The translations under genes and the position numbers were made by a program. A stretch of 64,000 nt of DNA. Origin: a bacterium (GTDB lineage Bacteria > UBA8248). Where the stretch lies: contig CBDATS010000015.1 of assembly GCA_965200245.1 (NCBI GenBank), forward strand, positions 224,001 through 288,000, written 5' to 3'. Shown here piece by piece: positions 1 to 64,000 of the stretch; position 1 is the stretch's first letter; every line of letters starts with the position of its first letter. Under the pieces are notes generated by a model. The model searched no databases. It had not been told where the DNA came from and saw only the letters and a list, made by a program, of their open reading frames with translations.

Positions 1-167
1 TTGCCTCTCGTGAGCTATTGTCCCCAAATGGTCTATATTATGTCAAAATCAGAGCGCGCTTGAATCATGTGGATTTTGTTTTTCCGTTTAACTACTTGCT
101 TGCTTTTTGGGGCAAGAAGTCTGACTGGAGCTATTCCCGGACATTTAGTTCTCAAGGAATGTGAGTT

Positions 168-2429
168 GTGGATTCAAATAGTCAGAAAAGTCTAGACATT
201 TCATTGTGCCGACGAAGAATCCTTTTGCGATCGTTGTTCGCTTTAATCGTTATAGCGACTCTTTCTTTCACGACTTGGATATATTTCGAAGAACTTGAAC
301 CGGAAGTTCCCCTCCTCAACAATGTCGTCATATTTGCGCTTATAAACTTGAGCATCATTCTGCTCATGGTAGTTATTCTCCTGGTGGCGAAGAACCTGGT
401 GCGTCTTTATTACGAAGGAACAACCGTCGGGCGTTCACGCTTGCAATTAAAGCTTGTGTTGGCATTTGTCGGATTTACGCTCATTCCTGCAGTGGCTCTT
501 TTTGTCGTGGCTAGTGGCTTGATTAACCAGAGTTTTAATGCTTTGTTCAACATGAATGTAGAGCGTGTGCTTAAAGGGTCATTCGAGGTGGCTCAAACCT
601 ATTATCGAGAGGTGGAGCGAAACGCACTATTCAGTGCGAGTCGACTTGTACTTAAGTTGGAGAAGACACGTCCTGACAAATTGGAAAATCCCAAGGCAAT
701 CGAAAAAATACTGGAGTCTGAAAGAAAGGACTTGGGGGTGGATTTCATCCAGTTCTACGATAGGGATAGGAAGGAGATTGTATCGGTCAGGCGGCCGGGA
801 GTGGAGTCATCCTCCAGGTTCTCGCCACTGGTGGGATACGTGGAACAAGTAATCGGTGGGGAATCACATTCAAGTATAGAAAGCTGGGAAAAAGGCGATG
901 TCATCTATGGCGTGTCGCCACTGAAGGTTCAAAAAAAAGTGGTGGGGTTTGTTGTTGTTTCTAAATTTGTGCCTGAAAATTTAGTTGCAAAGGTAAAAAG
1001 CATATCGGACTCTTTTGTGAATTACAAAGAATTGGAACTCTCCAAGAATCCAATCAAAGCGAACTACATCATCACTTTTTTGGTTGTCACCTTGCTGATT
1101 CTGTTTGCCGCCATTTGGTTTGGATTCTATCTGGCTCGCGGCATCACGGTTCCGATCGAAAAATTAGCGGAAGCTACGAGGGCGGTATCAGAGGGCAACC
1201 TGGAACATCGTGTTGATACACATGCGGGTGACGAGGTGGGAATTTTGGTTCGCGCATTCAACAATATGACAGAGGAGTTATTGGCCAACAAGGAGAAAAT
1301 CGAAGAATCTTCGGAGACCCTTCGCCGCTCCAATCTGGAGATAGACAGGAGGCGAAGGTATATGGAAGCGATGCTCGAAAATATCGGAGCCGGTGTGGTA
1401 TCAATCAATCGACGTGGTCGCATTACCATCCTCAACAAAGCAGCTGGAGAATTGCTGGGCATTGAGCCTCATCGTGCAGTAGGGCGAATGTTCAGCGAGG
1501 TTTTTGAAAACACGCACCTCGAACCGGTTCGCCAGTTGATGCGTTCGATGAGGGGAAAAAACCACCAAAGCGCATCAAAGCAAGTGGAAATCATGATTGA
1601 CGGGCGCGTGCTCACGCTGCGCGCGAGTTTGACTCTGCTCAATAGTGCGGATGGGGGCCGTCTTGGAGCTGTTATTGTGTTTGATGATATGACCGCCTTG
1701 ATACGTGCCCAGAAAGTGGCTGCATGGCAGGAAGTGGCTCAAGGTATCGCGCATGAGATCAAGAATCCACTTACGCCGATCCAACTGTCCGCTCAGAGGA
1801 TGAGAAGAAAATTTGAAAGTGAAGCGTATGATTTCGAGGAAGTATTTGATTCTTGTACGGATACCATTATTAGCCAGGTGACGAGCCTGATTGAAATGGT
1901 GGATGAGTTCAGTCGATTTGCTCGGATGCCGGAGCCGAGATTGAGGTTTTGCGCGTTTGTACCACTAGTCGAAGACGTGGCGAATTTATATCGTGGCAGG
2001 AAGGGGTCGGTGGAATTTTCCATTCAAATCAACGCGGTGAATACAGCGGTCATGGCGGATCCCGAGCAATTACAGCGTGTGTTCATGAATTTGCTGGAAA
2101 ACGCTTTCGAGTCCCACAAGTTTGGGGGCGTGGTCGATTTGCAAGCATGGAGCGATCAAGACAGGCATATGATAGTCGTTGAGGTCGCTGATCAGGGGCA
2201 GGGCATATCGGAAAACATGAAGGGGCATATATTTTCGCCATATTTCTCCACGAAAAATAGAGGCTCTGGGTTGGGTTTGGCCATTTGCCAGCGAATTTTA
2301 GCGGATCACCATGGAACGATAAGCGTCCGAGACAATCATCCTGTGGGTTCCATTTTTCGTGTCACATTGCCGTTGGCACCTGCTTCGGGTGTCCCGCCCC
2401 AAAAACAAAGGATGGCTTCGATTGGATAA
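168..2429 (+). CDS. ntrY: NtrY-like membrane sensor histidine kinase (HAMP, PAS, HisKA, HATPase)
   Basis: Several N-terminal TM helices; HAMP (ITVPIEKLAEATRAVSEGNL); H-box AWQEVAQGIAHEIKNPLTPIQLSA typical of NtrY; FSTKNRGSGLGLAI G boxes. Confidence 0.9.
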   Translation: MDSNSQKSLDISLCRRRILLRSLFALIVIATLSFTTWIYFEELEPEVPLLNNVVIFALINLSIILLMVVILLVAKNLVRLYYEGTTVGRSRLQLKLVLAFVGFTLIPAVALFVVASGLINQSFNALFNMNVERVLKGSFEVAQTYYREVERNALFSASRLVLKLEKTRPDKLENPKAIEKILESERKDLGVDFIQFYDRDRKEIVSVRRPGVESSSRFSPLVGYVEQVIGGESHSSIESWEKGDVIYGVSPLKVQKKVVGFVVVSKFVPENLVAKVKSISDSFVNYKELELSKNPIKANYIITFLVVTLLILFAAIWFGFYLARGITVPIEKLAEATRAVSEGNLEHRVDTHAGDEVGILVRAFNNMTEELLANKEKIEESSETLRRSNLEIDRRRRYMEAMLENIGAGVVSINRRGRITILNKAAGELLGIEPHRAVGRMFSEVFENTHLEPVRQLMRSMRGKNHQSASKQVEIMIDGRVLTLRASLTLLNSADGGRLGAVIVFDDMTALIRAQKVAAWQEVAQGIAHEIKNPLTPIQLSAQRMRRKFESEAYDFEEVFDSCTDTIISQVTSLIEMVDEFSRFARMPEPRLRFCAFVPLVEDVANLYRGRKGSVEFSIQINAVNTAVMADPEQLQRVFMNLLENAFESHKFGGVVDLQAWSDQDRHMIVVEVADQGQGISENMKGHIFSPYFSTKNRGSGLGLAICQRILADHHGTISVRDNHPVGSIFRVTLPLAPASGVPPQKQRMASIG

Positions 2430-4554
2430 GGGACATGTCCTCATCGTCGATGATGAGCCTGAAATTCTCGCGAGTCTGGAAGGTGTTTTGCAAGATGAAG
2501 GCTATCGCGTAGAGCAGGCGGATTCTGGTGAATACGCTCTTCATCTGATCCGAACCGAAACCCCGGATGTGGTTTTAGTTGACATATGGATGCCGGGAAT
2601 CGATGGGATTAAGACCTTGCAAGCGGTCAAAAGTTTGGATGCGTATGTTGAAGTCGTTGTGATGTCAGGACACGGAAGCATAGAAACTGCCGTTACCGCC
2701 ACAAAATTGGGAGCCTTCAATTTTATTGAAAAACCTCTTTCCATCGATACAGTTTTGCGCATAGTCGATTCTGCTGTTCGATCTCGAAAGTCTAAGGAGT
2801 TCAAGACAAGTGCGGTAGCCGGTATGATGTTGGATGGCACCAGTAAAAGTATTCAGACAGTCCGAAAAACTATCCGGAGAGTTGCTGGAGAAACTGGTCC
2901 CTTGTTGGTAGCAGGTGAAAGAGGAACCGGCAAGCGATTTATTGCAAGGGTAATTCAAAAGAACAGCCTTGGGCCAGAGCGGGACTTCAGACCTGTTCAT
3001 TGCCGATCGCTATTTCCCAAAACAGAGAAAAAACAATGGAAAGAAACAATCGCGAGGCTTGTGCCCGATACATTTCAGGGCGTGGTATATCTTGATGGGC
3101 TGGAACATGTGCCGGTGGCGGAGAGAGAGACTCTGCTATTGCAACTGATCAAGTCTCTGAACGATTCGATGCGGTTAATCATATCCTTTGCTCATGTCGG
3201 TGCTTCGAGGGACAAAACCTATGTACGAACTTTGTCTGCAAACATTGGTGCTGATGTAATACATTTGCCCTCCTTACGCGAACGCAGAGCAGACATCTTG
3301 CCATTGGCCAATAGGTTTTTGGCTGAATGCGTCGAAGTGGGTGGGAACGAAAAGGAATTCTCCGAAGATGTTGTTGTGCTTCTGAAAGAATATGATTGGC
3401 CGGGCAATATCGCGGAACTGAAAGGGGTGGTGACCAATGCGGCGTATGCATCGAAAGGAACGGAGATTCGCATTGGGCACATGCCGCATTTCGTACGAGA
3501 GACTTCCGCTTTTGGTACGGATGCATCGGAGGACACAACGCCTTCGAATTTTGATATGGCCAGAACCCAATGGGAAAGACAGTATCTCACCTTTCATTTG
3601 GAGGAGAACGGCTGGAACATCAACAAAACCGCAGAAGTGGTTGGCATGGCGAGGTCTGTCTTAAAGCGGAAAATCAGATTATATAAAATCAAGCCGCTAT
3701 CATCTGTGCCAACTAAGCTGAGAGCGGCGAGCCAGCGGAGTATTTCGAAGAGTGTCGTGCTGTATGGTCGGGGGCTTCATTCAGGATTGAAAACTGGTTT
3801 AATCATTGAGCCCATGCCTCTGGGAAGCGGGATTCAGTTCGGCAACCTGACAAGCCCTGACATCGTGAAAGCGAATATCGATTTCGTGGATGGAACCAAC
3901 CATGCGACCAACTTACGAAACGGAGCGGTGACGGCTCGAACGATTGAGCATCTCATGAGTGCGCTGCATGCATACAAGATCAGCAACATTCTCATAAAGT
4001 TGAACGAGGAAGTTCCCGTCATGGATGGGTCGGCAGTGGAATTTTGTCGCTTGCTTGAAGAGGCAGGCATTGAGACTCAGAAAGAAAACCGCGAAGATTT
4101 ATGGGTTGATAAGGTTTACGAAGTTGGTGATCCGGATGATGAGAAGGGCTGTATTCGCATTGAACCGTCGGATTCTTTCTCGATTTCATATCTCTTGGAT
4201 TACCCTGATCCGATTGGGAAACAATCTTACTTGTATGAACACAAAAATGCATTAAGTTTTCAGGAAGAAATCGCACCGGCTCGTACGTTCGGTTTTGTAT
4301 CGGAATTGGAAGCGCTCGAAAAAATGGGGTTGGCCGAGGGAGGTCGATGGGACAACGTGATCCTCGTGGATAAGACCCGTGTCGTGAATACCCAATTGCG
4401 ATTTCCTGATGAGTTCGTTCGTCATAAAATTTTGGATATCATTGGAGATCTGTATTTAATCGGTAGGCCGATTCGAGGCAAAGTAACCGCCGAAAGGAGT
4501 GGTCATCGGCACAATGTCGCTTTAGTCAAGAAACTAATAGAAGCCCATGGCTGA
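2422..4554 (+). CDS. lpxC: Fusion: NtrX-like response regulator (receiver, degenerate AAA+, Fis-type HTH) + LpxC UDP-3-O-acyl-GlcNAc deacetylase
   Basis: Receiver VLIVDDE..LVDIWMPG..FIEKP; Walker A GERGTGK; DWPGNIAEL; HTH WNINKTAEVVGMARSVLKRKI; from ~3733 an LpxC domain (GRGLHSG, TIEHLMSAL, EVPVMDGSA, IAPARTFGF, RHKILDIIGDL, SGH). Probable TTG start at 2422 overlaps the ntrY stop; ORF track starts at 2359. Confidence 0.9.
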   Translation: MDKGHVLIVDDEPEILASLEGVLQDEGYRVEQADSGEYALHLIRTETPDVVLVDIWMPGIDGIKTLQAVKSLDAYVEVVVMSGHGSIETAVTATKLGAFNFIEKPLSIDTVLRIVDSAVRSRKSKEFKTSAVAGMMLDGTSKSIQTVRKTIRRVAGETGPLLVAGERGTGKRFIARVIQKNSLGPERDFRPVHCRSLFPKTEKKQWKETIARLVPDTFQGVVYLDGLEHVPVAERETLLLQLIKSLNDSMRLIISFAHVGASRDKTYVRTLSANIGADVIHLPSLRERRADILPLANRFLAECVEVGGNEKEFSEDVVVLLKEYDWPGNIAELKGVVTNAAYASKGTEIRIGHMPHFVRETSAFGTDASEDTTPSNFDMARTQWERQYLTFHLEENGWNINKTAEVVGMARSVLKRKIRLYKIKPLSSVPTKLRAASQRSISKSVVLYGRGLHSGLKTGLIIEPMPLGSGIQFGNLTSPDIVKANIDFVDGTNHATNLRNGAVTARTIEHLMSALHAYKISNILIKLNEEVPVMDGSAVEFCRLLEEAGIETQKENREDLWVDKVYEVGDPDDEKGCIRIEPSDSFSISYLLDYPDPIGKQSYLYEHKNALSFQEEIAPARTFGFVSELEALEKMGLAEGGRWDNVILVDKTRVVNTQLRFPDEFVRHKILDIIGDLYLIGRPIRGKVTAERSGHRHNVALVKKLIEAHG

Positions 4555-4606
4555 TTTCGAATTTCGTCCGAACCGTTCCGCTTCCTGAAACCATGGAACA
4601 TTACTG

Positions 4607-5659
4607 TTGAACGAATATCGCCTGACATACCGCGACGCGGGCGTCGACGTGGGTTTGGGGGAGGGGTTCGCTCAAGCTATCTCTCAGATAGCAAAATCCA
4701 CTCATGACAGCCAAAAGGGCCGTATCTTGCGCGGACCATCGGATTTTGCAGGCTGGTTTCGGCTCGGGAAATATGAAGATCCTGTAATCGTTTCAGGCAC
4801 AGACGGCGTTGGCACAAAATTGCTTCTGGCTCAGGAATTCGGGCGACATGATACTGTCGGAATTGATTTGGTGGCCATGTGCGTTAATGACATCTTAACC
4901 ACAGGAGCAGAACCGCTTTTTTTTCTTGACTACATAGCGACAGGCAAGATTGACGAAAGTGTTTTGAAGACGGTCGTGTCCGGTATCGCTCAAGGATGTC
5001 GTGAGGCGGGCTGTGCTCTCCTCGGAGGCGAGACGGCCGAAATGCCTGGTATGTATAAACCAAATGTGTACGACCTCGCCGGATTCGCTGTAGGCGTTGT
5101 GGAACGCAAGGCGTTGGACAATTATACGCGCGTGAAAGCAGGTGACGCCATACTGGCGCTGCCTTCCTCAGGAATACATAGTAACGGATATTCCATGGTG
5201 CGGAAGATATTCGACTCGAAAGAAACACGGAGTGAGGCAACGCGAAGACTGGGCATACCTATCGAGGATGTTTTGTTGGAGCCGACTCGTATTTTCACTA
5301 AAGGAGCGAATTGCATCCGAGGTGATGAGAGTGTAAGCGATATCGCGCACATTACGGGAGGCGGCATTCCGGGAAACGTGAGTCGTGTGATGCCGGATGA
5401 TTTGCAAGCGATCTTTCATCCAGAAAAATGGGCGACGCCGGAGATATTTCAATTGATCCGGGAGTTTGGCCCGATTGATTACGCAGAGATGTATCGCACT
5501 TTTAACATGGGGTTAGGCTTTGTCTTCTTCGTGAGGGCGGAGCGTGTGGACTCTTTACTCGAAGATTTCCAGAACGCAGGTGAGGAAACTATGGTTGTCG
5601 GTGAGGTAGTCAAGATGCCGAAATCCGGCCGTTCTGTTGTAATAGAGGGCAAATTTTAG
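4607..5659 (+). CDS. purM: Phosphoribosylformylglycinamidine cyclo-ligase
   Basis: TYRDAGVD, GTDGVGTK, GGETAEMPG, SSGIHSNGYS, HITGGG, RTFNMG. Confidence 0.97.
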   Translation: MNEYRLTYRDAGVDVGLGEGFAQAISQIAKSTHDSQKGRILRGPSDFAGWFRLGKYEDPVIVSGTDGVGTKLLLAQEFGRHDTVGIDLVAMCVNDILTTGAEPLFFLDYIATGKIDESVLKTVVSGIAQGCREAGCALLGGETAEMPGMYKPNVYDLAGFAVGVVERKALDNYTRVKAGDAILALPSSGIHSNGYSMVRKIFDSKETRSEATRRLGIPIEDVLLEPTRIFTKGANCIRGDESVSDIAHITGGGIPGNVSRVMPDDLQAIFHPEKWATPEIFQLIREFGPIDYAEMYRTFNMGLGFVFFVRAERVDSLLEDFQNAGEETMVVGEVVKMPKSGRSVVIEGKF

Positions 5660-6312
5660 TGTATTCAAATACACGGTTGCGTGTGGGCGTTTTGGCTTCG
5701 GGTCGTGGATCGAACTTGCAGGCCCTGATCGATTCTGGGCGGAACCTGAATTTTCCGGCGGAAGTCGTCTTGGTTTTAAGCGACAGGAAAAAGGCGTACG
5801 CGCTCGAACGCGCCTCAAAAGCTGGAATACAGAATCAGTATCTGTCTCCCGGGGACGATGGTTTTTTTGATAAAATGGGAGATGCAATCGAGAGGTGTGG
5901 AATTGGACTAGTCTGTTGCGCCGGTTTTATGCGCGTATTGCCGCCGAGATTCGTGAGCCGTTTTGCAGGGAAAATCATCAACATTCACCCTTCGCTTCTA
6001 CCGAGTTTCCCTGGGCTGCACGCACAAAAAAAAGCCTTGGACGCCGGGGTAAGGGTGACTGGCTGCACGGTCCACTTCGTAGACGAGGGGGTGGATACGG
6101 GGCCGATTATTTTACAAGCCGCCGTGCCTGTGTTGCCTGCTGACAATGAAAAAAAACTTTCAGAAAGAATTCTCGCTTATGAACATCGCTTATATCCTTT
6201 GGCAGTGCGGCTCATCGCCGAGGGGCATGTTCACAGCGTCGATGGGGTCGTGCAATTTGCAGTGGACGCTGGCATTGATATCAGAGGCTTCATTTCGCCC
6301 GTCTCCGAATAG
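5659..6312 (+). CDS. purN: Phosphoribosylglycinamide formyltransferase
   Basis: ASGRGSNLQA, INIHPSLLP, GCTVHFVDEGVDTGPII. Confidence 0.97.
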   Translation: MYSNTRLRVGVLASGRGSNLQALIDSGRNLNFPAEVVLVLSDRKKAYALERASKAGIQNQYLSPGDDGFFDKMGDAIERCGIGLVCCAGFMRVLPPRFVSRFAGKIINIHPSLLPSFPGLHAQKKALDAGVRVTGCTVHFVDEGVDTGPIILQAAVPVLPADNEKKLSERILAYEHRLYPLAVRLIAEGHVHSVDGVVQFAVDAGIDIRGFISPVSE

Positions 6313-6335
6313 TCTTCATATAGGATTTCAAGGAT

Positions 6336-7067
6336 TTGCTTAAGCTAAGTTGCTGTATATCGATAGTTGGATTTTCATTTTTCCTTTCTTTGCATTTCTT
6401 CGTTCCCGCGGTATCGCAGGGGGGAGAATCGCATGAGGAAGCGGAGAAAATAATCGCTGCACTCCAGAAAAAATATGAAGCCCTGGAATCTTTGCAAGCC
6501 GCATTTGAACAGAAAAATGAATTGAAATCCCTTGGACGAACAACGAGGTCAAAAGGTCACCTTTCCTGGAAAAAGCCCGGAAAATTGCGCATGGAATATG
6601 TCGAGCCGGAAAGACAGGTTCTGGTCTCTGATGGTCGCTCGTTTTGGCTTTACACGGCTCGCCTGAAGCAGGTGATGGTTTCCAGGAACGGGGGCTTCGG
6701 TTTTGGTACCACCCCTTTGTTGTTCTTGTCGGGTAAGGGAAATCTGAAGAGGAATTTTTTTGTGGCAGTGGAAGAAGTTGGAATTGCCAGACGAAGCGGA
6801 GGAATCTGGAAAGCTGGGCAGCCTCATCGCATTCGCCTGGAACCAAGATCTACGGGTGCTTCGTTTCGTCGCATGTGGATAGAGACGGAGGCTGAAAATT
6901 TCCGAATCCTTACTTTGGCATATATTGATAATTTCGGTAACAAAAGTCACCTTCGGTTTTCAAATGTCAAAGAAAACGTCAGAATCACACAAGAGGAATT
7001 TAGGTTCATAGTGCCGCCAAATGCCGAAGTTCTCCAGATGCCGTCTCAGAACAATCAGCGAAAATAA
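6336..7067 (+). CDS. lolA: Outer-membrane lipoprotein carrier LolA family protein
   Basis: Signal-like N-terminus; SLQAAFEQ, KKPGKLRMEYVEPERQVLVSDGRSFWLY, C-terminal FRFIVPPNAEV; start uncertain. Confidence 0.85.
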   Translation: MLKLSCCISIVGFSFFLSLHFFVPAVSQGGESHEEAEKIIAALQKKYEALESLQAAFEQKNELKSLGRTTRSKGHLSWKKPGKLRMEYVEPERQVLVSDGRSFWLYTARLKQVMVSRNGGFGFGTTPLLFLSGKGNLKRNFFVAVEEVGIARRSGGIWKAGQPHRIRLEPRSTGASFRRMWIETEAENFRILTLAYIDNFGNKSHLRFSNVKENVRITQEEFRFIVPPNAEVLQMPSQNNQRK

Positions 7068-7081
7068 GGAATCATTCGAGA

Positions 7082-8278
7082 ATGGCAATGCAAATCATCA
7101 ACTGGGTGATGGGTTTTGGGCAGACGATTTTCTGGGCTGTGCTGGTTTTGGGGCTACTCATTTTTATCCATGAGTTGGGACACCACCTCGTCGCGAAATG
7201 GCTCAAAATCGGCGTATCTACGTTTTCCTTGGGTTTTGGTCGTCGTATCTGGGGTTTTCAGCGAGGTGAGACGGAATATCGTGTCTCTCTGATTCCCTTG
7301 GGAGGTTATGTGAAACTCGTAGGAGAGGACCCTGAAGTGCAGCCTGATAATCCTTCTGCACCCAGAGAGCCAGATGAGCCGGAAAAATCATTCTATTTGC
7401 GTCCTGTGAGCCACCGATTCGCGGTCATTTCGGCGGGACCGCTATTTAATGTCGTCCTCGCGATTCTCCTTAGTTGGGGTTTGCACATCTGGGGTATTCC
7501 TGTGCCGGGGACGTGGGTTGGTGGTGTATTGCTCAATATGCCTGCGCAACAGGCGAATCTCCAAACCGGCGATCATATCTTAGCTATTGATGGAAAGCAG
7601 ATTCAAAAATGGTCCGAACTCGTTGAAATTGTGCGGAAAAATGCCGACAACAAACTCGTATTTACAGTGGACCGCGATCGTAGAATTTTTGAAACGTCCA
7701 TTATCCCGACATCGAAGAACGAGGCGGGCAAAGATTTAGGTTATGGCCGAATCGGCATCAATATCGGTCAAGGCACCTACACTGAACGCTTTGGCCTCCT
7801 CGAATCCTTGGGCAAGGGGTTCGTGCAAAACTACCGCATTGCTAGCTTGACTGTCTTGACACTGTACTCGATGCTCACGAAGACCATTCCGGCGGATATC
7901 GGCGGTCCGATTCGCATTTCCGTGGTGGCCGCGGAGCAAGCGCAGCGCGGATTCCGTTATCTCGTCATGTTCACAATTTTACTGAGCGTTAATCTGGCGA
8001 TTCTGAACTTGTTGCCAATACCGGTTCTCGATGGAGGGCATATTTTTTTCTTGCTTATCGAAGGCTTGCGTGGCAAACCTATAAGCCTCAGGGTTCGGGA
8101 GATGGCTATGCAGGTTGGCACCGTGCTTCTCATTGGATTGATGATCTTTGCTACCTACAAGGACAGCGTGTATTATCTCTTCAGGAGCGAACCGGAGACT
8201 GTTATGAAAAAAGAAAATCAAGAAGAAAAGGTGAAGGACACCTCAAAACCAACTCCTGCGCCCTCAAAAAATGAATAG
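7082..8278 (+). CDS. rseP: RIP metalloprotease RseP (PDZ)
   Basis: HELGH, IPLGGYVKL, AGPLFN, NLLPIPVLDGGH. Confidence 0.95.
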   Translation: MAMQIINWVMGFGQTIFWAVLVLGLLIFIHELGHHLVAKWLKIGVSTFSLGFGRRIWGFQRGETEYRVSLIPLGGYVKLVGEDPEVQPDNPSAPREPDEPEKSFYLRPVSHRFAVISAGPLFNVVLAILLSWGLHIWGIPVPGTWVGGVLLNMPAQQANLQTGDHILAIDGKQIQKWSELVEIVRKNADNKLVFTVDRDRRIFETSIIPTSKNEAGKDLGYGRIGINIGQGTYTERFGLLESLGKGFVQNYRIASLTVLTLYSMLTKTIPADIGGPIRISVVAAEQAQRGFRYLVMFTILLSVNLAILNLLPIPVLDGGHIFFLLIEGLRGKPISLRVREMAMQVGTVLLIGLMIFATYKDSVYYLFRSEPETVMKKENQEEKVKDTSKPTPAPSKNE

Positions 8279-8283
8279 GGAGT

Positions 8284-9534
8284 GTGGCGATGTTTGATCC
8301 CTTTACTGACGACGTTTTTTATACGAAACCCATACCGGGAGTTGGCCTCCCTCCCAAAGAGCAGGGTAGTACTTCCTTGCCAATGCTTGAAATGGATGAT
8401 ACGGGTGAAGCATTGCCTTGCGCGGACCCTTCTTTATTTCCGCTGAATCGTCGAAAAAGCACTCAAGTAGAAGTACGAGGAGTCAAAATCGGCGGTGGCG
8501 CTCCTATCGTCGTGCAATCAATGTGCAATACCTACACGCACGATGTCGAGGCAACCGTAGCTCAAATAGAGCGCCTGGAAACCGCAGGATGTGAAATCGT
8601 GCGTTTGGCTGTTCCTGATGAGAAATCGGCGAATGCGCTCTATGAAATCAGAAAGCGCACCGAAATGCCCTTGGTGGCGGATATCCATTTCGACTATCGC
8701 TACGCCTTGGTGGCGGCGGATGCGGGCATCGATTGCTTGCGCATCAATCCCGGCAACATCAATGGAGAAAAAAGGGTGAGCGAAGTGGTTGCCTCCGCAA
8801 AAGACCATGGCTTGCCCATTCGTGTGGGTGTCAATGCGGGTTCTTTGGAAAAGCACCTGCTCGACCGATTTGGCGGTGCTACGCCCGAGGCGATGGTGGA
8901 AAGTGGTTTGCGTCACGTCGCGATGCTAGAGAAACGAAATTTTTATGACGCGAAAATCTCCCTGAAGGCTTCCGATGTCGCTCGGGCGGTGAAAGCCTAT
9001 CGTTTGATGGCAAAACGAGTCGAGTATCCTCTTCACCTAGGCATAACGGAGAGTGGGAGCCTCCAGACGGGCAGCATAAAGAGTGCTGTTGGTCTGGGTA
9101 TCCTTCTGGCGGAAGGTATTGGCGACACCATCCGCGTATCCTTGGCGGCGGATCCGGTGGAAGAGGTGCGTGTGGGATACGAAATTCTCAAAAGCCTGAA
9201 ATTACGCCAAAAGGGAGTAAATGTTGTCGCGTGTCCTTCATGCGGCCGCGTCCAGATTGACGTGGACAAGCTTACGATGGAAGTTGAGCAGGAACTTGCG
9301 CATATTAATGCCCCAATCACGGTGGCTGTCATGGGTTGTGAAGTAAACGGCCCGGGCGAAGCGAGAGACGCAGACATCGGCGTGGCTGGCGGTCATAAGC
9401 GAGCCCTGATATTCATGAAAGGTGAAAAATCGGGCTTAGTGTCCTACGATGAAATCAAGAAAAACCTGGTCGAGCGTGTAGAAGAACTCGCGGCTCAATA
9501 CGAAAATGGCAATTCTGAAGTAGTTCATTCCTGA
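8284..9534 (+). CDS. ispG: HMBPP synthase (flavodoxin-dependent)
   Basis: IVVQSM, PLVADIHFDY, RINPGNI, GVNAGSL, GIGDTIRVSL, CPSCGR, AVMGCEVNGPGEA. Confidence 0.96.
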   Translation: MAMFDPFTDDVFYTKPIPGVGLPPKEQGSTSLPMLEMDDTGEALPCADPSLFPLNRRKSTQVEVRGVKIGGGAPIVVQSMCNTYTHDVEATVAQIERLETAGCEIVRLAVPDEKSANALYEIRKRTEMPLVADIHFDYRYALVAADAGIDCLRINPGNINGEKRVSEVVASAKDHGLPIRVGVNAGSLEKHLLDRFGGATPEAMVESGLRHVAMLEKRNFYDAKISLKASDVARAVKAYRLMAKRVEYPLHLGITESGSLQTGSIKSAVGLGILLAEGIGDTIRVSLAADPVEEVRVGYEILKSLKLRQKGVNVVACPSCGRVQIDVDKLTMEVEQELAHINAPITVAVMGCEVNGPGEARDADIGVAGGHKRALIFMKGEKSGLVSYDEIKKNLVERVEELAAQYENGNSEVVHS

Positions 9535-9548
9535 GAAAAATCTGATTC

Positions 9549-11261
9549 ATGCGATTTTCAAGGGGTTTTTTTTCCACATTAAAAGAAGCGCCTGCAGAAG
9601 CGGAGGTCGTCAGCCATAAGCTCATGGTGAGGGCAGGTATGATTCGCCGGTTGGCGGCTGGCGTATATACGTTATTACCCCTCGGCGTGCGCGTACAACG
9701 TAAAGTAGAGCAGATTTTACGTGAAGAATTAAATCGCTCAGGTGCGCAGGAAGTTTTTCTGCCCACGCTGAATCCCGCCGAGCTTTGGCGAAAAACCGGA
9801 CGATGGGAAGTATATGGCAAAGAACTGATTCGATTGAAGGATCGCCATGAGCGTGATTTTTGTCTGGGACCCACGCATGAAGAAGTAATTACCGATCTGG
9901 TAGCGCGTGAAGTGAGAAGCTACCGGGATCTTCCTCTTAACCTGTATCAGATTCAAACGAAATTCAGAGACGAGATACGACCCCGTTTCGGCGTGATGCG
10001 CGGACGGGAGTTTACGATGAAAGACGGCTACAGCTTCGATCGGAATGAAGCGGATGCAGAGAAAAGCTATGAAGAAATGGTGCAAGCCTATACGCGTATC
10101 TTTCGGCGCTGTGGACTGAAGTTCAGCGCTGTGGAAGCGGATTCAGGGGCTATTGGCGGGAGTTTTTCACACGAGTTTATGGTGATGGCCGATACAGGTG
10201 AGGAGGCAATCACCGTTTGCGACTCTTGCGGTTACGCGGCGAATGTGGAAAAATCCTTGGTTAGCTTGGAATTGCCAGAGAATGAGGGGGGCGAACTCCA
10301 AAAAGTCCATACTCCCGGAGTTCATACGATAGAAGAAGTGGCGGAATTCCTTTCTTTGTCGCCAAATCGGATGCTCAAAACTCTTTTGTATATTGCTGAT
10401 GGTGCCCCAGTCGCCGCAATGGTTCCAGGCCACAGGGAATTGAACGAAGTCAAGCTGAAGAATGCGCTCGATGCGGTGGATATCGAGCTTGCTGACGCCG
10501 AGACGGTCCAGAAACTTACCAACTCTGAAGTGGGTTTTGCGGGTCCCATAGGTTTGTCGAAAGTTCGACTTGTGGCCGATTCCTCTATCGAGAACAGCGG
10601 CGGCTTGGTTGTCGGAGCGAATGAAACGGACCATCACTATACAGGTGCATGCGAGGGTCGTGACTTTTCTGTAGGCGAATACGCGGACATCACGGTTGCG
10701 CAGGAAGGAGATTCCTGCCCCAAGTGTGGGTTTAGGCTGGACATCAGACGTGGCATCGAAGTGGGGCATGTCTTCAAGCTGGGTTGCAAGTATTCCGAAT
10801 CCCTGGATGCAATCTATCAGGATGAGAACGGTGAGACGCACGCCATCGTCATGGGTTGTTATGGGATTGGCGTGGGCCGGACAGTAGCTGCGGCCATAGA
10901 ACAGAATCATGATATCGACGGTATCGTTTGGCCTGCTCCCATCGCGCCGTATCATGTGGATATCATTCCGGTGAAGCTGGATAATGAAATCATGGAGGTT
11001 TGCGGCCAAATATACGACTCGCTTGAGAGCGCGGGTGTGGATGTCGCGTTCGATGACAGGGATGAGCGCCCAGGTGTGAAATTTAAGGATGCTGACCTCA
11101 TCGGTTTCCCCTATAAAGCAGTCATTGGGCCGAGGGGACTCAAAGAGGGCAAATTAGAGATAAAATCAAGAAGAACCAGTGAAACACAATTTGTAGCGAT
11201 TAACGAAGCGGTATCTTTTCTTGCAAATCTCATCGCAGGAGAGATGAAATCTGTCGAATGA
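9549..11261 (+). CDS. proS: Proline--tRNA ligase (bacterial type with editing insertion)
   Basis: LGPTHEE, KFRDEIRPRFGVMRGREF, GIEVGHVFKLG, MGCYGIGV, GVKFKDADLIG. Confidence 0.98.
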   Translation: MRFSRGFFSTLKEAPAEAEVVSHKLMVRAGMIRRLAAGVYTLLPLGVRVQRKVEQILREELNRSGAQEVFLPTLNPAELWRKTGRWEVYGKELIRLKDRHERDFCLGPTHEEVITDLVAREVRSYRDLPLNLYQIQTKFRDEIRPRFGVMRGREFTMKDGYSFDRNEADAEKSYEEMVQAYTRIFRRCGLKFSAVEADSGAIGGSFSHEFMVMADTGEEAITVCDSCGYAANVEKSLVSLELPENEGGELQKVHTPGVHTIEEVAEFLSLSPNRMLKTLLYIADGAPVAAMVPGHRELNEVKLKNALDAVDIELADAETVQKLTNSEVGFAGPIGLSKVRLVADSSIENSGGLVVGANETDHHYTGACEGRDFSVGEYADITVAQEGDSCPKCGFRLDIRRGIEVGHVFKLGCKYSESLDAIYQDENGETHAIVMGCYGIGVGRTVAAAIEQNHDIDGIVWPAPIAPYHVDIIPVKLDNEIMEVCGQIYDSLESAGVDVAFDDRDERPGVKFKDADLIGFPYKAVIGPRGLKEGKLEIKSRRTSETQFVAINEAVSFLANLIAGEMKSVE

Positions 11262-11354
11262 TTCGGGGTTCTCTGACTCTCTGCCGAAGCGACTCTTGAC
11301 TCTTCATTCTCATGTGTTGGTGAGTCCAGGTTTTGGGGAGACAAAATAGAAAAC

Positions 11355-11384
11355 TTGACGATTTTGGGCACCTGCATTTATATT
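11355..11384 (+). promoter_or_regulatory. Possible sigma70 promoter
   Basis: TTGACG-N18-TATATT upstream of the small ORF and tRNA-Met. Confidence 0.35.
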
Positions 11385-11428
11385 CTGCATCGGTAGTAGG
11401 TTGAAGTTTCGCAGGGAGATATGCAAGC

Positions 11429-11626
11429 GTGGCTTATAGTGGAGTTCGGGAGTGTGCTGTTTGCGCTTGGCGAGAGGGTTGTCGCCTGAGATATCGAAAT
11501 GAACCGGACGGAGCGATCTTCTGCCCGGAATTTTCTCCAGACTTAAGATTACAACAAACCGAATCGAAGAACATATCATCTTCATCCGAACGCAGGAACA
11601 GGGAGCAAATGACAAATGAGACGTGA
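11429..11626 (+). CDS. Small Cys-rich hypothetical protein (CxxCxWxxxC...C)
   Basis: 65 aa ORF, GTG start after GGGAG; CAVCAWREGC..FCPEF has four Cys, a possible metal site. Confidence 0.55.
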   Translation: MAYSGVRECAVCAWREGCRLRYRNEPDGAIFCPEFSPDLRLQQTESKNISSSSERRNREQMTNET

Positions 11627-11784
11627 AATTGAGATTCTTGTTTTGCTCTTGTTGGGATATTTGTGCTTGATGCTAGGCTTTCGCATGGAAGATATCGGAA
11701 TGCAGGTTTTCTTCTATATTCTCTCGGCCATGTTTTTTTTCGCCATATTCCGACCCAAACAGTCTCCCTAACAGGGTGCATCCC

Positions 11785-11861
11785 GGCGGCGTAGCTCAAC
11801 TGGTTAGAGCATACGGCTCATATCCGTAGTGTTGGGGGTTCAAGTCCCTCCGCCGCCACCA
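11785..11861 (+). tRNA. tRNA-Met (CAT), elongator type
   Basis: GGCGGCG/CGCCGCC acceptor stem, anticodon arm TACGG-CTCATAT-CCGTA, GTTCAAG T loop, encoded CCA. Confidence 0.9.
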
Positions 11862-11883
11862 TTTCCTCGCCGCTCAGGGGAGG

Positions 11884-13380
11884 ATGTTTCTGGTGATTTC
11901 AGACTCCTCACGACCGGTCTCTTTGAAAATAAAAAAAACGTTCGAAGCCAAGGTGAGAAAGGGTCTAAAAAATTCGGCTTATCAGTCCGGAACCGCCCCT
12001 TTGCTCGTCGGTTTTTCGGGTGGAGCTGATTCCACTGCTCTTTTGCTGTCTATCAAGTCTGTTCTTTCGGATTCACAACCCCTGTGCGCTGTTCATGTAG
12101 ATCATGGACTTCGTGGCAATCTGTCGAAAAGAGATGCTGAACATACCGAGAATGTGTGTCGTCAGTATGGCATAGATTTTTGTTACAGGCGTGTTCATGT
12201 GTCTGGCATTTCGCATTTGGGTCTCGAAGGGGCTGCTCGCGAATCCAGACGCTCTGCATTTCTTGCTGTCGCTCGGGAAATGGGAGCCGATACATTCGCG
12301 TTGGCCCATAGCATGAATGATCAGGCCGAAACCGTGCTCATGCGCTTATTTGAAGGAGCAGGCGTGAGAGGAATTTCCGGCATGAAATGGCGGACACTCA
12401 TTCCATCAAACGGAATGGATGATCTCTACATTATTCGGCCTTTTTTAGGTGTGTCTCGCGAGGAAATAATGGAATACCTGAGGGCACAAGGAGTCTCTTG
12501 GGTTGAGGATGAAACAAACGAAGATGAAAGCCGCCTCAGAAATCGCATACGCAAGAAAATTATTCCTGCGATTCGAGAATATATTGGTGATGCGGCCATT
12601 GCAGGAATTGCCAAGAGTGCGAGGGTAACAGCCCCTATTATCACTTTCATGGATGAGATGTCTAGGGACTTGAATGCGAATTACATCCATGAAGATAATG
12701 GGAAACTTGTAGTAACTCCCCTAGAGGAGGTGAAAACCCTCGATCCTGCGCTTAGAGCGGAATTTTGGCGCTCGGTGCTTGCAATGCTTGCTGACGTATC
12801 GTCTGTTCACATTGGTAGGCGTGCTCTCTGGAGGTGGATTGAAGGTTTAGACGCTATGGTGATGAGTGACAAGCCATCGGGTGTGTTGAATTTGGTGGGC
12901 ATCTTGGAAGCCAGGAGAGAATACGACCGGTTGATCTTTGGATATGCCAGTCTTCATTCGGAGTTGCTTGAGGTGGCGAGGCTGAAAATTCCAGGAAAGA
13001 CGGTTCATCGTTCGCTTCGTCTTGTAATAGAAGCTTCATATGACTTGTCACATTATCCCTGCGAAGTGTGGGAGGCGCGGCTGGATGCAGCAAAACTGGG
13101 CGAGGGTGCCGTTGTACGGACACGGCGTAACGGGGATCGTTTTCATCCCTTAGGCCGGGAAAAATCAAGGAAACTCAAGGATTATTTTATTGAGAAGAAA
13201 ATACCGAAACCTCGAAGGGATCAAGTTCCCCTTTTAGCCCATGGTAACAAGATAGCTTGGATTATCGGTCATCAGGTCTCAGCAGAATTCGTGCTTGATG
13301 GGGGTGAGAATAGAGGAGTTACACTTAAAGTGTTGCCAGAGAGTGGAGATGCTAAACAATTAAGTTCGCTTGCTCAATAA
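11884..13380 (+). CDS. tilS: tRNA(Ile)-lysidine synthetase
   Basis: PP-loop SGGADS, HVDHGLRG, AHSMNDQAETVLMRL, IIRPFL, RNRIR, C-terminal RKLKDYFIEKKIP; next to ftsH. Confidence 0.95.
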   Translation: MFLVISDSSRPVSLKIKKTFEAKVRKGLKNSAYQSGTAPLLVGFSGGADSTALLLSIKSVLSDSQPLCAVHVDHGLRGNLSKRDAEHTENVCRQYGIDFCYRRVHVSGISHLGLEGAARESRRSAFLAVAREMGADTFALAHSMNDQAETVLMRLFEGAGVRGISGMKWRTLIPSNGMDDLYIIRPFLGVSREEIMEYLRAQGVSWVEDETNEDESRLRNRIRKKIIPAIREYIGDAAIAGIAKSARVTAPIITFMDEMSRDLNANYIHEDNGKLVVTPLEEVKTLDPALRAEFWRSVLAMLADVSSVHIGRRALWRWIEGLDAMVMSDKPSGVLNLVGILEARREYDRLIFGYASLHSELLEVARLKIPGKTVHRSLRLVIEASYDLSHYPCEVWEARLDAAKLGEGAVVRTRRNGDRFHPLGREKSRKLKDYFIEKKIPKPRRDQVPLLAHGNKIAWIIGHQVSAEFVLDGGENRGVTLKVLPESGDAKQLSSLAQ

Positions 13381-13474
13381 TATGGAGTTTAACTCGTGGA
13401 CGGATGGGGAAAATCCTGATAACTTGTAGCGAGAAGTTGCGAAGTAACTAACTTGAAAATAGAAGGAATGGATT

Positions 13475-15514
13475 TTGAATCAATTTTACAAGAATTTGGC
13501 CCTTTGGTTGATTATCGGGTTGATAATGGTGGGGTTGTTTCAGGCCTTCAATAGCCCACGCTCCGCCGACAAAACGGTTGTTTACAGCGATTTCCTGCAG
13601 GCGGTGTCCGAAGGTCAGGTGAGCGAGGTAATTGTTCAGGGAGACAATATTCGGGGTCGCTATCTTGGAGGCAGTTCTTTCTTCACACATGCTCCCAAAG
13701 ATCCGAAATTGATCGACACCTTGCGTGCACAAGGCGTTCGCATCACAGCGCAGCCTGTTGAACAAAACTCTTGGTATATTAATATGCTGTTGAGTTGGCT
13801 GCCGATGCTGGTAATGCTGGGTGTCTGGATTTTCTTTATGCGTCAGATGCAGATGGGTGGTTCGAAAGCCTTGTCATTCGGAAAAAGCAAAGCTCGAATG
13901 ATGCCCGAATCAGCAAAGAAAAAGATTACATTCGCAAATGTGGCCGGTATAGAGGAAGCAAAAGAAGAACTTGAGGAACTCGTCGATTTTCTCCGAGATC
14001 CGCAGAAGTTTACTCGCTTGGGCGCACGTATCCCGAAGGGTGTTCTCATGGTTGGCCCCCCGGGTACTGGCAAGACCTTGCTGGCGCGCGCCATCGCTGG
14101 GGAAGCGGATGTACCGTTTTTCTCTATCAGCGGTTCCAGTTTTGTGGAAATGTTTGTAGGAGTTGGAGCGTCAAGAGTTCGGGATTTGTTTGAGCAGGGC
14201 AAATCGAATGCGCCTTGCATTATTTTCATTGATGAGATTGACGCCGTTGGACGACACCGAGGCGCCGGGTTGGGAGGGGGCCACGACGAGCGTGAACAGA
14301 CGCTCAATCAGCTTCTTGTTGAAATGGATGGTTTTGAATCAAACGATGGGGTCATCCTGATGGCGGCGACAAATCGGCCGGATGTGCTGGACCCTGCACT
14401 CCTCAGGCCCGGTCGCTTTGATCGTCAGATTGTCGTTTCCTTGCCAGATATCAAAGGACGTCTAGCCATATTGAAGGTGCACGCCGAGAGCGTGCCCCTT
14501 GATGAATCGGTCGATTTGAATCTCATCGCGCGCGGAACACCGCGGTTCGCAGGCGCCGATCTAGCGAACCTTTTGAACGAATCCGCACTCCTCGCGGCGC
14601 GTAGGGGAAAACGCGCAGTTGAAAATGAAGACTTGATGGAAGCGAAAGACAAGGTCTTGATGGGCAAAGAGCGGCGCAGCATGGTTCTCAGCGAAAAAGA
14701 GAAGAAAAATACGGCCTACCACGAAGCGGGGCACGCACTTGCTGCGTTCTTGATTCCTGGCACGGATCCGGTCGAGAAGGTGACGATTATACCGAGAGGT
14801 TTTTCTTTGGGAAGCACATGGTCCTCACCACTCGAGGATCGCTATAGCAACGACAAAACATTTTTGACGAATCAGCTTGTTTGTCTGATGGGTGGGCGCG
14901 CGGCGGAAATGTTGGTTTTTGAGGAATTAACAACGGGGGCGAAGGCAGACATCCAGACGGCGACCGACTTGGCGAGAAGCATGGTTTGTGAGTGGGGGAT
15001 GAGTGAAAAACTCGGTCCTTTGGCGTATGGTAAAAAACACGAGCAAATCTTCTTGGGTCGCGAAATCTCCCAGCACAGGGATTATAGCGACCAAGTGGCG
15101 CTGGAAATCGATAACGAAGTAAAGAACATGGTTTCCTCGGGGTATGAGAGAGCATATAAATTGCTTGAGGAAAATCGGGACAAGCTCGATTTGCTCGCCA
15201 ATGCGCTGCTCGAATTTGAAACCATCGATCTCGAAGATATCGAATCCCTGATGGGGACCGGAGAGATTTCCAGGAATCGTAAGCGGAAAGAAGAAGTTGG
15301 CGAGGGAAACACTCCAGCATCTCCGCAACCGGCGGGAAAACCTTGCGAGGACCCGCAGGGATCTCCGCCTGACTTAGCGCCCGGCCAAGCCCGGCCAAGC
15401 CTAGTTTCTTTTTTCGATATATCATGTCATGCAGAATCGCTCTTCGGGTCAGTTGTTTCTGGGTCGAGAAGGCTCAAGCGACCTGGTGACCAATATATAA
15501 CTTTGAGAAAATGA
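13475..15514 (+). CDS. ftsH: ATP-dependent zinc metalloprotease FtsH
   Basis: Two TM helices, [41 protein letters not shown]; C-terminus lengthened by a 10-bp duplication. Confidence 0.97.
15381..15400 (+). repeat. 10-bp direct tandem repeat CCGGCCAAGC x2
   Basis: Read directly: ccggccaagc ccggccaagc ctag. Confidence 0.95.
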
Positions 15515-16242
15515 TGGCCAAGCTCTGTGTGAATGTGGACCATGTCGCCACCATCCGGGAAGCGCGAAAGACGAATGAACCGGATCCTGTAGCAGCTGCG
15601 CTTATCGCTGAACGTGCGGGCGCGATAGGCATCACCATTCACCTGCGTGAAGATAGAAGGCATATCCAGGACAGGGATTTGAGATTGATGCGCCAAGTGG
15701 TTCGTGGCAAGCTCAACCTGGAGATGGCTCCTATAACCGAGATGCAGGACATCGCGCTTGATATGGAACCTGAGCAGGTTACCTTGGTTCCGGAACGACG
15801 TGAGGAAATAACGACCGAGGGTGGCTTAGATGTGGCGGGCCACTTCGAACAGATAGCCAACTTGATGAAACCGCTGCGAGATGCTGGGCTTCTCTTGAGT
15901 CTGTTTATAGACCCTTACACTGAACAGATTGAAGCTGTTAAGGAGTTAGAGGCTGATTTTGTCGAACTGAACACGGCGGCTTATGCTGAGGCCAAAAATC
16001 ATGCATCACGGCAAAAGGAACTGAGCGAACTCAAGAATGCTTCCTTGTATGCTCACGATCTGGGACTCGGCGTTCACGCGGGCCACGGCTTAACCTATTT
16101 TAATGTGGAAGCCGTTGCATCTCTCCCTCATCTGCAAGAATTGAACATAGGCCACAGTATAGTCTCACATTCTGTTTTTGTCGGCTTTGAAAGAGCCGTA
16201 CGAGAAATGTTGGATATTATTGAACGAGTGAGCGCCATCTGA
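15511..16242 (+). CDS. pdxJ: Pyridoxine 5'-phosphate synthase
   Basis: [54 protein letters not shown]. Confidence 0.97.
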
Positions 16243-16244
16243 GC

Positions 16245-17819
16245 ATGCCGATTCCCGTCGTTACTGCTCAAGAAATGTCGAATATCGATAATCGGGCGAT
16301 TCAAGAATACGGTATTCCCTCTATATGTTTAATGGAAGCGGCTGGCGTCAAATCCGCTCGAATGATCTGGGAGAAATTTGGTAGAACTGACCTCCGTGTG
16401 TTGATTGTTTGTGGGAAAGGAAACAACGGTGGAGATGGTTTCGTTATTGCCAGACACTTGTTCAATGCCGGGGCTGGTGTCGATATCGCGGTTTTGTTCC
16501 CCTTGCAAGAGGCTACGGGCGACCCGGCCGTTTTTTTAAGACCGCTGGAAAAGATGAGGATTCCCATCCTTGAAGTGGGAGAGGAGAATATACCACAATT
16601 AGGCAAGATGGCCGAAAATGCAGATATCATCATTGACGCCATTTTTGGAACTGGATTTCGTCCACCTGTTCGGGGTCTGCCGGGAGAAGCCATACGCATT
16701 CTTTCCGAATTTGAAACTAAGACCGTTTCCATTGATATACCTTCCGGGCTCGACGGCACGGCAGCTACTGCCGAATTTCCATATATCGATGCAGAAATCA
16801 CCTTGGCTCTAGGTGCTCTCAAACGGGGACACCTGCTGATGCCGGCCGCCGAGCATGTAGGTGAAGTCATATCTCTTGACATCGGGATTCCACATGAGTG
16901 TTTCAAGGAAGAAGGTGTTTTACTTCAAGTGACGGAACCTTCCGATGTAGCTGAAAATTTACCGGAAAGGCACCTCGATGCTCACAAGGGCGATGCTGGT
17001 CACCTGTTGTTGATAGCGGGCTCGCCCGGAATGTCGGGAGCCGCCTTGATGGCGGCCATGTCGGCTCTTCGCGCAGGTGCCGGCCGGGTGACGCTTGCGA
17101 CGCCGGAGAGCATTTATCCACTCATGGAAAGCAAGTACCCCGAAGTCATGACGTTATCGTTGCCGGCCACGGAGACGGGATCTGTCGACGCATCAGCATT
17201 CGATTTTATCGCCGAGCGATCTGAAGATATGAGCGCATTGGTCGTAGGTCCTGGACTCACTACGGACCCGAGAACAGCCGAATTGATCCGTCTTCTCATA
17301 CAACATATTGATACGCCCATTGTCCTTGATGCCGATGCTCTCAATGCGCTTGCGGAAGATTTGACTATTTTGGATGGCAGGTTCGCTCAATTGATCCTGA
17401 CTCCGCATCCGGGCGAGATGGCAAGATTGTTAGGAATCTCGACGAGAGAAGTGCAGGAAGGTCGCATCACGCATGCAAGTTTGTTCGCAGCGCACCATCA
17501 TCTTGATGTCGCCTTGAAGGGTTGGGGAACGATTGCCGTCACGTCGGACGGGGAAATTTGGTATAACCCCACCGGAAACTCGAATATGGCCACTGCAGGT
17601 AGCGGAGATGTATTGGCAGGTGTTATCGGTGCTTTGCTTGCTCAGGGCCTTGCAAACAAATGGGCTTTGATATGTGGAATATATTTGCATGGCTTGTCCG
17701 GAGAGTTGGCATCTTTGGAAGTAGGTGGACTCGGCCTCACGGCAACCGATATCTTGCAAGCTCTTCCAAAAGCGAGAAAAAAAGTACTGTCGGAAGCAGG
17801 AGGTTCTAAAACTGCTTGA
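16245..17819 (+). CDS. nnr: Bifunctional NAD(P)H-hydrate epimerase/dehydratase
   Basis: GKGNNGGDG, IDAIFGTG, DIPSG, HKGDAG, VVGPGL, LDADAL, LTPHPGEM, MATAGSGDVLAG. Confidence 0.95.
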   Translation: MPIPVVTAQEMSNIDNRAIQEYGIPSICLMEAAGVKSARMIWEKFGRTDLRVLIVCGKGNNGGDGFVIARHLFNAGAGVDIAVLFPLQEATGDPAVFLRPLEKMRIPILEVGEENIPQLGKMAENADIIIDAIFGTGFRPPVRGLPGEAIRILSEFETKTVSIDIPSGLDGTAATAEFPYIDAEITLALGALKRGHLLMPAAEHVGEVISLDIGIPHECFKEEGVLLQVTEPSDVAENLPERHLDAHKGDAGHLLLIAGSPGMSGAALMAAMSALRAGAGRVTLATPESIYPLMESKYPEVMTLSLPATETGSVDASAFDFIAERSEDMSALVVGPGLTTDPRTAELIRLLIQHIDTPIVLDADALNALAEDLTILDGRFAQLILTPHPGEMARLLGISTREVQEGRITHASLFAAHHHLDVALKGWGTIAVTSDGEIWYNPTGNSNMATAGSGDVLAGVIGALLAQGLANKWALICGIYLHGLSGELASLEVGGLGLTATDILQALPKARKKVLSEAGGSKTA

Positions 17820-18246
17820 ATTCCCCTTTGAAACGCAAAGCGATTCTGTGGAGCAAACGGTCGAGTTGGGTGTTCGTTTGGCGAAAGTATCGAGACCAGG
17901 CGAAGTCATATTTCTTGAGGGTGACTTAGGAGCTGGAAAAACTGCGTTTGCCAGAGGATTTGTCGAATCCACGCCAGGGGGAAAAGGGCAAATCATCAGA
18001 AGTCCCACGTTCGTTTATATTCACCACTATCCTACCAAGCCACCCGTACATCACATCGACTTGTATCGCCTCCCTGAGAAATCTGACCTCCGAGACATGG
18101 GTTTGTGGGATCATATTGGTGAGCACGATATTGTCTTGATTGAATGGCCCAATCATGTTGACAAGTGGCATTTCTCCATATCGACGCACGTCAAGTTTGA
18201 GATAGTGGGAGAACAAAGTCGGAAGTTGCACATTTCCAGACCTTGA
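17812..18246 (+). CDS. tsaE: tRNA t6A biosynthesis ATPase TsaE
   Basis: GDLGAGKT, SPTF, HIDLYRL, IEWP; follows nnr; start uncertain (CTG at 17812 after AGGAGGT). Confidence 0.92.
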   Translation: MLEFPFETQSDSVEQTVELGVRLAKVSRPGEVIFLEGDLGAGKTAFARGFVESTPGGKGQIIRSPTFVYIHHYPTKPPVHHIDLYRLPEKSDLRDMGLWDHIGEHDIVLIEWPNHVDKWHFSISTHVKFEIVGEQSRKLHISRP

Positions 18247-18441
18247 GGGAGATTTCTCTTCTTTACAAAGAATGAAATGGGTGGCAATTTGTTCAGGTAT
18301 TATTTTTGCGTGTGCTCGTTGCGAGAAAAAAATGCAAACCGAGCAGGAAGATGAACTTGGTGGATATGGAGGGATGCATTTCTTATTACAGATGTAATAC
18401 TGGAAGATATTGAATACCGCCTGGATATCGGAAGGTTAGCG

Positions 18442-19053
18442 ATGCTTTTCAGTAAGATACTGCGAGTGGTGTTACTGGGTTTTTTACTCGCTATAGGCGG
18501 CACGATTACTTATTTTCTTTTGGGTTCTTCGGGTCATCATTTGAAAATAGGAGAAGTTTCATTCAAGGGCTCGGATGCGGATATAAATATCAATAAAGTG
18601 CATGTTATTCAAAACACGAAAGGCAGAAAGGAATGGGAGTTGTGGGCGGATTCGGCTAATGTGTATCGTCAAAAAGAGTTGACGATTCTGAAGAACCTGA
18701 AGCTTCGTTTTTATCCGGAAAAAGGCAACCCTACGTTAGTGACTGCCCAGCAAGGAACTATGCAGAATGAAAGCCATAATATCAAAATCAGCGGCAATAT
18801 CACTATAATTACATCAAACGGCGTTTCAATGAAAACGGGGTCTTTGTATTTTCGCGCAAAAGAAAAGCGCATTGAATCAGATTCAAGGGTTTTGATGGAG
18901 GGTGCTGGCTTTCGCTTGGTCGGAACGGGCTTGGAGGGGCAAACTGATATCGGGCATTATGCTCTGAAGAAAAAAGTGAGGGCGACGATTTTCGGTGCGA
19001 ACAGAAACCCTCTCAAGCAGGAAAGACGAAACAGGCTTACTCGCGCGAATTAG
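18442..19053 (+). CDS. lptC: LPS export periplasmic protein LptC
   Basis: Single N-terminal TM, KEWELWADSA, beta-rich periplasmic domain; upstream of lptA-lptB-rpoN. Confidence 0.8.
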   Translation: MLFSKILRVVLLGFLLAIGGTITYFLLGSSGHHLKIGEVSFKGSDADININKVHVIQNTKGRKEWELWADSANVYRQKELTILKNLKLRFYPEKGNPTLVTAQQGTMQNESHNIKISGNITIITSNGVSMKTGSLYFRAKEKRIESDSRVLMEGAGFRLVGTGLEGQTDIGHYALKKKVRATIFGANRNPLKQERRNRLTRAN

Positions 19054-19075
19054 TGGAACAGACTGTCTGTCCCAA

Positions 19076-19681
19076 ATGGAGGCTGTTTTGAAACCAGTCA
19101 ACTGCTGCCCGAAGCATCTCGGCCTCATTGGTATAGGATTATGTGTGGTCTGCATTTTGTGGGGTTCCCCTTATTCGTTTGCGCAAGGGAAAAACAAAAG
19201 AGGCCAGCTACACACCAAGGATCAAATTCACATCACCTCTGATAAGATGGAAGTCAAGAGTCGCGAGAATCTCATCGTGTTCATCGGTAACGTACAGGCT
19301 AATCATGGAGATGTGAATCTGAAAGCGAATCGCTTGGAAGTTTATACACAGCCGACCACAGGGGCGAGTTCGAAACGTAAGCCGATTCCCAACGACAGGG
19401 CAGGGGAAATCGATAGAATTGTGGCGATTGGGAACGTGAAGATGGGCCAAGCGAAAAGGAGGTTCGCCACTGCCGCAAGGCTTGAATATCGAGAATCCAC
19501 TGGTATCGCAATTCTGACGGGCAATCCCCGCGTATGGGAAAGGAAAAATCAGTTGGTCGGCGCAAAAATAGAGTTAAACTTGAGAGAAAACAAAACGATA
19601 GTCCATGGCACGCCTCGCCGAAGAGTCAGCGTTACCGTATTCCCTTCCAGCGAGACGCCCCGTCCCTCAAAATCCAACTAA
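19076..19681 (+). CDS. lptA: LPS transport periplasmic protein LptA
   Basis: IHITSDKM, VFIGNVQA, RIVAIGNV, ILTGNPRVW, GAKIEL (OstA-like); start uncertain. Confidence 0.85.
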   Translation: MEAVLKPVNCCPKHLGLIGIGLCVVCILWGSPYSFAQGKNKRGQLHTKDQIHITSDKMEVKSRENLIVFIGNVQANHGDVNLKANRLEVYTQPTTGASSKRKPIPNDRAGEIDRIVAIGNVKMGQAKRRFATAARLEYRESTGIAILTGNPRVWERKNQLVGAKIELNLRENKTIVHGTPRRRVSVTVFPSSETPRPSKSN

Positions 19682-19690
19682 ACCCATGCA

Positions 19691-20455
19691 ATGGCTACGC
19701 AGACCAATAGCAACGCGACGTGGCGGCCAGATGTCTTTTCCATCCAAGCTATAGGCTTGACGAAAAGCTATGCTGGAAGAGAGGTGGTTTCCGGCGTCGA
19801 GATAGAAGTGCATCCTAGCGAAATCGTCGGGTTGCTTGGACCGAACGGGGCTGGCAAGACGACAATATTTTATATGATTGTCGGGTTGCTCGTTCCGGAT
19901 GCGGGAAAGATTTTCTTGAACGGCGAAGAAATCACCAGCCAACCTATGTATAGGCGCGCCAAGCAAGGAATCAACTATTTGCCACAGGAAGCATCCGTAT
20001 TTCGTCGCCTTACAGTGAGGCAAAATGTTATGGCGGTGCTTGAATTGGTTTTACAAGATCGAAATGAGCGAGAGAGGCGTTTGGACGAGATTTTAGAGGA
20101 CCTCGACATCCAGCATATTCAATCGGCAAGGGGATATGCCCTATCCGGCGGAGAGCGGAGACGTGTAGAAATTGCCCGTGCACTGGCCACCAATCCTATG
20201 TTCATGCTCCTGGATGAGCCTTTTGCTGGAATCGACCCCATTCTAGTGAACGATATCCAGGGTATCGTGACGGACTTAAAAGCTCGTGGTATTGGCATCA
20301 TTATCACTGATCACAACGTGCGCGAGGCGCTTCATATATCCGACAGGGTGTACATTATCAACGAGGGGCGGATTCTGGAGTCCGGTATGCCGGAGGAAAT
20401 CGCCGCCAGCGAAAAGGCCCGGGATATTTATCTGGGTGAGAAATTTCGTCTTTGA
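19691..20455 (+). CDS. lptB: LPS export ABC transporter ATPase LptB
   Basis: [55 protein letters not shown]. Confidence 0.97.
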
Positions 20456-20471
20456 TGGTAAGGGAACAGAC

Positions 20472-21914
20472 ATGGTATTGCAGCATAAACTGGCTATAAG
20501 ATCGGAGCAACGTCTCGTTATGACCGCCATGATGCGCCAAGCGATTGGCCTCTTGCCTCTAAATCGCTTAGAAATGCAGCAGGCCGTTCAGCAGGAAATT
20601 TTAAACAATCCTTTGCTAGAAGAGATTCAGAATGAAATCAGTGAAGTGGCTGATGGAGAGATGCCGGAAATGAGAAACGATGTTCCCGAGAACCAAAATG
20701 ATGAACGAGGCGACGTTGAAATCGATTGGGAAAATATTGTGCAGGGCAATTATGGTGAATTTGCTTATCCTGCCTCAGATGATGAGTTTCCTTCTCGTGA
20801 GCAGACTTTGGAGCGGACTGTCACCTTGCATGAACATCTGGAATGGCAATTGAGTCTTTCCATAGTTCCCGAACCGGTTGCAAGGGTTGCCGAGCAGATT
20901 ATCTGGAATATCAATGATGAGGGATACCTTGAAGCCGATGTGCAAGAGTTGGCGGACAATTTGGGCCTAGGGCTTTTCGAGGCGGAAAAGGCATTAGCTT
21001 TGGTGCAAGGGTTCAATCCAACCGGAGTTGCTGCAAGAACGCTTCAAGAATGCATTCTTATGCAATTGAATAATAATGATTTGCATTCAATTTACTGTTT
21101 GTCGATTTTAGATTTGGCGCGGGTTTTGGTGCTCGAAGATATTGAAAAAATCGGTGAACGGCAATATGCGAAACTCGCCAAGGCCAACAGCGTCGGGGTG
21201 GAAGATGTCTTTCAGGCGGTTCAAATCATTCAAAGTCTCGATCCTCGCCCGGGTTTACAATTTTCGCAGCAAAGAGTGGAGGTAGTGGCTCCTGATGTGA
21301 GCGTCACCAAGAGAGGTGATGATTATGAGGTAGTGCTCAATGACGATGGCCTGCCGCTTCTGCGCGTGAATTCTCTATATGCGACCATGCTGGCCGACAA
21401 AATGAATACTTCTTCCGAAACGCGGGATTATCTGGAAGAAAGGCTTAGGGCGGCTCAGTGGTTCCTCAAAAGTATTGAGCAAAGAAGGCAGACGATACTG
21501 AGAGTTTGCCGAAGTATTGTTCGCTTTCAAAAGGATTTTCTGGACAATGGAGTGAGTTGCTTGAAACCGCTGATTTTGAGGGAAGTAGCGCAGGATATCG
21601 GAATGCACGAATCGACTGTGAGCCGTGTTACAACGGACAAGTACATGGATACGCCGCAAGGCGTTTTGAATTTGAAGTATTTCTTCCATAGCGGGTTGGA
21701 ATCGAGTGCGGGGGAGAGCACTTCTTCGGTAGCGATAAAAGAAATCATCAAGAAAATGGTGGCACAGGAAAGTCCCGATGAGCCGCTCACAGACCAAAAA
21801 ATTGCAGATGGGCTCAAGAAGGAAAACGTGGCGATTGCGAGGCGAACGATTACAAAATACCGAAAAGAACTGCGAATTTCTCCCGCTGGCAAAAGACGGA
21901 AGATTCGGCTATGA
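20472..21914 (+). CDS. rpoN: RNA polymerase sigma-54 factor
   Basis: GVAARTLQEC, GMHESTVSRV, LKYFF, RpoN box ARRTITKYR; ATG at 20472. Confidence 0.96.
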   Translation: MVLQHKLAIRSEQRLVMTAMMRQAIGLLPLNRLEMQQAVQQEILNNPLLEEIQNEISEVADGEMPEMRNDVPENQNDERGDVEIDWENIVQGNYGEFAYPASDDEFPSREQTLERTVTLHEHLEWQLSLSIVPEPVARVAEQIIWNINDEGYLEADVQELADNLGLGLFEAEKALALVQGFNPTGVAARTLQECILMQLNNNDLHSIYCLSILDLARVLVLEDIEKIGERQYAKLAKANSVGVEDVFQAVQIIQSLDPRPGLQFSQQRVEVVAPDVSVTKRGDDYEVVLNDDGLPLLRVNSLYATMLADKMNTSSETRDYLEERLRAAQWFLKSIEQRRQTILRVCRSIVRFQKDFLDNGVSCLKPLILREVAQDIGMHESTVSRVTTDKYMDTPQGVLNLKYFFHSGLESSAGESTSSVAIKEIIKKMVAQESPDEPLTDQKIADGLKKENVAIARRTITKYRKELRISPAGKRRKIRL

Positions 21915-22157
21915 CGCGCGGAGGGCCAGGATTGTTGTCAATAATAAAATCAGGAAAATCTGCTATCATGCCAATTATCCTTGGTTGGATACCTGACACA
22001 CGGTGATTTGCAAGGAATCAAGGGGAGCTATGTGCTTACAGGTCTTATGGTATTTTCACAATTTAGTATGGTGGATGAGAGGCATTACTCCGGGCGTTCT
22101 TTCGCATTCCCGGGGACACATATCGAAACTTCAGGGATGTATTGAGCATCAAGGAAT

Positions 22158-23099
22158 ATGATGGGTAAACTCTCCGTAATTCAATTGTACGAAGATTTAC
22201 GCGAAGAGTTGAAGTTATTTATTCTCTCGGGTGAATCTGGCATGGGCCGTTGGGTCAATCATACGCACTTTCAGAAAAATGGCTTGCCTCTCGCTGGATT
22301 CCTGAAAGCCGTACACCCCGACAGGATTCAGGTATGGGGCAGTACAGAGATTCGGTTTCTTGAATATCTTGAGGAGGGTGCACGCTTAGAGGCTGTGCGC
22401 AAATACTTTGGCTTGCCCTTATGCGCGGTCTTGATCACTGGAGGAAAAGATATTTCCCCGAGCATCCGGGAAGCGTCCGACAAGTCCGGCGTACCAATCA
22501 TCGTCTCGGGTTTGCCCGGCAAGGACTTGATGCCGAAATTGTCGGCGTATCTCGAGCAGCATCTCTCCCTGCATGCCCGACTCCATGGGGTCCTCGTTGA
22601 TTTATACGGTGTCGGGGTGCTCATCCAGGGGAAAAGCGGCATTGGAAAAAGCGAGTGTGCCCTCCATCTCGTCACGAGGGGGCATCGACTTGTCGCCGAC
22701 GACGTAGTAGATATCCAGTTGCGCGGGAACGAATTGGTCGGAAGAAGCACGGATTTGCTTAAGCACCACATTGAGGTGCGGGGCCTTGGAATTCTGAACC
22801 TGAAAGATCTCTTTGGTGTCGTAGCGATCCGATACGAAAAGAACGTCGAGATGATCGTGGAGTTGAGCCCCTTGACCCCGGATTTGCCTTTCGAACGTCT
22901 TGGTATTGACATTGAAACGGAAGAAATTCTAGGCAAATCCCTGCCACACGTGAAAATTCCCGTTGCGCCCGGGAGGAATATCCCTACGCTCATCGAGGTG
23001 GCAGCTCGGAATCTGTTGCTGCAAAGAATGGGTTATTTTTCCGCTGAAGAATTTACTCGAACGCTCTCCGCTCAGATAGCACTCGGGTCGACCGGTTAG
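22158..23099 (+). CDS. hprK: HPr kinase/phosphorylase
   Basis: HGVLVDLYGVGVLIQGKSGIGKSE, HRLVADD, IEVRGLGI, PGRNI. Confidence 0.96.
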   Translation: MMGKLSVIQLYEDLREELKLFILSGESGMGRWVNHTHFQKNGLPLAGFLKAVHPDRIQVWGSTEIRFLEYLEEGARLEAVRKYFGLPLCAVLITGGKDISPSIREASDKSGVPIIVSGLPGKDLMPKLSAYLEQHLSLHARLHGVLVDLYGVGVLIQGKSGIGKSECALHLVTRGHRLVADDVVDIQLRGNELVGRSTDLLKHHIEVRGLGILNLKDLFGVVAIRYEKNVEMIVELSPLTPDLPFERLGIDIETEEILGKSLPHVKIPVAPGRNIPTLIEVAARNLLLQRMGYFSAEEFTRTLSAQIALGSTG

Positions 23100-23123
23100 C
23101 CAGACAGAAAAAAGAGGCTTTGC

Positions 23124-23546
23124 ATGATAGGTTTGGTGATCGTCGGCCACGGAGACTATCCGGATGCACTGTTGAATGCAGCGGAATCCGTTTTGTCCAG
23201 CGCTTCTCAAATGAAAGCTCTTTCCCTGCGTGCAGACATGGACCCAGCTGGATTTACAGAAAAAATAGAAAAAGCGGTGAAGGAGGTGGATACGGGGGAG
23301 GGGATTATAATCATGACAGACATGATGGGAGGAGCGCCAACCAATGCCGCTCTCGCTATGCTGAATCATCCCAGAGTAGAGGTGGTGACGGGAGTGAACT
23401 TACCGATGCTCTTGAAACTATCGTTCATAAAGGGAAAGACTGTTTCCGAAGCGGCGAGATTTCTGGTGGAGTATGGAAGGCGGAATCTGGCTCAACCGAG
23501 TGAAATGATAAATTCCATAAAACAACGACCTGCCAAGGAGGAATGA
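23124..23546 (+). CDS. PTS EIIA, mannose/fructose family
   Basis: IVGHG, TDMMGGAP, VVTGVNLPMLL. Confidence 0.9.
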   Translation: MIGLVIVGHGDYPDALLNAAESVLSSASQMKALSLRADMDPAGFTEKIEKAVKEVDTGEGIIIMTDMMGGAPTNAALAMLNHPRVEVVTGVNLPMLLKLSFIKGKTVSEAARFLVEYGRRNLAQPSEMINSIKQRPAKEE

Positions 23547-23824
23547 GCGCCGTCATGGCAGAGCAAAAAATCAGCGTCAGCAATCGAATGGGGCTTCACG
23601 CCAGAGCGACTGCCAGGTTCGTGAGGCTGTCGAGCAAATTCGAAAGCGATATTTTCGTTCGATATCGTGACATGGAAGTGGACGGGAAAAGTATCATGGG
23701 TGTCATGATGCTTGCGGTTCCTCCTGGTTCGGAACTTCTAATTAAGGCTTTTGGTTCTGATGAAAACGCTGCTGTTGCGGAATTGGCGGATTTGGTTCAA
23801 TCCGGCTTTGAGGATATGGCATAG
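23543..23824 (+). CDS. ptsH: Phosphocarrier protein HPr
   Basis: GLHAR (His15), DGKSIMGVMML (Ser46). Confidence 0.93.
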   Translation: MSAVMAEQKISVSNRMGLHARATARFVRLSSKFESDIFVRYRDMEVDGKSIMGVMMLAVPPGSELLIKAFGSDENAAVAELADLVQSGFEDMA

Positions 23825-24106
23825 GGCTGCTCAAGATTATCAGGATATCGAACGCCAACAATATTGAAGTAGAATCTCTGCAGTGATTTGTAAATCCTTA
23901 ATATTTAATAGATAACATATATTTTATATTGCAAATTTTTCCTGCGCAGACAATGTTTTTGTCGATATATCTGCGAAAAAACAATATTTCCCCACAGCGC
24001 TTCCGTCCAAATTCAAGAAATGATACAAGACGCCAGAAAAGGCATGTCGTCTAGTGATGCGTCTTTTTTGATTTGATGATGACCACCATTTCCTGGGAGA
24101 TTGTAG

Positions 24107-26595
<2,489 letters not shown>

Positions 26596-26637
26596 ACTTC
26601 TTCGCACCCGATATGCCGCCCAATATGGGGAGTTTCT

Positions 26638-27945
26638 GTGCTCGGATATCTGTCCCCTATGCCACTTAGACAAAACAGGATAAAACGGTTAACGAAGAAT
26701 TTGTTTCTTGTACTTGTTTTTCTTGTTTTTTGGACGCAAGGCGAGGGGAGTGCTCTCGGCGCGCGCGGGTCAAGAACAACTATTGTCGGGATTCGAGAGT
26801 TTTCTACCCCAAGTTACTCGCGGATAGTTTTCATACTGAACCGCAAATCGCTCAATTTCAAATCGGGCGCCCTGAAGAAGCCCACTCGAATATTTCTTGA
26901 TATCCCTCAAGGGCACCTAGGAAGGGATACCCAAATCCCGAATTTCTCTTCTGGAACAAGCATCGTATCTCGGCTCAGATTCGGTAAGCCACGCAAGAAC
27001 AATCTGCGTCTTGTGATTGATATCAAGAAAACCGATGACGTCAGACACCGAATTTTTACCCTTCCAGGCCCGGAGCGCATCGTGGTGGACGTATGGGCCA
27101 AAAGCAAGAGCATCTCGAAATCTTCACAAGAGGAAACGCGCAAGCGACTGAAACCCACAAAATCTGATCGCGCACGCAGGGTGGATACTCGCCGGAAAAC
27201 GCTGACTCGCCGCGAAATGAATCTAGCGCAAAGATTTCACCATCGTCTGGGCAGAATCGTCCTGGATCCCGGACATGGGGGCAAGGATCCGGGCGCTGTC
27301 GGTTTGTCCGGTTTAAGAGAAAAACGGGTTACCTTGGACCTTGCACTAAGAACCAGGCGGGTGTTAAGGCGCATCTTGCCTGGCAATCGGGTCTATCTCA
27401 CTCGAACTACTGATAGATACATTTCTCTTCCCACCAGGACGGCGTTCGCCAACGAGTACGATGCGGATATATTCGTTTCGATTCATGCGAACAGTGCACA
27501 TTCACGACACATCCACGGAATCGAGACTTATTTTTTGAGCGAAGCCTCATCAGGCAGAGCGCTTAGACTGGCAGCGAGAGAGAATGGGACGACACTTGCG
27601 CGCATGAGCGATTTACAAAAAATTCTGAATGATTTGGGATTGAGGTCGAAGGTCACGGAATCTCAGCAGTTAGCTTTGCAGGTTCAGCAAGCCATGCTCT
27701 CTCGCCTCAAGCCAAGCTACGGTGGGGCCCGCAATTCGGGAGTGAAGCGCGGCCCGTTTTACGTGTTACTCGGAGCTCAGATGCCGAGCATCTTGGTTGA
27801 GGTTGCTTTCATCTCGAATCGGCGAGAAGCGCGTCGGATGAGCAGTCCGAAATACCGCCAAGCCCTTGCGGAAGGAATTGCAAGGGGTATCATGCGGTTT
27901 GTGGGTGATGGCCGATTCAGGAAAATCTCGGGGAAACGCCCATAG
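26638..27945 (+). CDS. amiC: N-acetylmuramoyl-L-alanine amidase (AMIN + Amidase_3)
   Basis: AMIN-like PERIVVD; IVLDPGHGGKDPGA, FVSIHANS, PSILVEVAFISN. Confidence 0.88.
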   Translation: MLGYLSPMPLRQNRIKRLTKNLFLVLVFLVFWTQGEGSALGARGSRTTIVGIREFSTPSYSRIVFILNRKSLNFKSGALKKPTRIFLDIPQGHLGRDTQIPNFSSGTSIVSRLRFGKPRKNNLRLVIDIKKTDDVRHRIFTLPGPERIVVDVWAKSKSISKSSQEETRKRLKPTKSDRARRVDTRRKTLTRREMNLAQRFHHRLGRIVLDPGHGGKDPGAVGLSGLREKRVTLDLALRTRRVLRRILPGNRVYLTRTTDRYISLPTRTAFANEYDADIFVSIHANSAHSRHIHGIETYFLSEASSGRALRLAARENGTTLARMSDLQKILNDLGLRSKVTESQQLALQVQQAMLSRLKPSYGGARNSGVKRGPFYVLLGAQMPSILVEVAFISNRREARRMSSPKYRQALAEGIARGIMRFVGDGRFRKISGKRP

Positions 27946-27979
27946 GCGCGATACCCGTTTCTTATCTGGAAACTCCTCC

Positions 27980-29347
27980 ATGTCTTGTCCAGTCTTCGTA
28001 ATCGTCGGTCGCCCGAACGTGGGTAAATCCACGTTCTTCAATCGGCTTACCGGCAGGCGGGACGCCATTGTACAGGCAGAACCGGGAGTGACGCGGGACA
28101 GACGCTACGGCGAAGGGGAGTGGGAAGGTGCCAGATTTTTTGCCGTCGATACAGGAGGAATAGCCGCATCGAAAACTGATCCATTCTTACCGAAAATTCA
28201 GGACCAGACTGCTGCCGCCATTGAGGAGAGCGATGTTGTTTTGTTTCTCGTCGATGGAATCGTAGGATTATTACCTGGTGATCATGAAGTCGCGCAGATG
28301 GTTCGTGTCTCGCAGAAACCGGCGTTGCTCATCATGAACAAATCGGATTCCAAGCGCTCGCGGGAGACGGGGTGGGATTTTTACAAGCTGGGCCTTGGCG
28401 AAGTTTGGGCTGTATCGGCGGAACACGGAACAGGTGTATCCGAGGTGATGGACGAGGCGTTCCGCATCGCTTCGCGCGAAAGCGGAACTGAAGAGGCTGA
28501 AGATGCTGATGAGTGCCGTATCGCCGTCGTTGGCCGCCCAAATGTGGGAAAATCTTCTTTCGTGAATCAAATTCTCGGAAGCGAGCGTACCTTGGTTAGC
28601 CCTGTTCCAGGCACGACGCGAGACCCTGTGGATTCCCTGTGTGCGAGAGAGGGGAAATCATACCGTTTCGTGGATACGGCAGGCATCAGGAGAAGAGGAA
28701 AGATAGGCAATCGTCAAGTGGAAGCGGTGAGCATGATAATGGCCTACCGCAGCATCGAACGTGCACAGATTGCTTTGCTCCTCATTGATGCGACCGAGGG
28801 CCCGAAAGCGATGGATGCGCAGATAGCCCGCTATATAAAGGATTCCGGCCGCGCTTGTGCGATTTTGTTGAACAAATGGGATCTTCTGGTCAAGGATAGC
28901 AAGACTTTCGATGAAAAAGTGCGTGAAATCAAGGATAAATTGATCCACGTTCATTTCGCGCCGGTCCTATCAGTTTCCGCGCTCACGGGGCAGCGGTGTG
29001 AGCGCGTTTTTGAAGTGGTGGATAAAATAAATGAATCTCACGACCGGCGCGTTCCCACAGGGCAACTGAACCGGGCGATAGCCGAAATCGTTCATGCGCA
29101 TCCACCTCCGACCGTTTCAGGAGGGCGGCGCCCCAAGTTGTATTACGCCACGCAAAGCGGTGTTTCGCCGCCCCATGTCATACTCTTTGCGAGTCTCGCT
29201 AGCCAAATTCCAGTGGAGCAATATGGGAGATACGTGGAGAACAGGCTTAGGGAGCGTTTTGATTTCGAGGGTACGCCTCTTCGGGTGAGTTTCCGCCAAA
29301 GAGGGACTAGCACTCCGCGCAGACGGACTGGAAAGGCGAGCAGATAA
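27980..29347 (+). CDS. der: Ribosome biogenesis GTPase Der
   Basis: Two GRPNVGKS motifs, PGVTRDR/PGTTRDP, DTGG/DTAG, FDFEGTPL. Confidence 0.97.
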   Translation: MSCPVFVIVGRPNVGKSTFFNRLTGRRDAIVQAEPGVTRDRRYGEGEWEGARFFAVDTGGIAASKTDPFLPKIQDQTAAAIEESDVVLFLVDGIVGLLPGDHEVAQMVRVSQKPALLIMNKSDSKRSRETGWDFYKLGLGEVWAVSAEHGTGVSEVMDEAFRIASRESGTEEAEDADECRIAVVGRPNVGKSSFVNQILGSERTLVSPVPGTTRDPVDSLCAREGKSYRFVDTAGIRRRGKIGNRQVEAVSMIMAYRSIERAQIALLLIDATEGPKAMDAQIARYIKDSGRACAILLNKWDLLVKDSKTFDEKVREIKDKLIHVHFAPVLSVSALTGQRCERVFEVVDKINESHDRRVPTGQLNRAIAEIVHAHPPPTVSGGRRPKLYYATQSGVSPPHVILFASLASQIPVEQYGRYVENRLRERFDFEGTPLRVSFRQRGTSTPRRRTGKASR

Positions 29348-29436
29348 CTTCAAGAATTTTGAGAGTTTCGGGCGAAAACGCCTCTTATAGTGTTCACACC
29401 CAGCTTTAATGATGGCCCACAAGTAATTCATTCTGA

Positions 29437-29465
29437 TTGACAAAGCGAACCTGCAATGGCAGGAT
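29437..29465 (+). promoter_or_regulatory. Possible sigma70 promoter for the EF-G gene
   Basis: TTGACA-N17-CAGGAT with TG extended -10. Confidence 0.3.
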
Positions 29466-29563
29466 TTGAGAAATGCTTATTTTCGCAATCGTCACCGAGT
29501 CGGCAAGAGGCTCTAGCTGAACGTCACGTTGCCAATAGACTAATATTAGAGGAGTTGAAGTAG

Positions 29564-31651
29564 ATGGCGGCGCACGAAATAGATAAAATCCGGAATGTTG
29601 CTTATGTGGGTGAGGGAGGAAACGGAAAAACTTCTCTCGTTGAAGCCTGCCTCTTCACTGCTGGAAGCACTGACAGGCAAGGCAAGGTCGATGGAGGGAA
29701 CTCAATCCTCGACTCCGAACCCGAAGAGGTGAAGAGAAGTTCTTCTATCTTGGGTGCCGTGGCCTACGCCAATTGGAATAGGCATCGCTTCAACCTCCTT
29801 GATACACCGGGGTACTCGAATTTCATATCCGACACCGCTGCAGCCATTCGCGCATGCGACAGCGCCGTCGTCGTTCTGAATGCGCACTCGGAACCGAAGG
29901 TGATCACTGAAAAAGTGCTGGACTGGGCCGCAGAGGAAGGCTTATGTTCGTTCTTATTTCTGAACCAAATGGATCATGAACAAGCCGATTTGAGCCGCGC
30001 GATGGAATACGCGGAAAAGATGGTCGACAAACGTCTCGCAGTTTTGCAATTGCCCGTGAACCCCGGCGCAGGTTTCAACGGAGTCGTCGACCTCATCTCG
30101 GGCAAAGTTTATACCTATAATTTGGAAGGCAATGGAAAAGGTGTGGAAGGTGATGTTCCGGCGGAGATTTCCGATACTTTTGAGGAGTATCGTGGACAGC
30201 TCATTGAATTCGCGGCGGAAGCTAACGAAGAGGTACTCGAAAAATACCTGGAAGGGGAAGAACTCTCGCCGGATGAGATCGTCGCAGGGTTGCGCCAAGG
30301 AATCCAAGAAGGTTCCTTTTTACCGGTTTTATGCGGTTGTGGTGTCAAAAACATTGGTACTGATCTTTTGCTGAACGCGATTGAGCAGTTCGGTGCGTCA
30401 CCATCGTCGCACGTGTTCAAGGCGATAAACCCTGGTGGTGAGGAGGTAAGCATTTTGGCGGATGCCGAAGAACCCTTCCGCGCCTTGGTTTTCAAGACGG
30501 TTGTAGACACATTCGCAGGCAAGTTGAATTATTTCCGAGTAGTTTCGGGCGAAGTTTCTTCCGATACCGGTGTTCTCAATACCACGCAATCCGAGAAAGA
30601 GAGAATCGGTTCCTTGCTATTTATCCAAGGGAAGGGACAGTCTCCTGTCTCCGACAGACTCGTTCCAGGAGACATCGCCGCGCTCGCCAAACTGAAAACA
30701 ACGCAAACCGGAGATACGCTTTGCGACGAGGCAGGCGCCGTCGTGTTCGAACCCATCAATTTCCCCTCTCCCGTCATTTCCTACGCTGTGGCACCTAAGA
30801 GCAAGGGTGATGAGGAAAAACTCAGTATGGCCCTCGCGCGCTTGCGTGATGAGGACCCCGCGCTCACCGTAAGCCGCGATTCCCAGACGAAAGAAATGCT
30901 TCTATCGGGTCTCGGTGTTTTGCACATTGAAGTCATAGTCGAGCGCATCAAGCGCAAATATGGCGCAGAAGTGGAGATGAAGACTCCGCGGGTGCCCTAC
31001 AAGGAAACGATTAAGGGGAGGACCAAGGTGCAGGGTCGCTACAAGAAACAAACTGGCGGCCGAGGGCAATTTGGGGACACTTGGCTCGAAATCGAACCGC
31101 TCCAGCGTGGCGGCGGGTTCGAGTTCGTGGACAAAATTGTGGGTGGTGCTATTCCAAAAACATTTATTCCGGCTGTGGAGAAGGGGATTATCGAAGCGAT
31201 GGACTCGGGCACTCTGGCCGGCTATCCGGTGACGGATCTGAAAATCACGCTGTATGACGGTAGTTTTCACAATGTCGACAGTTCCGAAATGGCGTTCAAG
31301 ATTGCTGGCTCTTTAGGTTTCAAGAAAGGCATCCAGGAATGCAGGCCTACTCTTCTGGAACCCATCATGAACATGCAAATCGTTATTCCAGAAGAGTATA
31401 TGGGCGACATCATCGGCGACATGAATTCGCGCAGAGGCAGAGTGCTCGGCATGGACCCGAGCATAGGCGGCAAGCAGGTAATCAAATCCCGGGTTCCGAT
31501 GGCGGAGGTGTTGAACTATGCGCCTGCGTTGCGGTCGCTTACCGCAGACCGGGGTGATTTCTCCATGGAGTTTTCCCATTACGAAGAAGTACCAGGGCAG
31601 ATTTCCGAGAAAATCGTATCTGAGGCGGTGTCAGCCCGTGAGAACGACTGA
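29564..31651 (+). CDS. fusA: Elongation factor G paralogue (EF-G2-like)
   Basis: Full EF-G architecture (DTPGY, LGVLHIEV, YKKQTGGRGQFG, DGSFHNVDSSEMAF, LLEPIM) with divergent G1/G2/G4; outside the str operon. Confidence 0.88.
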   Translation: MAAHEIDKIRNVAYVGEGGNGKTSLVEACLFTAGSTDRQGKVDGGNSILDSEPEEVKRSSSILGAVAYANWNRHRFNLLDTPGYSNFISDTAAAIRACDSAVVVLNAHSEPKVITEKVLDWAAEEGLCSFLFLNQMDHEQADLSRAMEYAEKMVDKRLAVLQLPVNPGAGFNGVVDLISGKVYTYNLEGNGKGVEGDVPAEISDTFEEYRGQLIEFAAEANEEVLEKYLEGEELSPDEIVAGLRQGIQEGSFLPVLCGCGVKNIGTDLLLNAIEQFGASPSSHVFKAINPGGEEVSILADAEEPFRALVFKTVVDTFAGKLNYFRVVSGEVSSDTGVLNTTQSEKERIGSLLFIQGKGQSPVSDRLVPGDIAALAKLKTTQTGDTLCDEAGAVVFEPINFPSPVISYAVAPKSKGDEEKLSMALARLRDEDPALTVSRDSQTKEMLLSGLGVLHIEVIVERIKRKYGAEVEMKTPRVPYKETIKGRTKVQGRYKKQTGGRGQFGDTWLEIEPLQRGGGFEFVDKIVGGAIPKTFIPAVEKGIIEAMDSGTLAGYPVTDLKITLYDGSFHNVDSSEMAFKIAGSLGFKKGIQECRPTLLEPIMNMQIVIPEEYMGDIIGDMNSRRGRVLGMDPSIGGKQVIKSRVPMAEVLNYAPALRSLTADRGDFSMEFSHYEEVPGQISEKIVSEAVSAREND

Positions 31652-31677
31652 ATTCCGCATATAAGAGGGTTCTTGAA

Positions 31678-32967
31678 ATGGCGAGAAAAGGAGTGAATCT
31701 TCTGGAAGGCGATGATGACGAGGAAAGGGAAGGCGACCCAGAAATGGATTCTGGAGACGGAGGAGGGGATTACGAGCGCCGCAGAGGCGGTTTCGTCGAT
31801 GCCTTGATGGTCATCCTTTTTGTGTGCGTCATGCTGGGCGGAGTGGCTTGGGCGGGATATCAGTTTTGGTGGCTTCCCAAAGTGAAAAAAGAGGCCCAGT
31901 TGAATAGGATCCACATGAAGCAAGAACAACAAAGAAAAATGCGCTTAACGAAAACGGGAGGCGCAACACAACGCGAACTGTCGTCTGCCGAGGCTACTGA
32001 ACGGTTGTATCAGCCCACAGGGTCGCAAGCCCGAAAGAGAACCATGAGCGCGCCGGATCGAAACATGCAGTCCAGTCAACCCGCGCCACCGAACCCGACC
32101 GAAGCACCGGTAACACCCGTCGCGCCGACGATGAGAGGAAATTCTGCTTTACCGAGCCCAACTGAAAAAGCGGCGCCCGCTGGAGTAGCGAGGATGGAAC
32201 AGTCCGTATCCTCGGCCCGGATTGAAAAGAAGCAGTTGGCCGCTTCCACGATGATGCAAGAGCCTGTCACTTCAGCCGGGACAATAATGAAACCAAAGCG
32301 TGAAGCTGCTCCTGCACCGCGTGAAGTTGTTACGACACCACAAGCGAAAATAATCGAGAAAAAAGCCACCCCAAAGGAGGCTAACCCCGGAAAACAGCTT
32401 GCCGGGAAAAAAAAGGAAAAGGTGGCGGAAAATGTCCAAAGCAGAGCAGGGGCTCGCAAACCACCTCAGGATTTTTTCTATAGTGTACAGGTGGCTTCCT
32501 GCAGCACTAAGCGTTGCGCGGACTCATTTTTAAAGCGCTTGAAGGGCAAGGGATTTTCCGCGTTCAGAGTGGTCGGTTCCGGCCGTGTGAAAAAATCCGG
32601 CGCTCGTATGACGGAAGTGCGCCTGGGAGCGTTTTCGAGTTTGGTTGAGGCACGGGCCTTGGCCAGTAGAGCGAAAAAGAAAAAGATCAGGGCCCGGGTG
32701 TATCGCTCCGACAATCGTTGGAGGGTCGCGGCGGGAAGTTTCAGGAACCTGGAAGATGCCGCTCTTCTTTTGGATCACGTGGAGGATTCCGGTTTTCGCG
32801 GCGAGCTTGCGTCTCGTCTCCAGCGTGGAAGTGGAGGGAATAGGCGGTTTTACAGGGTACGGACCGGGAAGTTCCAGAGCCTTCGTGAGGCATTGGCGTT
32901 CAGGGAGAAAATACGACAAGGCGGATTTTCAGACGCCATCGTAGTTCGCCAAAGGTTGCGAAAATAG
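31678..32967 (+). CDS. Membrane-anchored SPOR domain protein
   Basis: One TM, long Pro/Ala/Lys linker, [22 protein letters not shown] repeats. Confidence 0.8.
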
Positions 32968-32977
32968 GGAGTTCGAC

Positions 32978-33364
32978 ATGGCTCAGATACCCGACAAATT
33001 GTTCTTTAAGATTGGTGAAGTGGCGGAATTGACGGGTACGAAGCCCCATGTGTTGCGCTATTGGGAGAGTGAATTCCGGATGCTCCGGCCAGCGAAGGGC
33101 GATTCCGGCCAACGAGCATATCGTCGCAAAGACGTGGAACTCGTTATGTCGATTAGACAATTGTTGTATGAAGAGAACTTCACAATTGCCGGAGCCAAGA
33201 AACAGCTTCAAAAACAAAGAACAGCAAGGAAAAAACCTGAACAGTCCAAGCCGGAGGCAACTCCCTTGCTGCCGCTTGAAAGCTCGAGCGTTGACAAAGT
33301 CGATCTGATATGGGTTCGCAATGAACTCAGGGAAATACTCGGCATTCTCGATAAGGGATATTGA
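32978..33364 (+). CDS. MerR family transcriptional regulator
   Basis: [46 protein letters not shown], the family usually next to ihfA. Confidence 0.9.
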
Positions 33365-33543
33365 CTCTTTGCCTGTTTGAATTTGACTCTACATGTCCAT
33401 TTTTTCAGTAGCAGATTGACTCCTTGGTTCGTTCCACTTATTGTGCGAACCGTTTTGGGCGGGCGACGAGAAAATGATTGATACGCTTTTGCAAAAGCCG
33501 TTAACGGCTGTAGTGATGTTTCAAATCAAGGGGTTATACCAAA

Positions 33544-34209
33544 GTGGCTAGGACTTTCAGAAAGGAAATACGGCAGCCTGATGCATTGCAAACCCACGGA
33601 AGAAAGGTGATTCTCTGGTTCGTCGAGAACCAGAAGGCTTTCTACATTGGGCTAGGCGCCGTTGTTCTGGTGGCGGGAATTTTTGTGGGTTACCTTATGT
33701 GGGATGAGCGGGCGAAACAAAAAGCATCTTTGGCCTATGGGATGGCCAAAATCGCCGCCCCAGGCGGCGAAGCGGCAGAAGCTGCATTTCAAAAGGTAGC
33801 CGATAATTATCCACGCTCGCGCCAGGGTCTTCTGGCGCGCCTGCAACTCGCTGCCTTGCTGCGCGAGAGAAAACAATACCAAGGCGCACGGGCGCAGTAT
33901 GAACTCGTGGCGAAGAGCAGTATTTCTTCTGAAACAGACAAGGAACTGTCCAAGCGAGGAATCGCTTCGATCCTGATGCTGGAAGGAGCCTGTGGGGAAG
34001 CTATCTCGACTTGGCAGTCGATCCTCGAGCAAGGGAGCCTTTTCACGTCTGAAGATCTGTACATATCCATCGCCGATTGCCAAGAGAAACTTGGCAGGGC
34101 GCTGGATGCAGAGAAAACCTATGAGGAACTAACCAAAAGACACCCTGAAAGCCCGTTTTTGACCCCTCAAATCCGTGCAAAATTAAGCAAAACAAAAGCC
34201 GCAAAATAG
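33544..34209 (+). CDS. YfgM-like membrane-anchored TPR protein
   Basis: RKEIRQPD N-terminus, one TM, helical TPR-like repeats (FQKVADNYP, YEELTKRHP). Confidence 0.7.
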   Translation: MARTFRKEIRQPDALQTHGRKVILWFVENQKAFYIGLGAVVLVAGIFVGYLMWDERAKQKASLAYGMAKIAAPGGEAAEAAFQKVADNYPRSRQGLLARLQLAALLRERKQYQGARAQYELVAKSSISSETDKELSKRGIASILMLEGACGEAISTWQSILEQGSLFTSEDLYISIADCQEKLGRALDAEKTYEELTKRHPESPFLTPQIRAKLSKTKAAK

Positions 34210-34324
34210 AAACAGCCTCGGAAATTTTTCCACACAAAAAAGATTGATAATATATGTTATGTAAAATAATATCCCTGAGGTTTTCTGTCCCAATCCGCGT
34301 GTTCTGCCCTGCGTTCGAGGTTCA

Positions 34325-35551
34325 GTGATCATGACTTCCCTCAAGCGAAAACCCCTCACCGTTCGTGGGCATCCAGTGGACGAAGGTGCTCTTCAACAGA
34401 TTGAGTGTTGCCTCGAAGATGAGGAAGCGAGTGCTGGCGCACTGTGCGCCGATCATCATTTAGGTTATTCCATGCCCATAGGCGGTATCATCGCCTACAG
34501 GAATGCCGTATCACCGAGTGGCGTAGGCTATGACATCGCTTGTGGAAACAAGGCCATCAGGACGAATCTGAAGGCCTCGGATGTCTGCCCCGAAATTACC
34601 GCCATCATGAACCAGATATTTCAAAGCCTAGAATTTGGCATGGGCCGGAAAAATCCCGAACCCATTGATGATGCGCTATTTGATGACCCGACTTGGAAGA
34701 TTCTCCCTGAACTCGAGGATTTGAAGTCGGTGGCGCGATCTCAATTGGGTACCATCGGCGCAGGCAATCACTATGTTGATTTATTCGCCGACGAGTCTGA
34801 CGATGCGCTGTGGATCGGAATTCATTTCGGCTCCAGGGGGTTTGGCCATAAAACGTGTACGGGGTTTTTGAATCTGGCGAAAAACCGGAAGTTTGACGGA
34901 TCTCCGGTCCGCGAGGATATGCACGCCCGGGCTACTGTTCTTTCACTCACCTCCTCCCTGGGAGGAGACTATTTCGCCGCAATGAAGCTAGCTGGACGTT
35001 ATGCCTACGCTGGAAGGGATTACGTGGGGGGCCGAGTGCTCGAAATCTTGGGGGCCACTTCTGAATGGGAGGTGCATAACCACCATAATTTCGCATGGGA
35101 AGAGGAGCACAACGGCGATCTTTATATCGTGGTACGCAAGGGCGCCACACCTGCCTGGCCGGGACAGAAATGCTTTATCGGCGGGAGTATGGGTGATATA
35201 TCCGTTATCGCCGAAGGTGTGGATACGCCGGGTTCGAAATCGCTTCTCTACTCCACTGTTCATGGAGCGGGCCGGGTGATGAGCAGAACCAAGGCTGCAG
35301 GTAAGAAAAGATGGCGCAAGGGCCGGATGATTCGCAAAGGCGGCGCGATTACGCGCAATCAAATGAATGAGTGGCTTTCGGACATGAACGTCGTACTTCG
35401 GGGGGGAGCTGTAGACGAGGCGCCGCAGGTCTATAAACGGCTTACAGACGTTCTGGGATTACACGAGGATGCGCTTCGCGTTTTGCATGTGCTCAAACCC
35501 ATCGGGGTTGCGATGGCGGGATCGAATGTACGGGATGATTTCAGGGATTAG
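34325..35551 (+). CDS. rtcB: RNA-splicing ligase RtcB
   Basis: DHHLGYSMPIGG, GVGYDIACG, QLGTIGAGNHY, HFGSRGFGH, HHN, RKGAT, HGAGRVMSR, DEAPQVYK. Confidence 0.93.
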   Translation: MIMTSLKRKPLTVRGHPVDEGALQQIECCLEDEEASAGALCADHHLGYSMPIGGIIAYRNAVSPSGVGYDIACGNKAIRTNLKASDVCPEITAIMNQIFQSLEFGMGRKNPEPIDDALFDDPTWKILPELEDLKSVARSQLGTIGAGNHYVDLFADESDDALWIGIHFGSRGFGHKTCTGFLNLAKNRKFDGSPVREDMHARATVLSLTSSLGGDYFAAMKLAGRYAYAGRDYVGGRVLEILGATSEWEVHNHHNFAWEEEHNGDLYIVVRKGATPAWPGQKCFIGGSMGDISVIAEGVDTPGSKSLLYSTVHGAGRVMSRTKAAGKKRWRKGRMIRKGGAITRNQMNEWLSDMNVVLRGGAVDEAPQVYKRLTDVLGLHEDALRVLHVLKPIGVAMAGSNVRDDFRD

Positions 35552-35659
35552 CGTGCGGCTTTCACGCCTATTCAATCAGTGATGTCGATTCAAGCGGCGA
35601 TCTGTTTACAGGTTCCCACAGATAATATCTATATATATGGTCAGTCTTAATTGCAAGGC

Positions 35660-35796
35660 ATCAATTCTCTGCGATCCGTCAATATCTGGGTAACAAGGTC
35701 CGCACCGTCATCCATCGTGATGTGAGGCTTGCTGTCCAAGACGGAAGCCATATGTCTATAGTAGGTGTCTCTGTCTTCTCCCTTGATGGCGTAGAC
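35660..35796 (-). repeat. Copy 2 of the 137-bp inverted repeat: intergenic copy of an ahcY internal fragment
   Basis: Reverse complement is identical to 25624-25760 (encodes [13 protein letters not shown]...LTDRREL). Confidence 0.95.
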
Positions 35797-35811
35797 TCGA
35801 TTCCGGCTTGA

Positions 35812-36837
35812 TTATCGCTCGAATAAAAGCGGGTCGGCATGACCTTCGATGTCGAGTTCGAATCCTGCATCTCGAATCATTCGGTGCGCAGCTGTCGACT
35901 CCTGGCCGGGTGTTGTAAGGTAGCCATCCACAAACATCGAATTGGCCGGGTAGAGAGCCAAGGGCTGAAGTTCTCTCAACTGGACTTCCCTTCCCCCGGC
36001 GACACGAATTTCAGAGCGGGGATTGTAGAAACGCATCAGGCAGAGCAGCTTGAGGCAGGAAAGCGGTCCGAGGAGTGGCCTTCCTTCTAGCGGAGTGCCG
36101 CCAATTGGATTCAAAAAATTTACCGGTATGGATTCGGGAGCAAGTGCGCTCAGCGCCTCACAAACAGAGACGATGTCCTCTGCATTCTCTCCTTGCCCGA
36201 AAATAACGCCAGAGCACAACTCGAGACCGACTCCGCGTGCAGCATTCAGGGTGTCCACGCGGTCGTCATAGGTGTGTGTGGAACAAATTTGTGGGTAGTA
36301 TCGCTCGCTCGTGTTCAGATTGTGATTGAAGCGGTCCACTCCGGCTTCATTAAGCCTGGCGGCTTGGGAAGTTTCCAGCAAACCTAGAGAGCAGCAAACG
36401 GAGATCCTGTAGCGTGACTTGATAGTAGAGACGGCCCGGCAGAGTCTATCGATTTCTGTGTCTGACGGCCCCCGAGCGCTGATGACGATGCAGTAGCGCC
36501 TCGCACCGGCTTCTTTGGCTCTCAAGGCTCCTTCTAACAGTTGTTCTTCATCCACTAGTTCGTATCTATCGATTTGGGTGCTTGAGACGGCAGATTGCGA
36601 GCAATATCCACAATCTTCCGGGCAGATGCCACTTTTGGCGTTGATGAGGTAATGGATCTGTACCTTTTTGCCGAAATAGACGCGCCGCACGGAGAAGGCA
36701 GCATCCAGAAGCTTGAGAATCTCGTCGGCGGGCGCACTGATAATGGCCAGAGCCTCGTCTGGCCTAGGTCTTTCATCTTCGAGGGCGCGACGTGCCAGTT
36801 CATAGTAGTTCAAGTTAACTATCCTTCTAACGGGCAT
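35812..36837 (-). CDS. bioB: Biotin synthase
   Basis: CPEDCGYCSQS radical-SAM motif, NHNLNTS, THTYDDR, PESIPVNFL, IRVAGGRE, YLTTPG. Confidence 0.96.
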   Translation of the reverse strand: MPVRRIVNLNYYELARRALEDERPRPDEALAIISAPADEILKLLDAAFSVRRVYFGKKVQIHYLINAKSGICPEDCGYCSQSAVSSTQIDRYELVDEEQLLEGALRAKEAGARRYCIVISARGPSDTEIDRLCRAVSTIKSRYRISVCCSLGLLETSQAARLNEAGVDRFNHNLNTSERYYPQICSTHTYDDRVDTLNAARGVGLELCSGVIFGQGENAEDIVSVCEALSALAPESIPVNFLNPIGGTPLEGRPLLGPLSCLKLLCLMRFYNPRSEIRVAGGREVQLRELQPLALYPANSMFVDGYLTTPGQESTAAHRMIRDAGFELDIEGHADPLLFER

Positions 36838-37014
36838 CCAGCCAAAACTTTACGCGCCGCCCTGCACTTTGGCAAATGCGTGGAGAAAAGACGCTGGAAA
36901 GGAACCAGTTTCTCTTGTCTCCCTTGCAGGTCTGGCCTATGATGAATTCAGGTTTTCAACATAAATTGATATTAAATAATTCGAATTAATATATTAAAAT
37001 CAATGGAGTAACTA

Positions 37015-39903
37015 ATGGAAGTTACTGTAACGCTTCAAGAGGAATTGTGTTCCGCCATAGAGGGCGAAGTGCGCTTCGATGTTTTTACGCGAAAAATATA
37101 CAGCACCGATGCGAGCATGTATGAGATAGAACCCGTGGGCGTCGTATTGCCGAAAACGAACGAAGACGTGCGAAAAACGCTTCAGATCGCCAAACGATAC
37201 AAGCTTGCCATTCTGCCCCGGGGTGGTGGTACAAGTCTCGCCGGCCAGACCGTAGGCGATGCCTTGGTACTCGATTTTTCGAAATACATGAACCATTTTC
37301 TCGAATTGAACGAAGATGAGGAATGGGCGCGAGTCCAGCCGGGGTTGGTGCAGGATCACTTCAACGATTTCCTGAGCCCCCACGGCTTCGTCTTCGGCCC
37401 CAACACCTCTACAAGCAGTCGTGCCACTATCGGCGGCATGCTGGGTAATAACTCTTCGGGATCGCGCTCCATTGTCTACGGGAAGACGGTGGATCACGTC
37501 ATCGAAGTTTCCGGCTATTTCGCAGATGGAGAACCTTTCTCCTTCGGGCCTCAAGATACAGTGCCCCTGCAAAACCTCATGCGAGAGAATTCCCGAACAG
37601 GCAGGCTTCACAAGGCGATCAAGGATATCGTGGACGATCAGCGTGTGGAGATCGAGGACCGCTATCCCAAGATCATGCGCCGTGTGAGCGGGTATAACCT
37701 CGATGAACTTGCCCGTGAGACGGAGCCCTTCAACCTCGCTAAACTTATTGTGGGTGCTGAGGGTACGCTGGCAGTGATCACCGAAGCAAAGGTGCGCGTG
37801 TGTCCCAAGCCAAAAGCACTCGGCGTCCTGGTGGTGCATTTCCATAGCATTGAGGAGGCCCTCGCGGCGAGCACGACGATTCTAGCACACGACGTGGCGG
37901 CGATAGAGATTATCGATAGGGTGATTATCGAACTCGCGAAGCAAAACCTCGAAGCCCAGCGCCTGATGGACAGCTTTGTGGTAGGCGAGCCGGATTCGTT
38001 TCTTACGATTGAATTTTTTGCCGAAAACGACGATGAGGCCAAGGAGAAAGTTCTTCGCCTGCAGGATGAACTCGAATCGAAGAACATCGGCTACGCACGT
38101 GTTCCACTGGATGCTCCGGCTCACAAACAGGATTGCCTGAACATGCGCAAGGCGGGCCTGGGCTTTCTGCTCGGACGACGGGGCGACTGGAAGCCCTGTG
38201 CATTCGTAGAGGACTGTGCAGTGCCCCCCGAGCACCTCCTCGATTACTACAGGCATTTCGAAGCCATCATGAAGAAATACGGCACTTCCACTTCCTACTA
38301 CGGCCACACGAGTGTGGGTTTGTTGCATCTACGCCCGCTCATCAACCTCAAGGATAATGAGGAAATCGAAAAAATGGCCGCTATCGCCGAAGAGGTCTCA
38401 GACCTCGTTATCGAGTACGGCGGAGCGATGAGTGGAGAGCACGGCGATGGCTTGGCGAGAAGCCAGTGGGTACCGAAGTTCTTCGGAGAGAAACTTCACA
38501 GGGCGTTCGTGGAAGTCAAGTGCCTCTTCGACCCGGAGAACCGAATGAACCCGGGAAAAATCGTGAACGCCCTCCCCTTCACCCAAAACCTGCGTTTTGA
38601 CGGCGCCTATAAGACTCCCGAGATACCGACTGTCATGAATTTCTCAAGTGATGGTGGCTTCGCGCGCGCGATCGAGCTTTGCAACGGTGTAGGCGCATGC
38701 CGCAAGCGGGATGGCACAATGTGCCCTTCCTACCAGGCAACGATGGAAGAAGAGCATTCCACGCGCGGACGAGCGAACGCGCTGAGAGAGGTCATCACGA
38801 ACGGAATCCCCGGAGAAGACCTGGGCAGCAAGCGTCTCTATGAAGTATTGGACCTTTGCATTTCTTGCAAGGGCTGCAAGGCGGAGTGTCCATCAAGTGT
38901 GGACATGGCAAAGATAAAAGCCGAAGTGCTGCAGGCCTACTACGACAAGAATAGTGTTCCGTTTCGTGTGAAGATGATGGGCCGCATTGCGCAGATCAAC
39001 CGTCTGAGCATGCCGTTTGCGCCCATCGTGAACTGGACGCTCGGGAACAGCCTCGTACGATCGCTTCTGGACAGATTATTGGGTATTGACAAGCGAAGAA
39101 GGCTTCCCTCCCTCGTGACACCCACCTTCGAGGAATGGTTCAAGGGCCGCCCGGTATCGCGAAATGACTCTCCTGTGCGAGGAAAGGTCCTGTTCCTGAA
39201 CGATACGTTCACGAACTTCCACTACCCGGAAATCGGCAAGGCCGCTGTCAAGGTGCTGGAAGCGGCAGGCTTCGAGGTCGAGTTGGCAGGGACCGGTTGC
39301 TGCGGACGACCCATGATTTCACACGGCCTTTTGCGAGAGGGTCAGAAACTGGCGGAGGAGAATATAGCGCGTCTGGCCCCCGCTATCACGGCCGGTTTGC
39401 CGATCATCGGTGTAGAGCCGAGTTGTCTTCTCACGTTTCGAGATGAATATCCGGACCTCGTGGCGGGTGATGCACCCAAGCGTCTGGCCGAGAATTCCTA
39501 CATGTTGGAAGAATTTCTTCAGAGTTTGCGTGACAGGGCCGAACTGGAACTCAATTTCAAATCCTTGAAACCGAGAAAAGCCCTGTTCCACGGACATTGC
39601 CACCAGAAGGCGCTGGTTGGCACGGGCCCTTCACTGAATAGCCTAGACATGATTCCCGGCCTGGAGGTGGCCCAGATTCCTTCGGGTTGCTGCGGAATGG
39701 CCGGTTCGTTCGGCTACGAGAAAGAACACTTTGACATCTCGCTTGCCATCGGCGAGACGAAACTCTTCCCTGCAATTCGAGCCAGTGATGAAGATGCGAC
39801 TATCATAGCCAACGGCGTCTCCTGCCGGCAGCAAATCTCATCCGGCGTCGGCAAGAAGGCACTCCACATTGCCGAGGTACTCGCCGACGCGTTAGACGTA
39901 TAG
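37015..39903 (+). CDS. FAD-linked/Fe-S oxidoreductase (YdiJ-like GlcD+GlcF fusion, 2-hydroxyacid dehydrogenase family)
   Basis: PRGGGTSLAGQ, TIGGMLGNNSSG, SGEHGDG, CNGVGAC..CPSY, CISCKGCKAECP, CCGRP, HGHCHQ, CCGMAGSFG. Confidence 0.9.
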   Translation: MEVTVTLQEELCSAIEGEVRFDVFTRKIYSTDASMYEIEPVGVVLPKTNEDVRKTLQIAKRYKLAILPRGGGTSLAGQTVGDALVLDFSKYMNHFLELNEDEEWARVQPGLVQDHFNDFLSPHGFVFGPNTSTSSRATIGGMLGNNSSGSRSIVYGKTVDHVIEVSGYFADGEPFSFGPQDTVPLQNLMRENSRTGRLHKAIKDIVDDQRVEIEDRYPKIMRRVSGYNLDELARETEPFNLAKLIVGAEGTLAVITEAKVRVCPKPKALGVLVVHFHSIEEALAASTTILAHDVAAIEIIDRVIIELAKQNLEAQRLMDSFVVGEPDSFLTIEFFAENDDEAKEKVLRLQDELESKNIGYARVPLDAPAHKQDCLNMRKAGLGFLLGRRGDWKPCAFVEDCAVPPEHLLDYYRHFEAIMKKYGTSTSYYGHTSVGLLHLRPLINLKDNEEIEKMAAIAEEVSDLVIEYGGAMSGEHGDGLARSQWVPKFFGEKLHRAFVEVKCLFDPENRMNPGKIVNALPFTQNLRFDGAYKTPEIPTVMNFSSDGGFARAIELCNGVGACRKRDGTMCPSYQATMEEEHSTRGRANALREVITNGIPGEDLGSKRLYEVLDLCISCKGCKAECPSSVDMAKIKAEVLQAYYDKNSVPFRVKMMGRIAQINRLSMPFAPIVNWTLGNSLVRSLLDRLLGIDKRRRLPSLVTPTFEEWFKGRPVSRNDSPVRGKVLFLNDTFTNFHYPEIGKAAVKVLEAAGFEVELAGTGCCGRPMISHGLLREGQKLAEENIARLAPAITAGLPIIGVEPSCLLTFRDEYPDLVAGDAPKRLAENSYMLEEFLQSLRDRAELELNFKSLKPRKALFHGHCHQKALVGTGPSLNSLDMIPGLEVAQIPSGCCGMAGSFGYEKEHFDISLAIGETKLFPAIRASDEDATIIANGVSCRQQISSGVGKKALHIAEVLADALDV

Positions 39904-39970
39904 ATACTGATTTTTAAATTGTTAATAAACAATAACATGTGTATATTTTTACGTTATTTGTTTAAGTTTC

Positions 39971-41065
39971 TCAATCTGGATTTCGGATGACGGAACGTAG
40001 TGTTTCGCCACGTTCCATGGCCTCGAATGCGGGTTCCACATCTTCCAAACCGATGACTTTCGTGACCATGCGGTCGAGGTCAAGTTCTCCCTGTTCATAC
40101 CAGTCAGCGAGCAGCGGAAAATCCCTCGAAGGCAGACAGTCTCCGTACCAGGACACACGCAGCGCGCCACCGAGGCCGAAAAATTGAAGCATGGGTAATT
40201 CCATCATCATGTCGGGCGCTGGCACGCCGATGAGCGTGCAGGTTCCTGCCAGATCACGCGACCACATCGCTTGCAGGAGCGTCGACGGCGTTCCCACGGC
40301 TTCAAAGGAATAGTTGACGCCGTTCCCTCCGGTCAGGTCCTTGATGGCCTCCACCGGGTCTGTCTCCGAGGCGTTGACGACGTCGGTAGCGCCGAACTCC
40401 TTGGCCCAAGCGAGTTTGTTATCGGCTATGTCGACTCCGATGATCTTCGATGCGCGCGACATTTTCGCGCCCATTATGACGCTGCAGCCCACACCGCCGC
40501 ATCCATATACCGCCACGCTACTTCCGCGACGAACCTGCGCCGTATAGAGCGAAGCGCCTACACCCGTCATGACGCCACAGCCGATGAGGCAGGCCTGCTC
40601 CGGCGTGCAGGCGGTGGGTACTTTCACCGCCTGTTTCGCGGCGACGACGGTATGCGTACAGAACGTGCCGATACCGATGGAGGGACTTAAAATTTGACCA
40701 TCACTTTTTGCCCGTATCCTGGAGGCCGCGTTCAGGCTGGCGGCGCAAAGATTCGGCTGGCCGATCGCGCAGAATCGGCAAAGGCCGCAGGGGGCGCGCC
40801 AGGCAAGAACGACGTAGTCGCCGACAGCGAGATCGGACACTCCCTCCCCCACTTCCTGAACGATACCGGAACCTTCATGACCGAGGAGGTAGGGAAATTC
40901 ATCTCCTATTTTTCCGAGTTTGTAATGCAAATCCGTGTGGCAGACACCGCTGGCCAGAATTTTCACCAGAACTTCACCCGGGCCCGGGGAGTCGAGTTCG
41001 ATTTCCTCCACTTCCGTTCGTTCATTCGCTTTTCTTGATATCACGCCATGGCCGATGATGCTCAT
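39971..41065 (-). CDS. Zn-dependent alcohol dehydrogenase, S-(hydroxymethyl)mycothiol dehydrogenase-like
   Basis: GVCHTDL, LGHEG, structural Zn CGLCRFC..C, GCGVMTG, GCGGVG, RDLAG, SWYGDCLP. Confidence 0.85.
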   Translation of the reverse strand: MSIIGHGVISRKANERTEVEEIELDSPGPGEVLVKILASGVCHTDLHYKLGKIGDEFPYLLGHEGSGIVQEVGEGVSDLAVGDYVVLAWRAPCGLCRFCAIGQPNLCAASLNAASRIRAKSDGQILSPSIGIGTFCTHTVVAAKQAVKVPTACTPEQACLIGCGVMTGVGASLYTAQVRRGSSVAVYGCGGVGCSVIMGAKMSRASKIIGVDIADNKLAWAKEFGATDVVNASETDPVEAIKDLTGGNGVNYSFEAVGTPSTLLQAMWSRDLAGTCTLIGVPAPDMMMELPMLQFFGLGGALRVSWYGDCLPSRDFPLLADWYEQGELDLDRMVTKVIGLEDVEPAFEAMERGETLRSVIRNPD

Positions 41066-41183
41066 ACACTTCCTCCCCGGTCGTATATTGTGGGTACGTC
41101 CGCTATAATATGCCGCACAAACTGAAAATATTCATTGACGATTTTATTCTCTACCACGAAGAGTCATCGTGCAAGGAGGCGAT

Positions 41184-42374
41184 ATGTCGGAAGAATGGTA
41201 TCCACATTTCTCGGAAGCGGAAATGAACAGGCGCCATGCGGCAGCAAAAAGCCTGATGCAAGAAGTGGGGATCGATACTCTTTTGTTCTTTGGCATGGGC
41301 GGCACGAACCGCAACGCCCAGGCAAACATCTACTGGCTTTCATGCTATAGGGATTTCAACCACTGTTATCTGATTTTTCCCAAAGATGGCCCCCCTTCCC
41401 TGTTCACGGGTCTGTATAACCATCTGCACAATGCGCAGATGCAGTGCATCTTCGAGGACGTGCGCCACGGAGCATATGGGAACCCCGAACGGATGGCGGA
41501 CCAACTCGACGCCCTTGGACTAGGCAATGCACGAATCGGTCTGGTAGGTGTCAACCCCCGTTTCAAGATTCTGCTGCCCTTCGAGCACATGGACTATCTG
41601 ACGGAGCGCTTTCCCGAAGCGCAATGGGTAGACGTGAGTGCTAGATTCAGGGATTTGAGGTTGGTCAAGAGCGAAGAGGAAATCGAATGGCTGATCGAGG
41701 CGGCGCGTCTCACGGACCTCGCCATGGAAGCGGCCATCATCCACGCAAAACCGGGTATCCCCGAGATCGAGCTATCGGGCCGGATGGCCGCCGCTTTCAG
41801 AGAGCAAGGCGGTGAGCAGATGGTACAGTTCGTGACAGCCACGCCGATGGCGAATCCCCGCACGCCCGTCCCCTGGCAGAACCCGACGAGGAGAAAACTT
41901 GAAGCGGGCGACGTACTTATCATAGAGATCAGTGCTGCGTATTATGGATATGCGGGCCAAAGCCTTCGCACCTTCACTATCGGAGCAGACCCCACGCCAC
42001 CGTACCAAGGGTTGCTCGACGCCGCCATCGAAGTGTATGAGGGTGTCGGCAAAACGATGAAGGCGGGCAACTCCGCCCAAGCCGTCTTCGCTGCCACGGA
42101 CCCTTTGCCAGAGAAAGGCTTTCAAATATACGATTCGCTCGCACACGGCTTCGGCACAGACTTGCTACAGCCTTCAATCGGAATCAGGGGTTCGAACTAT
42201 CTCGCTCCTCCTGCCGAGTTCAAATACCGCGAGAACATGGTGATGGTGATTCAGCCAAACCCGATGGACTCAGAAGGGCGCGGTGTGCAGATGGGCGATA
42301 TGGGGGTGGTCACTAAAGACGGGTTCCGATCTCTTCACACTTTCCCGATGAAAACTTTTCGCTGTGATGGGTAA
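41184..42374 (+). CDS. M24 family (creatinase/Xaa-Pro peptidase fold) hydrolase
   Basis: RLVKSEEEIEWL, KPGIPEIEL, GDVLIIEISAAYYGY, HGFG; AAGGAGG RBS before ATG 41184. Confidence 0.85.
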   Translation: MSEEWYPHFSEAEMNRRHAAAKSLMQEVGIDTLLFFGMGGTNRNAQANIYWLSCYRDFNHCYLIFPKDGPPSLFTGLYNHLHNAQMQCIFEDVRHGAYGNPERMADQLDALGLGNARIGLVGVNPRFKILLPFEHMDYLTERFPEAQWVDVSARFRDLRLVKSEEEIEWLIEAARLTDLAMEAAIIHAKPGIPEIELSGRMAAAFREQGGEQMVQFVTATPMANPRTPVPWQNPTRRKLEAGDVLIIEISAAYYGYAGQSLRTFTIGADPTPPYQGLLDAAIEVYEGVGKTMKAGNSAQAVFAATDPLPEKGFQIYDSLAHGFGTDLLQPSIGIRGSNYLAPPAEFKYRENMVMVIQPNPMDSEGRGVQMGDMGVVTKDGFRSLHTFPMKTFRCDG

Positions 42375-42531
42375 AGACGATACACCAGTCTGGGTGAGCG
42401 GGTTTTCCTTGCGATGCGTCCAGCTGATTCCATTGTGCCCCTGCGCATTCGTGCATAGAATTCGTGTATCTGAACCGCTGACAGATAGCTGACCAGAGAA
42501 TCATCTTATTTCTCACAAAAAGGAAATTACC

Positions 42532-43146
42532 GTGGAATTTGTCATCAAGACTTACGACAGGCCGGAAGCGGCCGCCTTGAGAGATGTCCACCGAAAGGCG
42601 TATCTTGATTATCTCAAGAGCTTCGATGACACCACCCGCTTTGCGGGTCGGTTCCTGCCCGACGAAGGGAAGCTCGAATCGGGCAGTTTCCGCATTCTTG
42701 ACCTGCCTGACCGAGCAGCAGCAGAGGCTCACTTGGCGAACGATCCGTTCATCATCAAGGGGGTCCAGGAACGGCCCTCTATTAGGCGTTGGCGTGCTAC
42801 CGTGCCCTACTCCTGGCGCGATTGCCCGAGAAAAAAAGAGAATCTCCAGTTCTACGTCCATGCATTGGATAAAGCGGATGGGGGCGCGGTCCGCAAAAGT
42901 CTGCACCAGAAGCACGTAGACTACCTGACCGAACACGGCGATTCGGTGATGGGGCGTGGGCCCCTGCTCACCGATGACGGCGAGAGCAGAAACAGAAGCG
43001 TACTGCTACTCGATTTTCCCCATATCGATGAGGCACGGGCGTTCTGGGCGGAGGAGCCGTATAACAGGGCTGGCCTATATGAGATCGTGGAATTCTATGC
43101 TTGTCGTTTTGGGCGGATGTTCGATCGATTCAAGACGCACGCATAG
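42532..43146 (+). CDS. Tandem YciI-domain protein
   Basis: Two repeats of the YciI pattern (D+..R..[H/Y]..YL..G.[F/L]L.D.G...S..ILD....A......[D/E]P[F/Y]...G). Confidence 0.8.
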   Translation: MEFVIKTYDRPEAAALRDVHRKAYLDYLKSFDDTTRFAGRFLPDEGKLESGSFRILDLPDRAAAEAHLANDPFIIKGVQERPSIRRWRATVPYSWRDCPRKKENLQFYVHALDKADGGAVRKSLHQKHVDYLTEHGDSVMGRGPLLTDDGESRNRSVLLLDFPHIDEARAFWAEEPYNRAGLYEIVEFYACRFGRMFDRFKTHA

Positions 43147-43288
43147 CAATTTCCCAAAAAGGGTTTCTCGAGAAATCTCTTTAGTGAACTCCGTTCGTAC
43201 CCGTTCCTTGAGCAAGCTAATCGCCTGAATAGACATCCGGGACAAGAACTACTTGTCCACTTACCTGTTTCAAGGAAGGAACGATGCC

Positions 43289-43570
43289 ATGGCCGAAGTC
43301 ACGTGCCCTCATTGCGGAACCGAAATTTCCGAAGTCCAAGACTGTCCGGCCTGCGGAGAACCTGTAGAAGCAAAGGATACCGGCGAAAGACCATTGAACG
43401 TCATCGACGCCAAGGAGATCGTCGTAAAGGTCACGTGGGGCACGGGCGCTTTGATGCTGTGCGGCGGTCTGGGAGCACTATCCATCGGCGCGACGAAGCC
43501 CGCCGTCGGCCTCCTGGGTCTAGGCAGCCTCCTGTTCGCCGGTTCTTACGCGCTCGATTGGTGGACTTGA
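43289..43570 (+). CDS. Small zinc-ribbon membrane protein
   Basis: CPHCG..CPACG followed by two hydrophobic segments; AAGGAAGGA RBS. Confidence 0.7.
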   Translation: MAEVTCPHCGTEISEVQDCPACGEPVEAKDTGERPLNVIDAKEIVVKVTWGTGALMLCGGLGALSIGATKPAVGLLGLGSLLFAGSYALDWWT

Positions 43571-43587
43571 GAGTACGCATTTGAGTC

Positions 43588-43664
43588 TGGTACCCCCGGC
43601 AGGATTCGAACCTGCGGCCTACGGATTAGGAATCCGGCGCTCTGTCCTGCTGAGCTACGGGGGC
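43588..43664 (-). tRNA. tRNA-Arg (CCT)
   Basis: Reverse complement GCCCCCGTAGCTCAG..CGGA-TTCCTAA-TCCG..GGTTCGAATCC..GGGGGTACCA. Confidence 0.93.
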
Positions 43665-43689
43665 CCGGAACCGCCCTTTGAGGTGCGGA

Positions 43690-44217
43690 TCAATCACATC
43701 GTATCAAAGAGCGCACATGGTGTGGAACAAGTTTTTCTCGTCCGTTTAGAAACGCGAGTTCGATGAGGAAAAGAAAACTGTGAATGTTCCCGCCGAGTGA
43801 TTCGACGAGCGACATGCAGGCGGCGGCGGTACCGCCCGTGGCGAGTACATCGTCGGCGATCAACACCTTCATGCCGGGGGCGATAGCGTCTTTGTGGATT
43901 TCGAGCGTGTCCGTGCCGTATTCGAGTTGATACGTGGCCTGGGTCTTCTCCCAGGGCAGTTTCCCGGGTTTTCTCACCAAAATGAAGCCCGCGCCGAGTT
44001 TGTAGGCCAGAGCCGCTCCGATGATGAAGCCACGAGCCTCGACACCCAAGACGACATCGATTGCCTCATCAACCAAAGGTTCCGCTGCCATATCCACAGC
44101 CTGCTGAAAAGTCTGCGCGTTCTGGAGCATGGGCGTGATATCCTTGAACAAAATGCCTGCCTGTGGAAAATCGGGCACCTCTCGAATATGCGCCAGAAGA
44201 TGACTGATGTCGGACAT
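43690..44217 (-). CDS. apt: Adenine phosphoribosyltransferase
   Basis: [42 protein letters not shown]. Confidence 0.97.
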
Positions 44218-44377
44218 GAATCTCACTCCTTGTGGATGAATTTGTTTTTTGTCGCCTCGTGGTGTTCTCAATGGCGGGTGCTTTACAAAGTTCTTTCCCC
44301 GGGTTCCGTTCCAGCGGAAAAGAGAACCTTACATAGCACTCTCTTCACAGCCTGTCATCACGAAAATCGCTGGAATT

Positions 44378-45265
44378 CTACGGCAAGTAGGACAGCGGGT
44401 TCTTCGGTCGCGTGCGATGGCGAATTTCGAAATGAAGTCGTGCGGTTTGGAAACGCGGGGTGCGGCCTGTCAGGGCGATGGGCGTGCCCCGTGAAACCTT
44501 CTGCCCTTTGCGCACGAGATTTTTGGCGACGTTGGCGTAGATGGAGTGGTACTCTCCCCCGTGGTGGCGCAGGATGATGAGTCGCCCCAAGTTTCCGGGA
44601 CCGAAATCAGAATAGATGACACGGCCGGGTGCTGCTGCGCGAACCTGGGTGCGTTCACGGGTGGCGATAAGGATACCATCCGCCTTTTTACCACCTCGCG
44701 TTCCAAAGCGGCGGATGACGCGCCCGCGCAACGGCCAGGAAAATTTTGGGCCTTTGCCGCGCGGCCTGTAGTACGGCGTTCTTCGCTTGCCCACGCGATG
44801 TTTTTGCACTGTGCTTTTTGATTTTCTGGATGGTTTCCTAGTCGGTTTTGAATGCACCTTATGACGCGGCGACGACTTACGGGGATGGGGAGCCGCCCAA
44901 CTCGGTCGGCGTTTGGGCGGCGTGGAACTGACGTTTTTCCGGACAAGTCTTACGCTTTTCGCACCCGGGATGAAGAGTCGCACGCCCGTCTCCACGCGAG
45001 ATGGGTTATCGATGCCGTTAAGCACGGCGATTTGTTCAATTTCCACGCCATAGGCGCGCCCGATGAGCCAGAGGTTCTCGCCTCGTTTTACAGTGTGGTA
45101 AATGCCGCCGACGTCGCGGCTGCTTTTCGTGGGCGGCGGCAAAGGGGGGGCAACGAAAGCGCAACCGGTGAGCAAGCAGAGAAAGAAGACTAATGCGTTA
45201 CGTCGCATTGCGCGCCATCCTTGCAAAATCAAAGCAGGCGAAATGTGTAATATCTTCCAGTTCAC
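44378..45265 (-). CDS. nlpD: LysM/M23 lipoprotein, NlpD-like
   Basis: Lipobox LLTGC, LysM YHTVKRGENLW..LNGI, M23 FSWPLRG..AAAPGRV..LHFEIR; alternative start 45208. Confidence 0.8.
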   Translation of the reverse strand: MNWKILHISPALILQGWRAMRRNALVFFLCLLTGCAFVAPPLPPPTKSSRDVGGIYHTVKRGENLWLIGRAYGVEIEQIAVLNGIDNPSRVETGVRLFIPGAKSVRLVRKNVSSTPPKRRPSWAAPHPRKSSPRHKVHSKPTRKPSRKSKSTVQKHRVGKRRTPYYRPRGKGPKFSWPLRGRVIRRFGTRGGKKADGILIATRERTQVRAAAPGRVIYSDFGPGNLGRLIILRHHGGEYHSIYANVAKNLVRKGQKVSRGTPIALTGRTPRFQTARLHFEIRHRTRPKNPLSYLP

Positions 45266-45273
45266 AACTTCCC

Positions 45274-45723
45274 TTATGTATCGCCCAAGGCCATTCGTAC
45301 AGCTTCACGGGCGCTCGTCGCCAGGATGACTCCCTCAGGGCTGTTCTCGTGTCCCAGGGAAACGACCCGCTTGCCGAGTTTTAGTCCTATAGCGATTTCG
45401 GAAAGAGTGCCGTACGCGCCTGCCACAGCGATAAGTGAATGGGCCGTCGCCGCAATGATGACGTTTCGGGCGTGGCCCATGCCGGTGACGATGGGAATGT
45501 CAACAAAAGGGTTGGCGGATTGCGCGTCATAAGATGGCAGGACACCCACTGTGAGGCCGCCCGCTCCTTTCGCCCCGCGCGCCGCGGCCTGCATGACGCC
45601 TCCCAGACCGCCGCACACCAAGACAGCGCCTGCATTCGCAATTTCAGCACCCGCCTCCTCTGCCAGAATTACCGTTCCAGGAACCGGATCCGAATCGCCG
45701 ATGACGCCGATGATGGTTCGCAT
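45274..45723 (-). CDS. LOG family (TIGR00725-type) nucleotide-binding protein
   Basis: CGGLGGVMQAAARGA, TGMGHARN, GAYGTLSEIA. Confidence 0.88.
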   Translation of the reverse strand: MRTIIGVIGDSDPVPGTVILAEEAGAEIANAGAVLVCGGLGGVMQAAARGAKGAGGLTVGVLPSYDAQSANPFVDIPIVTGMGHARNVIIAATAHSLIAVAGAYGTLSEIAIGLKLGKRVVSLGHENSPEGVILATSAREAVRMALGDT

Positions 45724-45895
45724 AAAATAATCCCGGGGCGGACGTCATTCTTTTTGATTGTATCGGGCGTGCGGCATACGTCAAGTGGCGGTGAAACTCT
45801 CCCCTGGCTGTAGCGCAATTTGAGAGTGTTCATCTCGTGATCCAGTTGAACGTATTCGGCTCCGCCTGTACCTAACCCAATATGCGGGGATACGC

Positions 45896-47083
45896 CTATC
45901 CTCCTTCTGGAATGATCACTCTCTTGTTGTGATCCGCGGGCAGTCCGGTATTCAGTGTGTGCAGCATCCAGTCCGCAATGGCGGGATACATGTCCGCAGC
46001 GACCTCGCCCATGGGATGAAAAACGCCTTCATACAGCCATAGCTCGCGCGGGCAGGTGAGGTGCTCAAAGAACACGTCGATGTCGTCGGGCGTGCAGAGT
46101 TCGTCCATGTCACCAGCCACAAGCAGATAGTTCGATTTCATCTTGCCCACCAGCGGCAGCCAGATGCTGTCACGTTCCTCGACGAACTCATCGAATTCGT
46201 CCTCATCGAGAATGTTCGTCATGTACATGTAGATTCGTTTGAAGTTAGGTTGAGCCTGGTTGAAAATAATGTCCGAAGGCCCCACGTTCGCCATCTGGCC
46301 GACCACGGTGTTCACGCGTTCGTCCTGGGCAGCGATTTCCACCGTCCAGCGGCTGCCCATGCTCATGCCCATGATGCCGATTCTGGAGGAATCCACCTCT
46401 TCGCGCTCCGTAAGCCAGTCGATGACCTTGCTGCCCGCGCGCGCGTAGTTATGGTGATCCACCCATACCTGGTTGATGTTGCACTCGCCCTGCCCCGGGC
46501 CGTCCATGATGGCGAAGTTCATGCCGCGCATATGGAACCAGTTGTTGTAGGGCAAAAGGCCGTCTTCCTTGATCATGTCCATTCCGGGTATGAGCAGAAC
46601 GGTGGGTCTGGGGCCATCCGCCTCGGCGGGCCAGAAATAAAAGTACGCGTTCTTGCCGGGGGCGAATTCTACCTGGTGCTTTTCGATGTCGCCGCCCCGG
46701 AGTTCGCGCATCTTGTCGAAACAGCGCGAAACACCCGCGTAGTATTCCTTCTTGCGCGGATGGCCATCCACGGGGATGAGGTGCTGGCCGCGTCCGTAGC
46801 AAAGGCCCGCCCGGTTGTAGTGCATGGCGGCAGTCACGAAGTTCCCCTCCCCTACTGCCGCTTTCGCTTTTTTCTCCTGCAGAGCAGCCTGTTTGCCCCA
46901 CAGCAGGGGTATGGAACGTCTGCCCGAGACTTTCGAATAGACGGCTTCCAGGTCTTGGTGCCGGAAACCCCTCTCATAACGCGTGCCCATAATACCTGGG
47001 TGGAGAACGTCTTCGTTGTCTGAGAGCTTGAGGAAATTATCGAAAATCCAGTTCTGATTCGCACGTGATGCCTGTCTTCTCAT
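45896..47083 (-). CDS. Alpha/beta hydrolase (FrsA/2,6-dihydroxy-pseudo-oxynicotine hydrolase-like)
   Basis: PGMDMIKE, DGPGQGE, nucleophile GMSMG, GDMDEL, catalytic His GVFH. Confidence 0.8.
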   Translation of the reverse strand: MRRQASRANQNWIFDNFLKLSDNEDVLHPGIMGTRYERGFRHQDLEAVYSKVSGRRSIPLLWGKQAALQEKKAKAAVGEGNFVTAAMHYNRAGLCYGRGQHLIPVDGHPRKKEYYAGVSRCFDKMRELRGGDIEKHQVEFAPGKNAYFYFWPAEADGPRPTVLLIPGMDMIKEDGLLPYNNWFHMRGMNFAIMDGPGQGECNINQVWVDHHNYARAGSKVIDWLTEREEVDSSRIGIMGMSMGSRWTVEIAAQDERVNTVVGQMANVGPSDIIFNQAQPNFKRIYMYMTNILDEDEFDEFVEERDSIWLPLVGKMKSNYLLVAGDMDELCTPDDIDVFFEHLTCPRELWLYEGVFHPMGEVAADMYPAIADWMLHTLNTGLPADHNKRVIIPEGG

Positions 47084-47367
47084 ACCGCCACTTCTCCTTT
47101 CCTGTGTGTGATGAGACGAGCCTTCCCCTCACCACTTTCAAACAGAGATAACACCGGATTCAACGCGCTATATTCATGCAGGAGCCATCGCGGGTCAACT
47201 GTTCGAGCGCAACACCTGAGATGTGTCATTATATTTGCCGAATCCACTTTTTTTTTGTAGATTTGCAACCTCGTGTTTTCAAAACGACAGGGATCGTGAG
47301 TCTTCTTGGAAGACCTCTTGAGCCCCTGCCGACATTTATTCTTTTTTGATGAAAGAGGGACTTTGAA

Positions 47368-48678
47368 ATGACAGAAGAAACAGTGGAGATACTGGAACTC
47401 AGCAATGATGAATCAATCGTCCTTCATGCCGGATTTCGCAAGGACCCCACCACGAATGCCGTGGCCGTACCAATTTACCAAACGTCCTCCTACCAGTTCG
47501 ACAGTACGGACCACGCGGCCAATCTTTTCGCGCTAAAAGAACTCGGCAACATCTACACGCGAATAATGAATCCCACGAACGACGTGCTGGAAAAACGCCT
47601 TTCCGCACTTGAGGGCGGCGTCGGTGGCCTCGCCGTTTCCTCGGGCCAGTCGGCCTCGATGATGGCCGTGATGAACGTGGCCCGCGCAGGGGACAACATC
47701 GTGAGTTCGACGGACCTCTACGGCGGCACATGGAACCTCTTCGCAAACCAGTTGGAGGACATCGGCATCGAGTGCCGTTTCGTGGATCCAGAAGACCCGG
47801 AGAATTTCGTCAAAGCGACGGATGACAAGACACGCGCTTACTATGCGGAAACGCTGCCAAACCCGAAACTGCACGTATTCCCGATCCAGGAAGTCTCGGA
47901 CCTCGGACGCGACCTGGGGATTCCACTCATCATGGACAACACGGCGGCTCATGGCCTCTGCAAGCCCTTCGAGCACGGCGCAGCCGTCATTGCCTCCTCC
48001 TGCACGAAATACATCGGCGGGCACGGCAATTCCATAGGTGGCATCATCATCGATAGCGGTACCTTCGACTGGGCGGCGCATCCTGAAAGGCAGCCCTACC
48101 TCAATCAACCGGACCCGAGCTACCACGGCGCCGTGTGGACAGAAGCCGTCGCTCCGCTCGGCCCCATCGCCTACATCATCAAGGCGCGCGTTACGCTGCT
48201 GCGCGATTCCGGCCAGGCGATGAGCCCGTTCAACACTTTTCTGTTCCTGCAAGGCCTCGAAACCCTGCCACTGCGTATGGAGCGTCATTGCCAAAACGCC
48301 GCCGCCGTGGCGGATTACCTGAATGACCACCCCAAGGTCAATACCACGATTTATCCGGGTCTCATGGACGGGGAATTCCGCCGCCGTGCAGATACGTATC
48401 TCAATGGCGGCTACGGCGGCCTGTGCGGAATCGACCTCACCGGTGGCTACGAAGCTGGCCAGAACTTCATCAACTCGCTCAAGATGTTCTACCACGTGGC
48501 GAACATTGGCGATTCGAGGAGCCTTGCCATCCATCCGGCGAGCACCACGCACTCCCAACTCAGCCCCGAAGTGCAGGAGCAAACGGGCGTGACGCCGGGC
48601 TACGTGCGGCTTTCCATCGGTATCGAGCATATCGATGACATCATCGCCGATCTGGAACAAGCCCTGGACGCCGCGTAA
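47368..48678 (+). CDS. metY: O-acetylhomoserine sulfhydrylase, copy 1
   Basis: PIYQTSSY, IYTRIMNPT, LYGGT, MDNT, SCTKYIGGHG, HVANIGD, HPASTTHSQL. Confidence 0.93.
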   Translation: MTEETVEILELSNDESIVLHAGFRKDPTTNAVAVPIYQTSSYQFDSTDHAANLFALKELGNIYTRIMNPTNDVLEKRLSALEGGVGGLAVSSGQSASMMAVMNVARAGDNIVSSTDLYGGTWNLFANQLEDIGIECRFVDPEDPENFVKATDDKTRAYYAETLPNPKLHVFPIQEVSDLGRDLGIPLIMDNTAAHGLCKPFEHGAAVIASSCTKYIGGHGNSIGGIIIDSGTFDWAAHPERQPYLNQPDPSYHGAVWTEAVAPLGPIAYIIKARVTLLRDSGQAMSPFNTFLFLQGLETLPLRMERHCQNAAAVADYLNDHPKVNTTIYPGLMDGEFRRRADTYLNGGYGGLCGIDLTGGYEAGQNFINSLKMFYHVANIGDSRSLAIHPASTTHSQLSPEVQEQTGVTPGYVRLSIGIEHIDDIIADLEQALDAA

Positions 48679-48706
48679 CGTATCCCAGTCAAAATTGAAA
48701 GAAACT

Positions 48707-48741
48707 AAAAGGGGCGTCCCGCAATGGGGCGCCTCTTTTTT
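48707..48741. terminator. Rho-independent terminator, possibly bidirectional
   Basis: AAAA-GGGGCGTCCC-GCAA-TGGGGCGCCTC-TTTTTT after the metY stop, facing tRNA-Pro. Confidence 0.8.
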
Positions 48742-49013
48742 GAGAGTGAGCAGCAAGTTGCCGGCTTCGAGTGAGAAACAGTGTCGATGAGATTTTTGTC
48801 AGTGTGGAATCGATAATTTCTCGACTCGGTACTTTCGGAAAATGATCTAAAGTATTTTACTATAGAATATACCGTATTCGATTGATATTTCTTGTTGAAT
48901 CCTGTCCATGCAAGATGAAAATATCAAGTTTTACTTTAAGCATTGAGAGCCCGACGGTTTCCCAGAGAGATTCGCACTGTGCTTCAGGGCAATGAATCTA
49001 AGGGTTGAGAAAA

Positions 49014-49090
<77 letters not shown>

Positions 49091-49123
49091 ACACAACCTG
49101 AGAGACGACCGTTTCAATTCTTG

Positions 49124-49804
49124 CTATGGCTTCTCCCATCCGTATTTTCCCACAAGTTTCACAAAAACACAGTTCACCAATTTCTCGGGCGGGCGCACCT
49201 CGCCGGATTTCGAAAAGCAGTATCGCATAAGGGTTTGCTTTTCCCCTTCTCCCAGAGGCATGACGATACGCCCCCCGGGGGCGATTTGCTGCTTCCAAGG
49301 CGCAGGCACACTAGGTGCAGATGCCGCGCTCACGATGACGTCGAAAGGCGCCTCTTCTGGCCAGCCGTACGTGCCGTCCGCCGTCCAGAGCATATAATTT
49401 GTCAGGCCGAAAGAATCAAGCCGCTTTCGGGCTCTCATCGCAAGTTCCGGCACCCGTTCTATGGCGCGGACGGAGCCGGCGAGTCTCCCGAGAAGCGCAG
49501 TAAGGTAACCAGAACCCGCTCCGATCTCGAGCACCTTTTCGGAGCCTTGGAGTTCCAGCGCCTCGAGCGTGGCCGCCACCATGTAGGGTTGCGAGATTGT
49601 CTGCCCTTGTCCGATGGGCAGTGCCTTGTCGGCGTAAGCGGCTTCAAGGAATATCTCGGGCGTAAAATGATGCCTCGGCACCTCGTACAGGGCCTGAATG
49701 ACGCGGGTGTCGGTAATGCCCCTGGCGATGATCTGGTTCTCCACCATCTGCTCGCGCGCGCGCCGCCAGCGATCCTCACCTTTGCCGTTTAATGAAATTG
49801 CCAA
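49124..49804 (-). CDS. pcm: Protein-L-isoaspartate O-methyltransferase
   Basis: [46 protein letters not shown]. Confidence 0.95.
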
Positions 49805-50529
49805 GACCCCAGCCCTTTTATCGCGTCATGGTCTGTGAGATTTGATCTTGAGGAGCGTAATGGATCCCCGTTTGTTCGAGATCGCCTGGAAATCCGTGTC
49901 CGGTTCGTTCTCCTAGCGGGGATTGAATCCCCTGCCCGGTAATACTCCCGGCTGCGCGGATTGATTTCCTCGACGATAGCTTCCCGGTAGACATGCTTGC
50001 CCCCGCAGGTGGTCCACTCTGCCAAACATTCTTGAGGAGAGATGTTCCGGGCGTTGACAATCAGGAATATGCCCGGTACCAGTCTCCCGGATATTACTTC
50101 CCTTCTGCTCGCACGCGCAACTTTTTTCGCCAGGTCATACAGGAACCTCTTCCCGTCCTCGTGGACAAGGGAGGTCGCCAAAGCGACAACCCAAGGCGGG
50201 TGGCCTCCATTGCCGTGGCCACGGTTCCCGGGCAAGTGATGTCGACGCCCGGATTCCTCCCACAAGTGATACCGGAGAGGAACTTGTCGGGGCTCTTCTC
50301 TTTGAGCAAGCCGTTCAGGGAGGGGGTCACACAATCGGTGGGCACGCCATCCAATTCGAGCCAGCCGTGCGCGAATTCGTTGACACGCAGGGTGTGGTGC
50401 AGGCTTCGGGAATGCCCCGGGCTCTGTCTCCTGCATGGGGCTACGACGATCAACTCTCCCAATAGAGCGAGACCGACATAGGTTTTCTGAGTCGATGCCG
50501 CCATCGTTGCAGCGAAGTGGTCGAACCAT
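49789..50529 (-). pseudogene. surE: Degraded 5'/3'-nucleotidase SurE
   Basis: SurE motifs split over two frames (CNDGGID; VVAP..QS..SLHHTLRV..DGVPTDCV..SGITCGRN..GTVATAMEA; ALATSL..INPRSREYY); directly upstream of pcm. Confidence 0.85.
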
Positions 50530-50718
50530 GGCCTTTCAAACAGGGTGCGGGGCGGGCACGAGCATCACAAATGGGATTATGTTCCAGCCGGGGAGGCAAA
50601 ATCAATGCTCCTAACAAGAATTCACCTCCTTGTGAGGCCTTTCATTGGGGTTGCTGCTTGCTTTAATGAATTTTACAGATTACAAAATCGGAATCATGCC
50701 TTTTTTGAGGGAGCACAC

Positions 50719-52038
50719 ATGAGCAAAGATTCCGGGCCCGAGAAACCGGCCCTGAGGTCGTTTCACTTCGACACCACCGCCCTCCATGCGGGTGCACGGC
50801 CCGACCCCGCGACCGGCGCCAGAGCAGTGCCGATCTACCAATCCACCGGCTTCGTTTTCGACGACGACAAACATGCCGCGGGTCTTTTTGCCCTGCAGGA
50901 TTACGGATACATCTACTCGCGCATCGGAAATCCCACCATCAGCACCTTCGAGGAACGCATCGCCGCCTTGGAGGGAGGCGTTGGCGCACTGGCGACGGCC
51001 TCTGGCCAGGCCGCCCAGTTCATCGCGCTGTTCACTTTGACGAATCCGGGGGATGAAATCGTTTCCTCCGCGGCCCTCTACGGAGGTACCTACACGCAGT
51101 TTGACATCACACTCAGAAAACTCGGCATCCATACGACATTCGTCGATCCGACGAAGCCGGAGGACTTTCAGGCCGCGGTGACGGAGAAAACGCGGGTCAT
51201 ATATTGCGAAACGATCGGGAATCCGGCCACCAACATCGCCGATTTAGAGGCGCTGGCAAAAATCGCGAACAATGCGGGCGTTCCCCTCGTGGTGGACAAC
51301 ACCTTCGCGACCCCCTACCTGTGCCGCCCCATCGAATGGGGGGCAGACATCGTTTTGCATTCGGCCACGAAATTCATCGACGGGCACGGCACTAGCATTG
51401 GAGGTGTTATTGTAGATTCGGGTCGCTTCAACTGGGCGAATGGTAAATTTCCCGGCATGATCGATCCTTCGCCAGGCTATCATGGGCTGCGTTTCTTCGA
51501 GACTTTTGGCGAGTTAGGCTTCCTCATGAAGGCGCGTGCGGAGAGCCTGCGCGACATCGGGTCGTGCCTAGGCCCGTTCAACGGTTTTTTGTTCGTCCAA
51601 GGTCTGGAAACCATGAGCCTGCGTATGGGGCGTCATTGCGAGAACGCACAAAAAGTGGCTGAGAATCTCGTGCAGGATTCGCGTATCAGTTTTGTGAGTT
51701 ATCCTGGACTACCCACAAGTCCCGAGTTTGAGAAGGCAAAAAAATATCTGCCGAACGGACAAGGCGCCGTCTTTTCCTTTGGTATCCGGGGCGGTTTCGA
51801 GGCGGCCGTCCGATTCATCAACGCGCTTCAACTGCACAGCCATCTCGCGAACGTGGGCGACGCAAAGAGCCTTATCATCCATCCGGCTTCTACGACGCAC
51901 GCCCAGTTGAGCGAAGAGGACATGAAGGCGGGAAACATCACGCCCGACCTCATCCGCATATCGGTAGGCCTCGAACACATCGACGACATCCTGTGGGATC
52001 TCGACCAGGCTCTTGATGCGGCGACAAGGAACGTGTGA
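50719..52038 (+). CDS. metY: O-acetylhomoserine sulfhydrylase, copy 2
   Basis: [48 protein letters not shown]; GAGGGAG RBS. Confidence 0.93.
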
Positions 52039-52517
52039 TGGAATTTCCCGAATTCCAGGACCCGCTCACGATTCGTCATATCCTGTCGAATCACCGCCGT
52101 GTGGCGATGGTGGGACTCTCGGCGAACGAATCGAGACCGAGTTATTTCGTGGGCTATTACCTGCAAAGAATGGGATTCGAGGTAATCCCGGTTAACCCAA
52201 GATACGAACGTATTCTAGGCCGAAAATCCTACCCCGATCTCACATCGATACCAGACCCGCCCGATGTGGTGGACGTATTCCGCAAACCGGATGAAATTTC
52301 GGAAGTCGTCGAGGAGGCACTGGCGGTCGGCGCCAAATCCCTCTGGCTGCAATTCGGCGTGGTGAACGAGCGCCAAGCCGAACACGCACGAGCGGCGGGC
52401 CTTCTCGTCGTCATGGACAAATGCATGAAGATTGAGCATGGCCGTCTGAGAGGCGGTTTGCACACGGCGGGAATGAGGACGGGCGTTATTTCGACGCGCA
52501 GGAATCCGCTGGTCTAG
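52035..52517 (+). CDS. CoA-binding protein (YccU-like)
   Basis: VAMVGLSA..RPSYFV, IPVNP, VDVFR, LWLQFGV, VVMDKCMKIEH. Confidence 0.9.
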   Translation: MMEFPEFQDPLTIRHILSNHRRVAMVGLSANESRPSYFVGYYLQRMGFEVIPVNPRYERILGRKSYPDLTSIPDPPDVVDVFRKPDEISEVVEEALAVGAKSLWLQFGVVNERQAEHARAAGLLVVMDKCMKIEHGRLRGGLHTAGMRTGVISTRRNPLV

Positions 52518-52634
52518 CCCCATAATTGGAGATACACTTGGTTTTCTGTTAGTTATGGGGTTTGCAAACCCCTCGAAAATCATTTACAAATTTTGCTGAA
52601 GCATGAAGTCTAGCCGATTCTGCGCGGGGACAAC

Positions 52635-53466
52635 ATGACTAGGCTCAAAATCTTGATTCTGGGACTTCAGTTGTTTCCCCTGTGCGTGGTTTCAGTTCTC
52701 GCTGCAGAAAGAAAAACCCTTATACACATGAGCGCGTTTCCGATAAAAGCGCTTTCAGCGAGCACTTCAGTCGACTTGCCTCAAATCGTTTTCCCTCGTG
52801 GAAGAAAAGTCTACCTAAAGGACCTCCGTCTGATGATGCCGGGAGATCACATAGTTACGACTGCGAATTCGAGAGCGAGTATTCGTTTTTGGCGCCGCCG
52901 GGACTGCCTCCTCATCCTGGAGCCGAACACGTCCTTCAAATTCATGACATTGAAGAAAGGTGTGTATTCGGCGAATCTGGACATGGGCGCGGTGAAGTGC
53001 CAGAAGGCTTCCTGCGGTTTGAACTTGAGCGTCATGACGCCTGCGGCAAAACTGCACGGAGAGAGTGCGGAATTCCTCCTCCAGGCGTATCGGGGATTCA
53101 CCACGGTAGTGCTCAAAAAAGGATCGTTGCGGTTATTTGTCGGAGGGCAGACTTTCGCATTGCGCAAGATGACGCGTACGACGGTTTCGAAGACGGGTGC
53201 CCACCGGGTCACCGCAATATCCACCGACGACCTAGATATCCCCGGCCTTTTTTCCCTCTTCCCGGACTTCATGCATCTCCTCCACAACGCCGGTTACGGA
53301 AAAACCTGTTATTTCTCCGACCTTGAAGTTGCCACGCCCTTGACGAACACTACGCTTAAGCCTTACTACATTGCATGTGATATTTCTTTCAGTGAAGAAC
53401 CGGCACGGTTCGCAGCCCATCAACCAAGCGAGCCCGGGTCTTGGTGGGAGTATCTCTTTTCGGGGT

Positions 53467-53489
<23 letters not shown>
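52635..53489 (+). CDS. Exported FecR-like beta-domain hypothetical protein
   Basis: Signal-like N-terminus; [39 protein letters not shown] resembles FecR; stop lies inside the tRNA. Confidence 0.5.
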
Positions 53490-53543
<54 letters not shown>

Positions 53544-53593
53544 TTTTCCGCATCGACGACTCCTGTATCGCATATCCTCCGAGGTGACGAGAG

Positions 53594-54502
53594 GTGGAAC
53601 TTGGTTTCATCGGTTTGGGACGGATGGGGAGTGAGATTTGTCTCCATCTCATCCGAGCTGGTCATGAAGTAACAGCCTACGACATCCGAACAGAAGCTAC
53701 ACTTGAGGCTGAGAGCAAAGGTGCGCGCGCAGGACGGAGTCCGGCGGATGTCGCTTCCCGTTCGGAGGTCGTTTTCACGTCTTTGCCGCATCCAGACATT
53801 TCGCGCGAAGTGGTTCTGGGCGAAGAAGGAATACTGGCGGGCGCGCGAGACGGCGCGCTTCTGGCGGAAACGAGCACCGTCTCCCCTTCCCTCGTTCAGG
53901 AACTCGCTCCCAAAGTAAAGGCGCAAGGGGTTGACCTGATGGACGCCGCCGTGAGTGGCGGCGTACAAGGGGCCCAAGCCGGTACCCTCACGCTGATGGT
54001 CGGAGGAAGCGAAGCGGGATTCGAACGGCTAAAACCATTACTTGCTCATTTTGGAAAGAACTTCTTCCATTGCGGCACATCGGGCATGGGTATGCTGTTC
54101 AAGGTGGTGAACAACATGCTCTCGCACGTGAACCTCGCGGTGCTTGCCGAAGCCATGGCTCTCGGCGTAGCAGCCGGGGCTGACCCCGATTTGCTTTGTG
54201 ACGTCATCGCCGTCAGTTCTGGCCGCAGCCGCCAAGTGGAAGACAGGCTCAGGAAGCACATCCTCCGGGGTGAGTTCACGCCCGGCATGACGACCAACCT
54301 CGCGACGAAAGATTCCGATCTATGTCTTGAGCTTGCCCGCGAACTCCGCGTTCCCACTTTCATCGCCAGTGCATCGCATCACGTATACGAAATGGCGATT
54401 CAGAAAGGGTACGGAGCCGAAGAATACGCTTCGCTCATTAAACTGTGGGAGGAATGGCTGGATATCCAAGTACGCTCCTCCGACGCAAAGCGAAAATCCT
54501 GA
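53594..54502 (+). CDS. 3-hydroxyisobutyrate/tartronate semialdehyde reductase family dehydrogenase
   Basis: [39 protein letters not shown]. Confidence 0.88.
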
Positions 54503-54568
54503 GAACCACTCCAGAACCTTCAGGATGGCGAAATGCCTTGCCGCTCCCCACAGTGAAGGATAACGCCG

Positions 54569-55123
54569 ATGGCGCCAGAAAAGATGTTCGATGAAGCATT
54601 CGATTCAGCTTTCAAAGACAGAAGAAACCTGATCGCTTTCCTGGAAGGCATCGACACCACCTATGTCCATTGGCGGCCTCCCGACGGTGAATGGTCCTTG
54701 CACGAGAATCTCGAACACATTCTCCTGACAGATGCTTATTACGAGCGTTTCATCGAGAAGCGTCTCGCCGAGGCGGTCGAGGCCGGCTCGTGGGATACAG
54801 CCCCTGAGAACCCTAAAAAAATAAGCCGTGAGGCACTTAGACGCAGGGAACAGGGCCAGGTTCCGGCACCTGATTTTCTGCTACCGAAGGGCGAAGGCGA
54901 TTTCCAGGAAATGATCACCAAACTCATGCCCAACAGGGAAGCAGTTCACCGTATCATGTTGCCATACCGGGGCATCGATATGAGCCGCTATACACACGAG
55001 CATTTTCGCTACGGGGACCTTAACATTTACGATCGCATCGCCTATTCCGGCACGCACGATTTTCTTCACCAGGATCAGATGACACGCGTCCTGAAGGCAC
55101 AGGGCGATACGGGAAGCGGATGA
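54569..55123 (+). CDS. DinB family protein
   Basis: WRPPDGEWSLHENLEHI ... H.RYGDLN ... HDFLH. Confidence 0.8.
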   Translation: MAPEKMFDEAFDSAFKDRRNLIAFLEGIDTTYVHWRPPDGEWSLHENLEHILLTDAYYERFIEKRLAEAVEAGSWDTAPENPKKISREALRRREQGQVPAPDFLLPKGEGDFQEMITKLMPNREAVHRIMLPYRGIDMSRYTHEHFRYGDLNIYDRIAYSGTHDFLHQDQMTRVLKAQGDTGSG

Positions 55124-55151
55124 CTTATTTCTCCTCCTGCAGAATCCGCCA

Positions 55152-56555
55152 ATGAGCGACTGGACGATAACGACGCTTCGCGACGCCTACCGCGCAGGGA
55201 AAATATCACCGGTTGAAATCGCCGACTCCGCTCTCGACCTCATCAAGCAATGGAATCTCCACCTGAAAGCCTACGTGCACCTCAGTGAAAAAGCGATGCG
55301 TCGTGCGGCGCGCGAGTCAGAACGAAGGTTCCGCTTTGGAAATGAACTTGGGCCTCTCGACGGCGTTCCCGTGGCCTATAAGGATCTTTGCTACATTCCG
55401 GGAACTCCTACAAGCTGCGGAAGTATGATGTTCGAGGACGATCCATCGCCGACCTCCGTTTCGAGCGTTTGGCGCCGTCTGGATGAGAGTGGCGCCGTCC
55501 ATATGGGGAAACTCAACATGGCGGAACTCGCCATGGGGCCGACGGGACGCAACATGCACTTCGGGGACCCGCAGAACCCCTGGAAGCAGGGCTACGTTAC
55601 CGGAGGTTCAAGCAGCGGGTCGGGATGTGCGGTCGCCGGGGGGCTGGCGTTGGCTGCCATCGGCACAGACACGGGAGGCTCCATCCGTGTTCCAGCGGCG
55701 TTTTGCGGCGTTGTGGGGCTAAAGCCCACGAACGGCCGTGTGAGCAGGAACGGAGGGATGACACTCTCCTGGACGCTGGACACCTTCGGACCGCTTACGC
55801 GGACTGTGGGAGACAACGCGCTGGTGCTATCCGCCATCGCCGGATCGGACTCCCAAGATACGAGCGCAAGCACTCGGCACGTGCCCGATTACACGAAAGA
55901 CCTGGGAGAAGAAATCGCCGGCATCCGTGTGGGCGTTCTGGAGGGTTCGGAACTCAGTGGCGTTTCAGAGGGCATGAAGGTGGCTTACCTAGACGTATCC
56001 AAGACGCTTGAGCGTCTGGGCGCACGTGTCGTTTCGCTATCACCTCCCCACGTAAAGGAACTCGAAGATATCGCCAATACGATCTTCAAATACGAGGCCC
56101 TGATGCTTCACGGCGAACGTCTTGAGAAATACGCAGACCAAGTGACGCCGGAAATATTGATGCGCTTCGAAGACGGTCGCGGGATTCGCGGGGCTGAATA
56201 TCACGCTGCACTCGCAAGGCGCGGGAAACTGATACAACATTACGAGAACGAGGTGTTCTCCGCCGTGGACGTGCTGGCCGGGCCGACAACGCCTATTCCC
56301 GCACCATCTCTCGTAGAGGCATGCTCGGAAGCTTCAGGGCTGATTTCTTCACTCACGCGCTTCACGCGTTGGGTCAACACCCTAGGTGCACCCGCAATAT
56401 CAGTTCCCCTGGGTTTTTCAGAAGCCGGACTGCCGCTCGCAGTGCAGTTCGTGGGTACTCATTTCAGCGAAGACCTGCTCTACAAGGTCGCTTACGCTGT
56501 GGAAAAAGAAAACGGGGGATGGCAGGTATCACCTACGTTCGAATCGTTTCGTTAG
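55152..56555 (+). CDS. Amidase signature family enzyme
   Basis: GPLDGVPVAYKD, GKLNM, GGSSSGSG, GTDTGGSIRVPA, GLKPT. Confidence 0.92.
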   Translation: MSDWTITTLRDAYRAGKISPVEIADSALDLIKQWNLHLKAYVHLSEKAMRRAARESERRFRFGNELGPLDGVPVAYKDLCYIPGTPTSCGSMMFEDDPSPTSVSSVWRRLDESGAVHMGKLNMAELAMGPTGRNMHFGDPQNPWKQGYVTGGSSSGSGCAVAGGLALAAIGTDTGGSIRVPAAFCGVVGLKPTNGRVSRNGGMTLSWTLDTFGPLTRTVGDNALVLSAIAGSDSQDTSASTRHVPDYTKDLGEEIAGIRVGVLEGSELSGVSEGMKVAYLDVSKTLERLGARVVSLSPPHVKELEDIANTIFKYEALMLHGERLEKYADQVTPEILMRFEDGRGIRGAEYHAALARRGKLIQHYENEVFSAVDVLAGPTTPIPAPSLVEACSEASGLISSLTRFTRWVNTLGAPAISVPLGFSEAGLPLAVQFVGTHFSEDLLYKVAYAVEKENGGWQVSPTFESFR

Positions 56556-56977
56556 GTCTCAGGCGGGGCGGGGCGAGTTGTAAGGCAGGTATTTCTGATG
56601 AGTCACCCATCGCGCAGAATCTCGCTCCGGTGAGGTGGCGCAAAGAACGGTCGGCATCCGCAGGTTTTCATGATAATCCTGAATGCACATCCTTGAGAAT
56701 TTGGACGTCCTGTAATGCATGGTGCATGACTCGGGTCTCGAAACTGGCCGGAATTCAGGCTGGCAATTTGAGCGGAACATTCCCGGTGGAATGATCTATT
56801 ATCGACAAATTCACGAAGGGAAATGACTTGGCCGCAACGTGGCGCAGGAGTAATACAATCGTCATCCGCTCCTTACGCGATAACGGGAAATGCGGACATT
56901 TACGGGACAAGAAGACGCTCCAGGAGGACGAGTCGTGTCAGCAGAAGATACAACCCCGAGTTCTAGGTAGGTTCGTC

Positions 56978-58825
56978 TTATTTTTCTTTCTCTTTCTCCC
57001 AGTCTTTCAATGATTTAGGAAGCTTGTCTTCATTCCATTTCTTGGTTATGCGATAGACCTTCCCACTCTCGCGCACGTATATGAATTCCGAGCCTTCCTT
57101 GTTTGCGAAACGAAATGGCCCCCACTTCCCGTGGCGAATGTCCCTGCCGGAGAGTTCGACGATAAATTCCTTGAAATCAGGTGCTTCGCCGGGTTTCGCC
57201 TCCCCTTCTCTCTCGAAATCGCGAAGCGCGCCGATAAGGTCTTCCACGTTACCGGGTTCAGCCTCCCTGCCTTCGGGAGCGACGAAACGCCACCCACCGC
57301 CGAAACGCTCCAGATTCACAGAAGAATTGTCGGGAAAACGGGCCGTAACCTCAGTAATTTCCTCGTCTTTCGCGTAAAGAAGCAAGCGCCGCTCGCTCAG
57401 GAAATAGGGTGTTTTCGTGATCTTGTCATAATCTTCTTTCTTGATGGCGAAAAGGCGTTTTTCACCCTCTATCTGCCCATAAGCCCTCTGCTTGTTCTTC
57501 AGGAATTTCCCGATGATGAAGGATTTTTTGTCGAGTGGTGTGTTTTCTTTCGTTTGCAGCCATAAGGTGTAGCGTAGCGGTACGCCCTTGCCATCTTCTC
57601 GTACGAGAGCAAATTTCGCCAAATCACCTCCCGGGGCATCCACATATTCAATCGAATTGATCCACTTGATATCCCACATAAGGTCATCCACATGTTTATG
57701 CCGACCAAGGAGTTTTTCCTGCTTTCCATCGGGCGTCGTGACCTTGATGTCCCATTTCTTTTCCGCTTTTCGGACAATGTCGAGTTTCCGGGATTTCGAC
57801 TCAATGAGGATGCGTTTCATATGGTCGACATCATAGTCTATGACAGTCTTGTGTCGTACGGAGAATGCAGATTTTGGCAAATCCTTGAATGTCTTCTCAT
57901 TAATAAGCATGACAGGACCGCCCGAGAGTCTCCTGGCGTAGTAGTAAACTTTCGGCTTTTTCGTAGCGCTTTTCGGGTCGGGAGATTCTACTTTTCTGTT
58001 GCCCAAGATGACGCCATCCTCGGGTTTCTGGTTGTCTTCCGTGAATATGCGTACTGTGAGTTTGGGTTTATCCAATCCATAAGGAGATAGATTCCCGGGT
58101 TTTTCTTCAACGAATTTCTGTGCTTTATCCCATTTGAGGGTGGATACGATTCCTTCGGAATCAATGGCGTCGGCCCTGCCCTGCAGGGGTTTCGTCAGTG
58201 CCCAGTTATTCTTGCCCTTCCGAACGATGGTGAAGTCGTTGCCCCCCTTGAGTTCCATGACCACCTTTTTCGCACTCTCAGGCATAACAGGAACAATTGA
58301 CCTGTCCCGAATGCTAAATATCGATTTATCAAATTTGGCGATGTCGGAAAGCTGAAGAGTGAATATTCCAGGACTTTTCGTCAACGCAGCATATCGAAAT
58401 TCGCGTGTGGGAGTCCTATTGCCAATTTCAACGGAAACGTCACTCTTATCTTTCAGGCCGAACACAATTTTCATCCTGGGCTTGTCCATGCCGAATTCTG
58501 CCCTATCTTTTACGTTTCCGATACGTACTCGTTCCCGGAGCTTGGTCGCCGCATCCATGAGTTTTTCGGCCTCATCCACATCGACAGCAGCATCAATGGG
58601 TTTGACGAAACGCCACCCCTTCTCCGTTCGGATAATCTGGTAGGAATCTTCTTCTCTTGAGACATCAATTCTTATCAGGGACTTTTGGTCAATTCCTTTC
58701 AGGAGTTTGACCTTGCGTTCCTCCAAGGCCTTCTTCTCGGCGGCCCATTTCACGTCATAGACGTAATACGCCCCACCGATAACCAGCAAGACAAGCAATA
58801 ATATGAGATTTTTCCGGGGGGTCAC
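56978..58825 (-). CDS. DUF4340 repeat periplasmic protein
   Basis: N-terminal TM; repeated W.F..P/YGLDKP/IG..TP/RDR-type motifs; downstream of GldG. Confidence 0.75.
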   Translation of the reverse strand: MTPRKNLILLLVLLVIGGAYYVYDVKWAAEKKALEERKVKLLKGIDQKSLIRIDVSREEDSYQIIRTEKGWRFVKPIDAAVDVDEAEKLMDAATKLRERVRIGNVKDRAEFGMDKPRMKIVFGLKDKSDVSVEIGNRTPTREFRYAALTKSPGIFTLQLSDIAKFDKSIFSIRDRSIVPVMPESAKKVVMELKGGNDFTIVRKGKNNWALTKPLQGRADAIDSEGIVSTLKWDKAQKFVEEKPGNLSPYGLDKPKLTVRIFTEDNQKPEDGVILGNRKVESPDPKSATKKPKVYYYARRLSGGPVMLINEKTFKDLPKSAFSVRHKTVIDYDVDHMKRILIESKSRKLDIVRKAEKKWDIKVTTPDGKQEKLLGRHKHVDDLMWDIKWINSIEYVDAPGGDLAKFALVREDGKGVPLRYTLWLQTKENTPLDKKSFIIGKFLKNKQRAYGQIEGEKRLFAIKKEDYDKITKTPYFLSERRLLLYAKDEEITEVTARFPDNSSVNLERFGGGWRFVAPEGREAEPGNVEDLIGALRDFEREGEAKPGEAPDFKEFIVELSGRDIRHGKWGPFRFANKEGSEFIYVRESGKVYRITKKWNEDKLPKSLKDWEKEKEK

Positions 58826-60540
58826 CGCAGTTGCCTTCTCCGAACGTAGACGGCAGCACCGACAAGAATGATGAACAAGGGCATGATCCAGACCGTGAAC
58901 AGGTGAACGAACCGGCCCTCCCCACCAGCCAGCACAAGTGGCTCACCTGTACGGTTTTTGGGACGAATGGTAATCAGGTCTTTCTCCCCACCGAGCCAGT
59001 TGATGGTATTGTAAACGAGATTCGCATTTCCCTGTGCACCAATAAAAGCATCACTCGCGAAATCTGCATCGCCGAACACGACAATCCGTGCATCGTTTTT
59101 GCCGTTTGCATTCTTCTTGGACTCTGAGATTTTCGAGTCATCCTGAGTGCCTTGTCCCTGGGCGAGCTTGTAAAGATCGAGCGTAACGGTGACAGCGGCA
59201 CCTACTGGAACGGGCCCATCTTTCTTGGTTTTCTCATCGAAGTTGAGCTGTCCATTCTGAATGGACACACTCTCTACGGTAAAACTTCCATCGCCTGTTT
59301 TCACCAAGTCCTCGGAATGCAATCCAGCTTTCGGCATTCCTGTTGCCGATACATGCCGGACAGTTGGGAAGACAGTCGCCAAACCTTTCAACTCTTTTGT
59401 GATTTCGTGTATCCCATAGTTTGCGGCGAATGGAGTGATTATATTTCCACCCGCCAATTCGAAGCGCACCGACTCAGGATCGATTACGAATGACGTGGGA
59501 AGTTTGAAGCCGTAGTTTTCCAAAAGACTGGTCAGGCGCCCGGGTTTCATGTGCGGTTCCAGAAATACTAGAAGTCTTCCGCCGGATTTGATGTAGTCGT
59601 CAATATACTTGACTTCTACTTCTTCCAACTGTTTTTCGGGTGCTGCAATTATCAGCAAACTGGTATTTTCAGGCACACCCTTTTTCCTGAGGAGCAGGAG
59701 TTCATCTACCTGGTAATTGTCATCTCTCATTCCGATAGCCAATGCTCTCATCGCCTCTCGTCCCTGCCCTGTAAAGAGTCGCTCTCCATGGCCCGTAAGG
59801 TAATACACGCGCTTTTGCTCGGACTGAATCGTTTTCAGTATAGCGTTGGCGATCGCATTTTCCGAAAGGTTGAATATCTTTTCTGATCGGAAGGCCGGTT
59901 TCTTCTCCTGACTGGCAGCTTGAGATTTGTCCTGTTTCTCGATCTCTTCTTTGCTGAAATGGTGAACTACAACCAATATGCCATAGGCGTCTACGTCATA
60001 CTTCTTCGCGGTGCCTGGTGAGGCGTCCAAATTCAAAAACCGGAACGTGACCTGTTTCGAAGCCCGGGTGTATTGTTCCAAGATTTCCGTTATTGCCGGT
60101 TGCTCCAGCTTGCGGGTGAAAGCAATGATTTCTATCCGCCTTTTTTCTCTTTCGAGTCTGTTCAACAGATTTATGGTTTTTGGGGACAAGCTGTAGAAAT
60201 TTCCTGGAGTAACGTCCCAACGCTTGTAGTGTTTGACGCTCACGAGCTCAACGACTACCAGAATAGCTGTCACGATGAGGACCATGATAGCGACCTGGAT
60301 GCCCGTTCGCGTGGAGCGGAGCCGCATGCCGCCTTGAAGTTCACGGCGTGAAATCCAGACTGTATAGACAAAACAAACGATTCCCAGAGCGATGGTCGCG
60401 TAAGCCCATCTGGGCGGTTCGGAAAACTGGTCATGTCCTGCCCAGCCGGTAATGCCGACCAGCAACAAGGCGGCGGAGGTGATGAACAAATAAAGGTTTC
60501 TGTTTTCCAAGTCCCTATCCTCGCCACCTGTAATATTCAA
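58822..60540 (-). CDS. GldG-like ABC transporter auxiliary component
   Basis: WDVT..FYSLSPKT, YYLTGHGE, IVVFGDADF, INWL..LITIRP, C-terminal TM. Confidence 0.85.
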   Translation of the reverse strand: MNITGGEDRDLENRNLYLFITSAALLLVGITGWAGHDQFSEPPRWAYATIALGIVCFVYTVWISRRELQGGMRLRSTRTGIQVAIMVLIVTAILVVVELVSVKHYKRWDVTPGNFYSLSPKTINLLNRLEREKRRIEIIAFTRKLEQPAITEILEQYTRASKQVTFRFLNLDASPGTAKKYDVDAYGILVVVHHFSKEEIEKQDKSQAASQEKKPAFRSEKIFNLSENAIANAILKTIQSEQKRVYYLTGHGERLFTGQGREAMRALAIGMRDDNYQVDELLLLRKKGVPENTSLLIIAAPEKQLEEVEVKYIDDYIKSGGRLLVFLEPHMKPGRLTSLLENYGFKLPTSFVIDPESVRFELAGGNIITPFAANYGIHEITKELKGLATVFPTVRHVSATGMPKAGLHSEDLVKTGDGSFTVESVSIQNGQLNFDEKTKKDGPVPVGAAVTVTLDLYKLAQGQGTQDDSKISESKKNANGKNDARIVVFGDADFASDAFIGAQGNANLVYNTINWLGGEKDLITIRPKNRTGEPLVLAGGEGRFVHLFTVWIMPLFIILVGAAVYVRRRQLR

Positions 60541-61291
60541 GAGATCTGAGCACCAGAAAACCGCACAAAATATTTATGTTGACCAGGTAAATAATGTCGC
60601 GTGTATCAATGATGCCTCGTATAAAATTCCGCAAATGCATCCCCAAGGAAAGGTGCCGGAGAACCGAGGCCAATGGCTCACTAGCCGATGACGCAAGAAG
60701 ATCCATGAGGAAGGTCGCAAGAAGTACCATGAAGGCGATCATGGCAGCGACGATTTGATTCGAAGTCCACGAACTGGCCAAAAGACCGACGGAAAGAAAT
60801 GCCATGCCAGTCAATAACATTCCCAGATAGGCGGATGATACGATAGTCCACTCAACCTTGACGAAAGCGCTCAGAATAACTGGATAAATGAGAGTAATCG
60901 CCAACATAATGAGATAAATGGACAAAATCGAGAGGTATTTCCCGGCGAACATTTGTCCGTTGCGTAGCGGGAAGGTAAGCATCAATTCCATCGTGCCCTG
61001 CTTTTTTTCTTCGCTGAAAAGACGCATCGCAAGCAATGGCGCGACAAACAAGAGGATGACAGTTACGCTGGAAAAGACTGGCTCCAGGACAGCGGAAGTG
61101 GGGGTGATGTTAAATTGCGCAGCAGCTTGGGGGTTTCTGGCCAATTGCATGGAAACGACGGCGTAGTTAAGAAAAGCACCGGAATAGAATATGCCCATCA
61201 ACACTGTCCATGCCGCGAGAATCACGTAAGCGATTGGCGAGAAAAAGAAAGATGCGAGTTCACGCCGGCATATCCAAAAAGTGTTATGCAT
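60515..61291 (-). CDS. ABC-2 permease (GldF-like)
   Basis: RELASFFFSPIAY, MRLFSEEKKQGTMELMLT.P, six TM, RGIIDTRDIIY. Confidence 0.88.
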   Translation of the reverse strand: MHNTFWICRRELASFFFSPIAYVILAAWTVLMGIFYSGAFLNYAVVSMQLARNPQAAAQFNITPTSAVLEPVFSSVTVILLFVAPLLAMRLFSEEKKQGTMELMLTFPLRNGQMFAGKYLSILSIYLIMLAITLIYPVILSAFVKVEWTIVSSAYLGMLLTGMAFLSVGLLASSWTSNQIVAAMIAFMVLLATFLMDLLASSASEPLASVLRHLSLGMHLRNFIRGIIDTRDIIYLVNINILCGFLVLRSLEYYRWRG

Positions 61292-62249
61292 TTACAATTT
61301 CCTCATTATGCTTTTGCTCCCCGCTGACGATACGTACGAACAGATCTTCCAGCGTCAATCTCACCTGGCGAATTTCAGTTAGTTTGCCCTCCGCCGCGGA
61401 TACGGCGGCCACCAAGTCGGAGCGAATGTCGTCGCCGCTTTTTGCAGACACTTCAAAATGTGCCTCCTGACTCTGCGAAGTGCCGAGCAACGTTACATTT
61501 TCAACTCCCCGTACCTTTTTCATTTTTTCGGATAGAGAATTTGTGGCTCCAATTGCGGAGACACGTATAGTCGTATCCGCTTGCAGATTCGACGCCAAGG
61601 CATCGAGAGCGCCTTCAGCTGCTACCCTTCCCTGGTGGATGATCACCACGCGGTCACAAACCATATTCACTTCCGGCAGGATGTGCGTGCTCAATATCAA
61701 GGTCCGGGTACCCTTCAATTCCGAAATCAGATTTCTGATTTCAACGATCTGCGCTGGATCGAGGCCTGAAGTTGGCTCGTCGAGAATTAACACGGGAGGG
61801 TCGTTCACCATCGCTTGTGCCAAACCGACGCGTTGGCGATATCCTTTTGAGAGATTGCCAATCAGACGATGGGCGACATCCTCGAGCCCACAATTGCTGA
61901 TTACCCTCTGGATACCGGCTGTTTTTTCCGCGCCACTCATGCCTTTCATCGTCGCTACGAAATTCAAGTAGGCCTTGACGGTCATTTCTCTATAAAGAGG
62001 GTTGTTTTCCGGGAGGTAACCCAGATTTTCCTGCGCCTCCAGCGGCGATTCTGAAACATTGATTCCGGCTACCCACACCGTGCCTGAATTTGGCGGCATG
62101 TACCCTGTCAAAATACGCATAGTCGTGGATTTTCCCGCACCGTTGGGACCAAGGAATCCCAGTACCTCTCCCTCCTCTACCTGAAAGGAAATATCCGTCA
62201 CTCCACGAAGGTTGCCATAATATTTTGTGAGGTTTTCAACCCGTATCAA
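61284..62249 (-). CDS. ABC transporter ATPase (GldA-like)
   Basis: GPNGAGKST, LSKGYRQRVGLAQA, ILDEPTSGLDP, LSTHIL. Confidence 0.92.
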   Translation of the reverse strand: MIRVENLTKYYGNLRGVTDISFQVEEGEVLGFLGPNGAGKSTTMRILTGYMPPNSGTVWVAGINVSESPLEAQENLGYLPENNPLYREMTVKAYLNFVATMKGMSGAEKTAGIQRVISNCGLEDVAHRLIGNLSKGYRQRVGLAQAMVNDPPVLILDEPTSGLDPAQIVEIRNLISELKGTRTLILSTHILPEVNMVCDRVVIIHQGRVAAEGALDALASNLQADTTIRVSAIGATNSLSEKMKKVRGVENVTLLGTSQSQEAHFEVSAKSGDDIRSDLVAAVSAAEGKLTEIRQVRLTLEDLFVRIVSGEQKHNEEIVNA

Positions 62250-62439
62250 TGAAGAACTCCCAAAAGGAACTATACAAAATTATTCGCTGGCATCAATGCC
62301 GATCTGAACTTCCCAGATATCAAGTTGAGCGATTCAGTTGTATGGTTAAGACATCTCGAAAACTTCTGAGATAAACGGAAACCCAATTAAAGCATTTATC
62401 ATCAATGCTTTGACACACATCACTACTGAATGCGGAAGT

Positions 62440-62468
62440 AGAGTAAATTCTAGGCGCTATTTTGTCAA
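62440..62468 (-). promoter_or_regulatory. Possible sigma70 promoter for the ABC operon
   Basis: Minus strand TTGACA-N17-TACTCT. Confidence 0.3.
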
Positions 62469-62522
62469 CCATATCAGAAAGTCTCTTTTGGACTCCAAGA
62501 ATTTACGGACACGTCATATCAA

Positions 62523-63527
62523 TCAATTCTTCATTTTCAAATCGCCTCTAATGGCCGCTTTCTTCAAGATGGCGGGAACATTCAGGATATTCGGCCCATC
62601 GAGACGCAATGATATTTCTATGTCCTCACCTTTGCCCAATCGACGCTCACGCTCCCCATCGAAAGCCAGCATGCGTATATCGGGTGCTCGATATTCTACG
62701 GTTTCTCCTAATTTGACGACTTCGTGTTCCATTACGAGCGCAGCGGCTACCTGTCCTGGCCCGATAGGAGAAAGAATGCGGTGCTTGGCTTTACCTTTCA
62801 CCCCAAATTTTAACCACAGCCCTAGTGGTTCACTTGCATCGACCGGACACAAGCTCGCGCCCAATGAAGAAAGCCCCAAACGCCCGGGTTCGCTCCTCGT
62901 GAGTGCCAGTGAGTCCACACGCCCAACATCCCAAATTGCGCGCGCGCCGTAAAACGATTCTTTGAGAATCGCGATATCAACCAGTGCGTTTTCAGAGTCT
63001 CCGTTCAGATTCACATGGAGTTGTTTCGTAACTTGCTTCTCACTTCTATAGGCTCTCGGATGAAGGGCATATAGAGCAGCAGCCATACCGGCCACCGTGC
63101 CTTCCCACGTGAAAGGAAACGCATTGTTCGTCCCGGTAGAGAGAGGGATTAAGGGTATTTTTCCGCACCCTTTGGCGACAGCGCGGCAGGTACCATCGCC
63201 ACCGAGAAGAACAATGCATTGAACTCCCAGTTCGACGAGTTTCCGAGCCGCTTTCGTGGAATCAGCCGTCTCTCCCGTTGCGTCCACGTCAAACAGCTTC
63301 ACTTTCGAGGATTTGTTGTCCTGGCGAAAGCCATCCAGTGCAACAGCTCCCAACGAACCGAGATCGTTGAACAGCAGTATGTTATCGAGACCCGCAGCAA
63401 CAAGACCCGCCATCACGCGACGAAGTATGAGCACTTTTTCGTTGTTGCTGAACGAACTCGCCAGCGCCACCAGCCTTCGGATGTCTTTCCCCGATTGCGG
63501 ATTGGCTATTATTCCGACACTCGTCAC
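62523..63527 (-). CDS. AcoX-like ATP-NAD kinase family protein
   Basis: GIIANPQSGKDIRRLVA, LGGDGT, STGTNN.FP, AFDGERE; probable GTG start at 63527 after GGAG. Confidence 0.8.
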   Translation of the reverse strand: MTSVGIIANPQSGKDIRRLVALASSFSNNEKVLILRRVMAGLVAAGLDNILLFNDLGSLGAVALDGFRQDNKSSKVKLFDVDATGETADSTKAARKLVELGVQCIVLLGGDGTCRAVAKGCGKIPLIPLSTGTNNAFPFTWEGTVAGMAAALYALHPRAYRSEKQVTKQLHVNLNGDSENALVDIAILKESFYGARAIWDVGRVDSLALTRSEPGRLGLSSLGASLCPVDASEPLGLWLKFGVKGKAKHRILSPIGPGQVAAALVMEHEVVKLGETVEYRAPDIRMLAFDGERERRLGKGEDIEISLRLDGPNILNVPAILKKAAIRGDLKMKN

Positions 63528-63651
63528 CTCTTCTCCTTCGTTCTTACACAAGGAAAAATCACTCTTTTAATGTAAAATCAAGACTACATTGAATTGACAA
63601 AAAGGGCGAAGCGCCATTCATGTTCTATTTTCCCACTGGACAAGACGAATC

Positions 63652-64000
63652 GTGACACGAAAGCCAAAACACCATAGATCCCTGAAAAGAGATGCGCGCG
63701 CTATCTTCCGGGCCGGGCTGGACGCAGTTCATGCGGGTGAAGCGGTTTACCGCTACACAAAAATCGAAAAGATGCGAGAACAGGAATTTTTTGTTTTCAA
63801 TAAGCAAAGAATATCTCTCGATAAAACAGGGCGAATTCTCGTTTTGGGAGCGGGAAAAGCAAGTTTTCAGATGGCGCGCGCGGTGGAGCGACGAATTGGA
63901 AACCGGATTGATGGTGGAGTCATTGTTACCCCATATGGTCATGCAGGAAGATGCAGACACATCGAAGTTCTGGAAGCATCCCATCCCGTTCCTGACATTT
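63652..64000 (+). CDS. Class II glycerate kinase (MOFRL), 5' part, truncated by window end
   Basis: Manual translation: DARAIFRAGLDAV..ILVLGAGKASFQMARAVE..GVIVTPYGH..EASHPVPD. Confidence 0.85.
   Translation, partial: MTRKPKHHRSLKRDARAIFRAGLDAVHAGEAVYRYTKIEKMREQEFFVFNKQRISLDKTGRILVLGAGKASFQMARAVERRIGNRIDGGVIVTPYGHAGRCRHIEVLEASHPVPDI

Follow-up and report, generated by a model that had tools for sequence, protein, structure and literature searches.

The window, a 64,000-nt stretch of DNA, encodes an NtrX-like response regulator fused in one polypeptide to LpxC, the enzyme that commits the cell to lipid A synthesis. The architecture, the intact phospho-acceptor and catalytic residues, the single copy, the operon context and the conservation pattern are established. 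We consider it reasonably probable that the kinase, by phosphorylating Asp75, controls the attached LpxC post-translationally, perhaps together with some leftover autoregulation; what we infer is the transfer of phosphate from NtrY, an effect on LpxC and the direction of that effect. The literature searched yielded no description of a response regulator-LpxC fusion, nor of LpxC as a response-regulator output domain.

Architecture of the fused protein

The fused gene (2422-4554, + strand) is a single open frame that ends at a stop codon at 4552-4554. The likely start is TTG 2422, giving 710 residues, because a public protein that is 100% identical to the fused protein (P0001) has 710 residues; AAGGATGG lies just 5' of this codon. 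An upstream GTG at 2359 would give 731 residues, and residue numbers below follow the 731-aa numbering unless the 710-aa numbering is stated. The protein consists of a receiver, a degenerate AAA+ module, a Fis-type helix-turn-helix, an 18-residue linker and a complete LpxC. This uninterrupted order, claimed in the first-pass annotation, is confirmed by the open frame and by Pfam and NCBIfam matches, and the reported overlap of the start with the ntrY stop codon (TAA 2427-2429) amounts to 8 nt.

The receiver (residues 27-135; 2437..2763, +; Pfam Response_reg, 2.5e-29) carries the motifs DD (31-32), LVDIWMPG (73-80) and EKP (124-126). Motif and alignment identify Asp75 (codon 2581..2583, +; Asp54 in the 710-aa numbering) as the phospho-acceptor, and Brucella NtrX (5m7n) has its equivalent Asp at the same alignment position. 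An alignment of 34 fused proteins shows no variation at D10, D11, D54 and K104 (710-aa numbering). At the other end, the LpxC domain (residues 459-727; 3733..4539, +) matches positions 1-267 of the 268 in the Pfam LpxC profile (4.4e-83) and scores 236.3 bits against NCBIfam lpxC TIGR00325 (cut-off 187.25). It contains TIEHLMSA (528-535), RHKILD (688-693) and SGH (714-716). Alignment to solved LpxC structures places Glu530/His531, Thr643/Phe644, His689/Lys690/Asp693/Asp697 and His716, and these residues are kept in at least 97% of 107 LpxC domains. All receiver and LpxC motifs named in the first-pass annotation (DD, LVDIWMPG, KP, EHLMSA, HKILD, SGH) are thus present.

The AAA+ domain claimed alongside them is present as well, but it is not intact. 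The core and lid (residues 160-387; 2836..3519, +) are recognized by Pfam Sigma54_activ_2 (160-306, 1.4e-09) and AAA_lid_14 (307-387), while Sigma54_activat covers only profile positions 3-61 of 168. By contrast, a canonical activator of the same genome matches positions 1-167 of 168 with 238.5 bits. The module keeps Walker A (GERGTGK), has Asp-Gly at Walker B and a deletion after it, and contains no GAFTGA loop, which is likewise absent from 119 of 119 fused proteins longer than 600 aa. By its motifs, the module is a remnant rather than an intact ATPase. It is followed by a Fis-type helix-turn-helix (residues 404-440; 3568..3678, +; HTH_8, 27.5 bits, cut-off 22) that aligns to the NtrX C-terminus.

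Operon and sensor kinase

An operon encoding a DUF4390 protein, an NtrY-type kinase and the fusion extends into the window, which contains its final two and a half genes. The first operon gene, PlrP-like (Pfam DUF4390, 8.4e-27), enters the window with its 3' end (1..164, +). It starts 441 nt 5' of the window, at an ATG (L086:7559) fixed from an alignment of 22 genus-level loci, and its open reading frame (L086:7544-8164) stops 3 nt 5' of ntrY. The N-terminus of its product is hydrophobic, and a homologue immediately precedes the kinase gene at nine other loci and in 39 of 42 genomes of the family. The second gene (168..2429, +) encodes a 753-aa sensor histidine kinase with Pfam matches to NtrY_N (26.3 bits, cut-off 23.2), HAMP, PAS, HisKA and HATPase_c, and with hydrophobic segments, from hydropathy, at 18-40, 47-82, 92-120 and 295-328. 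His529 (codon 1752..1754, +), in the H-box AHEIKNPL within the HisKA match (520-587), is the presumed autophosphorylation site by analogy with the family.

The envelope genes reported nearby are where they were said to be (lolA at 6336, rseP at 7082, ftsH at 13475 and lptC/A/B at 18442-20452); their nearness adds nothing to the case for wiring.

Distribution and loss of the DNA-binding middle

A survey of taxonomic spread, suggested by the first-pass annotation, found the fusion throughout Nitrospinota and in other phyla. LpxC occurs at a single locus in 50 of 51 Nitrospinota genomes: 35 loci lie within open frames of 646-755 aa, two are partial matches in long frames, nine lie in frames of 432-538 aa and the remaining four are too broken up to classify. 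Among the 51 genomes, none showed an intact stand-alone LpxC. Elsewhere, the full fusion is found in one frame in 26 of 51 genomes of the class holding a Desulfomonile genome, and a receiver-LpxC form in 21 of 61 genomes of the class holding a Thermoanaerobaculia genome. The best 120 database relatives (436-768 aa) all carry the LpxC family, several on 2-4 Mb contigs.

Using our own HMMs to assign domain architectures to 266 proteins, we found REC-AAA-HTH-LpxC in 112, REC-AAA-LpxC in six, REC-HTH-LpxC in two and REC-LpxC in 30. All six short forms tested with Pfam contain Response_reg and LpxC and nothing else. Full and short forms intermingle: a Nitrospinota clade (support 98) mixes eight full with five short forms, and the short form P0131 nests within full forms (support 98). 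In these 'quick', unrooted IQ-TREE runs, the 58 fused and 49 unfused rows of the LpxC-domain tree fall on opposite sides of a single branch (SH-aLRT 100); the receiver tree is built on just 117 columns, with support of 80-88 at its key nodes. Judged by these trees and architectures, the receiver-LpxC pair outlives repeated loss of the DNA-binding middle. The same two domains are the most conserved parts of the fused protein. At three depths, identity is 91/80/62% for the receiver and 91/74/59% for LpxC, compared with 77/52/36% for the helix-turn-helix, 70/45/31% for the AAA core and 51/28/17% for the junction linker, the least conserved stretch.

The DUF4390-ntrY pair lies upstream of the fusion in Nitrospinota, short forms included, and an NtrY-like kinase gene immediately precedes four short forms (L018, L025, L027, L028) and the full form L011. 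No kinase gene was found near the Acidobacteriota short forms L014 and L022, nor near L010. One set of loci was selected for its resemblance to the query, and neighbourhood counts from that set therefore do not represent a random sample.

These data bear on a simpler account, in which the fusion only ties the amount of LpxC to that of the regulator, the receiver acting on DNA binding in operon autoregulation and not by allostery. The receiver's main job could still be DNA binding, because HTH_8 passes its cut-off and, within the lineage of the window, the AAA+ and HTH parts (70-77%) are better conserved than the linkers (51-63%). A sigma-70-like -35/-10 pair is conserved 5' of DUF4390 in the 22 genus-level loci, and B. 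abortus NtrX is described as repressing its own promoter (PMC6158489). However, the promoter alignment of those 22 loci contains no conserved regulator-type palindrome, the phospho-acceptor residues are all invariant in the fused proteins, and 30 of the 266 proteins, as well as whole lineages, retain receiver and LpxC with no DNA-binding domain. Since that domain is gone from the short forms, LpxC is their sole possible output. We therefore regard co-expression alone as possible but rather unlikely.

Integrity of the junction and single copy

The junction linker (residues 441-458; 3679..3732, +) is poorly conserved and contains no stop codon. A 41,412-nt DNA contig from run X2, of another study, spans 2300-4600 with 0 differences and 0 gaps, and two RNA-library contigs, X6 (3625-4098) and X7 (3331-3844), bridge the junction with 0 differences. 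None of the three has a stop or frameshift near 3650-3750, where the first-pass annotation had proposed to look. Its observation that the junction lacks a convincing ribosome-binding site also held: in-frame start codons in the vicinity are limited to GTG 3706 and GTG 3757, both of which lack a suitably spaced Shine-Dalgarno sequence.

Release of free LpxC, through an internal translation start or proteolytic cleavage of the linker, would make the fusion a transcript-level or precursor arrangement. The low conservation of the linker and the GTG at 3706 are compatible with this, but the lack of Shine-Dalgarno sequences, the absence of a conserved Met or start at the junction across the 34 aligned proteins, and a promoter-like scan of 1-5000 whose five sites, none of them close to the junction, fall below the chance expectation of 6.0, make it improbable. 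An internal start would also leave unexplained the open frame kept across phyla and the receiver kept in every variant.

The 3.68-Mb genome (95.8% complete) contains one LpxC match, the fused gene; the search for a second lpxC proposed by the first-pass annotation found none. lpxA and lpxB are located elsewhere in the genome, and in five of five genomes from other phyla the fused copy is again the sole LpxC. Fused and unfused LpxC domains show consistent differences at eight positions, such as Lys547 where 78% of the unfused domains have Glu, which might suggest that the fused domain does not catalyse but senses a lipid A precursor and feeds this signal back to the regulator. We consider this very improbable for the only LpxC in a genome with lpxA, lpxB and lptCAB, one that keeps all metal-binding and catalytic residues and scores above the equivalog cut-off. 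An origin of the fusion in sequencing or assembly, through loss of a stop codon or a chimeric contig, would be conceivable given 15 contigs and an estimated contamination of 8.1%, but is for practical purposes refuted by the identical X2 contig, the 120 LpxC-bearing relatives and the long frames in 35 Nitrospinota genomes.

Unfused relatives and probable origin

Relatives with separate ntrX and lpxC, which the first-pass annotation had counted against the wiring, do exist, yet that expectation was misplaced. The genes sit next to each other in lpxC-DUF4390-ntrY-regulator clusters, and the functional link is therefore supported. The nearest unfused relatives are seven such loci with sigma-54-type regulators. 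These are canonical sigma-54 activators, with a full Sigma54_activat match (242.6 bits) and GAFTGA in six of seven. In one class, 36 of 42 stand-alone lpxC loci (a count that leaves out G119) have their best receiver match, among the matches listed, 3.0-3.9 kb downstream on the same strand. The fusion appears to descend from clusters of this kind, in which a sigma-54-type regulator would have controlled lpxC transcription. After fusion, the sigma-54 machinery would have decayed and in many lineages been deleted, while receiver and LpxC stayed joined and conserved. The comparative data indicate that the fusion is old and under selection.

Comparison with known systems

The PlrP(DUF4390)-PlrS-PlrR system of Bordetella (PMC13001219) has the same gene order, with DUF4390, an NtrY-type kinase (NtrY_N, HAMP, PAS) and a regulator; the survey in that paper covers Proteobacteria only. 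The regulator's best solved relative is B. abortus NtrX (PDB 5m7n; 9.6e-48 over residues 26-440), and an atypical NtrX likewise without the GAFTGA loop has been described (PMC6158489). [quoted passage not shown] Unlike NtrX, the window's regulator bears LpxC at its C-terminus and has lost the Walker B Glu; it scores 240 bits on the NCBIfam NtrX model (cut-off 600). It comes from Nitrospinota rather than from Proteobacteria.

In D. vulgaris, lpxC is the single mapped target of DVU2934, which makes DVU2931/DVU2934 a two-component system dedicated to lpxC; the names NtrX and NtrY do not appear in the paper (PMC3333781). S. fumaroxidans has lpxC directly upstream of the orthologous operon (PMC3333781), the arrangement of the seven unfused loci here. 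DVU2931/DVU2934 control is transcriptional and its proteins are separate, whereas here the regulator and LpxC form one polypeptide.

Response regulators with enzymatic outputs include the methylesterase CheB, the cyclases PleD and WspR, and RpfG. REC-HD-GYP regulators have also been described (bioRxiv 10.1101/2021.11.05.467447). Like these, the fused protein joins an N-terminal receiver with all phospho-acceptor residues to a catalytic domain; unlike them, it keeps an AAA+ remnant and helix-turn-helix in between.

LpxC of E. coli is controlled by FtsH, LapB and YejM. Control by FtsH involves the LpxC C-terminal end (cited in PMC5007114), whereas the fused LpxC has no C-terminal tail, only four residues following the Pfam match, and its proposed control is by phosphorylation, not proteolysis. 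The LapB zinc-ribbon had no match in the genome, a weak result given that the control search matched 10 of 14 genomes, Gram-positives included. LpxC is also known within a larger polypeptide in LpxC/FabZ (NCBIfam NF009667), whose C-terminal partner is a metabolic enzyme. In the fused protein the partner is instead an N-terminal signalling module, and there is no FabZ domain (NF009667: 214.6 bits, cut-off 465, model positions 3-220 of 464).

Proposed mechanism and significance

In the phosphorylation model that we favour, the kinase and its periplasmic DUF4390 partner would sense the state of the envelope and phosphorylate Asp75. The phosphorylated receiver would then shift the polypeptide's conformation or its oligomeric state, and this change may set the activity, or lifetime, of the attached deacetylase and therefore lipid A flux. 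The helix-turn-helix retained in the window's protein may also autoregulate the operon. The wiring of a two-component system to lipid A synthesis put forward in the first-pass annotation gains from the single LpxC copy, from a fusion that is phylum-wide and crosses phyla, and from a receiver-LpxC pair that survives loss of the middle; its AAA+ part is reduced to a remnant. That the fusion is this genome's sole LpxC and is kept across several phyla suggests a direct sensory switch acting on outer-membrane synthesis.

A single open frame from receiver to LpxC

The fused gene lies in a single 731-aa open frame at 2359..4554 on the + strand, to which residue numbers refer unless 710-aa numbering is stated. 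Pfam places Response_reg at residues 27-135, Sigma54_activ_2 at 160-306, AAA_lid_14 at 307-387, HTH_8 at 404-440 and LpxC at 459-727 (4.4e-83, 279.3 bits, profile 1-267 of 268). All four domains of the one-frame receiver-AAA+-HTH-LpxC protein described in the first-pass annotation are thus matched. Because P0001, the database protein identical to that of the window, is 710 aa long, the start was assigned to TTG 2422. This codon is preceded by AAGGATGG and gives an 8-nt overlap with the ntrY stop codon (TAA 2427-2429), in agreement with the overlap noticed earlier. A promoter/terminator scan of window positions 1-5000 returned counts no higher than chance.

The phospho-acceptor of the receiver is Asp75 (Asp54 in 710-aa numbering), and the acidic pair and the Lys are also kept. 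D10, D11, D54 and K104 (710-aa numbering) are invariant in 34/34 fused proteins of our alignment A1.

The LpxC part scores 236.3 bits against TIGR00325 (NCBIfam lpxC, equivalog; cut-off 187.25), and over residues 458-727 the best-matching solved structures are those of LpxC from P. aeruginosa, A. aeolicus and E. coli (about 1e-47). Glu530/His531, Thr643/Phe644, His689/Lys690/Asp693/Asp697 and His716 are all present. Among these, Glu530, His531, His689, Asp693 and His716 align to the solved LpxC structures and are invariant in the 34 fused proteins; we take them to correspond to the zinc ligands and catalytic residues Glu78, His79, His238, Asp242 and His265 of E. coli LpxC. Across 107 LpxC domains, fused and unfused together, every residue in the full list above shows at least 97% conservation. 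Eight other positions set fused LpxC apart from unfused LpxC, namely Val467, Thr479, Gly480, His537, Lys547, Cys563, Leu669 and Thr678; unfused enzymes carry Glu at the Lys547 position in 78% and Val at the Leu669 position in 96%. The fusion also differs from bifunctional LpxC/FabZ (NF009667), matching only positions 3-220 of 464 with 214.6 bits against a cut-off of 465, and Pfam did not find the C-terminal FabZ dehydratase domain in the window's protein.

The NtrX-like part carries a degenerate AAA+ module

Of the NCBIfam models, NtrX (NF051870, equivalog) scores best on the N-terminal part, with 240.3 bits, well under its cut-off of 600, and the closest solved relative is B. abortus NtrX (5m7n; 9.6e-48, residues 26-440). 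The fused protein is NtrX-like in its receiver, its GAFTGA-free AAA+ domain, its Fis-type HTH and the position of its gene straight after ntrY. In contrast, the hallmarks of NtrC-type sigma-54 activators (GAFTGA, a full Sigma54_activat domain and a Walker B Asp-Glu) were not found in it. Sigma54_activat matches with only 32.3 bits over positions 3-61 of 168, compared with 238.5 bits over 1-167 of 168 for the true sigma-54 activator encoded on contig C5. The Walker A sequence, GERGTGK, is kept, while Walker B aligns as Asp-Gly where NtrX has Asp-Glu.

The same pattern extends across the 119 fused proteins longer than 600 aa. A GAFTGA-like motif occurs in 0/119, and the Walker B acid pair reads DG in 79, DD in 11, DE in 4 and otherwise in 13, the search pattern or Walker A being unmatched in the remaining 12. 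The AAA+ domain seen in the first pass is therefore present in the window's protein but, lacking GAFTGA and with its Asp-Gly Walker B, is by these motifs a remnant. Sigma-54 itself is present in the genome, since rpoN lies in the window, yet the fused regulator is without the sigma-54-contacting parts. The rpoN gene belongs to a classical lptC-lptA-lptB-rpoN-hprK-PTS IIA-HPr cluster at 18442-23821 (+). A second match to the NtrX model on C5 was considered as a separate ntrX and rejected, being a canonical sigma-54 activator that is paired with a PAS kinase of its own.

Mean pairwise identities, given here for 5 genus-level rows, a 13-row clade and all 34 rows, respectively, differ between the parts of the protein. 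They are 91, 80 and 62% for the receiver and 91, 74 and 59% for LpxC, compared with 70, 45 and 31% for the AAA core, 75, 54 and 40% for the lid, 77, 52 and 36% for the HTH, and 51, 28 and 17% for the junction linker.

An NtrY-type kinase and a DUF4390 gene precede the fusion

The gene immediately upstream (168..2429, +) encodes an NtrY-type kinase with NtrY_N, HAMP, PAS, HisKA and HATPase_c domains (Pfam). The NtrY_N match scores 26.3 bits (cut-off 23.2), and the protein has four hydrophobic segments, an H-box AHEIKNPL at kinase residues 528-535, and N, G1 and G2 boxes.

A DUF4390 gene (PF14334; 94.1 bits, 8.4e-27, cut-off 27) ends 3 nt 5' of ntrY, and DUF4390 lies directly 5' of the kinase gene in 9 other loci and is present in 39/42 genomes of the window's family. 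Its product begins with a hydrophobic stretch, as judged by reading the sequence. In the four genomes in which the distance was compared, DUF4390 lies about 4.2 kb upstream of the LpxC match in the full-fusion genome G030 and about 2.8 kb upstream in the short-form genomes G024, G042 and G046. A recent proposal makes PlrP, a DUF4390 homologue, the third and periplasmic component of PlrSR, a system of the NtrYX family (PMC13001219).

Upstream of DUF4390, an alignment of 22 genus-level loci shows a conserved sigma-70-like -35 element (TTGAGA), a spacer of about 17 nt, a TAGCAT-like -10 element and a ribosome-binding site. No regulator-type palindrome kept in the window was seen in this alignment; a short ATGC..GCAT repeat appears in it, and the window's own sequence is without it. 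This promoter is preceded by mutS. Just before mutS, 3.2-3.6 kb before the window start (L086:4357-4752, +, in the window's own locus extended upstream), lies a gene for a 132-aa LapA-domain protein (Pfam 2e-14), with no LapB-like gene beside it. A search of the genome for the LapB zinc-ribbon family was likewise negative; this absence is weak, because the probe is unspecific and its control matched 10/14 genomes, Gram-positives included.

An Rfam scan of the entire window found 4 tRNAs and nothing else. One of them (11785-11858, +, 68.1 bits) overlaps the end of a 121-aa ORF at 11437-11799 (-), which has no NCBIfam match and is probably not a gene.

The fusion recurs in full and shortened forms across phyla

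In a set of 51 Nitrospinota genomes, LpxC was found in 50, at one locus each; three genomes with two LpxC matches reflect one frameshift and two contig-end splits. Measured stop to stop, and thus only approximating protein length, the open frames around LpxC fall into two size ranges, 646-755 aa (35 genomes, with 2 further long frames holding partial matches) and 432-538 aa (9 genomes); in 4 genomes the locus is too fragmented for a call. No intact stand-alone LpxC was found among the 51. Among the source names attached to relatives are Nitrospinae/Nitrospinota, Tectomicrobia, Schekmanbacteria and Thermodesulfobacteriota, and one MAG is labelled Alphaproteobacteria.

A scan of species-representative genomes yielded 78 loci, chosen by similarity to the query, with domains called by custom HMMs and taxa taken from record titles. 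Five carry the full REC-AAA-HTH-LpxC fusion in one frame (L011, L013, L015, L017 and L060), and 17 carry only receiver and LpxC, among them Thermoanaerobaculia, Holophagae, Terriglobia, Binataceae, Thermodesulfovibrionia, Desulfocapsaceae and others. Two are split over two frames (L009 and L026) and one is cut by a contig end (L008). On the MAG contigs of L009 (3005-5667) and L026 (3977-5253) the fused gene occupies two overlapping frames, through a frameshift or sequencing error. The Desulfomonile full fusion in L017 is preceded by an 881-aa hybrid kinase (1694-4336) with three receiver matches that is not NtrY-type, and the flanks of L013 and L015 hold no NtrY-like gene. The Omnitrophota loci L084 (4016-5317) and L085 (3962-5281) have 434-440 aa frames with an N-terminal LpxC domain and a C-terminal extension.

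In 6/6 short forms tested, Pfam recognized Response_reg and LpxC and no other family at an E-value of at most 1e-6. Among 266 stored proteins, custom HMMs assigned 112 to REC-AAA-HTH-LpxC, 6 to REC-AAA-LpxC, 2 to REC-HTH-LpxC and 30 to REC-LpxC, the remainder being truncated at the N-terminus or, in 105 cases, devoid of LpxC. The REC-HTH-LpxC intermediate (P0131 and P0134) was dropped, as it is a custom-HMM call and Pfam at the same threshold gives P0131 only Response_reg and LpxC. Searched against a library of 1.84 billion representatives (50% clusters), the A1 profile retrieved about 16 full-length and 25 short-form clusters ahead of plain NtrX-like proteins, as judged from lengths and matched ranges.

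At class level, the full fusion is present in one frame in 26/51 genomes of the class of the Desulfomonile genome G055, and the short fusion at full coverage in 21/61 genomes of the class of the Thermoanaerobaculia-labelled genome G054. In the GTDB phylum of the Binataceae genome G052, a broad group, 13/61 genomes have LpxC in open frames of at least 417 aa (again stop to stop), which are candidate fusions. Four genomes (G145, G165, G169 and G087) carry both a fused receiver-LpxC and a stand-alone lpxC, with a kinase-regulator cluster downstream of the latter in G145 and G165; these are possibly snapshots of the transition, or duplications.

Unfused clusters point to the origin of the fusion

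Relatives with separate ntrX and lpxC, which the first-pass annotation had named as evidence against its reading, do exist, but with the genes adjacent, an arrangement that speaks for the functional link. Seven of the 78 loci (L047, L064, L068, L070, L072, L074 and L083) are unfused clusters of lpxC, DUF4390, an ntrY-like kinase and a regulator; L054, one more kinase-regulator locus with sufficient upstream sequence, has DUF4390 and is without lpxC. In the G054 class, leaving out G119, the best receiver match among those listed lies 3.0-3.9 kb downstream on the same strand at 36/42 stand-alone lpxC loci, the 6 exceptions being contig ends or genomes with unlisted matches. The regulators of the unfused clusters have GAFTGA in 6/7 and a Walker B Asp-Glu in 7/7, and that of L072 matches Sigma54_activat with 242.6 bits over 2-167 of 168; by these features they are canonical sigma-54 activators. 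Motifs of the sigma-54 -24/-12 type precede the unfused lpxC in L070 (1 mismatch) and L072 (2 mismatches), which is suggestive only; none was found upstream of lpxC in L064, L074 and L083, and L047 and L068 are without upstream sequence.

Quick, unrooted trees were computed for both conserved domains. For LpxC, with 107 domains, all 58 fused sequences (39 full, 17 short and 2 broken) are split from all 49 unfused ones (43 stand-alone and 6 neighbours of the kinase cluster) by a single branch of SH-aLRT 100. The receiver tree, weakly resolved with 124 rows and 117 columns, gathers the 40 full forms, together with 21/43 short forms and a single plain regulator, into one clade (support 88), whose sister group (support 80) consists of three unfused NtrX-type regulators, two of them lpxC-linked (L072 and L047) and one from a contig-cut locus (L062). 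Within a Nitrospinota clade (98), five short forms are nested among 8 full forms, and P0131 falls inside full forms (98). P0153, which is 469 aa long and has receiver, AAA and HTH domains only, clusters in the receiver tree with P0066, a fused protein (99); secondary fission or a truncated gene model could account for its missing LpxC.

The simplest history consistent with these comparisons is that lpxC became fused to the neighbouring sigma-54 two-component regulator that had controlled it. The sigma-54 function would then have been lost in all descendants seen, and the middle removed on several occasions, under continued strong constraint on receiver and enzyme. We infer the direction from full to short because short forms nest among full ones and re-insertion of an AAA+-HTH segment is implausible.

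A receiver that may control LpxC directly

Every variant retains an intact receiver and an intact LpxC in the same order, and in many lineages an NtrY-type kinase lies immediately upstream. The DNA-binding and ATPase parts are dispensable. Such a pattern would be expected if selection acts on control passing from receiver to enzyme. CheB, PleD and RpfG are response regulators with enzymatic outputs, and the fused protein similarly joins an intact receiver to an enzyme. On balance we consider it probable that NtrY together with DUF4390 phosphorylates Asp75, and that phosphorylated Asp75 sets, in either direction, the activity, assembly state or lifetime of LpxC. The HTH of the window's protein may contribute autoregulation.

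The main alternative, that the fusion couples expression only, with the receiver working on DNA binding alone, would suit the HTH retained in the window's protein; it does not fit the HTH-less relatives, and we regard it as unlikely. Considerably less probable is that free LpxC is released through an internal start or by cleavage. The junction linker (residues 441-458, nt 3679-3732, +) is stop-free, and the only in-frame starts nearby, GTG 3706 and GTG 3757, both lack a usably spaced Shine-Dalgarno sequence, as the first-pass annotation had held in seeing neither a stop nor a convincing ribosome-binding site there.

A role for the LpxC domain as a non-catalytic sensor is very improbable, given that it is the sole LpxC copy, keeps its zinc and catalytic residues and scores above the TIGR00325 cut-off. 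The window's genome (3.68 Mb, 15 contigs, 95.8% complete, 8.1% contamination) yields 1 LpxC match, the fused one, which answers the earlier question of a second lpxC. Both lpxA (255 bits) and lpxB (249 bits) are above their cut-offs on contig C5, an lpxD-like match adjoins lpxA, and lptC, lptA and lptB are inside the window. With a sole copy and the rest of the pathway present, the fused LpxC presumably serves as the cell's deacetylase. A second LpxC is also absent in 5/5 fusion-bearing genomes from other phyla.

An assembly or sequencing artefact can be practically dismissed: a 41,412-nt contig from a different study (run X2) spans 2300-4600 with 0 differences and 0 gaps, run X4 covers the stretch too, the best 120 relatives in a 5.8-billion-protein set all carry the LpxC family, and several 710-aa relatives lie on 3-4 Mb contigs from independent assemblies. 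Contigs from metatranscriptome libraries (X6, 3625-4098; X7, 3331-3844) also span the junction with 0 differences, so that the junction at 3679-3732, inside the stretch 3650-3750 flagged for checking in the first pass, is reproduced in X2, X6 and X7. Transcription of the fused gene is likely rather than proven, because DNA can contaminate RNA libraries.

Relation to known LpxC regulation

LPS synthesis is controlled at LpxC, a leading target for antibiotics; to our knowledge, regulation of this enzyme outside a few Proteobacteria is largely unknown. In the full-text literature searched, with subscription journals mostly outside its scope, we found no description of an NtrX-LpxC or receiver-LpxC fusion. 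E. coli LpxC is regulated by FtsH (PMC5007114). Loss of NtrYX in R. sphaeroides raises lpxC transcripts 8.8-fold and increases LPS, with no NtrX site at lpxC reported in the accessible part of that paper (PMC7240162). In a 2025 review of lipid A regulation, NtrYX and ChvGI appear as systems acting at the transcriptional level in two Alphaproteobacteria, NtrYX indirectly, and none of 'fused', 'fusion' and 'Nitrospin' occurs in the accessible text of the review (PMC12444477). In B. abortus, NtrX represses its own promoter and belongs to the atypical enhancer-binding proteins (PMC6158489). The single mapped target of DVU2934 in D. vulgaris is lpxC, and in S. fumaroxidans lpxC lies directly upstream of the operon orthologous to that of DVU2934; the names NtrX and NtrY are not used in the portion of that paper available (PMC3333781).

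More tentatively, the fused proteins may constitute an undescribed family of response regulators with LpxC output, which would replace both the ancestral sigma-54 control of lpxC and the FtsH/LapB proteolysis of enterobacteria. Here a natural fusion couples an NtrY-type kinase to LpxC in one polypeptide, natural deletion variants form a graded series ending in receiver-LpxC, and unfused clusters of the ancestral type serve as comparison. One purified protein and point mutants of a single aspartate thereby make it possible to test directly which signal determines the flux into LPS, and by what mechanism. By a Rosetta-stone argument, the links between NtrYX and the envelope in Alphaproteobacteria and between DVU2934 and lpxC in Desulfovibrio would reflect an old and widespread functional coupling.
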